Part shown: in pieces, positions 1-64,000 of the stretch
Position numbering within the stretch: the first letter of the stretch is position 1
Layout: each line of letters starts with the position of its first letter
Source of the DNA: Balanoglossus misakiensis
Lineage: Eukaryota > Animalia > Hemichordata
Length of the DNA stretch: 64,000 nt
NCBI GenBank assembly: GCA_040954595.2
Contig: CM082594.2
Coordinates: 1,506,247-1,570,246 of the forward strand
Reading direction: 5' to 3'
Position numbers and translations under genes: made by a program
The notes under the pieces: generated by a model
Database searches by the model: none
The model's input: only the letters and a program-made list of their open reading frames with translations
What the model was told of the DNA's origin: nothing

Positions 1-980
1 TTCTCTATAAGGCACCGTCTGATTGGTTTACTAGAGTTTTCAACGGGAGCTTCTATGGGAGTTGGTCAGATGTAGTGTGAGGCGACAGTATAAGAATACC
101 GTACTGCGAAGTAAAAGACGTCGCCGTACCCTACATCTGATTTTAATCAGATTGTATGCACACATACGCTGGTTTAGAATACTGATAAACCCTGATGAAA
201 CAATCTCAGTAAAATATATACAGATGAGAATGAGAATGCAGTTAAAGTTAAATATACATTCGTTGTATCTTTTGGCTTTATTTCCAGTATTTTTGTTCTA
301 TGTAGCAAATGCGATTTCATGTTCTACTCCATACAGATTGTTACTTGTCAGCACAGAATGTATGTGTATAATGGCCATTGTCATTGTTGACAATAATTCA
401 TAGATTCTAGTCTGGACTTAAATTCCAATTTGGCACAATAACAATGCTGACCATACACATATATGTTTCATCATGTTTCGGGAATTTGCACAAGAAACTG
501 CTAAACAAAGATACTGAAAACACAGGAAAAAGTTAAAGGTAATGGAGCTTTAATTACAATTCACACTGTACACAAAATCCATGTAAATAATCCAAATACT
601 GGATTTGTCAGCTTCAACTGATATGGGGGTCACACAAGGACCGTTAAGAAATTGCTAAAACGTCTCAGATCAAATACTGGCATAAATTATTATTGGTGAA
701 TGGTTTAAGTGGTCCTGAATCTTCTCAGATTTGAGACACGTCTCTTACCAGGTTCACACAGGGTAAAATTTGAGACACTATTAGTCTATGGTAAACACAG
801 AGCGTTAATACTTTGGGGGGGGGGGGGTTAGCTGGGCAGACCCGCCCTCCTTTATTTTTTGCCACCCTGCTATCTTACGCGCGCCCTGCTTTCTTTTCAT
901 TCCCGCCCGGGTAAATATTTATTGTTTCTGGTGCACGCTCCCGCATGCGGCTGACGTTTGAGAGAATGATATTTATTCAG

Positions 981-2054
981 TTTAGGGATGTTTTGTCGCC
1001 TTTGTAGAGAACACAAGCAGAAGGCCAAGTGCGGAGGGACTTGGGTTACAACATCTCATTGTACATGTACCACCCTTCGCGAAGACAAACACAAGCAGCA
1101 TGAAGATACGATGATCCACTGGATGGCAATGCAGCTTGACGCCGAGGCAACAATTACCGAGAACAGCAGCGGTCTTGTGGCTGCATTTGAAAAGGTCATC
1201 ACCGTTGAGACGCAAGCCTTTATGCATCGGCGTCCTACGATGCATGTATTTTCTCATGCACAGAGAATTGCCGCACACCACCAACTTCATCCATGTTTTG
1301 GAATTGGCAAAGTCCCTCGGGTGTTCATTCCTTGGTACTCTCAGCAGTGATGACCACAACTGTAATGGTTTATTGCATTGGTAAGTAGGTCTACTGATTT
1401 TTGTGCAGATCTAAATTGTAGGCAATGCAATGTAGTAACATTTATTTAAACCTGGTTGTTTTCAAGAAAGGATCACTGTTTAAGCAATAGTGTTACACTC
1501 AATAAATAATAATTACTGTACAAATTACTGTGAATTTTCATTTATTTCATTTTTCAGGCAAAGTCATCCGTGATGAGATTTTAGAGAAGATGAAGGGAAG
1601 TAACTTCTATTCACTGTTAATAGATGAAACAACTGATGTGGCTGTATTGAAGCAATTAATCATCTATTCCAAGTACATCTTGAAGTCTGGGAAGTCATTT
1701 GTGTCTTTCCTTGGAGTTAAAGAAGTAAGTGGAAAGTTTTTCAATTGTTAAGTCTACACTGAATTAAAAACATACGATTAAACATGTTTTTGAGTGACCT
1801 CATTTAATTGATTTTGCTGACTAGTTATTTCAGGTGAGACAAACATTGAGTTGTACATTGCATGTGTTAACATCAAGGTTTTATTTTCACTTTTTCAGGT
1901 TGGTGATGGCAGAGCAGACACCATTGCACAGTCAGTGAAAGAGTTTTCTTCAGAGAATGGTATTGTCTTAAGAGATTGTCTGTCTGCTTTGGGCAGTGAT
2001 GGTGCTCCTGTTATGCTAGGACAGAAAGGAGGAGTGGCTACCAAACTAAAAGAA
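981..2054 (+). pseudogene. hAT-superfamily transposase remnant (ZNF862/C17orf113-like), spliced, frameshifted and truncated
   Basis: Exons about 981-1381, 1558-1724 and 1899-2054 with AG/GT ends. They translate to a TTF-type Zn finger (MFCRLC...HEDTMIH), LRCMYFLMHRELPHTTNF, FYSLLIDETTDVAVLKQL (first catalytic D) and LGSDGAPVMLG (second D). Frameshift near 1225; no downstream exons found. Confidence 0.85.
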
Positions 2055-2144
2055 GTGAGTGAAATTTTGAGTTGTGAAGACATTGTGATTTTGTAAGTTT
2101 TTAGTTGGTGTCTTTATATCGTGACAATAATAATAGTAATAATT

Positions 2145-3314
2145 AAAGCTGCAAGCAGCATTGAAGGGGCCAAAGCATAGAGATAATAACCATTAGACTC
2201 CATTCAGGGTTGTACCATTCAAATGCGTAGGCTGTATTTGCTCTGGATGTGGAGATATGGGGAAGTAGGCAACCACCCGAAATGGATGTCCTACAAGTAC
2301 AAACACAACAACCAAAAGTGAACTTCTACGTTATGTAAGGACTTCAGTTAAGTACTTCAAAGGTCAGCTGAAGGTACCCAAAAATTGGGCCAAAAATTTG
2401 GATTCCTATTTGGTTCATATTCAAGACAACGGAAAATTCTCGCCCTTTGGGTTTTTAAAATTAGGTATGGCCATAATAATGAGTTACGCAAGTAAGTTAC
2501 AGGTGGCCCTAGGAATTTAGCATTTCATGACGGTCCTACCCTACCCCTCCAAACACCTGGCTATATATGCTGTGCGTGCTAACATATGGAAAGCAGGTCA
2601 ATGGACACCTGAGGTCACCTAAAAATTTGACAAAAAAATTTCATTCCTGTTAATGTCATGTGCAACAAATCCTACATTTGCAGCCCTTTCACTTTGCCTA
2701 ACATTAGGTATGCACGTAATACATGAATCAAGCAGGTGTCACAGGTATCCCCCTGTATTTGACATTTCATGATAGTTTCATCCCTGCAAATACCAAAGCT
2801 GCACCTGTACAACGGGCTGAGATATGGCACTGTATGACAGAGGTCATCCAAATCACCTTATACATTTGGGCAAAAACGTAATGACGGTCATAATGACGGT
2901 CAAAGTCCGATGCCCCAGTGTCCGTCCTCAGCCCACCAAAAAATGCGAAAAAATATTACAAAAATCTTCTTCTCAAAATCGGCGTGGCCTAGGACCTTGA
3001 AATTTGGCACAGGGGATTTTGGCCACATGGTCTACAAAAATCGCGAAAAGAATGTACATGCCCCCATTAACGTGCAAATTAGGTCAATTTGAAAATTTCG
3101 CTCGATTATAGCCACAAAGTCACGTGACTAATTACAAATTCAAAGGGCAGGTGCACCAGTACTCATGGACCCCAACCACCGTGCCAAATTTGGAAGGCGC
3201 ACCTGCCGGAATTTCAGAGAAAAACGGGTGCAAAAAAACGACTCAAGAAGAAAGAAGACAAACTCCAGCAATAACAGAAGGGGACCAAGCGCCTGAGGGC
3301 GCTTGGTCCCCTAA
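2145..3314 (-). mobile_element. Non-autonomous Helentron/Helitron2-like element
   Basis: On the minus strand: 5' hairpin GGGGACCAAGCGC-cctcag-GCGCTTGGTCCCC, matching asymmetric sub-TIR GCTTTGGCCCC near the other end, then a short 3' hairpin GCTGCTTGCAGC followed by TTT. No coding capacity. Confidence 0.65.
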
Positions 3315-4401
3315 ATATGGGACTAAACTTGACAGATACCCAGAATATTTTCCTATTCAGGATACCTGGTTGCATTTCCACCTAAAGGCGTCCTATTGGC
3401 GTGGAAATTTTATAACTTGAAATCGTTTGACTAGGTGATAGGTATTAATATCTTATGATGTTATAAAACACTTGACTCGCCGAAGGTATGGACCGATTAT
3501 AGCGTCGGTCGTGTCATAAAATCTATATGAACGTCATGGGTCAATAAACTTGATGGTCCAATAAAATTTAATGGTTCGTAAAAATGTTGTGTCCAATGTC
3601 TGCAGAGTATACTGGCTGCAACATGTGTATGAGTCAGGATTAACGGCTGTAGCCATCAACCTTCGTTAAACCTAAAAGGTGAACGTCCTATTCTCACTAA
3701 CTTAAATAGGTTTTGCGACCAAGTTGAGTGATAAAAACCTTATGATAAAGTCGACACAATTTCAAGATGACGATGTGCAAATGAGAGTTCATAAGCTAAA
3801 GTAAAGTTCAATGAATTCTATATTTGAACTACAAAGTTCAAGAAAGATTTTTTACTAAAGGAAGACATGAAAAAACTGATATCGTCTCTTCATATTCGTA
3901 CATGTCCAACTGTTGTGATTTGACCCCCCCCCCCCCAGGATATGGTACATGAACCTATTACTTAGTACACACTTAAACAATTGGCATTTGAAGTGCCTTG
4001 CTTGACAGTGTTTAATGCCATCTTGTGGTGGTCAGTCGCGTTTATCTTTCGCCACTTCATGCATCATGTCGCCTTAAAGGGACAAACTCTCTCTCTCGTC
4101 GCCCTTTTCCATTAATTATGTTTGATACAAGACACCGTTTATATTAATGGGCATGTGTATATGTAGTGAATGAACGTTCAACCACACACAACTTCCATCC
4201 TGCTTGTATGATATGAGAGTAAAAACTCGCCCAAAATGAATAAATGGTAGAGACCGATTTTTCAGTTTGGCGAGTTTTCGCTCTCGTGTCTACATGCGGG
4301 ATGGAAGGTGTGTGCGGTTGAACGTTGCATCACTATATATCCACATTTACATTAACATAAGCAGTGTTTTGTATCAAACATGGAAAAGGGCAGCGAGTTA
4401 A

Positions 4402-4777
4402 GGATGTACGATCAGTAAAATTGAAAGCATTGTCATTTCTTTTAATCGTGGATTTTCGTTTCTGATTTGTATGTATAATGAAAATCCATTTTGGGTACTT
4501 GTTTTCGACTTTAAACAAGGCCGTGAATTTAGTCGATAATTGAAGAAAACTGCTGACGGTCAGCATTTTCTACCAATGGTTTGTCTATGGATACAATATT
4601 GAACAAAGTTTATCTCAAAATAGAGCGTGGTGAATTTATTTTGATTTGTCGGAGCTATGTGTAAAATTTCATGAAAATGACAATAGTAGAAGTGAGTTTT
4701 CTAGCTATTCTCCATGTACTCCTATGGGAAGAGACACAGGCGCACAGTTTACCAGTTGACGTTCTGCGCGTACATCA
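4402..4777. mobile_element. MITE family with GGATGTACG ends (related copies at about 49554-49715, 53660-54035, 59850-59950)
   Basis: TTAA-GGATGTACG...CGTACATC ends; shared interior between copies. Confidence 0.55.
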
Positions 4778-4818
4778 TTGAGTGTACTGGCAGCTAACTT
4801 ATTGTTTTTTTGTCACAG

Positions 4819-5660
4819 CAATTGGATCTTGGAGCACTGTTTGGAACACCCTTTGTGAAATATGAATGTCCAGAAGGTAAGTTGAATTGACCCTAGCCCT
4901 TTCACCAACATGGTTCAGTCCAAACCAATTGTTTTCTATGGTAATGTTGGACCTCTAAAGAGGAAACGGGGGGGGGGGGGGGGTGATGAAAGGTTTAAGA
5001 CTTACAGATCACAACTTAAAGAGCCATTCAGAAAGAGGCTTAGAGTGGAGTTTCAAATCGGACGATACCACTGACTGGTGGAGGAAGAAAAAATAAGCAA
5101 ACTGAGTAGATGAGTGCTCAGATTTCTTCAGAGGACCAAACGTTTCAAAGAATTAAACGTGACAATCCATGCCTGGTCCGTCAGTAGATATAAACAGAAC
5201 ATTGTGGCTGTATTCATTAAAGGGACAAAGTCTCTCTCTCGCTGCCCTTTTTCCATTAATTATGTTTGATACAAGACTGCGTTTATATTATTCTACATGT
5301 GGATATAGTGAATCAACGTTCAACCATACACACCTTCCACTCCGCTTGTATAGACACGAGAGTTTTAAAAAGTCGCCAAAATGAATAAACGGTCTCTACC
5401 ATTTATTCATTTCGGGCGAGTTTTTACTCTCGTATCATACAAGAGGGATGGAAGTTGTGTGTGGTTGAACGTTCATTCACTAACATAAACGGTGTCTTGT
5501 ATCATGTCCCTTTAACACTTTTGAAGCATTTTACTAATGCTAACATGACTAGACCAATTGAATGATGTTACATTGCAGGTTATCAACTCAGAGGGGCGTC
5601 TTGTTATAAAGCGGTACCTGACAAACAATCAGCTGGCAACGCTGAAAATACCTGTCAGTC
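4819..5660 (+). CDS. Host gene exons 4819-4876 and 5579-5660: start of C-type lectin domain
   Basis: QLDLGALFGTPFVKYECPEG|YQLRGASCYKAVPDKQSAGNAENTCQS. The phase-2 donor at 5660 matches the phase-2 acceptor at 36718. Confidence 0.8.
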
Positions 5661-5861
5661 GTAAGTATGAAAGTATACATCATTTGAGTAGAATTTTACG
5701 GGAAATCCTAACAAGGCTTGGTCATGTCACGCACAAATACAAAGGGCGCATACACAAAAAGACAAAACCTCGCTCAGTGTGAGGTGTTCAGCGATTGCAT
5801 CTGATAAGTCGAAAATGCTTGATCACGTGTCATGTTCAGTTGGGAAATTGGATATGTCTTA

Positions 5862-6118
5862 GGCCAAAAAACTAATATGTGCTATTTCGATTACATGGTT
5901 TTCAAAAATAGTGTAGGTAGAAAGGGACATTTTTTTATTTTTCAATTTTTTATATCTTTGGCCATCGTAGTGTAGAAGAATGAGATCATAGTTCTTGCGT
6001 GATTCTCGCAATTTTCATGAATTGTTGTATATTTGACATCGTTATTTTTACTTCCGGTTTACGAAGATCTAAACTGTTTTGGGTCGGCGGGCTAAAATTA
6101 GGGTAGTTCGGGTAATCG
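5862..6118. mobile_element. Truncated GGCCAAAAAA-type MITE (related copy at 60364-60650; similar family at 50091-50396)
   Basis: Reverse-complement match to 60390-60630; TTA-GGCCAAAAAA terminus. Confidence 0.6.
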
Positions 6119-9044
6119 TTATGACATTGGGACCTACGGCTGCAAAGCCATGTGTCTCGTGCGAAAAGGGCCCTTAACCTTTTGCAATATTTAACAGCAA
6201 ACAACAGACAGTTTTGAGAATAAAAAGTTTCCGTCTTGTCTGACGTTCATATGGCATTAATAGCATATCCCTAATTTTAAAGAAATTAGGAGAGACAGAG
6301 TGAAACAGGCAGAGTGGCAGACAGACACAGGCAGACAGACAGAGCGACAGTCATCAGTAGAGACACTCATCGGTCGCTCGCTCGCTCGCTCACTCTCTCT
6401 CTCAGAGAGAGGGGCAGACAGACAGACGTTGACAGACAGTCAGTAAGTCAGTCAGCCAGTTAATCAGTCAGTCAGACGTCAAAGACACAGTGACACAAAC
6501 ACAGCGAGGGAGACAACAGGACCTTTTATGCTTAAACCCCTGTTCTTCTGTTATAAACTTTGAAAACCGTTCGTTTTCAGACAGCAGATTGCTCGAATAA
6601 CGCGACACACTGCCGAAACAATAAAACAAATACTAGTGGGAGCTCATAAAAGAAAATCGCTCAACCATTCCGTCGTCCTGAGTGACCTCAGCCACATTAA
6701 TTTCGGCGTCTTTTTAGGGTCATGAAAAAAGTCACAAGTAAGGTATTTCCCTTGGGTCCACCTGAAGCAAAAAGTTTTCGTTTCGACTCCATCATTCCGA
6801 ATAGTAAAAAAGCAACAAAATTGAAAAGACAGATGTAAAATGCACTCTCTCTCACGTGGACGTTTGTAACCATGGCAATCATGGTACGTATACAGTACAC
6901 AGACAGGGAGAAATATTTCTTCATGCATGTGTTCAGTAAGGTTTGACCTTGGTTTTACTTTGTACCATGATGGCAGCTTTCTAAGCATGGATGAACGACG
7001 GCGGTCAGACCCAATCGAACCCTTTCATGTCAGATGACCACGGTATCTCCACTGTGAGATGACATTTGACAAACCATTTGATTTCAACAAAATCTTTGCG
7101 TCGTCAACGCGTCGCATACCAGTCGCATATCGGTATTTACCCAATCATAAAAGTTGGAAATTCGGGAGACTCGATCTGCAACCAAGTTGAGAGTAAATTT
7201 TGACGTTTGACTATTGGCAAGTAAACAGGTTACACAATGACTTGTCGGTTTTTCCTCCGTCATGGTCGTTCTTGACCCAAGTGTCCTTCCTTGACATTTA
7301 GACACACCTTGCGGTATGACCTTGGTGGTCATATGCAATTAGTTTTCTTGTATAAGAAGCTTTTCGTGCCGGGGTAGACGACTTGTGCGTGGATCATCAA
7401 CATTTCAGTGATATTTCAACGCAAAGTTTTAGCAATATTGAGAAAACAGGTAGTGAGGTGTCAAATGCATATCAATGTACGATAATTAGGTCAAGCCACC
7501 CGACAGCAACCGCTCTCACACAGTGTCGGACGTTGCACGGAATGTGAAACGTTACACTGCTTCGGCCGTTCACATACACCTGGGCGTGGTTTTGATTGAT
7601 GGTCAAACGCCCCCATCGATCACTTCCGCTCAATCGCTTCTTTTCTTACTTAAGGCGTTTTCAATGGTAAATGTGTCGTATTGATCGAAACCTTGCCGTA
7701 AACACATTTTTTTGCTGAATCAACATTCAGAGTTCAGCCGTCTAGTTAACGAAGTATTGAAATAAGCCACTTGTTCATCATTTTTTGTCTGTCAAACGTG
7801 TTTATTCGGACAGGGACCGGCCGCCAATGAGTGGTTTAGGGAACCCACACGTACACTCTGGTACCTGGACAATTAACATAGACATGTCGTGTGTACCGTC
7901 CGGTTCGAAAAGATTGGTTTAAGGTAGTCCTGGTAACAGTCATCCTAACGAGGCCAGGGGAGGTCTCCAAGGGCGAAATAAACATAGTTACTGACGATGA
8001 GTCGTGTTCGAATCGGACGATGCTTGTTCATAAAAAGCACAGACATAAAGCTTCGACGTTTTTAGTCTGTGTAGTAAAGATACGACTAATCAGCCTATAG
8101 TGTAACCGTAGACCCTGGAGAAATACCAGAGCACAGCACAATGCAGCAAATGGAGTGAAACAAGAACAAAGCTTAGTCTCTGCCGCAAACAACGCTAAAT
8201 CACATATTGACACTCCAAATAGAAGCAAGACAGCCGGGGGGGGGGGGGGCACAGTTGTAGATCGCGGTTTTGACTCGCCCCTTCCACATCCTGTAGATGT
8301 TAGTGCGTCCAAGACATTTTTGATAAAATATAGACTTTTGACCTTTGTTTTTAGCTCGAGTGTGGCCTAAGTATATCACCGTTCCCACGAAAAATTTCTG
8401 ACTTCTTCAAAACGTTGTACTGTACTTCTGTGTAATTCGAACTCTAATACAAGTGACAGTATCAGAGGACAGATTTGGCACAGGCAACATTTCGTATAAA
8501 CAAACCACAGAGAAAACGTCAAAAGGGAGCGATTTATAAAATGATCAATTCCACGAGTTTGCAAATTAAAGTTAAAGAGATACAGTTTCATTGGATGGAT
8601 CACTATCCTAGAGCGGTCTGGAAGCATGGGTGGATTTTTACCTGGTGTCTGTTTACCTGGTAAAAATAGGTTATTGTTCTCCCCTGCTTTTCATAGCGGA
8701 TTTTTTAACACGTCTCCTCGAGATCAAACATTAATGAACGATTAAAAGCGCTTCGTATACTTTTTGTGGGTCGAGTTGTGTTTTTCGTTTTATTTGGTCA
8801 TTAATTCGATCAGAATGTTTATTGTTGTATTGTAAAAAGCTTGGATTTTATGTTTCAGTTATGCAGAGTGCTTAAGTATGCTCGACTTGCGTGGCAATTC
8901 TGCAAAGATATTTGGAGCATTCTTTGGAATTTAATTGATTTGGACATGAGTTTGTTGTTTGGTTGGTCATGGAACAACACGTGACATTGTCTGCATGGTA
9001 TTCTTTAGGGTGTTCCAATTCTGTAAATGACATGAGGTGGTTAA

Positions 9045-9184
9045 AGGTATACACTTACATAGGCCCACATATGGCTGAGATGAGAAAATATGGCGGCGCT
9101 CTTTTTTCGCGTGTGCCACCCACATAAAATCTGTGATTGGCTAGATCTCAATTTGCCATGGTAACTATAGGTGACCGTATACCT
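9045..9184. mobile_element. Short Kolobok-like MITE
   Basis: TTAA|AGGTATAC...GTATACCT|TTAA. Confidence 0.55.
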
Positions 9185-9207
9185 TTAATTGCCTGTTGGT
9201 ACTATTA

Positions 9208-9850
9208 GGGACCGTTCAGTTTTTACGGCCGGGGGGGGGGGGGCGGCAAGTTTGTGTCATCGGTTTTCAAAATCAGGCTGACCCCCCCCCCCCTTCACCC
9301 AGGAGCAAAAATGATGAAGTTGCATTTTAATGAACTCAAAAGCATATTATCTCAATGTTTGGGAGGACCAATTTACTTTGTGCCACTCCACTCAAAGTTA
9401 GAAGATTTGGCGTCATCTTCGTGATGACATCATTTATAAAACTTCTAGTATATAGAAGATGCGGCGCGAAACTATCAGTTATGTGAAATGGTTTAAACTA
9501 TTTTTCTCCTTTATGTATTTACTTTGTTAAATATTATCATCGGTTGGTTTGGGGTGGCAAGAAGTCTGCTCTGGTATACTAGACAAACCAGCCCAAAATG
9601 AAATGTGGCGGAGAATGAAGGGGGTGCGCGTGGGAGAGGGTGTCCCTCTCCCACATTAGAAAATTTTGTAAAATAAAGGGCGCGAAACTGCAATTTTGTG
9701 GACTCAAAAGCAAATGTTCGGTGGCAAAAGTATGTGACACCCCCCTAAACGTTTAAAAAAAACAGATGACCCCCCTTTTGGACTTCAAAATGTAAGTGAC
9801 CCCCCCCCCTGGATTTTGCCGGCCCCCGGCCGTAAAACCTGAACGGTCCC
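9208..9850. mobile_element. Harbinger-like MITE
   Basis: TIR GGGACCGTTCAG..TTTTACGGCCGGGGG; TTA/TAA flanks; subterminal TGACCCCCC repeats. Confidence 0.75.
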
Positions 9851-12269
9851 TAAACAGCACTCCTCCCGTGTCTAGTGAAACATCATTTTTGGGTATCTGG
9901 ATTTCGTGTTCATTATTGCGTGACTGATACGGCGGGTATCGATTGGAATATGCCCTATCGTTAAAATAGAAGTTCATTCTTGTCGGGCGACCCAGGAAGG
10001 CATAAGCTTGACGTGCCTAAACTTTGTCGGACATTGGTCCGACCATCACGGCTGCAAATTGGTTCAAGTTCGGTGTAGCCTGCTCCAATAGAAATGGCGA
10101 AATTATTAAGTATAAGGTAACAACCCGAATGTGCCACTTTTTCAATCACAACATCCCTATAAAACCACAGTAAGTGATAAAACAAAAGCTTAGGTCGACT
10201 TTTCATCAGCTGGAAAAACACACAACTATTAAATGGGTAGAAAATATAGGAAATGTCCTTATGCGTATGAAAAGCAAAGAATGAGACAGGGTCAATGAAG
10301 CCAAACTCGTGTCTTCGTGCACACGAAGACGCCCGAGCCGTTCATCATCATGGTATTCCTCTGGGAATCTCTTGGCAACTGCATCGCGTGTACCGAGTCA
10401 GAACATGTAAATACTGACTTCTGCCATAGACGTACCAGGTGCTTCGACGAGTTAGCCTTTGGCATTGTGGTTTTTGGCTTTTCTAGTAAAGCCGAAGGCC
10501 AAAACCAAGGACCGTGACTAAACTGAAAAGCCCCCCCCCCCCCCCAATCCCCCCCCGCCCTCTCCAGTTTTTGTAGTAGAAATGTTCTTCATGCCTATCC
10601 CAATTCCTGATTCCCGAATAGTAGAACTCTCGCGAGAGTTCATATCTGAGCATGCGCAATGGCCTTAGCAACCGCGCAAGGTCAGATAGTATGTGCGCGC
10701 GTCAGAGAGAACCTGCCTTCCTACCATGTGAGCAGAGCTGTGATGGATCCCAGGGGAGGCAGATCACATGTGCATTCGTAGTCTGCGCGTTCGCACTATT
10801 TCATGCAAAATACAGCCTCCAGTTCTTAAAATTACTACACGGAAATGTTATTTCGTTGTGTCTAAAGAATTTAAAAACCATTATTTGCGGAAATTTCACA
10901 GTTAGTGCAAGAGAGAGTGACAGATAGTCACGTAGTTCCGCATTCCAACGCATGCACTCTTCTTTCGACGTTCGCACTATGCTAACGTCTTATTTACTGT
11001 AACATACGACGTGCAGATGTGAAATTACTTCATGAAAATCGACCTGGGTAAATATAACCTAGATTTCAAAAATATCGTTGTGAATGTGATGCACATTAAA
11101 CGTCGGAAAAACGCGCGATCTTTCTCAATTTGGGGCACCTATGGAGGCATACTGGATCGGGAAATTGACTCGAAATACTATAGTATACTGTATAAAGTAG
11201 CATTCAGTTTACTGCGTTCTTTACACGATTTATCATGACAAGACAGTTGGTCCATCGTATCAGTGGTATACGATGTCCGAAGTGAGCGACCGACCGCAAG
11301 GTAGGACAAACGATTGCGTAAGATATCGAACAATGGCGTTGACGTCAGGCAAAAAGTCGGTCGCTGAATTGAAAAAATATTTGAGGGATCGGGGGGGTGA
11401 ACGCGTACAAATACAGGAAGCACGAGTTAGAAGAACTGTGCAAGACGGCATCTGAGAGACGGCTACCACTTGAAAGAGAAGAATTTTGTCGGGAGAGCGA
11501 TTTGAAAAGGAGAAGGTTTGTAGTTTTTCTTTTTTGTGTGTTAAAATTTGTCGTCAACTTTTGCCTTTGGCCAGTTATAATAAAAATTATTTTTTTTTTT
11601 TACAAGATTTCAAATTTATCATTTTAAGAAGTTGTAGAATTTATATTTGGGGGTTTAATTCACTGAAATGTCCCTTAAGTGAAGGTTTTACGACGAAAAT
11701 CTAGCACATTTTAATCGATGTTTGACAAAAAATCGCGCCCTGGGGCGCAATGCTTTGTTCTTATGTGTGTTCGAAGACAAACGCTGACGCGTCGATTCGA
11801 TTTTCTATGACATGCGTTGATTTCTCAAGGTTGCCCGATTACTCCGTTTTATTCACACGTCTCGGGGAGGAAAGTGCAGATAATATTACGAAAATATTCC
11901 CTTTACAGTATCCACAATATCGTTTTTGCCATTCCAGTTTCCTAGTGTAAACCAGGTCCCGGAACAGTAGGGCCGCGGCAAAATTTTCACCTCCCTCCCT
12001 TGATCACTTCGACACTTTTTATTGAAGGCCTAGGCCCTAATTACTTTTTATTGTGACACTGATTATGCAATGAAAATTATACAGTCAGTTTTGATTCTTA
12101 TTTGTGAGATTTTTTTATTAGTTTAGGACTGATAAAATGCATTTGGGGTTTCTCTGCGTAATGACTGTTGTCTGAGCTCCTGCTGGTCAAACGGTCACAG
12201 CAAATCGAACGGACGAGAACAGTCGTTGAGTGTTACTGCGCTTGAACGAGTTTTCGCTTCCTGTCTAGC

Positions 12270-13307
12270 CACGGGCGTCATGGGACAATAAAGTGTATAG
12301 ATATTAATAAACTTAGCATAAACGCGACGTCCTCAACGAACAAAGAATACGATATTTCGTGGGTTTGTTTGGTGTGGACGAGAACGGCAATAAAGCTGGG
12401 TCAGTGTTAACTTTATGTGCAAAACCACACTGTACGCGTACCTCTATAGGGGATAGGCGATGTCTACGCATGCGTGCGCGCCCGCAACTGATCTGCTCTA
12501 CGCACGGGCGTCATGGAACAATAAAGTGTATAGATATTAATAAACTTATCATAAACGCGACGTCCTAAATGAACAAAGAATAAAATATTTCATGGGTTTG
12601 TTTGGTGTGGACGAGAAATGCACTAAAGGTAGGTCAGTGTTAACTTTATGTGCAAAACCACACCGTACGCGTACCTCTATAGGGGATAGGCACCGTGTGT
12701 ACACGATCTCCTCTTGAGCAGTAAAGGCGATGTCTACGCGTGCGTGCGCGCCCGCAACTGATCTGTGTACGTGAGTACACATATATCGCCATGGAACAAT
12801 AAAGTGTATAGATATTAATAAACTTATCATAAACGCGACGTCCTCAATGAACAAAGAATAAAATATTTCATGGGTTTGTTTGGTGTGGACGAGAAATGCA
12901 CTAAAGCTAGGTCAGTGTTAACTTTATGTGCAAAACCACACCGTACGCGTATCTAATAGGGGATAGGCACCGTGTGTACATGTATACGATCTCGTCTTGA
13001 GCAGTAAAGGCGATGTCTACGCATGCGTGCGCGCCCGCAACTGATCTGTGTACGTGAGTACACATATATACAGGGTATGAAACGAATTTTCAGCCCACTG
13101 CCATTTGGCAACTATTACGAAGAGAATCGCTACCAAATCAGAGTATGCGTTTTAGATGACAGAGAAACCTAATGTCTGGCTCTTCATGTTTCAAAAGTCG
13201 GTCGAACATTCGAGATATTATCGATCGAAAAGTGTCACTCGTCCTGGGGACGTGCGTTACCGACGTAAAATGGCGTTTGGGCGATGTCGCAAATTTCGCC
13301 ATGAAAG
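12270..13307. mobile_element. Three tandem right-end segments of a P-element-like non-autonomous family (units start 12270, 12503, 12787), running into a hAT-like end CAGGGTATGAAAC at 13071
   Basis: TIR CACGGGCGTCATGGAACAATAAAGTGTAT; sequence is the reverse complement of 28150-28470 plus 32911-33096. Confidence 0.75.
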
Positions 13308-13537
13308 TGATAAGGGTACGATTATAAACATTGGACTTGTTGAAAGGACTTGACCCCTGACCTCGCGTGTTCAGGCGCCCTCTTGAGTCGGGCGGAATTA
13401 TTGCTTTTGTGTGTGGTGTTTTGGGGCGAGTTCCCTTGTGTACATGTTGACGTTACGAGTTCCCGTTTTCCAGAATATACTGACTGAAACGATACCGTTG
13501 GCTGGTGTGTGCTTTCCTATAATTTCCCCCCTTAACA
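13308..13537 (+). repeat. 5' LTR (230 bp)
   Basis: Starts TGATAAGGG exactly where the P-like repeat breaks off, ends CCCTTAACA (imperfect inverted termini), immediately followed by the PBS. No second LTR to confirm. Confidence 0.8.
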
Positions 13538-13538
13538 T

Positions 13539-13556
13539 TGGTGGCAGCGGTGGGAT
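13539..13556 (+). promoter_or_regulatory. Primer binding site, tRNA-Leu type
   Basis: TGGTGGCAGCGGTGGGAT is complementary to the 3' end ATCCCACCGCTGCCACCA of animal tRNA-Leu(AAG/UAG). Confidence 0.85.
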
Positions 13557-13654
13557 AGTGCTGTGACTGGAAGGGCCGTTACTTCTTTGTTGGGACTGTA
13601 CCAGACTGATCGACATTACCCGCGGTTCAGAAGAAGTGTAGCATTCAACACAAA

Positions 13655-14521
13655 ATGGCGGCCACGTTGATGACTTGGGATGGGAGTGATGGTACGGAGA
13701 TTGAGAGCCATATTTGTCAGGTGGAGGCATACTTTGTTGCCAAAGATGTTACAGATGAACGGAAGAAAGTAGCCAGCCTCCATTTGTCTTTGAAGGGTGA
13801 GCCTAAGAACTTTTTCACGCAACTGCAAGCCAGCCAGACAAATACATTTGAAAATGCGTCAAAAGCCCTAAAAGATCGGTTCAAGTCGATGAAAACAACG
13901 ACACAGTATCAGCAAGAACTGGCAGAACGCAAGCAAAAAGCTGGTGAGTCAGCACAAGAGTTGAAATTTGCCATCATAGACCTTGTTTCTCGTGCCTATC
14001 CCGAGGTCAAAGATGAAACAACGCGCCTAACACTGGCAGTTGCTCATTTCCGTACAGCATTACGTGGTGACATAAGCAGGAAACTGTCCTGGATAACAAC
14101 TGAAAAGGAGACTTTAGATGACTTAGTGAAACGAGCTGTACAGTTGGAGAGAGATTCCTCTTCAATCAGAATAGTTGAAAGTGGCGCTGCAAATAACACT
14201 GAGGATGCTGTTGTTACTGATGAACTGCTCAAAAAGTTAGACGAACTTGCAACCGGACAGGCAAAGCTGGCAGGTACAGTTGCTGCAATACAAACACAAC
14301 AACAACAGAACAGAAATGGTTATAATCAGAGGACACCACGAACCTGTTACACATGTGGTAAAACTGGCCATATTGCCCGGAATTGCCGTGCTGGTCAGCG
14401 AGGTCCGGTAGGAGCATTGAACAGGTTTCGGGGCCTGTGTCACAGATGTCAGCAGGTTGGCCATCGTGCTGCTGAATGTACAGCACCGGCACCAGTGCAA
14501 ACACATCCGGGAAACTTCTAA
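13655..14521 (+). CDS. gag: Gypsy Gag with two CCHC zinc knuckles
   Basis: 288-aa intact ORF; CYTCGKTGHIARNC and CHRCQQVGHRAAEC; QKAGES capsid motif. Confidence 0.92.
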   Translation: MAATLMTWDGSDGTEIESHICQVEAYFVAKDVTDERKKVASLHLSLKGEPKNFFTQLQASQTNTFENASKALKDRFKSMKTTTQYQQELAERKQKAGESAQELKFAIIDLVSRAYPEVKDETTRLTLAVAHFRTALRGDISRKLSWITTEKETLDDLVKRAVQLERDSSSIRIVESGAANNTEDAVVTDELLKKLDELATGQAKLAGTVAAIQTQQQQNRNGYNQRTPRTCYTCGKTGHIARNCRAGQRGPVGALNRFRGLCHRCQQVGHRAAECTAPAPVQTHPGNF

Positions 14522-17487
14522 GGGCTGGATGTGGTGGTCAGTCTCCTTCAGCAAGAAACCAGCTGACCGAACCTGTTGTGTCTGTTGCATCACTGGCGGG
14601 ACCACTACCGAATGGTATTGAGATTGAAGGATTTATTGGAGGAAAGAAATGTACGTGGTTGATAGACACTGGTGCCCAGATAAGTGTTGTTGTTGATACA
14701 TTGATTGAAGGAGCCCAAGGAACTCTTTTACCCCCACTTTATAACCCCCAAGGAGCGAATGGGAGCAGTCTTGGAACTGTATGTGATATTGTGACAGACT
14801 GCCACGTCGGTAAACATAAAGTCAGCCAGCACCGATTTACCGTAGTCAAACATTCAACATACCCAGCCATCATTGGCATGGATATTTTCCCTTCATTGCC
14901 AATCCATTTGTCAATTGGGACTGATGTTTACTACGATTCAAGTTCACTGTCACATGGCGAGAAATCACAGAGACTGGGCAGATCAAGGCATAATGAATGT
15001 AAAACGGACATGCGTCCACAACAGCCAACAATCTGTCGCATCCAAGCCGAAGAGCCAATCACTGTTTTGCCGCGGCATATGTGTGTGATTGAAGGCACAG
15101 TGGAGTATAACTTGAGTCCAGGGACAGTTGGTATTGTTGAATCAGCAGGTTCCGAAGGAAGTGAACGTATGGGCATTGGTTGTGGACGAGTGTTAGATGT
15201 AATACGTACCGGAAGCAAAGTTCTAATGCACATGACCAACCCATCCAACACTACTTGTGAAATTGCTGCAGGATCCACTATTGGTACATTTTCCACAAAC
15301 ATTTGCGATACACCAGCAGTTCAGGCTGTGACTTCAAAGACTACAAAAGCACAGAGAGCAGCAAAAGTGGATAAAATGGCACGTTCTTTTGCTAGCGAAG
15401 CTGACATTACAGGGAGTGAAAAACACCGACTGTATAAACTGATTCAATCAAATAGTGATGTGTTTTCAGTCGAAGGAGAACTGGGGTTGACTGATAAGAT
15501 AGAACATGAAATTCCTACAGGCCAGGCAGCTCCTACTGCTCAACCGCCACGACGTGTGCCCTTCAACAAACTGCATGAGGTGGAGAACTTCATACAGGAT
15601 GGTCTGAAGGCAAATGTGATCAGACCGAGCCATAGCCCATGGTCGAGCTCGCCCTTTGGTACTTGTGAAGAAGCAGAATGGCTCAACACGCTTCTGTGTT
15701 GATTTTCGACAGTTAAATGAAGTAACTGTTGGCGATTCATTTCCGATTCCACGAATTGATGACAGTCTAGCAGCACTTGGCGGGGCAAAGATATTCACCA
15801 CACTTGATTTAGCGAAGGGGTATTGGCAGTTACCTGGGAAGGAATCGGACCGCCACAAAACAGCATTCGCCTGTCACAGAGGCTTGTTTGAGTTCAACAC
15901 CATGCCCTTTGGGCTCAAGGGAGCCCCTGCAACTTTTCAGAGACTTATGACATCAGTTTTTAGCGAACTGAACTGGGAGATAGTGTTAATCTACCTTGAT
16001 GATGTCATTGTATTTTCGAGCAGTTTTGATGAGCACCTGGAGCACCTGCGAATAGTGTTTGGAAAGCTTCGTGCAGCTTGCTTGAAATTGAATGTGGAGA
16101 AGTGTGTTTTTGCTCGGAAGCAGGTGAAGTACCTAGGCTATATTGTTGGCGAAGAGGGCATACAACCGGACCCAGACAAAGTATCTGCGATTTCAAATTA
16201 CCCAAGACCACAGTCTGTTGCCGAGTTGCGTCGCTTCTTAGGTATGGCGTCGTATTATCGACGTTTCATCAACACATTTGCAGACATAGCTCATCCCCTA
16301 CATGAACTCACCCAGAAAAATGTAGGTTATAACTGGACCAATGCTTGTCAGAATGCATTTGATCAACTGAGAGAAAAGCTGATGTCATACCCTGTGTTGG
16401 TATATCCATGTTTCACAGAAGACTTTGTCGTTGAGACTGACGCCAGTGATATCGGTTTGGGTGCACTCCTTTGCCAAGGTGGCCATGTCATAGAATATGC
16501 GTCTAGAGCGTTGAACAAGGCAGAAAAGAACTACTCAGCAACAGAGAAAGAATGCCTTGGTGTTGTATGGGCCCTCGAGAAATTTGGCATGTACTTGAAA
16601 GGGAGACCTTTTACTGTGATAACGGATCACAAACCCCTGACGTACCTACGGCAACTGAAGCAACCTAAAGGAAAGCTAGCACGTTGGCGGGTAACACTAG
16701 ACAACTACGACTTCACAATTTCACACAGGCCAGGGAAGTTGATGACTGTGGCTGATGCATTGTCAAGAGCACCACATGTTCATGCAGTTACTTTGGCTGG
16801 CATTTGGACGATAGACGAACTAGTCAGACTACAGCAAAATGATCAACATGTTGGCATAATGCGTCGTTGGGTAAAGGATGGCACAAAACCCAGAAACATT
16901 CCAAACCATGTCAACAGTTTCCTTGTCAAGGATGGGAAAATGTTGGACTTCCGTGACGATTTGTTGGTTCTCAAGACAAAGAAGGGGGACATGCCAGTAG
17001 AACAAGTTGTTATTCCACAGACAGAAGTAGAGCGTGTACTCACAGCACTTCATGACGAACTTGGACACTTTGGACCAGCTAAAACAAAATCAGCCGTCGG
17101 TTCAAGGTATTTCTGGTTTCACTGGAAAAGAGATGTCAATTTGTGGTGTCGCTCATGTCAGTCATGCTTACAGCGCAAAACTCCAACTATACCTGACCGC
17201 CCACCTGAAGGTGATTTACCAATTCCTGATCGACCCCTTCAGTCGTGGCACATGGATTTTGCAGGACCTTTACCTAAGACACCACGTGGAAACAGATACA
17301 TCTTTTCGCTAACAGACCCAATCAGTAAATGGGTAGAAGCATTCGCAGTGCCTGATGAGACAGCCAAAACAACAGCGGCCGTAATATATGATGAGATTGT
17401 TTGTCGATATGGAATACCTGAAGGGTTACATTCGGACCAAGGGAAAAACTTTGAAGCTTGTGTCTTGAAGGAGTTGTGTCAACAACA
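14509..17487 (+). pseudogene. pol: Gypsy Pol (protease, RT, RNase H, partial integrase) in the -1 frame
   Basis: LIDTGAQIS, MPFGL...YLDD, ETDAS...TDHKPL, HHCC, WHMDF...HSDQG. Frameshift at about 15645-15657; truncated before the integrase Glu. Confidence 0.93.
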
Positions 17488-18361
17488 GGGGGGACACTTT
17501 GTTCTACGGAGCAGAGAGTGCCATCGAAGTGTAGTCAGTAATTTTCATTTTTGCTTAGAATGTGTCTTGAAAAGTGTTGGATTAATCATGAATAAAAAAC
17601 GGAAAACGTGAAAAATACAACAAATCCGTATACAAAACCATTGCGAATCTGGTGACCGGAAGTGCCGTGTTCGATCGCCGGGTTTTATATCATGTGTATG
17701 AAACTATGCGTGAGCTCAGCTCAGCTCCTCCCAGTCATGGTGGACGTTGTTCATGTGCATCACTGTTATATTTGCTATGATTTTTTTTTCATGAAACAGT
17801 ATGTCCTATGTATACCTTTCAGAGAGAAATTTGCGACATCGCCCAAACGCCATTTTACGTCGGTAACGCACGTCCCCAGGACGAGTGACACTTTTCGATC
17901 GATAATATCTCGAATGTTCGACCGACTTTTGAAAATTGAAAAGCCAGACATTAGGTTTCTATCTAATCTAAAACGCATACTCTGGTTTGGTAACGATCTT
18001 CTTCGTAATAGTTGCCAAATGGCGGTGGGCTGAAAATTCGTTTTATACCCTGTATATATGTGTACTCACGTAGAGCACGGGCGTCATGGAACAATAAAGT
18101 GTATGGGTAATTTAGCATAGGCCTAAACGAACACACAATAAATTATTTCCTTTTTTTATGTGAACGAGAACTACACTCACGAACGGCCTAGCTACAGCTG
18201 GACTCGCAAAATATGCGAGCGAACGCACTAGCGCCGCCGAACGCGGAAGTGATGGAGCAATCTACAACCGCACGGCGCACGCGCCAGGCCCAGCGCGCGC
18301 GGCAGACGATCGTACGACTCCGTTGCTAGCCAGGACGTACAGACGCGTTCGTATACAGTGT
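17488..18361. mobile_element. Internal segment (17488-18075) and left end (18076-18361) of the same P-like family
   Basis: Near-identical to 27822-28405 and 27452-27744; the left TIR CACGGGCGTCATGG starts at 18076. Confidence 0.8.
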
Positions 18362-21300
18362 TAGTCTGGTTCCCTGCCCCAATCCCACCGCTGGCTGCGC
18401 TACGAATATGATGCATCCCGGTAATCATTTTTTTTTCAAACTTACTATCAGGCAATATCATTTTATAGACAGTTAGCTGAATCAATTCATTGATGAAAAC
18501 TGCATTTCTTGTCACAGGGATGACCAGGCGTGCAAACATGTTGCCGCCATGTTGTTTGGCTAATGGTCGTTTGGCGAGCGACACCAGGACAGAAACACTG
18601 TGGTTGGGACTGATGTCCAGTGTCAATGGGACCGCCCCAAAAAGTCTGTGGTACCACAGCTCCTGGACGACATCGATGTTAGAAAAAAGAGGAGCTCTCA
18701 ACTGACACAACCAACAGTTAGCATGTACAAGCCTGCAACAATTCCAGATGACCTTGAAAAAAGGTAAGAATTAGGACCATGTAGCACCACGCCAGTCATA
18801 TGAGCCTGGCATGAGTAGTTGTTACACATATGGTTTACATTGCATGGCCTGTATTTCCCATGATGCCCGGCGATGATCAAGCCTCGCTTCTGTAGTTTTG
18901 CTGACTCGTGTTGTGCATGCATTAAAGTTGTTCTTTGAGTCAACCTGTTGTGTACTTCACTGATGGACCCGACACCACAGACAACATATTTATATTTTGT
19001 TTCAGATGGAAACGTGTGTGTGAAAGAGATTCACTTGCCAGCCGCTACTTGTCAGACAGTGACTCTGAAAGTGATGACGCTCATTTACCAACATTTACAG
19101 AAATTTGCAGGAAACATAAATTAAATGGGGGGATTGAATCACTTGCGTCAGAATATACCCAGGATCTATGTAATTTAATTGAGGAAAGCACCAGGGGTCA
19201 AGCAACCAATCAAGGGTGGGTTAATCAGAGGGTTGGGAGAATTACCGCCAGTTTAGCTTATAAAATTGTTCATGTTAAAAATCAATCATCCAATCATTCA
19301 ATTCTTAAATCCATTCTTAATTGTAATCACTTCTCAGGAAATTTTCACACTGAATATGGCATAGAAAAAGAAAATGTTGCTAGAAGTTTATATTTTATAG
19401 AAAATGAAAAAACGCATAAAAATTTTAAAATAAGGGAAACAGGGTTATTTGTTGACCCAGGTCAACCACATTTTGGGGCAAGCCCAGATGGCATGGTTGA
19501 ATGTCAGTGTCATGGGAGGGGGGTAATAGAAATTAAATGCCCAAGCACTGGTGCCGAGTGTGATTTACAAGAATACGTGAAACTGAAAAATAATGTCAGC
19601 ATGGACCAAAACAAAAATATTCATCTCGAATCTGGTCCATGGCTGACCCAAATTCAAATGCAGATGGCAATAGCCAGGGTGGAATACTGTGATTTTGTTT
19701 TGTATTTAGGAAAGCATCCATATGTTCATGTAGAGAGAATATACCATGATAAAGAATTCTGGGATTTGTTAAGCACCAGATTGACAGATATATTCCTTTC
19801 TTGGGTGTTTCCAAACATTTAAAGAGAAATTTGTTGCCACTGTAAATTTTTGAGTGTTGTGTTTTGAATCCGGTAATAAATAACAGTTTTACCCCACATG
19901 AATTATAACATTCATTTCTCTGAGTGGTTTCTGGGGAAAAAGACAGCAATACAATCTTTTCCATGAGAAAATTTATGTTAGGGGACAATTATGCTGTAAA
20001 TGAAAAAAAAGAAAAAGCATAATTTTCTTGATATATTATATTTATTTGCATTTCTGTCATTTTGTTGCACCAGAATTGCGAATGTTAATTCTTCACAAGT
20101 GGTTCATAAAGATTGCACAGTGCTGCAGCAACTATCAACATCTGATTGGTAACAGGTTTTAAGAGACAATGGTATGATTTGAGATAAAAGGGAACATTTT
20201 TTTATTCTTTCAATGGCTCTCTCAACATGGATTCTCAATCTGGCAATATCACGAGTTTTCACAATTTCTTTCAAACTAAGATGTTTACCCTTTCCCCATG
20301 AACATTTGCGTGTGAACGGTGGAATTGCAAGATCTGCATGCCTTTTCAAACATAAATCCCTTATCAAAAAACCCCTATCAGCCATGACCAAGTCCCCCCT
20401 TTCAAGCAAATCAATTATACCACATTCCTTAGTAATGTGTCGATCAGATGCATTCCCACCCCACAACTTTGAAACAAAACTGATGAACCCATCTGGTGTT
20501 ATACCTATAAGAGCTTTACATGTATTTGGTGATTTGTAATTAGAGTATGTTATATATTGTGCTTTGGGCATTGATGGTTTTTGTATATAAAATTCTGTGC
20601 AATCAATGATTACTCTGGTTGTTCTATACTTTGACTTAAAACTACGAGGCAAGTTTTTCGACACACGTCTCCTGGATGGCCATTTCAGAAGAGGAGACAT
20701 AGCTGACGACAATACATTAATCCATGTTATGAACACCTGGGACACTCGAGTGGTTGATGTACCAAACATGTCAGCTAAAATAAACAAAGACAATCCCACC
20801 CGTAGCCTCATGAGTGTCAACATAAACTCCTGAAAAGGACTGAGTTTTCGCTGTCTTCCTCGTTTCCTGGGTATGGTTCCTCCATTGTTCTCTTCCCTGA
20901 AAATTGGCCAGCAATAAATCATTATGTTGGGATAAAAGCAAGTGATGAGTGAAACAAAGTTCATGAAGGTAAACCATCCCTATCCTAGCGAAGAGTTTCT
21001 GATGGACAAATGGTCAGAAAAACATGCATGAATAGAGCCCAGCAAGTTATCCATCATCTTAAAGGGCTGCAAACAATTTACATATGCCAATATATGGTTA
21101 GAGGAGTGTCTAAATAATATATAAACTTTTCGCAAAGTCACCTAGGGAAAATATGTCATTGGCTAGATACATGCACAATGATATGGTCAAACACTATCTC
21201 TTTCTGACACAGAATCAAAGTAACAAATGATTGAGAAATAACAAAAAAAATGGAAATATTACCTGAGACTAGGTTTTCCTTGCCAGTATTTTATATTTGT

Positions 21301-22748
21301 TGATGATGATGCAATATCAAAAACATCAGTAAGTTGGCTTCTTGATTTTATACCTACAGTATGTAATAAGAAATTATCTAATTATCAGATTTCACGACAA
21401 AATAAAAAATTCACAAGTTCATGGCACACAACTCATTGGCCTCTATCACTATTCCAAGCTTTAGCCCAGTAGCTGCTGTGGTTTTCCAGATTGACCATAG
21501 GCCCTTTAGGCACGGGCCCCTAAAAAACCCTACAAATACAGACAGCAGATATACCACTCTTCACTGTAAAATGAGGAAAACAGTGAAGTCATTGCCAAGT
21601 CTAAGCTTTTTTCCAATATGTACCATATACATGATTTCCATAGCTTACCTGTGTATTTCATGCAGCTTTTATCACTTTTCAGCAAACAATCCACAGTTAA
21701 ATCGCGCCGTAATTTATCTTTATCACTCAAGACATTCTCCAGTTCATTTACCCTTTTTTGTAAAAATATATTGATTTCTTGGGCTTGCTGCAGATGTGAC
21801 CCTTGAACAAAAAATTAAAAATTTGTTAATTTTAAGTTCCATTAGCTGTAACTCTTGTCTATGTTTAAGCAAAATGTACATGTACAACAATTTACTTCCT
21901 GAAGAGGATATGATCATTTATTTGTACAACAACAGTGATAATAAGGTTGTATAAAATATCCTTTTTTAAAACAGACAAATTTATATAAAAATATTGACAA
22001 CAAATTAAAAGAAAATATCAATAATCATCTATAAAAATGAGCTTTGAGTGTTAGAGACAATTAATACTATACTTTACCTGTAATATCTGTTTGGGTAGCA
22101 ACAGACACACCAGAACTATTTTCATTCAGATCAGTTCTACAGTAGGCATGATCATCACTTGGAGGATTGGTGATATCAAAGACTGCATCTATGGTAAAGT
22201 TTGACAAAATGATCAGAACCATATATTATCGTTGACATATTCCTTTCACGAAACTACAGTCATTTGGCCAATGTTTAGGTCCAAAAATAACTGAAGGTCA
22301 CAACAAGACCAAGTACATTTCAATTCGAACGAACGAAAGCGATGCTATCATCATTATCATGCGCCGGTGTTGTGCCGAATTCGGCACCATGCCGAATACG
22401 TCCCGCGCATGCCTTGACAAACAAGCGTGATTTCTATTCAGAAAACGGCCCCACACGACGTGTCGACCACCGCGCCGGTGCGTGCTTGGCGACAGTACGT
22501 GGTCAAGCAAGCGACAAGTGGGAGCGGAAGCAACGCTGTGTGGTATCACGTAGTACCACCATGCTACGTGTGGCAAGTTGTGTGTCTTAGGGCCTGGTCA
22601 GAATTAACAGGGGGGGGGGGGGGAAGGCCGGTGCGATTCAAAATCCGCATGCATGAAAAATACTGACCCTCCACCGATTTCTTGCACAAAAAATGCTGAC
22701 CCTCCCCCTTCTCCGTGAACAAAATCAAGTGACCCTCCCCACAATATC

Positions 22749-23184
22749 TAGCCCGGAGACACAGGCGTAGTAGGGGAAAAGGAACGCCCGGGGACAGTCT
22801 CTATTTACGCACCAAATTCTGTGCGCAGAAGGACACGGGTGGTAAATCTTGTGTGTAAGCTAATTGGTCACTTAAATGTAACAATGTGTAAACCAAATGA
22901 CATCATCGCATTCTAAATAAGGAAATAGAGGTGGAGTCATGAGTGAAATTCCCGCAACGGGGGTGTGGGAGTGGTTTTGAAGGTGTATGAATATTCATAA
23001 CCAAGCTTTGTTAATTATATCATCCAACCACTGGCGCCCGTCAACATTTGATAGATCAATCGTTATCCATTCGTTACTAAGCGACCCTGATCATTGCCAG
23101 GGCTACTATCTTTCAGCTCAGCAGGAAATTTCTCGACAGTCCCCGGGCGTTGTATTCTAGATCGACGCCTGTGTCTCCGGGCTA
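22749..23184. mobile_element. Academ (AcademH-like) MITE
   Basis: TIR TAGCCCGGAGACACAGGCGT; perfect 9-bp TSD CACAATATC (22740-48, 23185-93). Confidence 0.8.
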
Positions 23185-23595
23185 CACAATATCCGATGAT
23201 TCATTCTGATTTGTACAATCAGATATTACTCAGTCAAACCAGGCAAAGTTCACATGTGTACAGAAAATTGTCGACCACTATTAAATACACCTCAGTTAGT
23301 TATTTGCTTGTTTCCTCCAAAGTGTGACATTTGCAGTACATGAATACTTTGATTCATATGGCTTTTAAATATTCATTTTGAAATTTTCACTCTTATTCCT
23401 CAACATACTTTTCCTAGATAAATACAGTTATATGTACTTCATATCATTGTTAGTATCTAAAACAGAAAAAGTTATTAAATGGACAACCTCGATGATACAA
23501 ATCATGGAGAATTGTGGGTAAAATATCGTACTGTGCTCCCCTTCCCTTAAGAAATTAGGGTTAGGGTTAGGGTTGGGGAAAATGTAAGTTTTAGC

Positions 23596-24833
23596 TAATG
23601 TTTGCAACACTACTGTAACACTTGGAGTGGGTCTATCTTTAAAGTGTAAGCTGTTTTGAGATCGCCAATTATTACTCTAAAACATATTGAAGACCCGATG
23701 TGAAATCTTTAATAATAAATAAACAGGTGTGCCAAAAGTAAAGTGATGTTACAGTGGATCTTATGTCTACAATCATTTTAAAGTATAGGGTGAATCACTG
23801 TTTCTAGGTAATGTTTGCAACACTACTGTAACACTTGGAGTGGGTCTATCTTTAAAGTGTAAGCTGTTTTGAGATCGCCAATTATTACTCTAAAACATAT
23901 TATTATACCTCACTCTGTATTCCGTACTATTGATTGGCTGAGACCGTACCACGTGACATAGAAAAGAACGTGATATTACATGGTTGACAGAGTATATGGC
24001 CCGTTGGTAGGGGCTACGCGCGCGCTGAGAGAATATTACAGGCTGAGAACGGGTTTTAGGTTCTGCGCATCTTTTCTGCGCATAACAAACTGTCGTTCAA
24101 TGGCTTCCTTTACGATCAGTCAACTCCCGCATATATGGCTTCAAAGCGACACACAGGATTAACAGCTGTTCAACTGGACGATATTTTAACGCAAACGGGC
24201 AGTAAATACACCAAAGTCGCAACCAACAGCGCGGTTTCCTCAAGATTATCTGAGTTCGAAGTAGGTATGGCGAGATATTTTAGTTCCGGCAACCTGCAAT
24301 GTACGACATGGACGCAACCCTCTAGGCTGTATGTATGGTCAAATGTTCGGTATAATAAAATTAATAACACATGTCATGCTCGGGCAATATCATGATCTTT
24401 GGCCTGCCCTCGTGCTGGTGATCTCTGACCATAATATTGATAATACCCTCGCCTGCGGCTTGGGCATCATCAATATTATGGTCAGAGATCACCATCCCTC
24501 GTGCAGGCCAAAGATCATGATATTGCCCTCGCTAACATGTGTTATTATTTAATTGAAGACCCGATGTGAAATCTTTAATAATAAATAAACAGGTGTGCCA
24601 AAAGTAAAGTGATGTTACAGTGGATCTTATGTCTACAATCATTTTAAAGTATAGGGTGAATCACTGTTTCTAGGTAATGTTTGCAATAATACTGTAACAC
24701 TTGGAGTGGGTCTATCTTTAAAGTGTAAACTGTTTTGAGATCTCCAACTATTACTCTAAAACATATTGAAGACCCGATGTGAAATCTTTAATAATAAATA
24801 AACAGGTGTGCCAAAAGTAAAGTGATGTCACAG
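23596..24833. repeat. 213-bp tandem repeat (about 2.7 units), interrupted by a 653-bp insertion
   Basis: Unit start TAATGTTTGCAA at 23596, 23809 and 24675; diverged inverted copy near 25297-25430. Confidence 0.9.
23902..24551. mobile_element. Non-TIR element with long subterminal hairpin (Crypton-like MITE)
   Basis: Clean insertion into a satellite unit; about 190-bp imperfect palindrome at 24362-24548 centred on CCCTCGCCTGCGGCTTGGG. Family assignment tentative. Confidence 0.6.
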
Positions 24834-27800
24834 TTCTATATGAGGTTTATGAATTACCTAGTTTGTATCCATAGTTACTGGCATTGCTGTACATGTAACA
24901 ACTTTAAAAAAATGTAGGTAGTATCCCAACATGTTCTTAACAGTCTCTGAAAATTACAAGCTTTAAATGACATGTTTTCTTACTTTCCTAATTTTTTACC
25001 TATGACACCCTGTTTTCTACAGTGTAAAGCCTATGAGGCACAAACATTTTGTTTCATAATTATATTTTTATAACTTCTTGTCTACATTTCTTAGATATTA
25101 AGGTACCCCAGAATTGAGAATTTAAATGTCTATCATTCCTGGAAAAATCAGCTCTTAAGCTCCTTTATTTTACATTTTAGGATAGGGTCTCTAATGTTAT
25201 CATTTTTTTCCTATTCTTTAACATGCAATTAAAACGAAATAATTTCTTTTACATCCCTTTATTGTGGCCCCACCTATAAATTTATTCTTAATGATTTTAC
25301 ATCCGGTCTTCAATATGTTTTAGAGCAGTTATTGGTGGTCTCAAAACTGGTTACAGTTTGAAGATCGGCCAACCCTAAGTGTGTTAAAAGTAATGCAAAC
25401 TTAACCTCAAAACTGAATATTTTCCCTATACTTGAACATGCATAATTACAATAGAATAAATTAAAATAAAAGACTAAATGAAATCAGATCTTTAAACCAA
25501 ATAGTGTTTTGAATAGAGCAATTACTACTCTATATCATATATAAAAGACAAAACAAATACATTAAAAAAAAATTTCCAAGTGTCCAAAAAAATTATTCTT
25601 TTGTTTTTATACATGTTACGTCTATGGGCATTATTTCAGTCTATTTTGCAACAACATTTGGAATACTTAATGGCGTCCAATCTCAAAAGTGTAAACTTTT
25701 TTATATTCTAGAACTTTTATATTCTAGAACATCTCATGATGGTTTCTGGAAAGTTTCATCTTTGAAATGCTTAAAATAAAAAAATAATCTTAAAAAAGCA
25801 AAGTGTATATTAAAAAAAAGCTAATTTACAGCTAATTTACAGAAGTGTGCTTTTTGGTCAAAAAAGTGCTTTTATGTTAAAATATTTAAATGTAACTTTT
25901 GTCAAGAGTTTATAGATAGACACTCTACTTGTGTACCAAATTTCGAGGTCAAAGGTCAAAGGATAATGAAATCCGACATAGGTAAACCAACAACTATAAG
26001 CAATGGCGAAGTTGACCTTGACCTTCGAATTTCAAAATTTTTTCACCACACCACATTAAAACAACTTATTATCAATCTATCCTGTAATTTTCAGTGGTTT
26101 CCAACTATATTAAGGGGGTGACACCGCGTACCCTAAAAAGTATGTTTTTTTCAATAGGTTTTTCCGCAATAACTTTTCAAGGTCAAGTTCAAAGTTGGTC
26201 AAATTTTAGTATGTTATAGAACTCGCCGAGACCTTTCTGAAAATATATAGTTTGTTATGGTTTATGTAAAATTTAAAAGTACCTACCAAGAAATCCGTCC
26301 ATGCACAATTTGGACTTGCCGTCTGGAGCAACTTGCATATACCCACCAAGGCATTTTTTTGGCCTTTCTAAAAATGTTTTTTTAAAGGCTGGGGTTAGAC
26401 AGGGGACCAAAATCAATAACAACAACCTAAAAGATAACAAAATAAATCCAAACAATTTTTTCTAACCCTCTTTTTTTGGCCAAACAAGACATAAGTTGGG
26501 CATTGGGGGACTCGACCTTAAAAAAACATGGAAGGGTTGACTTGTTTTTGTTGATATTTGTTGTTGTTGTTTACATGTTTACCTACATTGTATCAAAAGG
26601 AGGGGTAAAACAAACATTGGCAAGGAAGTAGGGTTAGAGCCCGAAATCTCAGGTCCCCTAATGCCCGTTGGACCCTAATTAGGGTTAGGGTTAGGGGGTT
26701 TAAGATCACATACTGGTACATGTGTATGTTTTGTGAGTTGTGTGATGTATTTTGTAGTACAAGGGATGTCAATACATCCATACAGGAGTGCCTATATGAG
26801 CGCAAGTCTCTTTTCAGGATTTCTCTGTAACACTTCAAATTTTTGACATTATCGGTGTCATCCTTGCACAAAAATTAATGACCCTCCCCTTGACAAGTGC
26901 CCAAAATGTAGCGGCCCTCCCCCAAACCGTTGCATGAGAAATGGTGACCCTCCCCCCAATCGCACCGGCCCTACCCCCCCTGTTAATTCTGACCAGGCCC
27001 TTACCGCGCGGCCGATGCCTCCCCTAAGTTGGCAGTAGTTTCGACTAGAATTTCCACTGCAAACCAAAACATGGTTCATGCACGCAAACTTATGTAAGAG
27101 TAAAAGCTCGGGTCATCAGTAACATGTGTCTGAAATATTGCATTTTCTTGTGTGAAAGTTTTGCCATCCAACGTGCATGTAAGGCTATGCATGAATGTAC
27201 ATTGTACTGCACTGTAAACTTGGACATTGCATTACCGCAAGGATTTAATTTCATTCCACCAACAAATCAGGGCCATGGGCAGATATTCACCCATTTAGGC
27301 CGAAACCATCACTTTTAGCTTTCAATAGTTAACATGACTTTAGTTGGGGTCTTAATCGGCAACGGGGCTGAAATCGGCAGCTTTACCTGCCGATCTTATC
27401 CCTTAGAAGCCATGGTTTGTTTGTCAAGGCATGCGCGGGGACGTATTCGGCCACGGGCGTCATGGAACAATAAAGTGTATGGATAACTTAGCATAGGTCT
27501 AAACGAATACACAATAAATTATTTCCTTTTTTTTATGTGAACGAGAACTACACTCACGAACGGCCTAGCTACAGCTGGACACGCAAAATATGCGAGCGAA
27601 CGCACTAGCGCCGCCCAACGCGCCGAACAGGGAAGTGATGGAGCAATCTACAACCGCACGCGCGCACGCGCCCGGCCCAGCGCGCGCGGCAGACGATCGT
27701 ACGACTCCGTTGCTAGCCAGGACAGACGCGTTCGTATACAGTGTATGTAACATGTGTAAGGAAGGGTATGCAATCGCTCACATGGAGTCTGGGGACGTGC

Positions 27801-28789
27801 GTTACCAAAAAGGGGGGACAGGGGGCACACTTTGTTCTACGGAGCAGAGAGTGCCATCGAAGTGTAGTCAATAGTTTTCATTTTTGCTTAGAATGTGTCT
27901 TGAAAAGTGTTGGATTAATCATGAATAAAAAACGGAAAACGTGAAAAATACAACAAATCCGTATACAAAACCATTGCGAATCTGGTGACCGGAAGTGCCG
28001 TGTTCGATCGCCGGGTTTTATATCATGTGTATGAAACTATGCGTGAGCTCAGCTCAGCTCCTCCCAGTCATGGTGGACGTTGTTCATGTGCATCACTGTT
28101 ATATTTGCTATGATTTTTTTTGGATGAAAACAGTTTGTCCTATGTATACCTTTCATGGCGAAATTTGCGACATCGCCCAAACGCCATTTTACGTCGGTAA
28201 CGCACGTCCCCAGGACGAGTGACACTTTTCGATCGATAATATCTCGAATGTTCGACCGACTTTTGAAAATTGAAAAGCCAGACATTAGGTTTCTCTGTCA
28301 TCTAAAACGCATACTCTGATTTGGTAGCGATTGTCTTCGTAATAGTTGCCAAATGGCGGTGGGCTGAAAATTCGTTTCATACCCTGTATATATGTGTACT
28401 CACGTACACAGATCAGTTGCGGGCGCGCACGCATGCGTAGACATCGCCTTTACTGCTCAAGACGAGATCGTATTCTTCCCTATCAAATGACGTCAGACGC
28501 GCTCAGGCGGCAGTTACGTGCGCATTCAAATTTCCAGATGACGGGCAACTTCAGCAACGTGGACTTACGTGGTGCAGACAAAGACTGTGCAGATGAAATG
28601 CAACGAGGCTGATGAGATACCATACCTGATACATGTTACGTGTTTGGCGGTTCTAAAGTAAAAACATACTCGGAAAAACTATTACTGGATGCCGAAATAT
28701 TGCTTGCCCGTCATCTGGAAATGACTGCGCCATGTAGTCCGGCCGCCAAATCCACTTTTTTTGCCGAACCTTGTTTTGGCGTCTAAAGT

Positions 28790-29485
28790 TTTTTTTAAAG
28801 TGGATTCTGCTTGCATAGATCACCAGAGTGAAAGAAATGGTTACTGGAGCTCCGTCAGTGTTGAGCAATTTGATATAATTAGCATAAAAAAATGGCCGCC
28901 AAATGATTTCAAATTATCAATATATATGCCGGCTGCCAAGTCCGCTGTTTGTGACGAACCTTGTATAAGTGTCATCAGAGTTTTTAAAGCGGATTCTGCT
29001 TGCATAGATCACCAGAGTGAAAGAAATGGTTACTGGAGCTCCGTCAGTGTTGAGCAATTTGATATAATTAGCATAAAAAAATGGCCGCCAAATGATTTCA
29101 AATTATCAATATATATGCCGGCTGCCCAGTCCGCTGTTTGTGACGAACCTTGTATAAGTGTCATCAGAGTTTTTAAAGCGGATTCTGCTTGCATAGATCA
29201 CCAGAGTGAAAGAAATGGTTACTGGAGCTCCGTCAGTGTTGAGCAATTTGATATAATTAGCATAAAAAAATGGCCGCCAAATGATTTCAAATTATCAATA
29301 TATATGCCGGCTGCCAAGTCCGCTTTTTGTGACGAACCTTGTATTAGTGTCATCAGAGTTTTTAAAGCGGGTTCTGCTTGCATAGATCACAAGAGTGAAA
29401 GAAATGGTTACAGGAGCTCCGTCAGTGTTGAGCAATTTGAGATAATTAGCATAAAAAATGGCCGCCAAATGATTTCAATTATCAA
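28790..29485. repeat. 189-bp tandem repeat (about 3.7 units) in the Academ-like left arm
   Basis: The motif GG(A/G)TTCTGCTTGCATAGATC recurs at 28802, 28991, 29180 and 29369. Confidence 0.92.
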
Positions 29486-30784
29486 TGTAAGAGATATAGA
29501 AATCACCTTTATAGTGCGAAAACAGGTTAGTTGTCATAATTGAGTATATTTAAATACTAATTTGCATAAGTTAACGCTCCATGACGTATATACAAGTATT
29601 GTAAACCCTAAACATGAGTTACATACACGTTTTAACCAGATGAATGTTAATCTTTGCCGCAAAGGAATATGGCCGTCACTGTAGTAAAATGCAAAATACA
29701 ATGACTACATTGCATTTCTCACTTTAGAACTTCATAAACAAAGCATGATCTCATCCAGTAGAACACATGGAAGTAAATGTACTCCACTGAGACATTAGAT
29801 TTTTTATTTTTCATGGCACAAAACTTGCGGAAATGTTTCACTATACTGATATTCCTTTCATTTTTGGCCATTTTATCATAAATTCATAAATAAGTGTTTT
29901 CTTGATATACTATCAGGCAATATCATTTATTACACCTAATTAGAAGTACAGTGTAGATCAGAGATTATTTAAAGCTTAACTGTTTTTTATAAAGTTGAAC
30001 TGTATAAACGCAGATTATAACGTATTCTCTAAACTACAATAAACTACATTGAAATGTACATTAAAATGTACTAGACATTGTTCTGATCATATTTGTGTGT
30101 TTCCAAATGAGTGTATGCAATCCTGAAACACCCGTATACATATCCTTTATCTGTATCTCGGATAAAGATACACCTATTAAAAATGTTCGAGCAGAATGTC
30201 TCATTAGTCAACATGAGTTTTTTTCCGGGATTTTACGATTTGTTTACAAGGGATGGACAAAATAAACATTGGCCAAAGTTTAGACAAGGATATAATGAAT
30301 AAAGTTAGCAACATTCTTATGATTCAGGACACACCTACAGCCTCCTATTCCTATATAAACACCATGGGAAGGAAACTGTCCCATTACAACAGAGACTAAC
30401 ATTACTGATGAAACAGGCTTTCTTTGGTGGCAGTCGTAGGCATGAGCATATTGTCATTAAACACAACTCAGGCTATATTTTTCAACAATGATGCCAAATG
30501 TAAATACACCGATGTTAAAATAATAAGAATGCTGAACTTCCTGTTACCTTTCTATACATCCATATGGAGCCAAGTTTATGTAATCTCTACGAAATATGAT
30601 GTAAAACTATTGCTTGTAAATGTTCCAGTAACACCTTAGATAAGTCGTCGATTTCATAATTGTGAACTATCCTACTATATGTGACCTACGGGTAGTCATA
30701 ACCAGCTATAACCCTATAACCACTGAAATTAAATACAAACACTGGTCCCCAGATCGCATTTGTGATTCGCCTCGAAATAATGTA

Positions 30785-31430
30785 CTGATCAGCTGAACGA
30801 GATCTTTCAACCTTCAAATCTCTGTTCACACTTTTATCCTGAAAACACTAGATAAAACTGTAAAGTCTTCCGATCTATCCCTTTGATGTGCGTTTTCGAA
30901 AAGAACTGGTGTGGAAGATGTTAAGCTTCTTATTTTAAATTCATTTATAGAAACATCTTGAGAAACCTGAAGGAATGCGCGCAAGAAGACCTTTATAAAA
31001 ATCAAGTAGAAATTGTCCCGACTCACACATACCTTGGCTCCATTTTTGATAATACATTAAAATGGGATGCCAACACGTATTTTGTAGTGAGAAAGAGCAG
31101 TGTTTGTATTTTTAAAGGAAATTGGCATCGTTTAGATAAGAAAGGGAAATTCATTCATTTAAAGCGTTCTAACATTTTCCTTCAGTTGACTGCTGCCTAT
31201 CTGTCCTTAAAAGTAAAAAAATGCTGGAAAAGACAAGGCAGTTCCAAAATAATCTGCACTCCTGTTAGAAATTAGCAATGTTTTTTTTATAATCAACAGG
31301 TATTTCGCAAAGCTTGCACAATCAATCCTTCAACATCCATGATTTATCACCATAGTTTAACTTCCTCCTCGTTCATTTTTAAAGGTTTCAGCTTGCAGGT
31401 TGAACAGGCACAAACATTCAGCTTTTAAAC
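30785..31430 (+). pseudogene. Degenerate non-LTR retrotransposon (L2/Rex-like) RT remnant with internal deletion
   Basis: Fragments AFRKRTGVED and VEIVPTHTYLGSIFDNTLKWDANT resemble RT domain-2 and thumb motifs of CR1-group LINEs. Confidence 0.6.
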
Positions 31431-33130
31431 GATATGAGTTGATTGATGTTCCATGTGTATCCTTGCCCTTTTTAAATGTTCGAAATGTTTTCACAATGTG
31501 TATGTATGTTTTTCAAGAGTCATTGTTTGCCAAGTTTTATGATGAATAAACAAAACTCCCAAGATGCGGTAAAGTTTGCAACTAATATGAGGACTTTAAA
31601 ATTAGACACAGCTTATTACCTTTAAAACGAAATTGAGGCAGACATTCTCTGACTTTCGCAGAATAATTTACGAAATTCAGTGGTATCTAAAGAGACTTTG
31701 TAATTCCAAATATGACTCATCAGTCACTCAAATGGCAAGTGACAGTATTTCTGGATTTGACTCACAATAATAGTTTGGCATTTTGGTAAATTACACTTTA
31801 GTTTGTTCCTTTTGGTCAATCTTGACTGGGGTAACATTCTCGCATGATACGTTGTCCAATTCGGGACACCTGGTACGGCCACTTCAAGTAGTTCAAGGCG
31901 ATAAAATATAGCAACTGCCATTATCAATTATTTCTTGGAGCTAGTAATTTTACCTCGTATGATAATGATTATTGGACTGGATATGACGGCATTATGTTGC
32001 CTTTGAGAAATGGCGAAGGATTACCTGGCTGCTCATGATAAATGTGTGATAATCAACATTAATTTTGCGAAAGAAGATTTATGTACTTGCAATTCTCCCG
32101 ACTTTAAATAGATTTTTGCTACCCAGGTGAGTAATAAAAGTCTCATCTGGTCGACACAATTCCAAGATGGCCGAGTTTTTGCCATGTTTAAGAAATGGGA
32201 GTTCATAAGCTAAAATGATATTCGGTCATTCCGATACTTTGTAACTAAAAAAATTTTTAAATGTAAAAAAAGTTGATTGACTTTAATATGTCAACTTCAA
32301 AGCAGAAATGTTTGACCAAAGGAAGTCATGAAATACATTAAACATATAATTTCTTCTATCTATTACTCTAGTGAATTGTCTACTTTTTACCCATAATGCA
32401 ATTATTATGGGATTTTACCCTCTAGCACAAAGTGAAAAACTATTTAAGGTGGCCAGAATTATAAAACAGTGATAAGAAATGTTTTAAAATGACTGCACGT
32501 TGCAAAATACATATGTAAAAGTTATTCAACAAAAACAGAGGTTCACAGATGGCCACCATCTTGAAATTATGCAAATTAGCTCATTATAAATGGCAACATT
32601 TATTTTCTAGTTTGTCTTAAGCAACAACTTGGTGAAATAAATGATAAAAACAAAGCTACAGGGTGTATAACGTTCGTTTGACTCTTCTTTCTCAGCCAAA
32701 ATGCAATACGTTGGCGGCCATTTTGATTATGCTAATTTATTCAAATTGCTCAATGCTGACAGAGCTCCAGTAACAATTTTTTTCGCTTTGGTGATCTATA
32801 CAAGCAGAATCCGCTTTAAAAAAAACTTTAGACGCCAAAACAAGGTTTACCCCTCTGGCGGCCGGACTAATGGGGAACATTGCCAGATCACGTGATTGAT
32901 AGTAAAGAATACATGTACACACGGTGCCTATCCCCTATTAGATACGCGTACGGTGTGGTTTTGCACATAAAGTTAACACTGACCTAGCTTTAGTGCATTT
33001 CTCGTCCACACCAAACAAACCCATGAAATATTTTATTCTTTGTTCATTGAGGAAGTCGCGTTTATCTATACACTTTATTGTTCCATGACGCCCGTGATTC
33101 GGCATGGTACCGAATTCGGCACAACACCGG

Positions 33131-33542
33131 TGTTGTGCCGAATTCGGCCCCATGCCGAATACGTCCCGCGCATGCTCGGGTCATCAGTAACATGTGTCTG
33201 AAATATTGCATTTTCTTGTGTGAAAGTTTTGCCATCCAACGTGCATGTAAGGCTGTGCATGAATGTACATTGTACTGCACTGTAAACTTGGACATTGCAT
33301 TACCGCAAGGATTTAATTTCATTCCACCAACAAATCAGGGCCATGGGCAGATATTCACCCATTTAGGCCGAAACCATCACTTTTAGCTTTCAATAGTTAA
33401 CATGACTTTAGTTGGGGTCTTAATCGGCAACGGGGCTGAAATCAGCAGCTTTACCTGCCGATCTTATCCCTTAGAAGCCATGGTTTGTTTGTCAAGGCAT
33501 GCGCGGGGACGTATTCGGCATGGGGCCGAATTCGGCACAACA
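33131..33542. mobile_element. Ginger1-like non-autonomous element (copy 2, internally deleted), tandem to copy 1
   Basis: Same TIRs; CCGG at 33127-30 and 33543-46; interior matches 27107-27451. Confidence 0.78.
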
Positions 33543-33818
33543 CCGGCATGCATTGAACACATGGCGGCGCAGACGCGCTGATTATCACACGCGTAGACGC
33601 GCACAAGCGCGCCGTTGATATCAACGTGGTTTTGGCATCCGCGTTTGTGAATGGTGACCAGTTTTCGTTAGGTTACAAGAGACAATACATTTTTCTCTTC
33701 AAATTATCAGCGTTTTCATATCCTAGCAATATTCATGCCGACAGAAAGAAAGTACGGCAAACGAGAAACTTTTGTCAATGACCAGATCGGTGATCGTAAA
33801 TGTTTTAGTACGTTGTGA

Positions 33819-35000
33819 CACGGTTACTAGAAGAAGACGGTTAGGAAACTCTATTGTTCGGAAGGTGTGAACGAGGTGTTAGCTAGGAGAGTACCTGTCC
33901 AAACCGCTACGCGCGTTGATGACGTCACAGCTTGGGTTTGTGGCGTGGGTACGCTCTGGTGTGTTCCTGCACATTCCAGAAATTGCAGCCAAGAGAAGTG
34001 GATTTTATCGCTTGAACAGATCGTACTGTTGGGTGAACGTCTTTTCTATTCTACGATGGGTATTTCATACAGATTCTTCCAGTTCTGAGGTCAAATTCTT
34101 GATTGTGTTTTATGATGTCTAAATCATAAGAGCCTGATGGCGACTTTGGATGACCTAGCTAATTTTTGAACCCTTTCAACTGCCCTTTTTCGTCAAGAGT
34201 ACATAGTCATTTTTTTTTTACGAGTTCCATATATGCTTACGGAGTGCACGGTCATAGTCTGTTCGGGTTCGGGCACTCTGTAACCGCGATATCACTGCCC
34301 GTTCCGAGTGTTCCAATATTTCATTTTCTATCAACGTTTCTTGGGCTGGTTAACTATAAGTCCGTCACCGAAACAAAATTTCGTCTGATTACTACTCTAT
34401 CAGTTACCATATGGTAGACTGTTATCTTTCGGCTTGGAAATTTACATTTTATATGGTTTAGTGGAAGCAAACGCACCAAACGCTGTGAATTAAAATAGTG
34501 GTCGTGAAAAGGACATTATTCCAAGATTCAAAATGGCGTCGAATTTTGAACCCCTAGAATTCAACTCTGATGGTCGCATTTCTGTTATTTTTTAATATAT
34601 TTATATATTTTACTCCTTTTTGTAGCGCATGGGCTATTTCGTTAATTCCATGTGGCATATTTCGTCGAGATTTCATACGCATTTCGATAACCGTAGTAAC
34701 ATTGATGTATGGCGGCCATCTTGTTTGTTTTGGTTCGCATCGAATCTCTAGGGCTTGATTCAAGACAAATATTGTATGGCTTCACCACGTCCTTGAAAGT
34801 TCAAAATTGAGTATGGTTTGCATTGGATTGTGGGGGGAATGACGTCATTTTTACCGAGCGGTCAGTTATTATGTCTGTTTATTCGTACGGCCAGGCTCGT
34901 TAGCACCTGATATCTTTCGTTTACACTAAGTGTTTACCGAGGCGAGCATCTAACAATGGAGAAAAAATAGTTTCCTAACCGTCTTCTTCTAGTAACCGTG
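33819..35000. mobile_element. Second P-element-like non-autonomous family
   Basis: 32-bp perfect TIR CACGGTTACTAGAAGAAGACGGTTAGGAAACT; 7-bp TSD GTTGTGA (33812-18, 35001-07). Confidence 0.85.
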
Positions 35001-36717
35001 GTTGTGATAACGAAAAGTACATGAGACAACCACTTGTATTTTCACACGTCATTTGACGGGTGCACATGGACGTTCAAAGCGGTATACATGTAGTACTTAC
35101 ATTTGGTGGACACAGACGGGTGACACGTTTGGCTTCCGAGGCAGCAGTCAGCAGAAACTCCAGACGTGGGTCGGCAACTGGTCGCAAAATCTACCGTCTG
35201 CTCAGCGGCGGCCTGTACCGTGTGTACCGGTACATCGTAAATCCGTTGGCGTTGCTGCCACAGGTTTCGTGGACGTAATGATTCTGATGAATTCCGTTGC
35301 CCCCAGTCATTATATGCAAATTTATGTGGGACGATGTTGTGCTTCCAGTCACCCGTTGACGGAACATTATGTTCATCGAAATGGCGTGAACATAACCTTG
35401 AAAACTTGTTGGGAATCCAAGATGGTTCCCGGTGGCACGCTGATATCCACTTTCGGCGAATATTTTTCTGGTAAATTCGATGCGGAAATGCGTGGAAAGT
35501 CACTCCTGACATCAACGGGTACTTATCTAAATTACGCAACTTCCGTGTATGGGATTTGCAACCCGTAACTGCGCATTGAAACTCGGGCATTATCCTAGCA
35601 ACCGCAGGTCACTTTGTAAACAATACAGTCGGAAAGTGCCCTACCCTCCAAGCGGTAGGACAAACATTTCGCACACTGCGCAAGCGCACTAGATCAACTC
35701 TCGCGAGAGTTAGTTATTCGGGAATCAGGAATTCTACCGCTGGCTGCGCTGTCGCAGTGACCTTAAGCCAGGTCAAATTTGAGCTAAAAGACAAGTTCTG
35801 TCGACATACTCATGAATATTTCTTGGTTTCTTCGCGTATAAACTCGGGAATATTATGCCCCTGAAGCCTGGGCTGGCTTTGATGCACGTTATCGAGTATT
35901 AATCAGTCAAAGACCCACGGTAGCAAAGTAGGTAATTGTCTTTTTTTCACGCGGATCCTTTGGTCATATATTCTGCATGCCTGCAGCCCCACATTCGCTG
36001 ATATTGCCATCTTTCTCGATAGTTATTATAATATTTAGCTAGAGACGGCCTTGTATACTCTGAATTTTAGACTAGGAATGACTCAGCTGGCATATCGTAC
36101 CACTTTTTCTGTGACATTGCCGACCGGCCCGGCGCAACTACCGAGAAAGGGTACGGGGTGTGCTCGTGGGAATTGTCAACTACCCGTTCATCGTTCGACT
36201 GCTCAACACAGATCATTGATAACACAATGTCACATTTCGAACTAATTTTGGAATTCTGGATAAATTTTCCAAATATCCTGTTAATCTGGGATTTTCTTCC
36301 ATCACCTTGATGCAACTGTATCAGAATTTGTCTTTTAAGTTTATTCACACCAAAAACAAAACAAAACAACAACAGCCATTTCCTGGAAATTGTCATGTTT
36401 TCTCTAAAAAAATTAAGCTGAACTTTTTTATTGAAAGGAAACGTTCAGCAGATTTTTTTCTCCCCAAAATTCAGGTGAATTTTTCACAGATTCTTTTTTC
36501 CCAGAAATTCTGCCGAAATCTACACTAATTACACACTTATTGGAAAGGTGTAACACAAATTATAGACTTTACAAACAAAAATCTAATGTTATACATTTAT
36601 GAACCTCTTATTCACCAATATTAAATGTTTTCAAAGAGGAAAGGTATTATTCTCGGACTGGAATTTCGAAATTAGTTTGGAACATGTTTGATGTGTTATA
36701 AATTGGTTTATTTTCAG

Positions 36718-38454
36718 ATTTTATGGTGGGCACTTGACAGTAATTGAGGGTTATTCTGAAAATCTTTATGCTGGAGCAGAGATTGTAAACCAGATTGAAG
36801 AGACTTCCAATGAAACAGCGAACCATGGTTGGATTGGTGAGTGTGTCTTTTAACAGTGTTTCTCAGTGTTCCCAAATAATTTGTGGGTGTATCAAGTGTA
36901 AAAAATAACTGGTTTTGGAATTTGACAGTTTACAAGTGAGCACTGCATAGTAACACTTGAATGATAATTGTCTCAAGATGGTAATTGAAAAGCCTATTTT
37001 TTACATCTCAATCACCTCACAAAATCTTGCCAAGTGACTCTGTATGCAGTTTTTCATCCAGACGGAGGGATGGGGGAATTCGCCCACTGTCAGCATATTG
37101 GCACCCCCTAGAAATTTGTCAAGGGGGAAATGGTGCCCGTTACAGACTCAGCGATGTCACTCATTCCCCTCCTTGCAAGAGTGCAACTATTCTTGCAAAG
37201 GGGGACATATCCCCCCATCCTGGATGAAACACTGCTGTATGCATCTTCTTTCTTTATTTCCATTTTATAGGATTTAGTGTACCCAATCCAGGTGGCAGTG
37301 TGGAATATGATTATTCAGATGGCAGGAAAGGTAGTGTCTTTGATGGTCGATGGGCAGACACAGAACCTGATGCCTCCACTGGGCAATGTGTGAGGTTAAA
37401 CCTCTTTGAAAATATTTACCCATGGTATCATGCAAGATGTGATGATGTCAGTCCGTCAATGTGTGAAGTAGCAGCTTGTGCTGAGGGTAAGTCTGATTCA
37501 AATCAACTAGAATCTGCCCTTACTAGCATCAGGTCTTTACTTTTCTCACACTGCTGTGGTCACTTCCCTACACTAAGAGAGAGAGAGAGAGAGAGAGAGC
37601 AAAAGTGAGGGAGGGAGAGGGTGGGAGGGGAGAGTGAGAGGGGAGGGGGATCGAGGGGAGTGGGAGATCGAGGGGAGGGTGGGAGAAAGGGAGGGAGGGG
37701 AGAGGGGAGGGAGGGGGGCGGTAAGAGAAAGGGAGAGGGAGGGAGGGGAGAGGGAGGGGAGAGAGAGGGGAGGGAGGATCGAGGGGAGAGGGAGGGAGAG
37801 GGGGAGGGAGAGAGCTAGAGAGGGAGGGGGGAGGGAGAGGGGGTGGGAGGGAGAGAGTGAGAGAGTCCCCTAAGCCATACAAGATATACATGTGATAGGA
37901 TATTAAACTTTAAACATCTAGACTTGGAAGAGCTCACCACTAAAAGTTAAACAAAGGGGATCAGATGAGATCATGTCTCCTGCGGTGCAGAATGGTGTTA
38001 TATTTGAAATTCAAAACGGAGGAGAGTTACTTCATTCTGGCCAGTAATTTTGTCGCTAAATAATTCCACTCATTAATTGAATTGTTATCTTTAAATTATA
38101 CTTTTAGACTATTTATGTGAAACAGGTTTTCATGCTTTTTTGTTAAAGCAGTTTTACTTTTGGCAGAGATACAATATTGATCGTGTGATATTGTTCATAA
38201 ACTTAAAAGCTTATGGGTTTGATACAAAAACTTTCATGTCCTTTCCTACATACAGAAAATTAATAAGATATATCAGTATTATGACAAAAGTTAAAAAAAT
38301 ATCCATCAATGTAAATGTTATCTTTATTTTTTAAATAATTTTTGTTCAGGTGACTTTCGATGCTCCAATGGTAATTGTATAAATCCTGACTGGGTTTGTG
38401 ATGGTACAGTTGACTGTGGTGATGGTGATTTCTCTGATGAGATTGGATGTGCAG
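36718..38454 (+). CDS. Host gene exons 36718-36836 and 37271-37486 (rest of C-type lectin) and 38350-38454 (LDLa)
   Basis: [11 protein letters not shown]...HGWIG; WADTEPD...CVRL...WYHARCDD...MCE; [33 protein letters not shown]. Confidence 0.9.
37576..37865. repeat. Polypurine (GA/GGGA) low-complexity tract
   Basis: About 290 bp of almost pure G/A on the + strand. Confidence 0.9.
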
Positions 38455-39236
38455 GTATGTTTTTGGCAAGTGGTCTGAAACAATCATATTCTCTACGCTC
38501 ACCTCAACATCATTGCAAAGTGGGCCCAGGTGATGAGACCAAGTTTCCTAAATGTGTGGTATAGTGTAGTTTTGGCTTGAAGTCATTATACAAAAGAATC
38601 TTGTAAATATGCATGACAACTGATATGTGCCAACCTCAAACTACCAGACCATAATTATTTGTACATCTCCTTTGCAACTACAGACTACTTTTGAACTGTC
38701 AGCAGAAATTCTGATCCTCAAAGAATTTCGTACTGTAAAACAGGAAATTTTCGCGAGCTATAAATATTTCACGAACTATGCGAGAGCCAAAAAACACGAA
38801 AATAAACAAGTTGTGTAAAAATGTTTTTCGAAGATAACAATGCAGTGAAAAATGAGAATTTGAAAATTAATCATCGCATAAAAGTTGTCACTTTTGATAT
38901 CACGAAAAATTTCCTGTTTTACAGTATTTCATAATTATAAATCAGAAACAAAACTGGGTCAAGTATTTTAAGAATCTGGCATCTTTCACACTGATAGTTT
39001 GAGCTTAGAGAATAATAATATGCTGTTCTTGGAATTTTCGGGTGTGATAAATGTTGTTTCAAAATTTTACATTTGATTTATACTAATATAAAATTTGTTT
39101 TATACATGTACATTGGATACTCACTGTTGGTGAAGTAATTTTATCATCAATGAAATTTCTTCAACTTGAAGAGCTGAAGCTTTATGACCATTCATCACAC
39201 AAATAAACCCTTTCTTTTTATTTTGATGATGTTCAG

Positions 39237-42200
39237 GAACATGTGGTGGTTTGGAAACTGGTGTCTCAGGGACCTTTCACAGCACTGGATACCCAGATGA
39301 TAATTATTACATTCTACAAGAATGTATTTGGACAATCCAGGGACCTGCAACATCCAGAATAAATTTTGAGGTACAGTAAAACTTGTCTAATCTGGAAACC
39401 TGCCTATACAGAACACCTTTTCCCATCCATTCGTCGTACAAACACAATTTTAAAGGAACCTCTATGAAATAAACTGGACACCTGTATTAAAAAGTTTCTT
39501 CCTTATAACAAACTATCTATAACTTCAGGCTAGTTTATCAGTATTTTTGTTTTGTGTATAAAACACATTTCCTGTCCTTATGAGTAACCCATCACACCCC
39601 TGCAGCTCTCTGCTTGTCAACAAGTCATGTGTATGTACTGACCATTGTTATTATTTACAAATGTTTTCAAACAACAACAATGCCGATTGTGCACTCATAT
39701 ATTTCAATGAGAAGATTTTTTTTTTTTTTTTTTTAATACTTTTTATTGGGAACACAAACAGTCATTTTGATACATAAGTAGATTTAAAAAAAAAAAAAAA
39801 AATGACAATTATTTTTTGGAAGCATAACTTAATGGAAAGAAGAGAAAAAAAACAAAACAATCTGGTATTCTCAGTTTGTTATATACCTCATAAGTGACGA
39901 CCATTTTTTAAGATGAAAATACATTTTATGATTTGCAGTTGCAATCTTAAGTTCAATTTCATGTATGTTTTTGAGCTGAACAATAAACCCAGTGATATTC
40001 GGAATTCGATTATTTAATTTACAGTAGTAAATGTACATTCTAACTTGCATTGCTATAAAATTGACTATAAAAGTCTCGTTTGGGTCACCCAAAACCATAC
40101 ATAACACTGATGGTGGTTTTTTCAATTTAAGAGGGATACCCAACGTAAACAGTAGGTCCCTCCAGAGAGCAGTAGTACAATTGCAACTATGAAATAAATG
40201 GTCGATGGACTCTGTTTCCACTTTACATAAATCACAAAGAGCAGTTGGAAATTTCTGTGGATTGTACCTGTTTAGCTGTTTGTTTGTATACAAAATATTG
40301 TGAAGTAATTTAAATTGAAAAGCTCTAGCCTTACAATGTATTGATAACTTGTAAGTGAAGTCATACATTTTTTCCCAGTTTAGATTAAATATATTCAACA
40401 TTTTTTCCAGTGTTGCTTGACTTTTTGGAGTCTCTATAATACGGTCGTTCAAATTACATTTCAAACTCTTTTTCGTTAAAGTGTCTAAATTACAGATTGT
40501 GCCATTCAATGAAATACAAAGCTTATGTACACTAATCTTCTCATATTTCAATGAGAAGATTAAGACTATGGATTTAACTCTGCCCTGGGGAGCTGAACAA
40601 GAAACTATGGTTGATACACAGAATAGAAATACTGAAAAATGCAAGAAGTTACAGCTAATGGGGCTTAAGTCATGAATCTGTGTTTATTTTCATGTATATT
40701 GGCTTGAGACAGCTCACTATGTATGATGTGTGTTGTAACATTTTGTTTTTATTCTTTTCAGTTTCCGTATTTTGACAGTGAACTTTATCATGATACTGTT
40801 GTCATTGTCGATGGGTCTGTGTTTGACCAATCCAAAGTTCTTGCAACATATAGTGGACCGGACCAGCCTGATGAAGTTATTAGCAGTGGTAATGCAATGT
40901 TGGTGAAATTTCTCTCAGATAGTTATCATACTGCTACTGGCTTTGAAGCATCTTGGCAAGCAGGTAATACTAAGTTTTGTACATGTACATACTTTAAAAC
41001 GAGAAATTAATGCTCTGTGTTTACCTTAGGCAAATACTGTCTCTGAAACGTTTCAAATTTTACCCTGTGTGAACCAGGTATAACATTATAGATTGCACGT
41101 GTAGGCAATATTGGCCCTACCTTGACTGTGATCTTGCTGATGTTCTGTTTGTGAGGTGTGTATGTTAAGATGACTTTTTCTTTCTTCCAGTATATTCTTT
41201 GTGTGGTGGGAATTTCATAGCACAGTCATATAAACAGAATCTCAGCAGTACAGAATATTTTGAAGGCAAGAATTATCTCAACAATGAAGATTGTAACTGG
41301 CAGCTAGCATCATTCACAACATAATTTGTTGTCACCTTACAGGTAAATAGGAGACTACATGTAGATGAACTCATTTTTTTTTCTCTTTTTAACAATTCAT
41401 TTCATGTTATTAGTGGATTCAGATGCAATTAATCGTGTGAGTTGTTTGACAGCATGACAAAAATTAGTAATTGTATTTTTAAAAATACATTTTATTTTTG
41501 TCATTTCTGGTCAATTCTCAGTAGCCACTTTTCTGATTTCTTAAAATTTGGTTTACAAGGACCTACAAGTATTTTTATTATGGTGTACATAAACATGTGT
41601 CAAATATCAATACTGGGGAGGAGGGGGGTGGGTAGTTTTAGACATTTTTGGTCCAAAAGTCCACTTATGTCAGAAACTGCTCTTCCAGTTGTTTTGGATG
41701 TTGGTTTATTGGGATGTGAAAATATTCTTCATCAGATTTATTCTTATATTACCTCATCAATGCTAAAGGTACCCTTATAGGGACAAAGTCTCTCTCTCTC
41801 GCTGCCCTTTTCCCGTTTATTATGATTGATACAAGACACTGTTTATGTTGTTCTACATGAGGATATATAGTGAATCAACATTCGACCATTTTTAGGATAT
41901 GAGAGTAAAAATCTCGCCCAAAATGAAGCGGGATGGAATGTTGATTCACTATATATCCACATGTAGAATAACATAAACGATAATCAAACGATAATTAATG
42001 GAAAAGGGGCAGCGAGAGAGAGACTTTGCCCCTTAATGGTTTTGCGTAGGAAATTGTGATCACTATGATTGTACGGTATGTCACATTTAAATGTACATAT
42101 CAAATGGGAGCACAGTGTCTTTGATGCTATTTTTTATATCTTTTCAGTTTATCTCCTTTGCAACAGAAGATGGGGCTGATCAAGTGTCTGTATACGATGG

Positions 42201-45200
42201 CGCTGAACTGAATCCCGTCCTCCGACTTGCTTTATTTTCTGGGATGGAGTTACCCAATGTCATCATATCTTCCAAAAGTGTGATGAGAGTTGACTTTAAG
42301 AGTGATGATGCAGTTACAATGAGAGGTTTTCATGCACATTACTGGGCAGGTAGGTAACGCATTCAAATTGATCAAGATGTTGTTTGAATGAAGAGGCAAT
42401 CAAGGATTCATGATACAAGAGAACAATGTTTTATAGGGACAAAGTCTCTCTCTCTCTACCCTTTTTCCAGGAATTATGATGATACAATACAGCATTTATG
42501 TTATTCTACATGTGGATATATAGTGAATGAACATTCAACCACACACAACTTCCATCCCACTTGTAGACATAAGAGTGAAAAAACTCGCCAAAATGAAAAA
42601 TCGGTCTCTACCGTTTATTCATTTTGGCAAGATTTTTACTCTCATATCCTACAAACGGGATGGAAGTTGTGCGTGGTTGAATGTTCATTCACTATATATC
42701 CACATGTAGAATAACATAAACAGTGTCTTGTATCAAACATAGTTAATGGAAAAAGGGCAGCGAGAGAGAGAAACTTTGTCCCTTTAAATCACTTAAAATC
42801 CTTCCCAAAGAATTTCAACCCAGTGGGAATTGTAAGGATCACAAATATATCTTCCTTTGCCATTCTTTCTGAAGGTTTATAAGCTAATCTGATACTGGGT
42901 CATTATGGAACTTTTTAAAGGGACAAAGTCTCTCTCTCGCTGCATTTTTTTCCATTAATTATATTTGATACAAGACACTGTTTGTTATTCTACATGTGGA
43001 TATATAGTGAATGAACGTTCAACCACACACAACTTCCATCCCTCTTATAGACAGGAGAGTGAAAAAACTCGCCAAAATGAATAATCGTTCTTTACCATTT
43101 ATTCATTTTGGGCGAGTTTTTACTCTCATATCATACAAGTGGGATGGAAGTTTTGTGTGGTTGATCATTGATTAACTATATATCCACATTTACATTAAAG
43201 CCTCAGTATTTCTCGTAGGGGCAAAATTTTGTTTGAAACGGCATCTATAATTTCTAAAAGTAGATGATAATTGATACTGAATCGAACAGTCATCATCCCC
43301 AGCTCTGCTAATAAACTCATACAATTTACAATATAACGAGTGAAGAATGACTTTCTGTCCGGACAGAAAGTCAGGCTCTGTTGACACACGTGACTACTGC
43401 GCATGCGCACTCAAATGTGAATCTATGCGGAAGAGGTTTGGTCGCCCCAAATCAAGCGACTCAGCGAAGAAATGCGCACTAATTCGGCGAAATTTTGGGA
43501 AGATAACTTTATGGGAGAAATCAGTCGATGGAACCAGATCAAATCCGAAAATGGTCTGACCATCAAATGTCAAAGTGGCACGTTTGCTGATCGACATGTA
43601 CAACATTTCCGTTGTAAACAAACCCGCGCATCATTTCAAGTGTTACGGGCAATATTTACAGCTTGCACGTAGCCCAAACCTTTCTTCTATCTTCATTATG
43701 TAGTATTCCATGATGAATGTACGGGAAAAACGGGCATTTTTCGATGATGAAAAATGGATACACACGAGAAATACTGGGGCTTTAACATAACCAGTGTCTT
43801 GTATCAAACATAATTAATGGAAAAGGGGCAGCTGGAGAGAGACCCTTCAACAGAAAAAATAACAAAATGTGAAAAAAGTTAAATGAGTTTAATTTGCTAA
43901 CTACATGTATAACGACAGAAATGTTTGACCTAAGGAAGTCATAAAATACAGTTAACAGTCATTTCTTCTATCGCTTACGACTTTTTATCCAGAAGGCAAT
44001 TATTATGTGATTTGATCCCCTAGCACGAAATAAAAGGCAGCCAGGATTACACCAAACCTGTGGATTGAATTAATTATTTCTTGTTTGGTATTTTTTCTTC
44101 AAAGGTTGCCAGGGAATTGAAATTCTGCGTAGTTTTGGTACGATTCAGTCACCAGGCTATGATGTTAGCACTTACCCTGATGATGTTATGTGTAGCTGGG
44201 TAATCAAGGAACCAACTGGAAGACCATTAACTCTTATCTTTGATGACAACTTTGGATTAGAGAGGAACACAGATGTTGATTACATCATTGTAAGTATCAG
44301 ATATGATCAGGAGTCAGCCATGTTAAAGGGACAAAGTCTCTCTCCCGCTGCCCTTTTTCCATTAATTATGTTGATACAAGACACCGTTTGTGTTATTCTA
44401 CATGTGGATATGTAGTGAATGAACGTTCAACCACATACAACTTCCATCCCACTTGTAGACACAAGAGTGAAAAACTCGCCAAAATGAATAATCGGTTATT
44501 ACTGTTTATTCATTTTGGGCGAGTTTTTACTCTCATACCCTACAAATGGGATGGAAGTTGTTTGTGGTCGAAGGTTGATTACAAATGTATCTATATATCC
44601 ACAGGTAGAATAACATAAACAGTGTCTTGTATCAAACATAATTAATGGAAAAAGGGCAGAGAGAGAGAGACTTTGTCCCTTTAATGCTGACAAAATTTTG
44701 TCATATTATTTTGCAGTGATTTTAGTTTGACAATTTTGGCAGACATTACTTCAAACTATACAACTTTGGAACACAATTTTGAAATTCAATTAAACACATA
44801 TATACTGTAAAACGGTAAACTTTTGCAACATGAAATTTTCGCGTTCTTGTATTTCACTGCATCATTATCCCTGAAAAACATTTTTATGCTACTTTTTATT
44901 TTATACGTTTTGATGGCTCTCGCATAGTTCACGAAAATTTATCATTTGCGAAAATTTCCCGTTTTACAGTATTTGAGTAGCTGTTACAGCAGGAAATGCA
45001 ACAAGGATTGAATACTGTAAAACGGGACATTTTCGTGAATGATAATTTTTCGCAAACTACGTGAGAGCCAAAAAACATGAAAATAAAGAGTCGTATAAAA
45101 TGTTTTTTTCGGAGATAACTATGCAGTAAAATATGACAATGTGAAAATTAATTGTTGTGTAACAGTAGCCACCTTTGATATCGCGAAAATTTCCTGTTGT

Positions 45201-45443
45201 GAAGATTTCCCGTTTTACGGTATTTACAATGCATGCTTAATTTGTCTTTGTTTCTGAAGGTATACAATGGTACTGAGAGTGATGATGATGTCATTATTGG
45301 TCCATGGAGTGGCAATTCTGATGAAGTCATTGATGGCACATTGCCACCACCCGATTGCCGTACAGACATTGGACACTTTTCGGTTGTGTTCAGGAGTAGT
45401 AGAACACGACCAGCTAAAGGATTCAGGGCGTCATTTTCACCAG
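39237..45443 (+). CDS. Host gene: three CUB domains, two exons each (39237-39370+40762-40963; 41191-41342+42148-42349; 44105-44289+45260-45443)
   Basis: CGG...GTFHSTGYP...CIWTI; VKFLSDSYHTATGFEASW; VDFKSDDAVTMRGFHAHY; GTIQSPGY...CSWVI; VVFRSS...KGFRASF. CUB2 contains a TAA at 41322. Confidence 0.9.
39718..40542 (-). mobile_element. 5'-truncated L1/Tx1-type non-LTR retrotransposon (ORF2 C-terminal zf-RVT region, 3' UTR, poly-A)
   Basis: FQFKLLHNILYTN...CDLCKVETESIDHLFHSC...KKW; poly-T on the + strand at about 39716-39734; 19-bp TSD ATATTTCAATGAGAAGATT (39699-717, 40543-561). Confidence 0.9.
43199..43781. mobile_element. Kolobok-like MITE nested in another Kolobok-like MITE
   Basis: TIR AGCCTCAGTATTTCTCGT / ACGAGAAATACTGGGGCT; TTAA TSD (43195-98, 43782-85). 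Confidence 0.82.
44327..44680. mobile_element. Kolobok-like palindromic MITE (best copy of a family with about 9 copies here)
   Basis: TTAA|AGGGACAAAGTCTCTCT...AGAGAGACTTTGTCCCT|TTAA. Other copies at about 4078-4396, 5221-5511, 41779-42032, 42435-42783, 42919-43846, 48342-48670, 51560-51679 and 62576-62884. Confidence 0.85.
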
Positions 45444-47529
45444 GTATACATAACTTACTAACATTTCAGAAAAGGATGTTACAGAATTCTTAGAAACACG
45501 CACTCCCTTTATTCCTTATGATTTAGAGTCATTAAGTGAAAGGTGGAAAGATTTTTGAATATGCTTCGTTCATTCTAAGAATGATCTAATTTCAGGGACT
45601 TGTGGATGAATTGTAATGTTTATAATCTTTACGGCCCTGATACGGGTTTTGTGGCCCGAGGTCGTACGGCGGAAGCGCCTGACCGCAGGGAGGGCGGGAA
45701 TCGTCGTACGACCGATGGCCGCAAAACCCGTATCAGGGCCGTAAAGGTTTTATCATATGCCTTATTGAACGATAATCTACAAGAAACTAATAAAATACAC
45801 ATTCTGTAATATTTTGGAATGTAAATATTATGTGTTTATCTATCGTTTTGGAATGATCTATCCCGTAGCATAGAGGCGCATTCCTCCAGTTCTTGCGGAT
45901 TGATATGCACGATGTCATTTGTTTATATTCTATTGCACGTGAGATATAGACGCGCTCGAACTCACAGAGCCGAGCGCGAGCAAAACATTTTTTCTTTGCG
46001 ACGATCGACGCCGACAGTCACACATTAATCAAATCAAATCATCAATTTGACTATTCATATTTCCAAATAAAGCTCTACAACATGCAGCGATTACGGAAGA
46101 TGATGGGATTCGGTAGCGGCATAGGACATACACACACTGCAAGTGCACTAGTCACTGACACCGCACCAGAAAAATTTAATTCCGAACGTAGCAATGACAA
46201 CTTTCGAATCTCGCGCAATAAACACAAAACTAGATCCGGATATTGAACGCGTCTTCCAAATATGGTCACCGGGCCGGGGCGTGATAAGCAAAAAACTGCA
46301 CGGATGTGAGGGCGCTTTTCCCCATAGACTTTACGTGGGCACGTGAATATAGGCATATGATAATCAGTGTTTCCGCTACCCGCTCGCCAAATCGCAAATG
46401 CGAGTAAAAAATTGTGTTTGGCAAGACGATTTTCATACAAATTAGCCAAACTTGCGAAGCACTGCTATCTAACATCGTCGTTTCTTGTGCCATGATCAGC
46501 GCGAGTTCACTGCACTACAACGCGTGAAAGTGGACCGTTGTTCTGTTCATTGATCATCACCCCCTGTATATCATGAACATCGTAAGGCAATGCATTGAAT
46601 TCAGCTCTTCCAGCTAGTGGTCGCACTCGCTTGATTTCCTGTGTCTCTGGGGACGCAAAGAATGCATGTGCGTCTTTTCCCAATTTGCATATTTTGAATG
46701 GGTTATGCTTACAAATTGATACATTTTAGGTCTGCCTTGACTGGAACGCGTCAAGTGTACAGGTTGTTATGGAAGTTTCTCTGTTTAGAAACGCTAGTGT
46801 AGTGGCTTGCCCGTCAAAAGCTGGCCGTGCATAGTGGAGTACGTAATTTTTTGGCTGCCCAAACGTGCAAGTTAGGTTGACAATTTACATGCCCTGCATC
46901 AATATTTTTTTTAAAGTTTTTTTTTTTATATTGTTTTATTGAAAATCAACCAGCAACAGTATCCACAATATCTCTTGTCTCAATTATGAGCGTATATATC
47001 AAGTTCATCTCTCAATATAAAGAGAAGGAAAAAAATAAATACACTTCAATATTCACTATCAAACTCAGACATTCTCTATTTGCCTGTTGGGTCAATTTTC
47101 AAAAAAACAAAACAAACAAAAACATGAAGACGAACAAGGACCAACAGCAGGCAAACACCCTAAGTCTCCTTACAAAATACTTGTGAACTTGTCATCAAGA
47201 ACCACCAACATAAGTTAAACATACAGTGCATCAATATTTAGTTGCCCAAGGCAATCAGTCAAAGCTTAATTTGAAGCCCTGATTCTGTTAATTTTGTGAC
47301 ACCCCCCCCCCCTCCGAATCAGCTGTTGCGGCAGCATTGGTTTGGCTAATGCAAAGTCAAGTTTGGCTAGTAAATTTTCATGTCTTTTAGCCAAATTGCT
47401 AGAAGATTTTGAAACCCAGAGGAAACACTGGATAATAAACATACAAATGCGGCACGACGACCCCTCACATTTATGAGTCAAAGTATTTGTCTGCATGCAT
47501 TCTTATCATTGTGATCCTTGTTCTGACAG

Positions 47530-50500
47530 ACTGTCCCGAAATTGTGATTGGTGAGGGCGTGGTGACCAGTAAAGATGATAGAAGCTATGATGTCACTGTC
47601 TCATTCCAATGCTTGGATGGTTATCAGAAAGTGTCTGGTACTGTCTCTTCTCTCACTTGTCTCTTTGGTGGAAACTGGAATGAAGAGGATCCTCTCAAGT
47701 TACCAGCATGTCAAAGTAAGGCAATAGTGCACTATTCTTCGATATCAAATAACGTCTGACGCAGTTCCGTTGGCATTCAAATTTCCAGATGACGGGCAAC
47801 ATCAACAACTTGGTGCAGACAAAGACAGTGCAGATGAAACGCCACGAGGCTTATGAGGCACCATACCTGATACATGTTACGTGTCTGGTAGTTCTAAAGT
47901 AAAAACATACTCGGAAAAACTTTTACTGGATGCCGAAATATTGTTTGCCCGTCATCTGTAAATGACAACACCGTGGGTCACATGGCCAGATCACGTGATT
48001 GATAGTAAAGAATTGGTAGGACCGAATCCAGTAGAAGGGGTCCAGCTAATTTCTACATAATTTGGTAGCTTTGAGGTCACTCTTTCAGAAGAAAAAAAAA
48101 ACATTTTTAGAAACCCATTGCCTGTTGATTTCCAGTGCGTAAACAAGCCTACATTTCCTGTTCCACAGTTCAGTCAAGTTTAGGAGAAAACTAAAGTCGT
48201 CTCAATGTGAACTGTAACTCATGTAGGAATTAATGACTTCTCGTACAGGTGTCATGTTGTGTGTAGCTATAAAATTTCTGTGATGGGAATTATTAATGTG
48301 AAGATATGATTCAATCTAACTTATATTTTATGAACATTTAAAGCGACAAAGTCTCACTCACTGCCCTTTTCCATGAATTATGTTTGATACAAGACACCGT
48401 TTATGTTATTCTACATGTGGGTATACATTTATAGTGAATCAACGTTCGACCACACACAACTTCCATACTGTTGAGTAATGAGAGTAAAAATCTCGCCAAA
48501 ATGAGTAAATGGTAGAGACCGATTATTCATTTTGGCGAGTTTTTCACTCTTGTGTCTATAAATGGGATGGAATTTGTGTGTGGTTGAATGTTGTTTCACT
48601 ATACCATGGTGTCTTGTATCAAAGATGATTAATGAAAAAGGGGCAGCGAGATAGACTTAATTTGTCCCTTGAATCTATTGTTAGTAACAACTTGAATGAC
48701 ACTAATTTGTTGTTTATTTTTTAGGAATAACATGTGGTGGACCCGCTGAGTGCAGCAGTGGAATTCTTACCAATGTTACCAGTACAGTGTATGGTGGAAT
48801 TGCTTATTATCAATGCATTGAGGGCCATCAGTTTATAAATAATGTGACTTCATTGGAATGCCAAGCAGATGGTGTCTGGGGTCCGCTTGTGCCCCAATGC
48901 GAGCGTAAGTTGATATTTTTGAAAACAATTAAACTGTCATTGTAGTGCACACGTAGGAGACGGATTTTACAGGGTATATTGGCCTACTGTTTGGAGTAGA
49001 ACAAAACATTGCATTTGGTACAGAGAACAAAAAATACTCTAAAACAGGTTATTTTCGCAACAGGAAATTTTCGCAATATCGAAAGAGGCAACTGTTATGC
49101 GAGGATTAATTTTCGCGTTTTCATATATCACTAACTGCATTGTTATCTCTGAAAAACATTTTACGCGACTTTTTATTTTCATGTTCTTTGGCTCTCGCGT
49201 ATTTCGCTGAAATGTTTTGCTCGCGAAAAATAGCCCATTTTGCAGTACTTAAAATAAAGCCAATTACAAGTTACTGTAGCTACATGTAATGTCCCTTTAA
49301 ACTTTTTTCCTAGTAGTAACACGCTTGTGATGTTATCTGTTCATCTTACCCAAACAGCTCGTGAGTGTCCACCACCGAATGTAGACAACTACTTATCTTA
49401 TGAAATTGTTAATGGTGATTCATTGGTTTTTGGAACAACCATTGCCTACTCGTGTCCATCTGGCTACAGTCTGACTGGCTACACTGTCTCTACATGTGGT
49501 GAAGATGGATCTTGGATTGGAGATCCAGGATACTGTCAACGTAAGTCATTTAAGGACATGTACGTTCACTAAAATTGAAAGTATGGTCATTTCTTTTAAT
49601 TGTTGATTTTTGGATTCGCCTTTGTATGTATAATGAAAATCAGTAATAAAATATACGGGTCACCGTGCTTGTTTTTGAAATACAGAGCCATGAATTCAGT
49701 CGATAATAGGAGTCTATGGTATCTGGACTTTTATAGTGGGAACTTGGGGTGAAAAGGTTAAAGTTGTTTCACAATACAGGTACCTGATACATACCGGTAT
49801 ACCACAACCAAGTCTGAATCCACATAATCCATAAAGATGTTTTATTTTTTTTTCCTTGCAGGATGAAACTGCAGTGACATACTCATAACAGACCAACATT
49901 TACAAGCTGTCCCAGATAGTGGACCATATTATATGGGCAGCAACATCACATTCTATTGCGATGCTGGCTATGAATTAAATGGTGCTGATTACCTGACTTG
50001 TCAATCAGATTTACAGTGGAATGATGCAATACCATCATGCATTGGTAAGTTCACATCATGATTCGTCTTCATGTGGTTGTCTGCTTATTAGGCCAAAAAA
50101 GGAAATGTTTCTGGTCAGACCCTTCTTTAAAAACTGGTGGGGGGACGCAAATTTAAAAATAAAAATTTCCCTCAAGGGAGGAAGGCCGTCAGTTTTATAG
50201 TTTTTATCAATATAGTCACATGTACACTGTTCATGCAGTCATTGATTACACGCCCCAAAGTGTCCTGTGATTTATATCTAGTTGAAGCAGTTTGAGTTTG
50301 CCGTGGCCGCCACCACAAACCAGGAAAAAAATGGGGGTGACGCGCTGTTATTCAAGTGACCCGCGCGCTGACCAGAAACATTTCATTTTTTGGCCTGAGT
50401 TATTGCAATCACTCCAGTAATTCGACTGCTCCATTAGTTTGACCACCCACTAATCTTTGGATAATTAATTATTCTAAAACCTCCAATTGTTCGACCAGTG

Positions 50501-53092
50501 CGTGACTGCACAATTCCCCCACCCCTCACCCCCACCCCCTGAGTTTTAATATCCTCATATAAGTGCCCTTTATCGCTACAGGAAATTTTTGCGACCGGAA
50601 ATTTTCGCGATATAAAAAGCAGAAACTGTTACGAGACGATTAAGTTTCATGTTCTCGTATTTCACTGCATTGTCATCACTGAAAAACATTTTTAAGCGAA
50701 TTTTTATTTTCACTACGTCTTTTTTGGCTCTCTAGCGTAAAAATTTACTGTTTGCGAAAATTTCCCGTTGGTCTAATACCCAGCTAAACTTGTTGGTCCG
50801 AATTTTCCCCTTGGACCTCTGGGATTTTGATCATATCTTGATGAATAGCATTTCAGATATCAATGAATGTAGTACATTGGTGGCACCATGTGGAATCAAT
50901 CAAGTCTGTGAAAATAGAGATGGTGACTATCAGTGTGCATGTCTGGTGGGATTTGAACCGGATGTGAATGGAACAGCATGCAAAGGTGAGACATAACCAG
51001 TCACATACAACGTAACTTCAAGTCACTATTCACATTTAACACATTCCAAACTATCTGGATAAATTTTCAGAATTTCCTTGTAATTTTAAATTTTCTTCAA
51101 CAGACATAAGTGTTGCCATCACCTTGACACAACTTTATCATAATTTATCTTTTAAGTTCATTCACAACCTAAAAACAGTCATTTCCTGGAAATGTTCATC
51201 TGTTTTCTCTAAAATATCAGCTGAACTGTTTTGTAGAAGGAAATGTTCAACTAATTATTTCACAGATTTTTTTTCTCCCAAAAATTGCTGAATTTTTCAC
51301 TTCCAAATCCACGTGAAGGATCCCTAGTCTGGAACATAGAGGAAACTGGTGATATTCTGGTGGAGTTCAATAGCACCATTACATTCTATTGTTTGGAGGG
51401 TTTTCAACTGAATGGACAGTCCACTCTGTTGTGTACAGTGGAAGGCCAGTATGATGCGGACTTTCCAACTTGCACACGTAAGTCAATATTTGTTTTTTTT
51501 AATCAGAAAACCTTGATATTATTATACATCTGACATCGAGAACAATAGAATTTGGCGTATGGAAGTTGTGTGTGGTTGAACGTTGATTCACTACATATCC
51601 ACATGTAGAATAACACAAACGGTGTCTTGTATTAAATATAATTAATGGAAAAAGGGCAGCGAGAGAGAGACTTTGTCCCTTAAAAAGTGATTACAGATTT
51701 ATCCCAGGCTCTTCCTTCAACTCAACTCTACGTGTATTTTCTACAGCTGCTGTCTGCAGTGAACCAGAGAGTATTGATCATGGCAGCTACGAGGTCAATG
51801 ATCCCAACTACAACTATCAGAGTGAAGTGACCTATAGTTGTGACATTGGATACAACTTATATGGTAGCCATGTCAGAGTGTGTACCTACAGCAGTCAAGA
51901 TGGTGATTACCGATGGAATTCCTCTCCTCCTGTCTGTCAACGTAAGTAACAGGAATGAATAATGCTATACCTTATATTCCTTAGAATTCTTTTGCATTCT
52001 ATAGATTGCAATACGCATTAAAGTTATGTAACACTCTTTGATCAACAGTTGAAACTACAGCATGAGCTTTCGGGAACATGTAGTCCCCTTCTTCAGATGC
52101 ACTCGTGGAAGATTCCAAGCTCATGCTGTAATTTCAACTGTTGATCAAAGAGTGCTACATAACTTTAATGCATATTGTACCGAAGATCACCACGGCAAAA
52201 CTCTGAATTGTCATTCTATAGATTCTATCATTTCTATAGAATTCAATAGAAACAGGCTTCAATACTTCAAAGAAAATATGTGCGCTATATAAGAACTCAC
52301 TATTATTATTTCTAGGTGTTGACTGTGGTTTGTTGACTGCGATTGAAGATGACTCATGGGAATAGTGATGGCACTTGGTATGATAGTGTTGCTACACTCC
52401 AGTGTAACATGGCATATGAAGCACTTGGTAACACCAGGAGATATTGCACTGAAGATGGAACATGGAATGGCACCAGACCAAGATGTGTTGCTCAGGGTAA
52501 CGTAGAAAAGAATATTTCTTTCAGAGAAGCAATCACTTCTGTTTGATAATAGTTATACTCTGATGAAATTCATGACATTCACACACAATGTGTTGTTTGA
52601 ATACAGTGTAAAATGGGGAATTTTTGGGCCAGACATTTTCGCAATATCAAAAAAGGCGACTGTTACACTGCGACTACTACTTTTTCACTTTCTTGTATTT
52701 CACTGCATCGTTATTTCCGAAAAACATTTTAAGCAACTTCGAAAACTACATACAAATATATAGATGTCCATAGAAATTATTTAAACTTATATAGAAATTC
52801 AAAAGGCTAATGAATTCTGTAGAATGATGTATATAGAATGTTTTTGTAAGGAATGACTTCTGTCTGAGTTGATGATTTAATATTGATAAGATACTTTGCT
52901 TCTTGACCTCAGGAGAATGTCAAGATCCTGGTACACCAGTCAACGGTCAGAGACATGGCAATGATTTCGACATTGGTTCTATAGTGTCATTCAGTTGTGA
53001 CTATGGATTCACACCAAGCCATCCAAACCCTTTGATGTGTGAAGGAGATGTTGTGACTGTGTTGCCAACAACACCTTCTACTACAACTACTG
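47530..53092 (+). CDS. Host gene: CCP/sushi exons (47530-47715, 48725-48904, 49358-49540, 49862-50044), EGF-Ca (50857-50985), CCP exons (about 51299-51477, 51747-51941, 52316-52496) and N-half of a CCP (52913-53092)
   Basis: Phase-1 exons with C-P...Y/F-C-GY/F...C...W...P-C pattern; DINECSTLVAPCGINQVCENRDGDYQCACLVGF. Confidence 0.9.
47736..48011. mobile_element. AT-TSD MITE, uninterrupted copy
   Basis: Homologous to 28474-28731 plus 32870-32908; AT flanks. Confidence 0.78.
52022..52164. mobile_element. Palindromic TTAA-flanked MITE
   Basis: AGTTATGTAACACTCTTTGATCAACAGTTGAAA... inverted at the other end; TTAA on both sides. Confidence 0.7.
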
Positions 53093-53301
53093 GTGTGTAT
53101 ATACTGTTGTTATAAACATCGTGGTGTGCTGAAACAGTACCGTGATAACTTCTATGTTCATGTAGTGTGATATATGGAGAAATGGTTCAGAATGCCCGCT
53201 TCCAAAACAACAGAGAGGCTTTAAAAGCTATTTGAATGTTGAAGTGAAACTTGACAAACAGAATTCAATCAGCATAACCTCTATTGCCTCCATTGTCATA
53301 G

Positions 53302-54358
53302 AAACGGAAACGGTCACAGACATGTCAACTGCAGAGCTTGGGACGACAGAAATGGATGGAACTGATAGAGCGGCAACAGAAGAGGAAGAAGTGACCACAT
53401 TGCGGATGAAAATCTCCACAGCAGCTGCAGACACAGATGTTATGAGAACCACCAAGAGAGCACAGACAGATGGCATGGTAACCACAACGGCAAAAGTACA
53501 CACAGATGATGTGGCAACCACGGCGACAAAAGTACACACAGATGATTTGGTAACCACGACGGCAAGAGTACACACTGATGCTCAAACAAGAGATGCAACA
53601 GGTACGTCAAGTACAAACATCCACTGAATATCTGAAAACAATATGACAAGTTTACTTTACAGATGTCCTCTCAGTGGAAGTGAAAGTATCTCATTTCTTT
53701 TAATTGTGGATTTTTGGTTTCTCATTTGTTAGCATAATGAAAAGCTGTATAATACAGGGGTCACCATGCTTGAATTTAGTCATGGCCTTGTGTAGTTGAA
53801 AAACAAACAAACAGCTGAGTCAGCATTTCTTCACCCAAAAACATTTAACGATATTTATCTCTGAATAGACTGTGGTGACCATACAATTTTATTTGACCAA
53901 TGAATTTATTTTCATTTAACTGAGCTAAATTGTCATGAAAATGACAGTAGTGAGTTTATATCAATCTAATCCCATGCGAAGAGACAAATGTGCACGAATT
54001 TGCGCAGTTTACAAGTTTACGTTCTGTGTGTACATCAGTAATAGGTTGTGTAGCAAAATGTAGCAATAAAATCCAAATTCCATTCCAGTCAAGTTATTTA
54101 TCATATAGTTATATTAAATAATTGATATTAAATAATCATTAGTGAGATCTATGGAATCTCACATATTTTAATGCAGAATGACTTGATTTCCATATGCAGG
54201 TTATGAGGCGCCATCAACGCAGGCAATCACTGTGACTGAAAGAAAACCAACGACAGATTCAGATAAAGAATTTACAACATCTGAAACTACTAGTGCACCA
54301 CTTTCAACTAAAATATCAACAACAAAACCAGTGACACCTTCTCATGATGTATCAACAG
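53302..54358 (+). CDS. Host gene: Thr-rich mucin-like exons (53302-53601, 54200-54358)
   Basis: Phase-1 exons with T/E/D-rich low-complexity translation and internal 39-bp repeats (TTTAKVHTDD). Confidence 0.75.
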
Positions 54359-55054
54359 GTAATTATACTGTGTATTCGTATAATTCGTATTCATATCAGT
54401 ATTTGTCCTTTTATTGCCACAATTTAAGAAAGGAATATATTTTGTGGCAGAGAAATGGTAAATACTTAATACCGTATACCAGTATATCTAATTTTTTACA
54501 TTGGCAATATGGAGCAAGAAACATAGCATAGCGCTAGTCAAGTCTTGCCCCATTGTCACATATATAGTAATATACATTGCAATTACTGAACAATATTATG
54601 CCTTCTGCTGAATGTGTGTGTGTACCGATAAACTGTGCATATTGACTGGCAGTGAGGGCAACAGCATACATTTGTTTCCCTAAGGGACTGTGAGTCAACC
54701 CAGAACAGTCTGTTTCTAGAGGCTGAAGGCCGATGGAAACAGATTGTTTTGGGGGTAATTTGCATTCCCGAGGGGACACAAACGTATGCTGTTATCCGAA
54801 CATGGCTAGTCGATATGTGTTTCAGTATCAGAAAGCAGCACAAATCAGGAAATTTCTCTTCTGTACATCATCAATTGGTCTTCATTGTAGATGGTATATC
54901 ACCACTGTACAAGGTCCCATACCTGTAAATAAATGATAAAAGCTTACACACAAACACATTTCACCAGATTAGAAAATGTACCACACAAACCCATTTTAGG
55001 ATATTAACTCTTCTTGCAGCAAAGAATATCCTGATTGTGTTGTTGATTTTACAG

Positions 55055-56581
55055 TCAGTAGAGATTGTGGAACCTTTGAGACTTTTGTAAACGCAACTTG
55101 TGAGAAGTACATTGAGACACCAACTGATGGTACCTGTTCATTTGGAACATTCTACACAAGTATGGTTGCTGGTATGGCCAATTTTCAAGATTCACATGTA
55201 AGTATAAAGTTAGTTCTTGAAAGTCTATGTACCGGTAAATGTTTTGCTCCAGTGTCAATACTGACCAGATTGTCTCCAATTTCTCATTGTGATTTGTAAC
55301 ATTGTTATGAATGATTTTATTTTGTCTTGTTTTATGTGTTGCACTGTATTTTTTTAAATTTCTCACCCAAGATTGATTTAATCACTAAATGTACTTGGAA
55401 AAAACTGCATACTGTAGTATTTCCAGTGTTGTCTAAAGGAGTTTTTTGGTTTGTGTAATTGCAGGTTTGCGGGCAATGCCTGAACGTGATTGGTTCAAAT
55501 GATGTATCTGTAGTTGTCCGGGTAACAGACATGTGCATGTACCCGTACTGCATGAGTGATGAAGATGGTCTGGTTCTAAGTCAGGATGCTTACAACATCT
55601 TGTCAGATGGTGAAAGTCCTTCATCTCTTCTTGTATCCTACTCAGTTGTTGCCTGTCCTGAGGATGTCTCTATCAAGTTCAAGGTTTGTGAAACAACACA
55701 ATTATTAACTAATTTATATACCCTTGTCTTTAATTGTCACATCTTGGCAAACTTGTTTGAAACCTCCCTAGCCATTTTTTTAAGTATTTGTAATATTGAA
55801 GTTTAAATTGTCAAGAGTATTCATCTGTTTCTTTACTGGAAGTTTAGATCTCCTGGAAATCAAACCAGTCTCAACTGATTTGGACAAGGGAAGATCCAGT
55901 GGGGACTAGGTCATTGACAATGATTTGTTGCAAATACTGTAAAACGGGAAATTTTCACGCCAGGAAATTTTCGCAATATCAAAAGAGGCAACTGTTACGC
56001 GAGGATTAATTTTGGCGTTCTTGTATTTCACTAACTGCATTGTTAAATCTGAAAAACATTTCACACGACATTTATTTTCACGTCTCTTTTAGATCTTGCG
56101 TATTTTGCGAAAATTTATGCTCGCGAAAATAACCCATTTTACAGTAAGTCTTGCTCTAAATTTCAAAGTATTAGGACCAACCAGGGACTGTGTTGTTCAT
56201 CTTTTTAGTGTACTGCATATTGATTGATTGATTTGTTTATTTAGTTTGCAGAGAGCATTTCTGCATCATTCAGCTTATTAATATTGGATCATCGTTACCC
56301 TGTCACCACTGTGGAAGTCCACACAACTGGTCCCTGGATTACTCTAGACAGACTCAGTGATAACTTATTTGAACCACCCATTGGTTCTGGTGATATACAA
56401 GCCCCTCTCAATGTCAAGGTCTATTCGGTGTCTGGTAAAATTAACTACAGGGTTACAGACTTTGAGTTTGATGAGATTATTGACACCTCCAAGCAATTTC
56501 GACATTGTGAGGATGATGAGCTTGAAGTTTCTACACTTCCAGACTTTGGAATAGTTACAACAATTGAGAGTACGCTTGAAG
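55055..56581 (+). CDS. Host gene: expansin-like (EXLX-type DPBB + CBM63-like) module in three exons (55055-55197, 55465-55683, 56245-56581)
   Basis: GTCSFG...VAG...VCGQCLNVIGSNDVSVVVRVTDMC.YPYC...GLVLSQDAYNILS...VSYSVVACP...IKFK|...ILDHRYPVTTVEV...WITLDRLSDNLF...PLNVKVYSVSG...KQF. This follows the microbial expansin motif order. Open frame with compatible phases 1/0/0/1. Confidence 0.8.
55935..56146. mobile_element. TA-flanked CTGTAAAA MITE family (others at about 38731-38925, 44803-44971, 45013-45222, 49040-49247, 50575-50770, 52605-52740, 56730-56905)
   Basis: TACTGTAAAACGGGAAATTTTCGC...TTTTACAGTA ends; shared interior. Confidence 0.7.
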
Positions 56582-57127
56582 GTAAGATGGTTTCATTTTA
56601 TACAATATGTAATTAGTTTACTGTATAACATAGGTCAATGTTGCTGATGATTTCAATGGAGTGTAGCTGAATTTGTTACATTAGCTGTGATATCTGATAT
56701 TGTGTTTTGCACACCAATATCTGGTACACTCTTATGCAAAATTTTCGCAAGAGGAAATGTTCATGATATCAAATGTGGCAACTGTTACGTGGCGATTAAT
56801 TTTCACGTTCTGGTATTTTACTGCATCGTTATCTCTGAAAACCATAAGCGACTTTTTTTTCACCAGTAAATTTATCGTTCGTGGAAATTTCCTATTTTAC
56901 TGTATTTTGAATAAGAAATCTCAACACCCTCATAAACAATTGCATTAAAGAAAGCAATAGAATAATAACACAATATCATTTGAATCACACACCGGGATGA
57001 GAATACCTTGAAATTGTCTCCTGCCAGGAACATTGATTCAATACTGTTCATGTTAGTGGAGAACAATATAACATTAGATTTCCTTGTTCTAGATTATTCA
57101 AATTGTAATGTTCATTTTTATCAACAG

Positions 57128-58351
57128 ATGAAACAACGCTGGAATATTTAACTAGTCCCTACACCGAAGGCACAGAAAAAAGCATCTCAACTGAGGATAT
57201 GCCATAACTTCGCCCAGAATGACAACTGTGTTGGACACAGACAATATACCGGCTGTGACAACTGGAAAAAGCAAGTCAACCACAACAGTTACTATGGTTA
57301 CAGTAACCATGCCTGTTGTCGTGACAACAGTAGAGGCAAGTTCTGAAAAGCCTGATCAGCAGTCAAGCACAGAAGGTGAGGGTACATACAAGACAACATC
57401 TGCTCCGATCTCAAAAACAGAAATGATGTCAACAGCAGAATCTGTGGATATTACTCCTGCAGACCAGACTTCAGAGTATGACGATGCAAGTGATGTGATG
57501 CCAACAGAGTCATGGACCACACCAGAGAAATTGTTGACAACAAACAAAATGGACGCCACCACACCAGAGACACTTTTGACAACAAATAAAATGGACGGCA
57601 CCACAGAATATTGGCAAACGGTAGAAGGCACCACAGAATGGCAAACACAAATGATAACTGATGAAACTGCCACTTCCCAAAGAAGAACAACAAGAAAACA
57701 TACAACTGAGGCACCGACAGATCTGTTAACATCAAAAGGTGAATGTATACGAATTTCTACACTTTTCAGCATTATGAGCTCCAAAGTAAGGATGGATCTT
57801 GTTTACTTAGTTGACACGACTCTAGCTCCTGGATGACACCATTATTTTTAGGGGGTGAGGGGTGGAAGAAAGGAGAAAACATATTCACTCCTCACTTTTT
57901 TTTCAAAGAAATGTAGGTTTACTTCCTATTATGATAAAGTAAACTATGAATAATAAAACATTGAAAATTTGGCTTTATTGATAGAAACTTCATGTACGGG
58001 TACAGTGAAAATTTCAATTGAAAAAAAAAAATTCATAATACCTCTAATGTAAACAGTTAAACAGTTATACATTGTTAGTTACCATCATCATCGTTGTTTG
58101 AATCAGACTCTATGTCACAAATGAGGCAATAACAATGCTCAGTGCAATTGATCTGTATACGGTTGGTCAAATAACTCTTCCACTCTTATCATATAGACAC
58201 CCATGTCCAGTGTGTAATATAAAGTATTCATTCAATTTCATTTATACAGTATATCATGATGTCAGTACTAAACCAACTACGAAACCAGCAACAACTCTGA
58301 AAGCCACAACAGGTGGTCTTACGACCCTACCAACTCCAACTCAACTACCAG
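57128..58351 (+). CDS. Host gene: Thr-rich mucin-like exons (57128-57738, 58250-58351)
   Basis: T/E/S-rich translation, GT-AG bounded; frameshift near 57200. Confidence 0.75.
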
Positions 58352-58775
58352 GTAAGAGATATTACCCTTAGTTTGGTTGATAACGTGTTGTATTTGAGTG
58401 ATGTCTCAAAGTGTTAAAACAAAACATCCAGAAAACTTGTTTTTGGAAGTTAATTTAAATTGCTTGTCACATGATAGTTGTGTAAACAATGGTCACACCA
58501 AAATGTTCTCCTATATTTACTTTCAGAAAATATATACTTTTAGGGGATTCTCGATAATTAACAGAACTTGATAATTAACAGAGAAATGTTTATTTCAAAA
58601 AGTGATTTTTTTTTCTTGTATCTTTCATACACACCATGAAGTAATAATACAGTTAAATTTAAAATCAGAATAAACCACAAAGAGTTGAACCCATTTATGC
58701 TTTGAACAAATTGACCTGAAGAGAATAGGAGTTGTATGGGTCTGTATTTACAATTATTCGATAATTACTTTGCAG

Positions 58776-61700
58776 ACCGTGACGTTCCTGACTACTGTGC
58801 ACAGCTTAGTGTGTCATATAATGGTAGTGGGCAGATTACAGACCAGCAATCCTGTGGCAACTACTATGGTACAGAAATAACAACACAACTTGTTAATGGT
58901 TTAACTCAACTCCTGTCTCAAGATCCATCAGGAGCATGTGTTCCTGTTGCTGGTCTGGTTACAATCAATATCGCATTATCCACCACCAGTCTCACCTCGC
59001 TATCGGATAATTCGGTGGGTACTCTAACTGTCTCTTTCAGTCTTGCAGAAAATCTTGTAGACTCTTTCTGGAGTCTAGAATATTACACTCAACAAATTGT
59101 TCACTTCATAGCATTTTATCTCACATGCTCTTCAGATTGCATATCCAAAGAAAAAATGCATATTGGGAGAATATTTTCATGCAAATGTGACAACCATGCG
59201 ATGTTTAATTTTGTCGATACAATCGATCGTAAACTGCTCAGCTGAAACAGTGAGCAGTCATCTTTCTTTTTTGTTTACGTGCGTTGGAGTGGGGATGTCT
59301 TGAAACCATCCGCATAACAGCTAGTACATACCTGTACACGGTGAGTTGGGGCGCCTTGAAACTTAAGGGGTATTTAACACGCGTTCCGTACGTACCGTTC
59401 CGTATGGCTTTTTAGTACACGCTAAATTCTATTGTTCTTGGTGCCAGATGCATAATAATAAAGCATATTAAACATAACATCTTTTAAAACAAATGCTTAT
59501 GACTGTATTTTCATTACCTGCAGCTTTTAATGGATGTGGGGCTGAACTTACTGATTGAACCCATAGACCCATTGAGCCCTGGATACGACAATGCAGAATT
59601 GTCGGGATGTGGTCTTCAACTAATCTTTTATCTGACCAACCATCCAAGTGTATTTCCAGTTTTGGTTGCCATTGACAGTTCAGACAATTGTCCAGAACTA
59701 TCATCTTCTGCAAACCCAATTCAAGAAGATGATGCAACATTCTGTTGTCCTGAAGGATATGAGCTCTTCCAGAATGTCAGATGCAGTATGTATAAAATCA
59801 TTATTTTTATTCACACTAAAGTGGCGCTTATATCTCTTCTTTTCTTTTAAGGATGTACGCGCAGAACATAAACCGGAAAACTGCACGCACCCGTCTTTTT
59901 CCCATAGGATTACATTGATAATTGCTAGAAAACAAACTTCTTCTATTGTCATTGTCACAAAATTTTCTACATAGCTCAGTCCAGTAAATATAAATTCATT
60001 GGTCACTTAAAATATAAGGGTCACCTTGCTCTATTTTGAGATAAATTGCATTAAAAAAAATTTGCCCATAGACAAACCATTGGTGAAAAATGCTGAATCA
60101 GCAGTTTTCTTCTATTATCGACTAAATTCGTGGCTCTGTAATGTGTATTTCATAAACAGGCACGGTCATCAGGTAAATGCATGCTATGAGCGGTGTGTTA
60201 CAAGCATGAATTAAGTATTACTTACAGAAAAAAAATTCTTCTTATTTCAACAGCAGCCGCAGTGGAAGTTGTGAGGAAAAGAAGGGATGCATCTGAACAG
60301 TCATCATTTCTCACTAATGCTAAATGGAATGGCACTGCACCTGTTTGTATTGGTATGTTCATTAGGTCAAAATAAAAAAATATGTGCTGTTCCAATTACC
60401 CGACCTACCCTAATTATAACCCGCTGACCCTAAACATTTTAGAGCTTCCTAAACCGGAAGTATAAAAAACAATGTCAAATATACAAAATTTATGAAAATT
60501 GCAAGAATCACGTAAGAATTATGACGTTATTCTTATACACTACGGCGGCCAGAGTAATAAAAAAAATGCAACATAAAAAAACCTACCTACCTACCCTATT
60601 TTTGAAAACCATGTAATCAGAACAGCACAATTTAGCAATTTATCCGCCAGATTGAGTTCTTGAATGAAATCACCAATGTTGGAATTGGATTTTAATGTTT
60701 GTTTGTGTTTCATTCTAATTTGATTCTGATTGTGTTTCATTCTGATTTGATTTGATTTGATTTCATGCATTGTCTGCCTGCTTTCATTTGTGGAAATCAC
60801 AAAGCTTATAAATGGTCCATCATTGGAGTGGTTGTCAACATCACTGGGAAAAAGGACGATGTTCAACTGGTTTAGCAATTGGGGTTGTCATGGAGCCACC
60901 TACAGAACAGTTCTTCTCCCAGCTGATTTCAAGATTACTATGTCGCTTTAATGGCTGGCAAGTATTGTGGTTACAAACTTGGCAGATTACAGTCTCATAT
61001 CTTATGAAATATATTTTGGCTTGCAGATACCATGCCACTAGACTGTCCAGACACGTACGTAATTCTTGTTGATGAAGTGGAACACAATGTGTCATATCCA
61101 GCAGTCTCTGTTGTAGACAACCACGGAATCAGTGACGTCATATATGAACCACCAAATGGAACTGCAGTTGAAACCAGGAACTACATCACAGTGACTGTTA
61201 CTGCAACCGATTACAGTGGCAACCAGGCTCAGTGTCAATTTGATGTTTCTGTTCAACGTAAGTGTTCAGCTAAACTAGCCCACTAGTCGCTTGGTGAATT
61301 TTGAATCTCAATACTTTTGTGTGTTTGTGGTGATTTTTTGTCTTTATAATACTTTTTGTGTGCATGCTGCTTTGAGCGTTTTTCTGGTACTGAGTTGAGT
61401 TTCGAAAATAATGCAAAAAGTGGTGGCAGAGACTTTAAACATTTAGAAGTTAATATGGCATTGTTTTGAGACATTAGACATTTCACCTTTTAACATCTCA
61501 TTTAGTTATTCAGCTGATACATGTCCAGAGTGGTCACTACCTACACCAGAAGGTGGACAGAAGACTTGCACCCGTGTCATTGGAGGACCACTGGGTTCAG
61601 GATTCTCATGTGCATTGTCCTGTCAAGCTGGTTATGATTTCATTCAAGAAATTGATTCACCTGGAGGAATGTACACCTGCATAATTGGTGGAACATGGCT

Positions 61701-63511
61701 ACCCCATAATTACGTACCTGATTGTGTTGGTGTGTATGGGCTTCTACTGATCTATTTTTGCGTAATTGAAATTCAACTGATATCATATCAATATTCATTA
61801 GGCCCCCAAAATAATATGTGAATGCTGATGCAGATAATAAACTTGAAGAACCAAAATAACCAACTAATTCAGTGTTACTGTTGGTTCAAATTTTCTCTGT
61901 ATATTGCTGATATGTGAGGGAATTTGTGTTTTCCAGTTTGCTATGTGTGCCCTTATATAAACTGATCATTTTATAATCAGTCAATACCTACATTTTTATA
62001 ATCAGTCAATACCTACATTTTTATAATCCGTCAATACCTACATTACCGCATGGAAGATGGCACTAGTCCAGATTTGAGTGGATTAGCAAAAATGGGATTT
62101 TTTCACCAGCTTAGTAAAGCGAAAACTGGATTGACGATTGACAATTCAACTAGTCGGCCTGAAGTTAAATTATCTTCCATATTGATCTTTCCACAGAGAA
62201 GGAAGTTCCAGATTATTGCCTGACTGTGGGAGGTGTATACAACTCTGTGATAACCATTCCAAGTGATACCAACCAATGTATCTCATATTACGAGTCGAGT
62301 CTGCTTGGAATTGTGCAGTCTGTTGAACCACTGTTGTCGGTCCTGTGTAACTCGATTGAAGACAGTGTTGAAGTGACTATTCAACAATGGCCATAGTAGA
62401 CTCCAATCAGGTATTATTATCTGTCCTGCTGGAAAATTTTACAGTTTTATGCTGAAGAAGAAGGTTGATGTAATCCTTTATTTGATTTCTGTCGTTACAT
62501 TATTGTACAATGTGTTACCCTAAGGTTGGGTTCTCCAAGGTGTGTCATTTTTAAGAAGCATTATCTTGTTATTGGAGGGACAAAGTCTCTCGCTCGCTGC
62601 CGTTTTCCCATTAATTATGTTTGATACAAGACACAGTTTATGTTATTCTACATGTGGATATATAGTGAATCATCATTTGACCACACACAACTTCCATCTT
62701 GTTTGTAGGATATGAGAGTAAAAACTCGCCCAAAATGAATGAATGGTATTCATTTTTCGCGTGTTTTTTCACTGTCGCGTCTACAAGAGGATGGAAGTTG
62801 TGTGTGGTCAAACATTGATTCTCTATATATCCACATGTAGAATAACATAAACAGTGTCTTGTAATTGTATCAAACATAATCCCTTTAAATGCTCCATAAT
62901 AGCTTTATCTTTTTGCTACGTTTTCAGTGTGTTTGTTTTGTGTATCTACTGCAGTTTCTTGTTCAAATACCTGAAGAATCATAAAATGTTGAGCATTTGG
63001 CTTAATATCAACACAACATATATGTGAATGGTCAGCATTGTTATTGTGCAAAATTTAATTTCAGACTAGAATTCATTTGTCAACAATAACAATGGCTGTT
63101 ACACGCATACATGATAAGTACTGGGTATAGTAACATGCTGTTTGGAGTAGAACAAGAAATAGCGTTTGATACACGGAAGAAAATACTGAAAAAAAGCCAA
63201 AAGTTACAGCTATTTTGTCCTTTTAACCCATTAAACCAAACTTTCTATTTGGTGTTTTTCATACCGGTAGGTGAATGCAACAGTTGCCATGAAATTACTT
63301 GCAAAGACAGACAACGCAACAAGTTTAGATCTCCAAACCTGCGGTGATAGTATAATGAGTGCAATTACAACTCAGTTCAGTCAATTCAACAGTCTCATCA
63401 AAATCGAGGCAAATGGTGCTTGTCCAGAATTGAATCTGTCAGGAGCCCCAACTAATGAGTTCTCAGGATGTTGCTGTCCATCTGGAAAGATTTTCAGTGG
63501 CTGTTATTGTT
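58776..63511 (+). CDS. Host gene: Cys module A (58776-about 59014, 59524-59785), RKRR + C-half of CCP (60254-60352), HYR (61027-61257), CCP-like (61514-61729), Cys module B (62197-62410, 63271-63511)
   Basis: VPDYC...CG...CPEL...CCP.G occurs twice; VRKRRD...KWNGTAPVC; HYR motif P.CP...P...DN.G...VTVTATDYSGNQAQCQFDVSV. Confidence 0.8.
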
Positions 63512-63769
63512 GTAAGTATCATCAATCCAATATACCTTGAACCAAGAGTCTAAGTTTATGGTGTCAATTACTTGTCAACTTATAAATATTTTCATCCCAA
63601 CCCACTAGTGACTTATACTGGTGTACCATATGCTTCGACATATCTCCAAGGCTTACATGCATATACACCTTACACAACAGCTTATAAACAGCATCATTAT
63701 CATCACAATTTATCCTGATATAATTGTTCATAGACAGTTGCTCCGAAAAAATGCATAATTTAATTAGTA

Positions 63770-63954
63770 CAGTAAAACCTGTCTAAACTGAACCCTGTCG
63801 AATCTGGAAACCTGTCTAAACCAAACACATTGTCCTGTCTCTTCGACATACATGTAGAACACCATGTTAAAAGAAAGTCTATAAAACCAAACACCTCTGC
63901 AAACTGAACAGTTTCTTCAGTCCATTTGGTGTTCAGTTAAGACAATTTTTACTG
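63770..63954. mobile_element. Tc1/mariner-pogo-like MITE (partial related copy at 39374)
   Basis: TA|CAGTAAAACCTGTCTAAACTGAAC...GTTCAGTTAAGACAATTTTTACTG|TA. Confidence 0.65.
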
Positions 63955-64000
63955 TACTGGTATATGTGTCACTTCTGTGCCTTGATGAGTTAAAGGGAAG

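Follow-up and report, generated by a model that had tools for sequence, protein, structure and literature searches.

A two-domain expansin-like module encoded inside a receptor gene of acorn worms

A large receptor gene in a 64,000-nucleotide stretch of Balanoglossus misakiensis DNA (the window) contains three exons that together encode a two-domain EXLX-type expansin module; all features described here lie on the + strand. The module was confirmed from the DNA, with splicing predicted, and sequence comparison showed its membership of the expansin fold family, its residue losses, its position and its presence in the genes of three enteropneust lineages. The reading that we favor, at slightly better than even confidence, is that it serves for binding and not for loosening, displayed on an arm predicted to be opened by furin, in a Thr-rich cassette located within one Sushi domain.

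Module exon 1 (55055-55197, phase 1 to 0) encodes the N-terminal part of the DPBB domain D1, exon 2 (55465-55683, phase 0 to 0) the remainder of D1 and the linker, and exon 3 (56245-56581, phase 0 to 1) a CBM63-like D2 followed by the onset of the next Thr-rich stretch. Each is bounded by AG/GT ends. The three exons join one another and the Thr-rich exon at 54200-54358 in one frame with no stop, and all the motifs quoted in the original prediction of three phase-compatible exons are present. The introns, of 267 and 561 nt, are of spliceosomal type and contain the host's own repeats; that both lengths are divisible by 3 was treated as chance. Independent DNA contigs connect exon 1 to exon 3 and to the next mucin exon. 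The GC content of the module exons resembles that of the remainder of the gene, and the module has neither its own start nor its own signal peptide.

The expansin character of the module was apparent in profile searches. Exon 2 matched the NCBIfam model NF041144 (expansin_EXLX1) at positions 39-109 (E 3e-7) and exon 3 at positions 119-193 (E 5.6e-6), which preserves the order of the two exons; exon 1 scanned singly gave no match in Pfam or NF041144. Scores for the single exons were 29.9 and 25.8 bits against a model cut-off of 100, and the orthologues scored 131 bits across two modules and 222 across three, that is, <100 per module. In Pfam, DPBB_1 matched exon 2 below its cut-off (E 0.0023), as did Barwin, and Expansin_C had no match on exon 3. 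The joined exons scored 73.7 bits against a profile built from 77 bacterial EXLX-like proteins (37.6 for exons 1 and 2 alone). The best of 1000 shuffles, 624 of which were reported, reached 5.9 bits, and no other open reading frame of the window exceeded 3.7. Identity of the module to microbial EXLX proteins is 16-27%.

Structural comparison led to the same fold. The sole PDB match of exon 2 was the EXLX1 structure 7wvr (E 0.53), and the top three of the five matches of exon 3 were the bacterial expansins 2bh0 (E 0.009), 9ms4 and 9ms5. A model of the P. flava orthologue (62% identical; pLDDT 85), predicted from an alignment that included bacterial rows, matched solved expansins with Z values of 18.6-19.6 and a TM score of ∼0.75, versus a Z of 9.2 for GH45. 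The model from an animal-only alignment was poor (pLDDT 41); its Foldseek matches were nonetheless led by expansins. With an animal-only profile, the best solved match was fungal. In the ESM Atlas, the structures nearest to the homologues were bacterial EXLX clusters (TM 0.82-0.88). The predicted D1 plus D2 architecture is thus upheld by the bacterial profile, the ordered NF041144 matches and the orthologue model. Fungal, plant, hemichordate and giant-virus clusters of the ESM Atlas were noted separately as leads only (<0.9).

The host gene (4810-63511, from per-exon Pfam and colinear tblastn matches) encodes an uninflatable-like receptor of >4500 amino acids and extends past the window. Its layout comprises a lectin-like region, LDLa, three CUB domains, Sushi repeats with EGF, the cassette and HYR; the signal-peptide exon was not located in the window. 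The placement of the module within an animal surface-protein gene, as first proposed, was borne out by colinearity of the whole window with receptor proteins of P. flava (XP_070567428.1; two modules, in three of three isoforms) and S. kowalevskii (LOC100378937, XP_077862127.1; three modules). Both are annotated as “uncharacterized protein” and contain a transmembrane segment, the same split Sushi domain and the same cassette, with modules at the same place. The window module is 62% identical to P. flava module 1, exon 1 alone showing 62% with the junction residues included, and the flanking Thr-rich stretches are barely alignable. Identity to P. flava is 55-62% for the module exons and 60-76% for the CUB and Sushi exons. 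Copy number thus ranges from one (window) to three, and modules are absent from 61 of the 63 long homologues compared. For S. kowalevskii, an earlier model of this gene (P0008) omits the whole module block. The P. flava and S. kowalevskii lineages diverged >370 million years ago according to the available text of PMC4729200. No published description of the embedded modules was found in the literature searched.

The domain order of the host recalls Uninflatable (Uif) and uif-like nematode, mollusc and annelid proteins, which have LDLa, three CUB domains, ∼8 CCP, EGF and HYR (the Uif domain list being that in the accessible part of PMC3340373; Drosophila Uif is absent from the 63 homologues). 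LDLa, three CUB domains, a CCP array with EGF, and HYR occur in that order in the window exons. Lectin_C matched neither the single window exon scanned nor the homologues P0001 and P0009, and this region aligns with homologues, one of which, Trichuris P0030, carries Lectin_C. Unlike in Uif, FA58C is absent from P0001 and P0009; the loop that holds FA58C in P0030 here holds mucin and expansin.

This loop is formed by interruption of a single Sushi domain. The Sushi start exon (52913-53092) encodes the first three-quarters of the domain, with Cys I-III (Pfam Sushi 1-46 of 56), and runs into the Thr-rich cassette. Exon 60257-60352 encodes a furin-type RKRR (60274-60285) and then the last Sushi strand (Trp, Pro, Cys IV). 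When rejoined, the two halves span profile positions 1-56 with 44.4 bits, versus 28.5 for the first part alone, and the same gain was seen in four of four homologues tested. Judged from these sequences, the mucin/expansin cassette is located within one Sushi domain and ends at RKRR. The pair of RKRR and Sushi-end motifs also occurs in P. flava, S. kowalevskii (P0001, P0009) and Gigantopelta (P0012) proteins, and an RKRR-type site stands at the end of the long inserts of the window, P0001, P0009 and P0012. Insert lengths in homologues are 1818, 1505, 1160 and 167 amino acids. The 167-residue insert, that of Trichuris P0030, is an F5_F8_type_C (discoidin) domain (E 1.2e-7, above cut-off), the loop of P0012 from the gastropod Gigantopelta contains mucin without expansin, and P0029, P0032, P0038 and P0040 have no insert there on reading of their sequences. 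Together, these observations point to the same Sushi loop as a testable ligand-binding slot in the receptor family.

Within the cassette, Thr/Ser-rich, mucin-like exons flank the module, in agreement with the expectation of Thr-rich flanks (Thr plus Ser fraction 0.30-0.42 in neighboring exons). Exon 53319-53601 (open reading frame 53166-53627; fraction 0.30; donor at 53601) has no strong in-phase acceptor, and its true acceptor is uncertain and may lie further upstream. Exon 54200-54358 (phase 1 to 1; fraction 0.42) lies directly 5′ of the module and exon 57128-57738 directly 3′, followed by a short Thr-rich exon (58250-58351). The cassette ends with a Cys-bracketed domain (58776-59785) encoded by exons 58776-59014 and 59524-59785, which is 58-66% identical to P. 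flava residues 2486-2652. It had no credible Pfam match and may be SEA-like.

In Bacillus EXLX1, Asp82 is needed for creep, and Trp125, Trp126 and Tyr157 are needed for cellulose binding (PMC5072189, available text). The prediction that this Asp is replaced by Val was verified: codon 55573-55575, which aligns with Asp78 of Clavibacter 4jcw, encodes Val, and this column is Val or Ala in six of six receptor-embedded modules and Asp in 35 of 36 bacterial rows. The aromatic triad is degenerate, again as anticipated, with Ala-Ser at the Trp125-Trp126 position (56263-56268; register from 2bh0 alignments) and Asp at the Tyr157 position (56359-56361; direct 2bh0 alignment). The Trp126 column is aromatic in none of the six embedded modules and Trp or Tyr in 35 of 36 bacterial rows; the Tyr157 column is Asp or Asn in all six and Tyr in 33 of 36. 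P. flava module 2 is an exception among the embedded modules in having one Phe near the Trp125 column. The first-strand D1 Thr (Thr12 or Thr14 of EXLX1) is Glu in five of six embedded modules and Thr in 35 of 36 bacterial rows. Because the Asp82, Trp126 and Tyr157 equivalents are missing from all six, wall loosening by embedded modules is unlikely on this sequence evidence, and any binding would therefore need another surface or ligand.

Other features are retained or new. By residue alignment, the Asp at the EXLX1 Asp71 position is kept (55528-55530), as it is throughout the six embedded modules and in 32 of the 36 bacterial rows. A new Asp lies three residues before the Asp82 position (55564-55566); it is present in all six embedded modules, and this column is Gly in 34 of 36 bacterial rows and Gly or Asn in five free-standing modules. 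The HRYP/NxF/QF core is kept, seven Cys columns are retained in five of six embedded modules, and the composition is acidic (Asp plus Glu 29 versus Lys plus Arg 12).

The window copy of the gene contains three lesions, one of which was compared against other DNA. Exon 57128-57738 has a frameshift near 57194 and a stop at 57205-57207; in a contig of X1/X2, from the second haplotype, one extra base after 57194 restores 203 open codons. At 50986-51299, ∼75 orthologue residues (spanning the second EGF and the linker) are missing, together with the acceptor for the Sushi exon that follows, and a repeat copy adjoins the remaining exon. The Sushi exon at 52316-52496 is frameshifted near 52360-52365, two frames each matching part of the P. 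flava domain. The frameshift at 57194 and the two upstream lesions had been overlooked in the original prediction. The second haplotype is alignable across module exon 1, the following intron being replaced there, and its module exons show no stop or indel. Among the 14 listed haplotype differences in the module exons, 11 change an amino acid and three are silent, and nine further differences lie in the stretch. Such a ratio is expected in the absence of selection (3.0-3.5 under neutrality; P 0.002 for an omega of 0.2). The lesions of the window copy may stem from damage to this allele or from assembly errors.

The nearest relatives found are the free-standing expansins of acorn worms, namely S. 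kowalevskii APU50764.1 (“expansin-yoaj protein-like protein 170”) and XP_006812919.2 and P. flava XP_070533744.1. They share the seven-Cys pattern and are 28-33% identical to the window module; unlike the embedded modules, they are of secreted type with two tandem modules. Their second modules score 166-208 bits on the bacterial profile, compared with 60-82 for embedded modules, and keep Asp82 in two of three (Asn in the third) together with Trp and Tyr/Phe. Since canonical residues are retained there, acorn worms may own working expansins. In a tree of 11 hemichordate and 36 motif-selected bacterial rows, the hemichordate modules formed one side of a branch (support 100/99), with no sister group resolved among the bacterial rows. 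Embedded modules nested among free-standing first modules (99/98); with a p-AU of 0.41 for the alternative and one shared derived column, the idea that they derive from the first of the tandem free-standing modules was not confirmed. The seven-Cys pattern also occurs in six of 36 bacterial rows, including four of four Myxococcota. These comparisons did not show the horizontal acquisition that the original prediction deemed possible: the closest relatives found are acorn-worm proteins, and a fungal structure is the best solved match of the animal-only profile. A search with exon 3 found hemichordate proteins, and a word-index search with exons 2 and 3 among longer proteins, a weak search, found nothing. 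P0004, a Flavobacterium repeat protein and one of the four matches of the exon 3 search, was rejected as a relative on finding no EXLX profile match, and no viral relative of P0007 was found.

Like microbial EXLX proteins (NF041144; YoaJ 2bh0, Clavibacter 4jcw, Talaromyces 7wvr, Streptomyces 9ms5 and Xanthomonas 9ms4), the window module consists of D1 followed by a CBM63-like D2 in ∼200 colinear residues. In contrast to them, it is split by two introns, has the Asp82, Trp125/126, Tyr157 and first-strand Thr positions replaced, and is internal to a very large protein rather than small and secreted or fused to GH5/CBM. Expansin-type domains occur in other animals (PMC6626399 and bioRxiv 637728, in the portions available). 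These include “Expansin-YoaJ” of Exaiptasia, combined with a chitin-binding domain, annotated Oikopleura and bivalve genes, and expansin-like nematode effectors, in which the domain order is reversed according to the accessible text of bioRxiv 637728. Compared by description, none of these is presented as a component of a large receptor.

A sequence of events can be proposed for the favored reading. An ancestral enteropneust would have inserted into the mucin cassette, as a block of phase-1 to phase-1 exons, a copy of a module of its free-standing expansin family, and later duplication would have given one to three copies. The Sushi halves would fold together, so that the cassette projects from the receptor stalk as a loop. 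Cleavage of RKRR by a furin-type protease would then convert the loop to a free-ended, O-glycosylated arm, with the Sushi Cys II-Cys IV bond tying the N-terminal half to the membrane-bound half. The acidic, disulfide-locked module would not bind crystalline cellulose but another ligand, namely a protein or a glycan of mucus or matrix, most probably via the D1 face, on which the Asp71 equivalent is retained and the invariant Asp is new. It would thereby take the place held by a discoidin domain in the nematode homologue. A re-used binding module is likely because the cellulose-gripping residues are lost and the module sits where a nematode relative has another binding domain.

Loss of every tested functional residue except the Asp71 equivalent would also be expected if the module had no ligand and either stiffened or shielded the mucin arm as a compact, disulfide-locked spacer or persisted as a vestige while selection was relaxed; the copy in the window may be decaying. 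The near-neutral haplotype ratio, the three lesions, the varying copy number and the rarity of the module among long homologues agree with this. However, the module exons are conserved nearly as well as CUB and Sushi exons, new surface residues are fixed in all embedded modules, the second haplotype's module exons show no stop or indel, and a recognition surface under diversifying selection would likewise account for many amino acid changes; we regard a ligand-free module as rather unlikely. Fixation of acidic substitutions in five or six of six embedded modules could instead mark a new acidic site, formed by the Asp71 equivalent, the new Asp and the first-strand Glu, in a re-tooled module that attaches to or cleaves peptidoglycan, chitin or algal glycans carried by food or surface microbes. 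GH45 and lytic transglycosylases also have the DPBB fold, and peptidoglycan is bound by EXLX1 (PMC5072189, in part); a single-domain fungal relative reportedly cleaves xylan (bioRxiv 2025.10.08.681111, in part), and acorn worms feed via mucus (PMC4729200, in part). The catalytic Asp of GH45 enzymes and of lytic transglycosylases of type 2, equivalent to expansin Asp82 in the available text of PMC5072189, is Val in the window module. This re-tooled catalyst or microbial-wall binder is considered improbable.

That the module is a working expansin, loosening or gripping the cellulose of plant or algal food, might be argued from its complete two-domain fold in canonical order and from the canonical residues of the free-standing second modules, but is highly improbable given replacement of Asp82 and the aromatic triad in six of six embedded modules, bar the single Phe of P. 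flava module 2. The module might also reflect contamination, a chimeric assembly or a nested gene never spliced to the receptor; the older S. kowalevskii model lacks the block, and a 2019 survey leaves unconfirmed that the few expansin genes of metazoans are real rather than contamination (bioRxiv 637728, available text). Against this, the introns contain host repeats, exon 1 is connected with exon 3 and the following mucin exon on independent contigs, junction residues are conserved in two other species' gene models with modules at the same place, the module lacks its own start or signal peptide, and its GC content is that of the gene. Because the host is colinear with module-bearing P. flava and S. 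kowalevskii proteins, contamination is very unlikely, and this is the least probable of the readings. A broader scheme, which we consider doubtful, is that this Sushi loop of uninflatable-like receptors has served in evolution as a slot where recognition modules are swapped, filled in acorn worms with a domesticated microbial expansin bearing a new acidic site, on a furin-opened mucin arm that would bind or cut microbial or algal wall glycans in feeding mucus and signal via the receptor.

Three acorn-worm genomes have the module, split by introns, at one and the same place of this receptor gene, which settles its reality for this lineage at the level of DNA and gene models, and the survey's doubt on metazoan expansins is thereby answered for acorn worms. 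If the broader scheme is true, an expansin fold would have been converted from a wall loosener to an animal sensing module. One family with canonical free-standing and non-canonical receptor-embedded modules provides a natural experiment, and the shared Sushi loop offers a testable slot in a receptor family about whose extracellular ligands little is known.

The original prediction described three phase-compatible exons encoding a complete two-domain expansin-like module. Module exons 1 (55055-55197, +, phase 1-0), 2 (55465-55683, +, phase 0-0) and 3 (56245-56581, +, phase 0-1) all have AG/GT ends and matching phases, and translation of the window revealed that they join the Thr-rich exon 54200-54358 without a stop, which bears out the predicted exons. 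When the exons were scanned singly, positions 39-109 of NF041144 (expansin_EXLX1) were matched by exon 2 (E 3e-7) and positions 119-193 by exon 3 (E 5.6e-6); exon 1 alone gave no match to this profile. Expansins were at the top of the PDB sequence matches of both exon 2 and exon 3. In Pfam, the expected DPBB_1 was found on exon 2 together with Barwin, both sub-threshold, but a counterpart in the second domain was not, exon 3 having no match.

A bacterial EXLX profile was prepared from proteins picked by a D2 motif, with 120 loci yielding 77 usable ORFs, of which 36, all <75% identical, were retained for alignments; each of six members checked passed the NF041144 cut-off. The three exons, joined by script, scored 73.7 bits over profile positions 20-207, and exons 1 and 2, a region untouched by the D2-motif selection, scored 37.6 bits, against 5.9 bits for the best of 1000 shuffled controls. 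A profile of animal sequences only retrieved 7wvr at E 2.8e-15 and five further EXLX chains at E <3e-6. The two-domain assignment is thus upheld by the joined score and by the ordered NF041144 matches, and we hold the identity and architecture of the module with high confidence.

The predicted structure agrees with this assignment. With the module of the Ptychodera flava orthologue (62% identical to the window module) as stand-in, a model from 42 rows, 36 of them bacterial, reached pLDDT 85 and pTM 0.80, values that depend on its alignment. The top 12 Foldseek rows for this model were all expansins (E 2e-13 to 2e-9), and VIA-align gave Z scores of 18.2-19.6 for five expansins versus 11.7 for the next fold relative. 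A model from animal rows only had a pLDDT of 41; even so, EXLX chains took the four leading Foldseek places (E 7e-4 to 2e-3).

Pfam places LDLa, CUB, Sushi, EGF_CA and HYR domains on the window exons. Exon 3, used as the query of a full HMMER search, retrieved four proteins: Saccoglossus kowalevskii XP_077862127.1 (4825 aa) and XP_006812919.2, P. flava XP_070533744.1 and one bacterial repeat protein, which was judged a false match. Residues 2790-3480 of XP_077862127.1 retrieved 63 long proteins, including P. flava XP_070567428.1 (4527 aa). Window positions 4810-63510 are colinear with XP_077862127.1 and XP_070567428.1, mostly at 60-76% identity to P. flava, which marks the source animal as probably an enteropneust closer to Ptychodera. 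Both proteins read, from sequence, as type I membrane proteins with an uninflatable layout (Uif domain list from the accessible part of PMC3340373). Expansin-fold modules were present in only two of the 63 homologues, with three copies in S. kowalevskii and two in P. flava, the latter in all three isoforms; in an earlier model of the S. kowalevskii receptor gene the block is skipped. The residues spanning the 54358/55055 joint are conserved in P. flava. These colinear gene models and joint residues support the predicted splicing into an animal surface gene. The cytoplasmic tails of the two orthologues, from a region beyond the window, contain Tyr-Asn-Pro-Met-Tyr (NPxY-type) and end in Tyr-Phe, which we take to be endocytosis/PTB and PDZ-type signals.

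In EXLX1, creep requires Asp82, cellulose is bound by W125, W126 and Y157, and Thr14, Asp71 and Tyr73 also contribute (PMC5072189, in part). In the alignment, Val or Ala stands at Asp82 in all six embedded modules, whereas 35 of 36 bacterial rows have Asp there; the Trp126 column has no aromatic residue in any of the six, and the Tyr157 column holds Asp or Asn in each. The predicted Asp82-to-Val change and degenerate aromatic triad were confirmed. The first-strand Thr is Glu in five of six, the Gly three residues ahead of Asp82 is Asp in all six, and the Asp71 equivalent is retained throughout. The window module is acidic (29 Asp + Glu, 12 Lys + Arg). The module is real and has the EXLX fold, yet on the residue tests it does not pass as a working expansin and is therefore termed "expansin-fold" rather than "expansin".

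Four free-standing acorn-worm proteins (P0002, P0003, P0005 and P0006) differ in carrying two tandem expansin modules each. Their first modules lack Asp82 and Tyr157; the second modules retain Trp and Tyr/Phe, with Asp82 in two of three, and, keeping most canonical residues, might represent a working animal expansin. The GenBank name of the free-standing S. kowalevskii gene, "expansin-yoaj protein-like protein 170", shows that it had already been recognized. The accessible text of bioRxiv 637728 describes metazoan expansins as few and not confirmed as real genes, that of PMC6626399 reports raised expression, in the pedal disc of Exaiptasia, of an "Expansin-YoaJ" that bears a chitin-binding domain, and that of PMC6006793 names expansin for nematodes only; "expansin" does not occur in the main text or two spreadsheets of PMC4729200. 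Among the listed titles and abstract openings on metazoan expansins and horizontal gene transfer, bivalve or hemichordate expansins, or uninflatable domains, there was no description of an expansin module inside a receptor.

The window gene copy carries frameshifts near 57194 and near 52360-52365, the latter in Sushi exon 52316-52496, and at 50986-51299 lacks ~75 residues and one acceptor relative to P. flava, the missing part being an EGF exon, with a repeat adjoining the next exon. All three lesions fall in phase-1 to phase-1 exons. Near 57194, the one lesion compared with contigs from sequencing runs X1 and X2 (one sample, depth 2.5), those contigs have one extra base, giving 203 open codons; the lesions at 50986-51299 and 52316-52496 may reflect assembly error or a damaged allele. 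The module exons contain no indel or stop in the second haplotype from X1/X2. Similarity stops 6 bases past the exon 1 donor and returns 13 before exon 2, the intron being replaced, and the exon limits are therefore supported. The contig with exons 1 and 2 carries 270 bases of unrelated sequence where intron 1 would lie (window 55203-55452) and may come from a paralogue or from a haplotype that diverged long ago; another X1/X2 contig matches the window intron.

Of 14 listed module changes in the second haplotype, 11 alter the protein, as without selection (nine further differences lie outside the 14), a pattern compatible with decay of this copy, with relaxed constraint or with diversifying selection. 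Sequence conservation argues for past constraint, because the module exons are 55-62% identical to P. flava whereas their flanks barely align, and 42-44% identity to S. kowalevskii persists across lineages separated >370 million years (PMC4729200, in part).

Mobile-element traces and repeats were also observed. The 31-kb host intron 5661-36718 contains a retrotransposon remnant (14476-15699, +; gag-type aspartyl protease and the beginning of a pol-like frame). At 28725-29540 (+), three almost identical repeats of 66 aa make up an ORF. At least two short dispersed repeat families, one MITE-like with internal inverted arms (e.g. 42480-42735 and 62625-62863), occur in both orientations in the introns of 38700-63000, including that separating module exons 2 and 3. 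By eye, short frames at 1506-2093 (+) resemble a DNA-transposase remnant.

In a module tree whose rows were 36 bacterial and 11 hemichordate, the latter its only eukaryotes, all hemichordate rows fell on one side of a branch (100/99). The six embedded modules group together (100/98) and with the free first modules (99/98); because of these groupings, the animal's own expansin family is the likely direct source. The nesting is backed by one column only, and an alternative holding the free modules together was not rejected (p-AU 0.41). For the family itself, a horizontal origin has about an even chance. All seven Cys columns are shared with six of 36 bacterial rows, including all four Myxococcota, and Atlas structure neighbors of the free modules are bacterial; the best solved match of the animal-only profile is fungal. 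An ESM Atlas query with P0002 20-233 also returned an unnamed 53-protein giant-virus (Nucleocytoviricota) cluster (feature score 0.89), a lead only; a scan of viral contigs with P0007 gave no match.

The Sushi domain at 52913-53092 ends past its third Cys, covering Pfam positions 1-46 of 56, and its final strand lies in exon 60257-60352, directly after RKRR. Joining the window halves by script covered positions 1 to 56 and raised the score from 28.5 to 44.4 bits, a gain seen in four of four homologues tested. The insert measures 1818 aa in S. kowalevskii and 1505 aa in P. flava. In the gastropod Gigantopelta aegis (P0012), the same loop holds a long Thr-rich mucin cassette (1160 aa, 1147-2308) ending in the furin-type site RSKR but without expansin, and in the nematode Trichuris suis (P0030) it holds 167 aa (1308-1476) identified as F5/8 type C by a match above the cut-off (E 1.2e-7). 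By eye, four further mollusc or annelid-type homologues have this Sushi domain uninterrupted. Disulfides in Sushi domains link Cys I to Cys III and Cys II to Cys IV, and furin cleaves at RxKR. Given these pairings, the split position and the site, the cassette would loop out of the receptor stalk, and cleavage at the predicted furin site would leave it as an arm with one free end, the receptor staying joined through the Cys II-IV bond; that this arm binds ligand is a proposal we consider evenly balanced between right and wrong.
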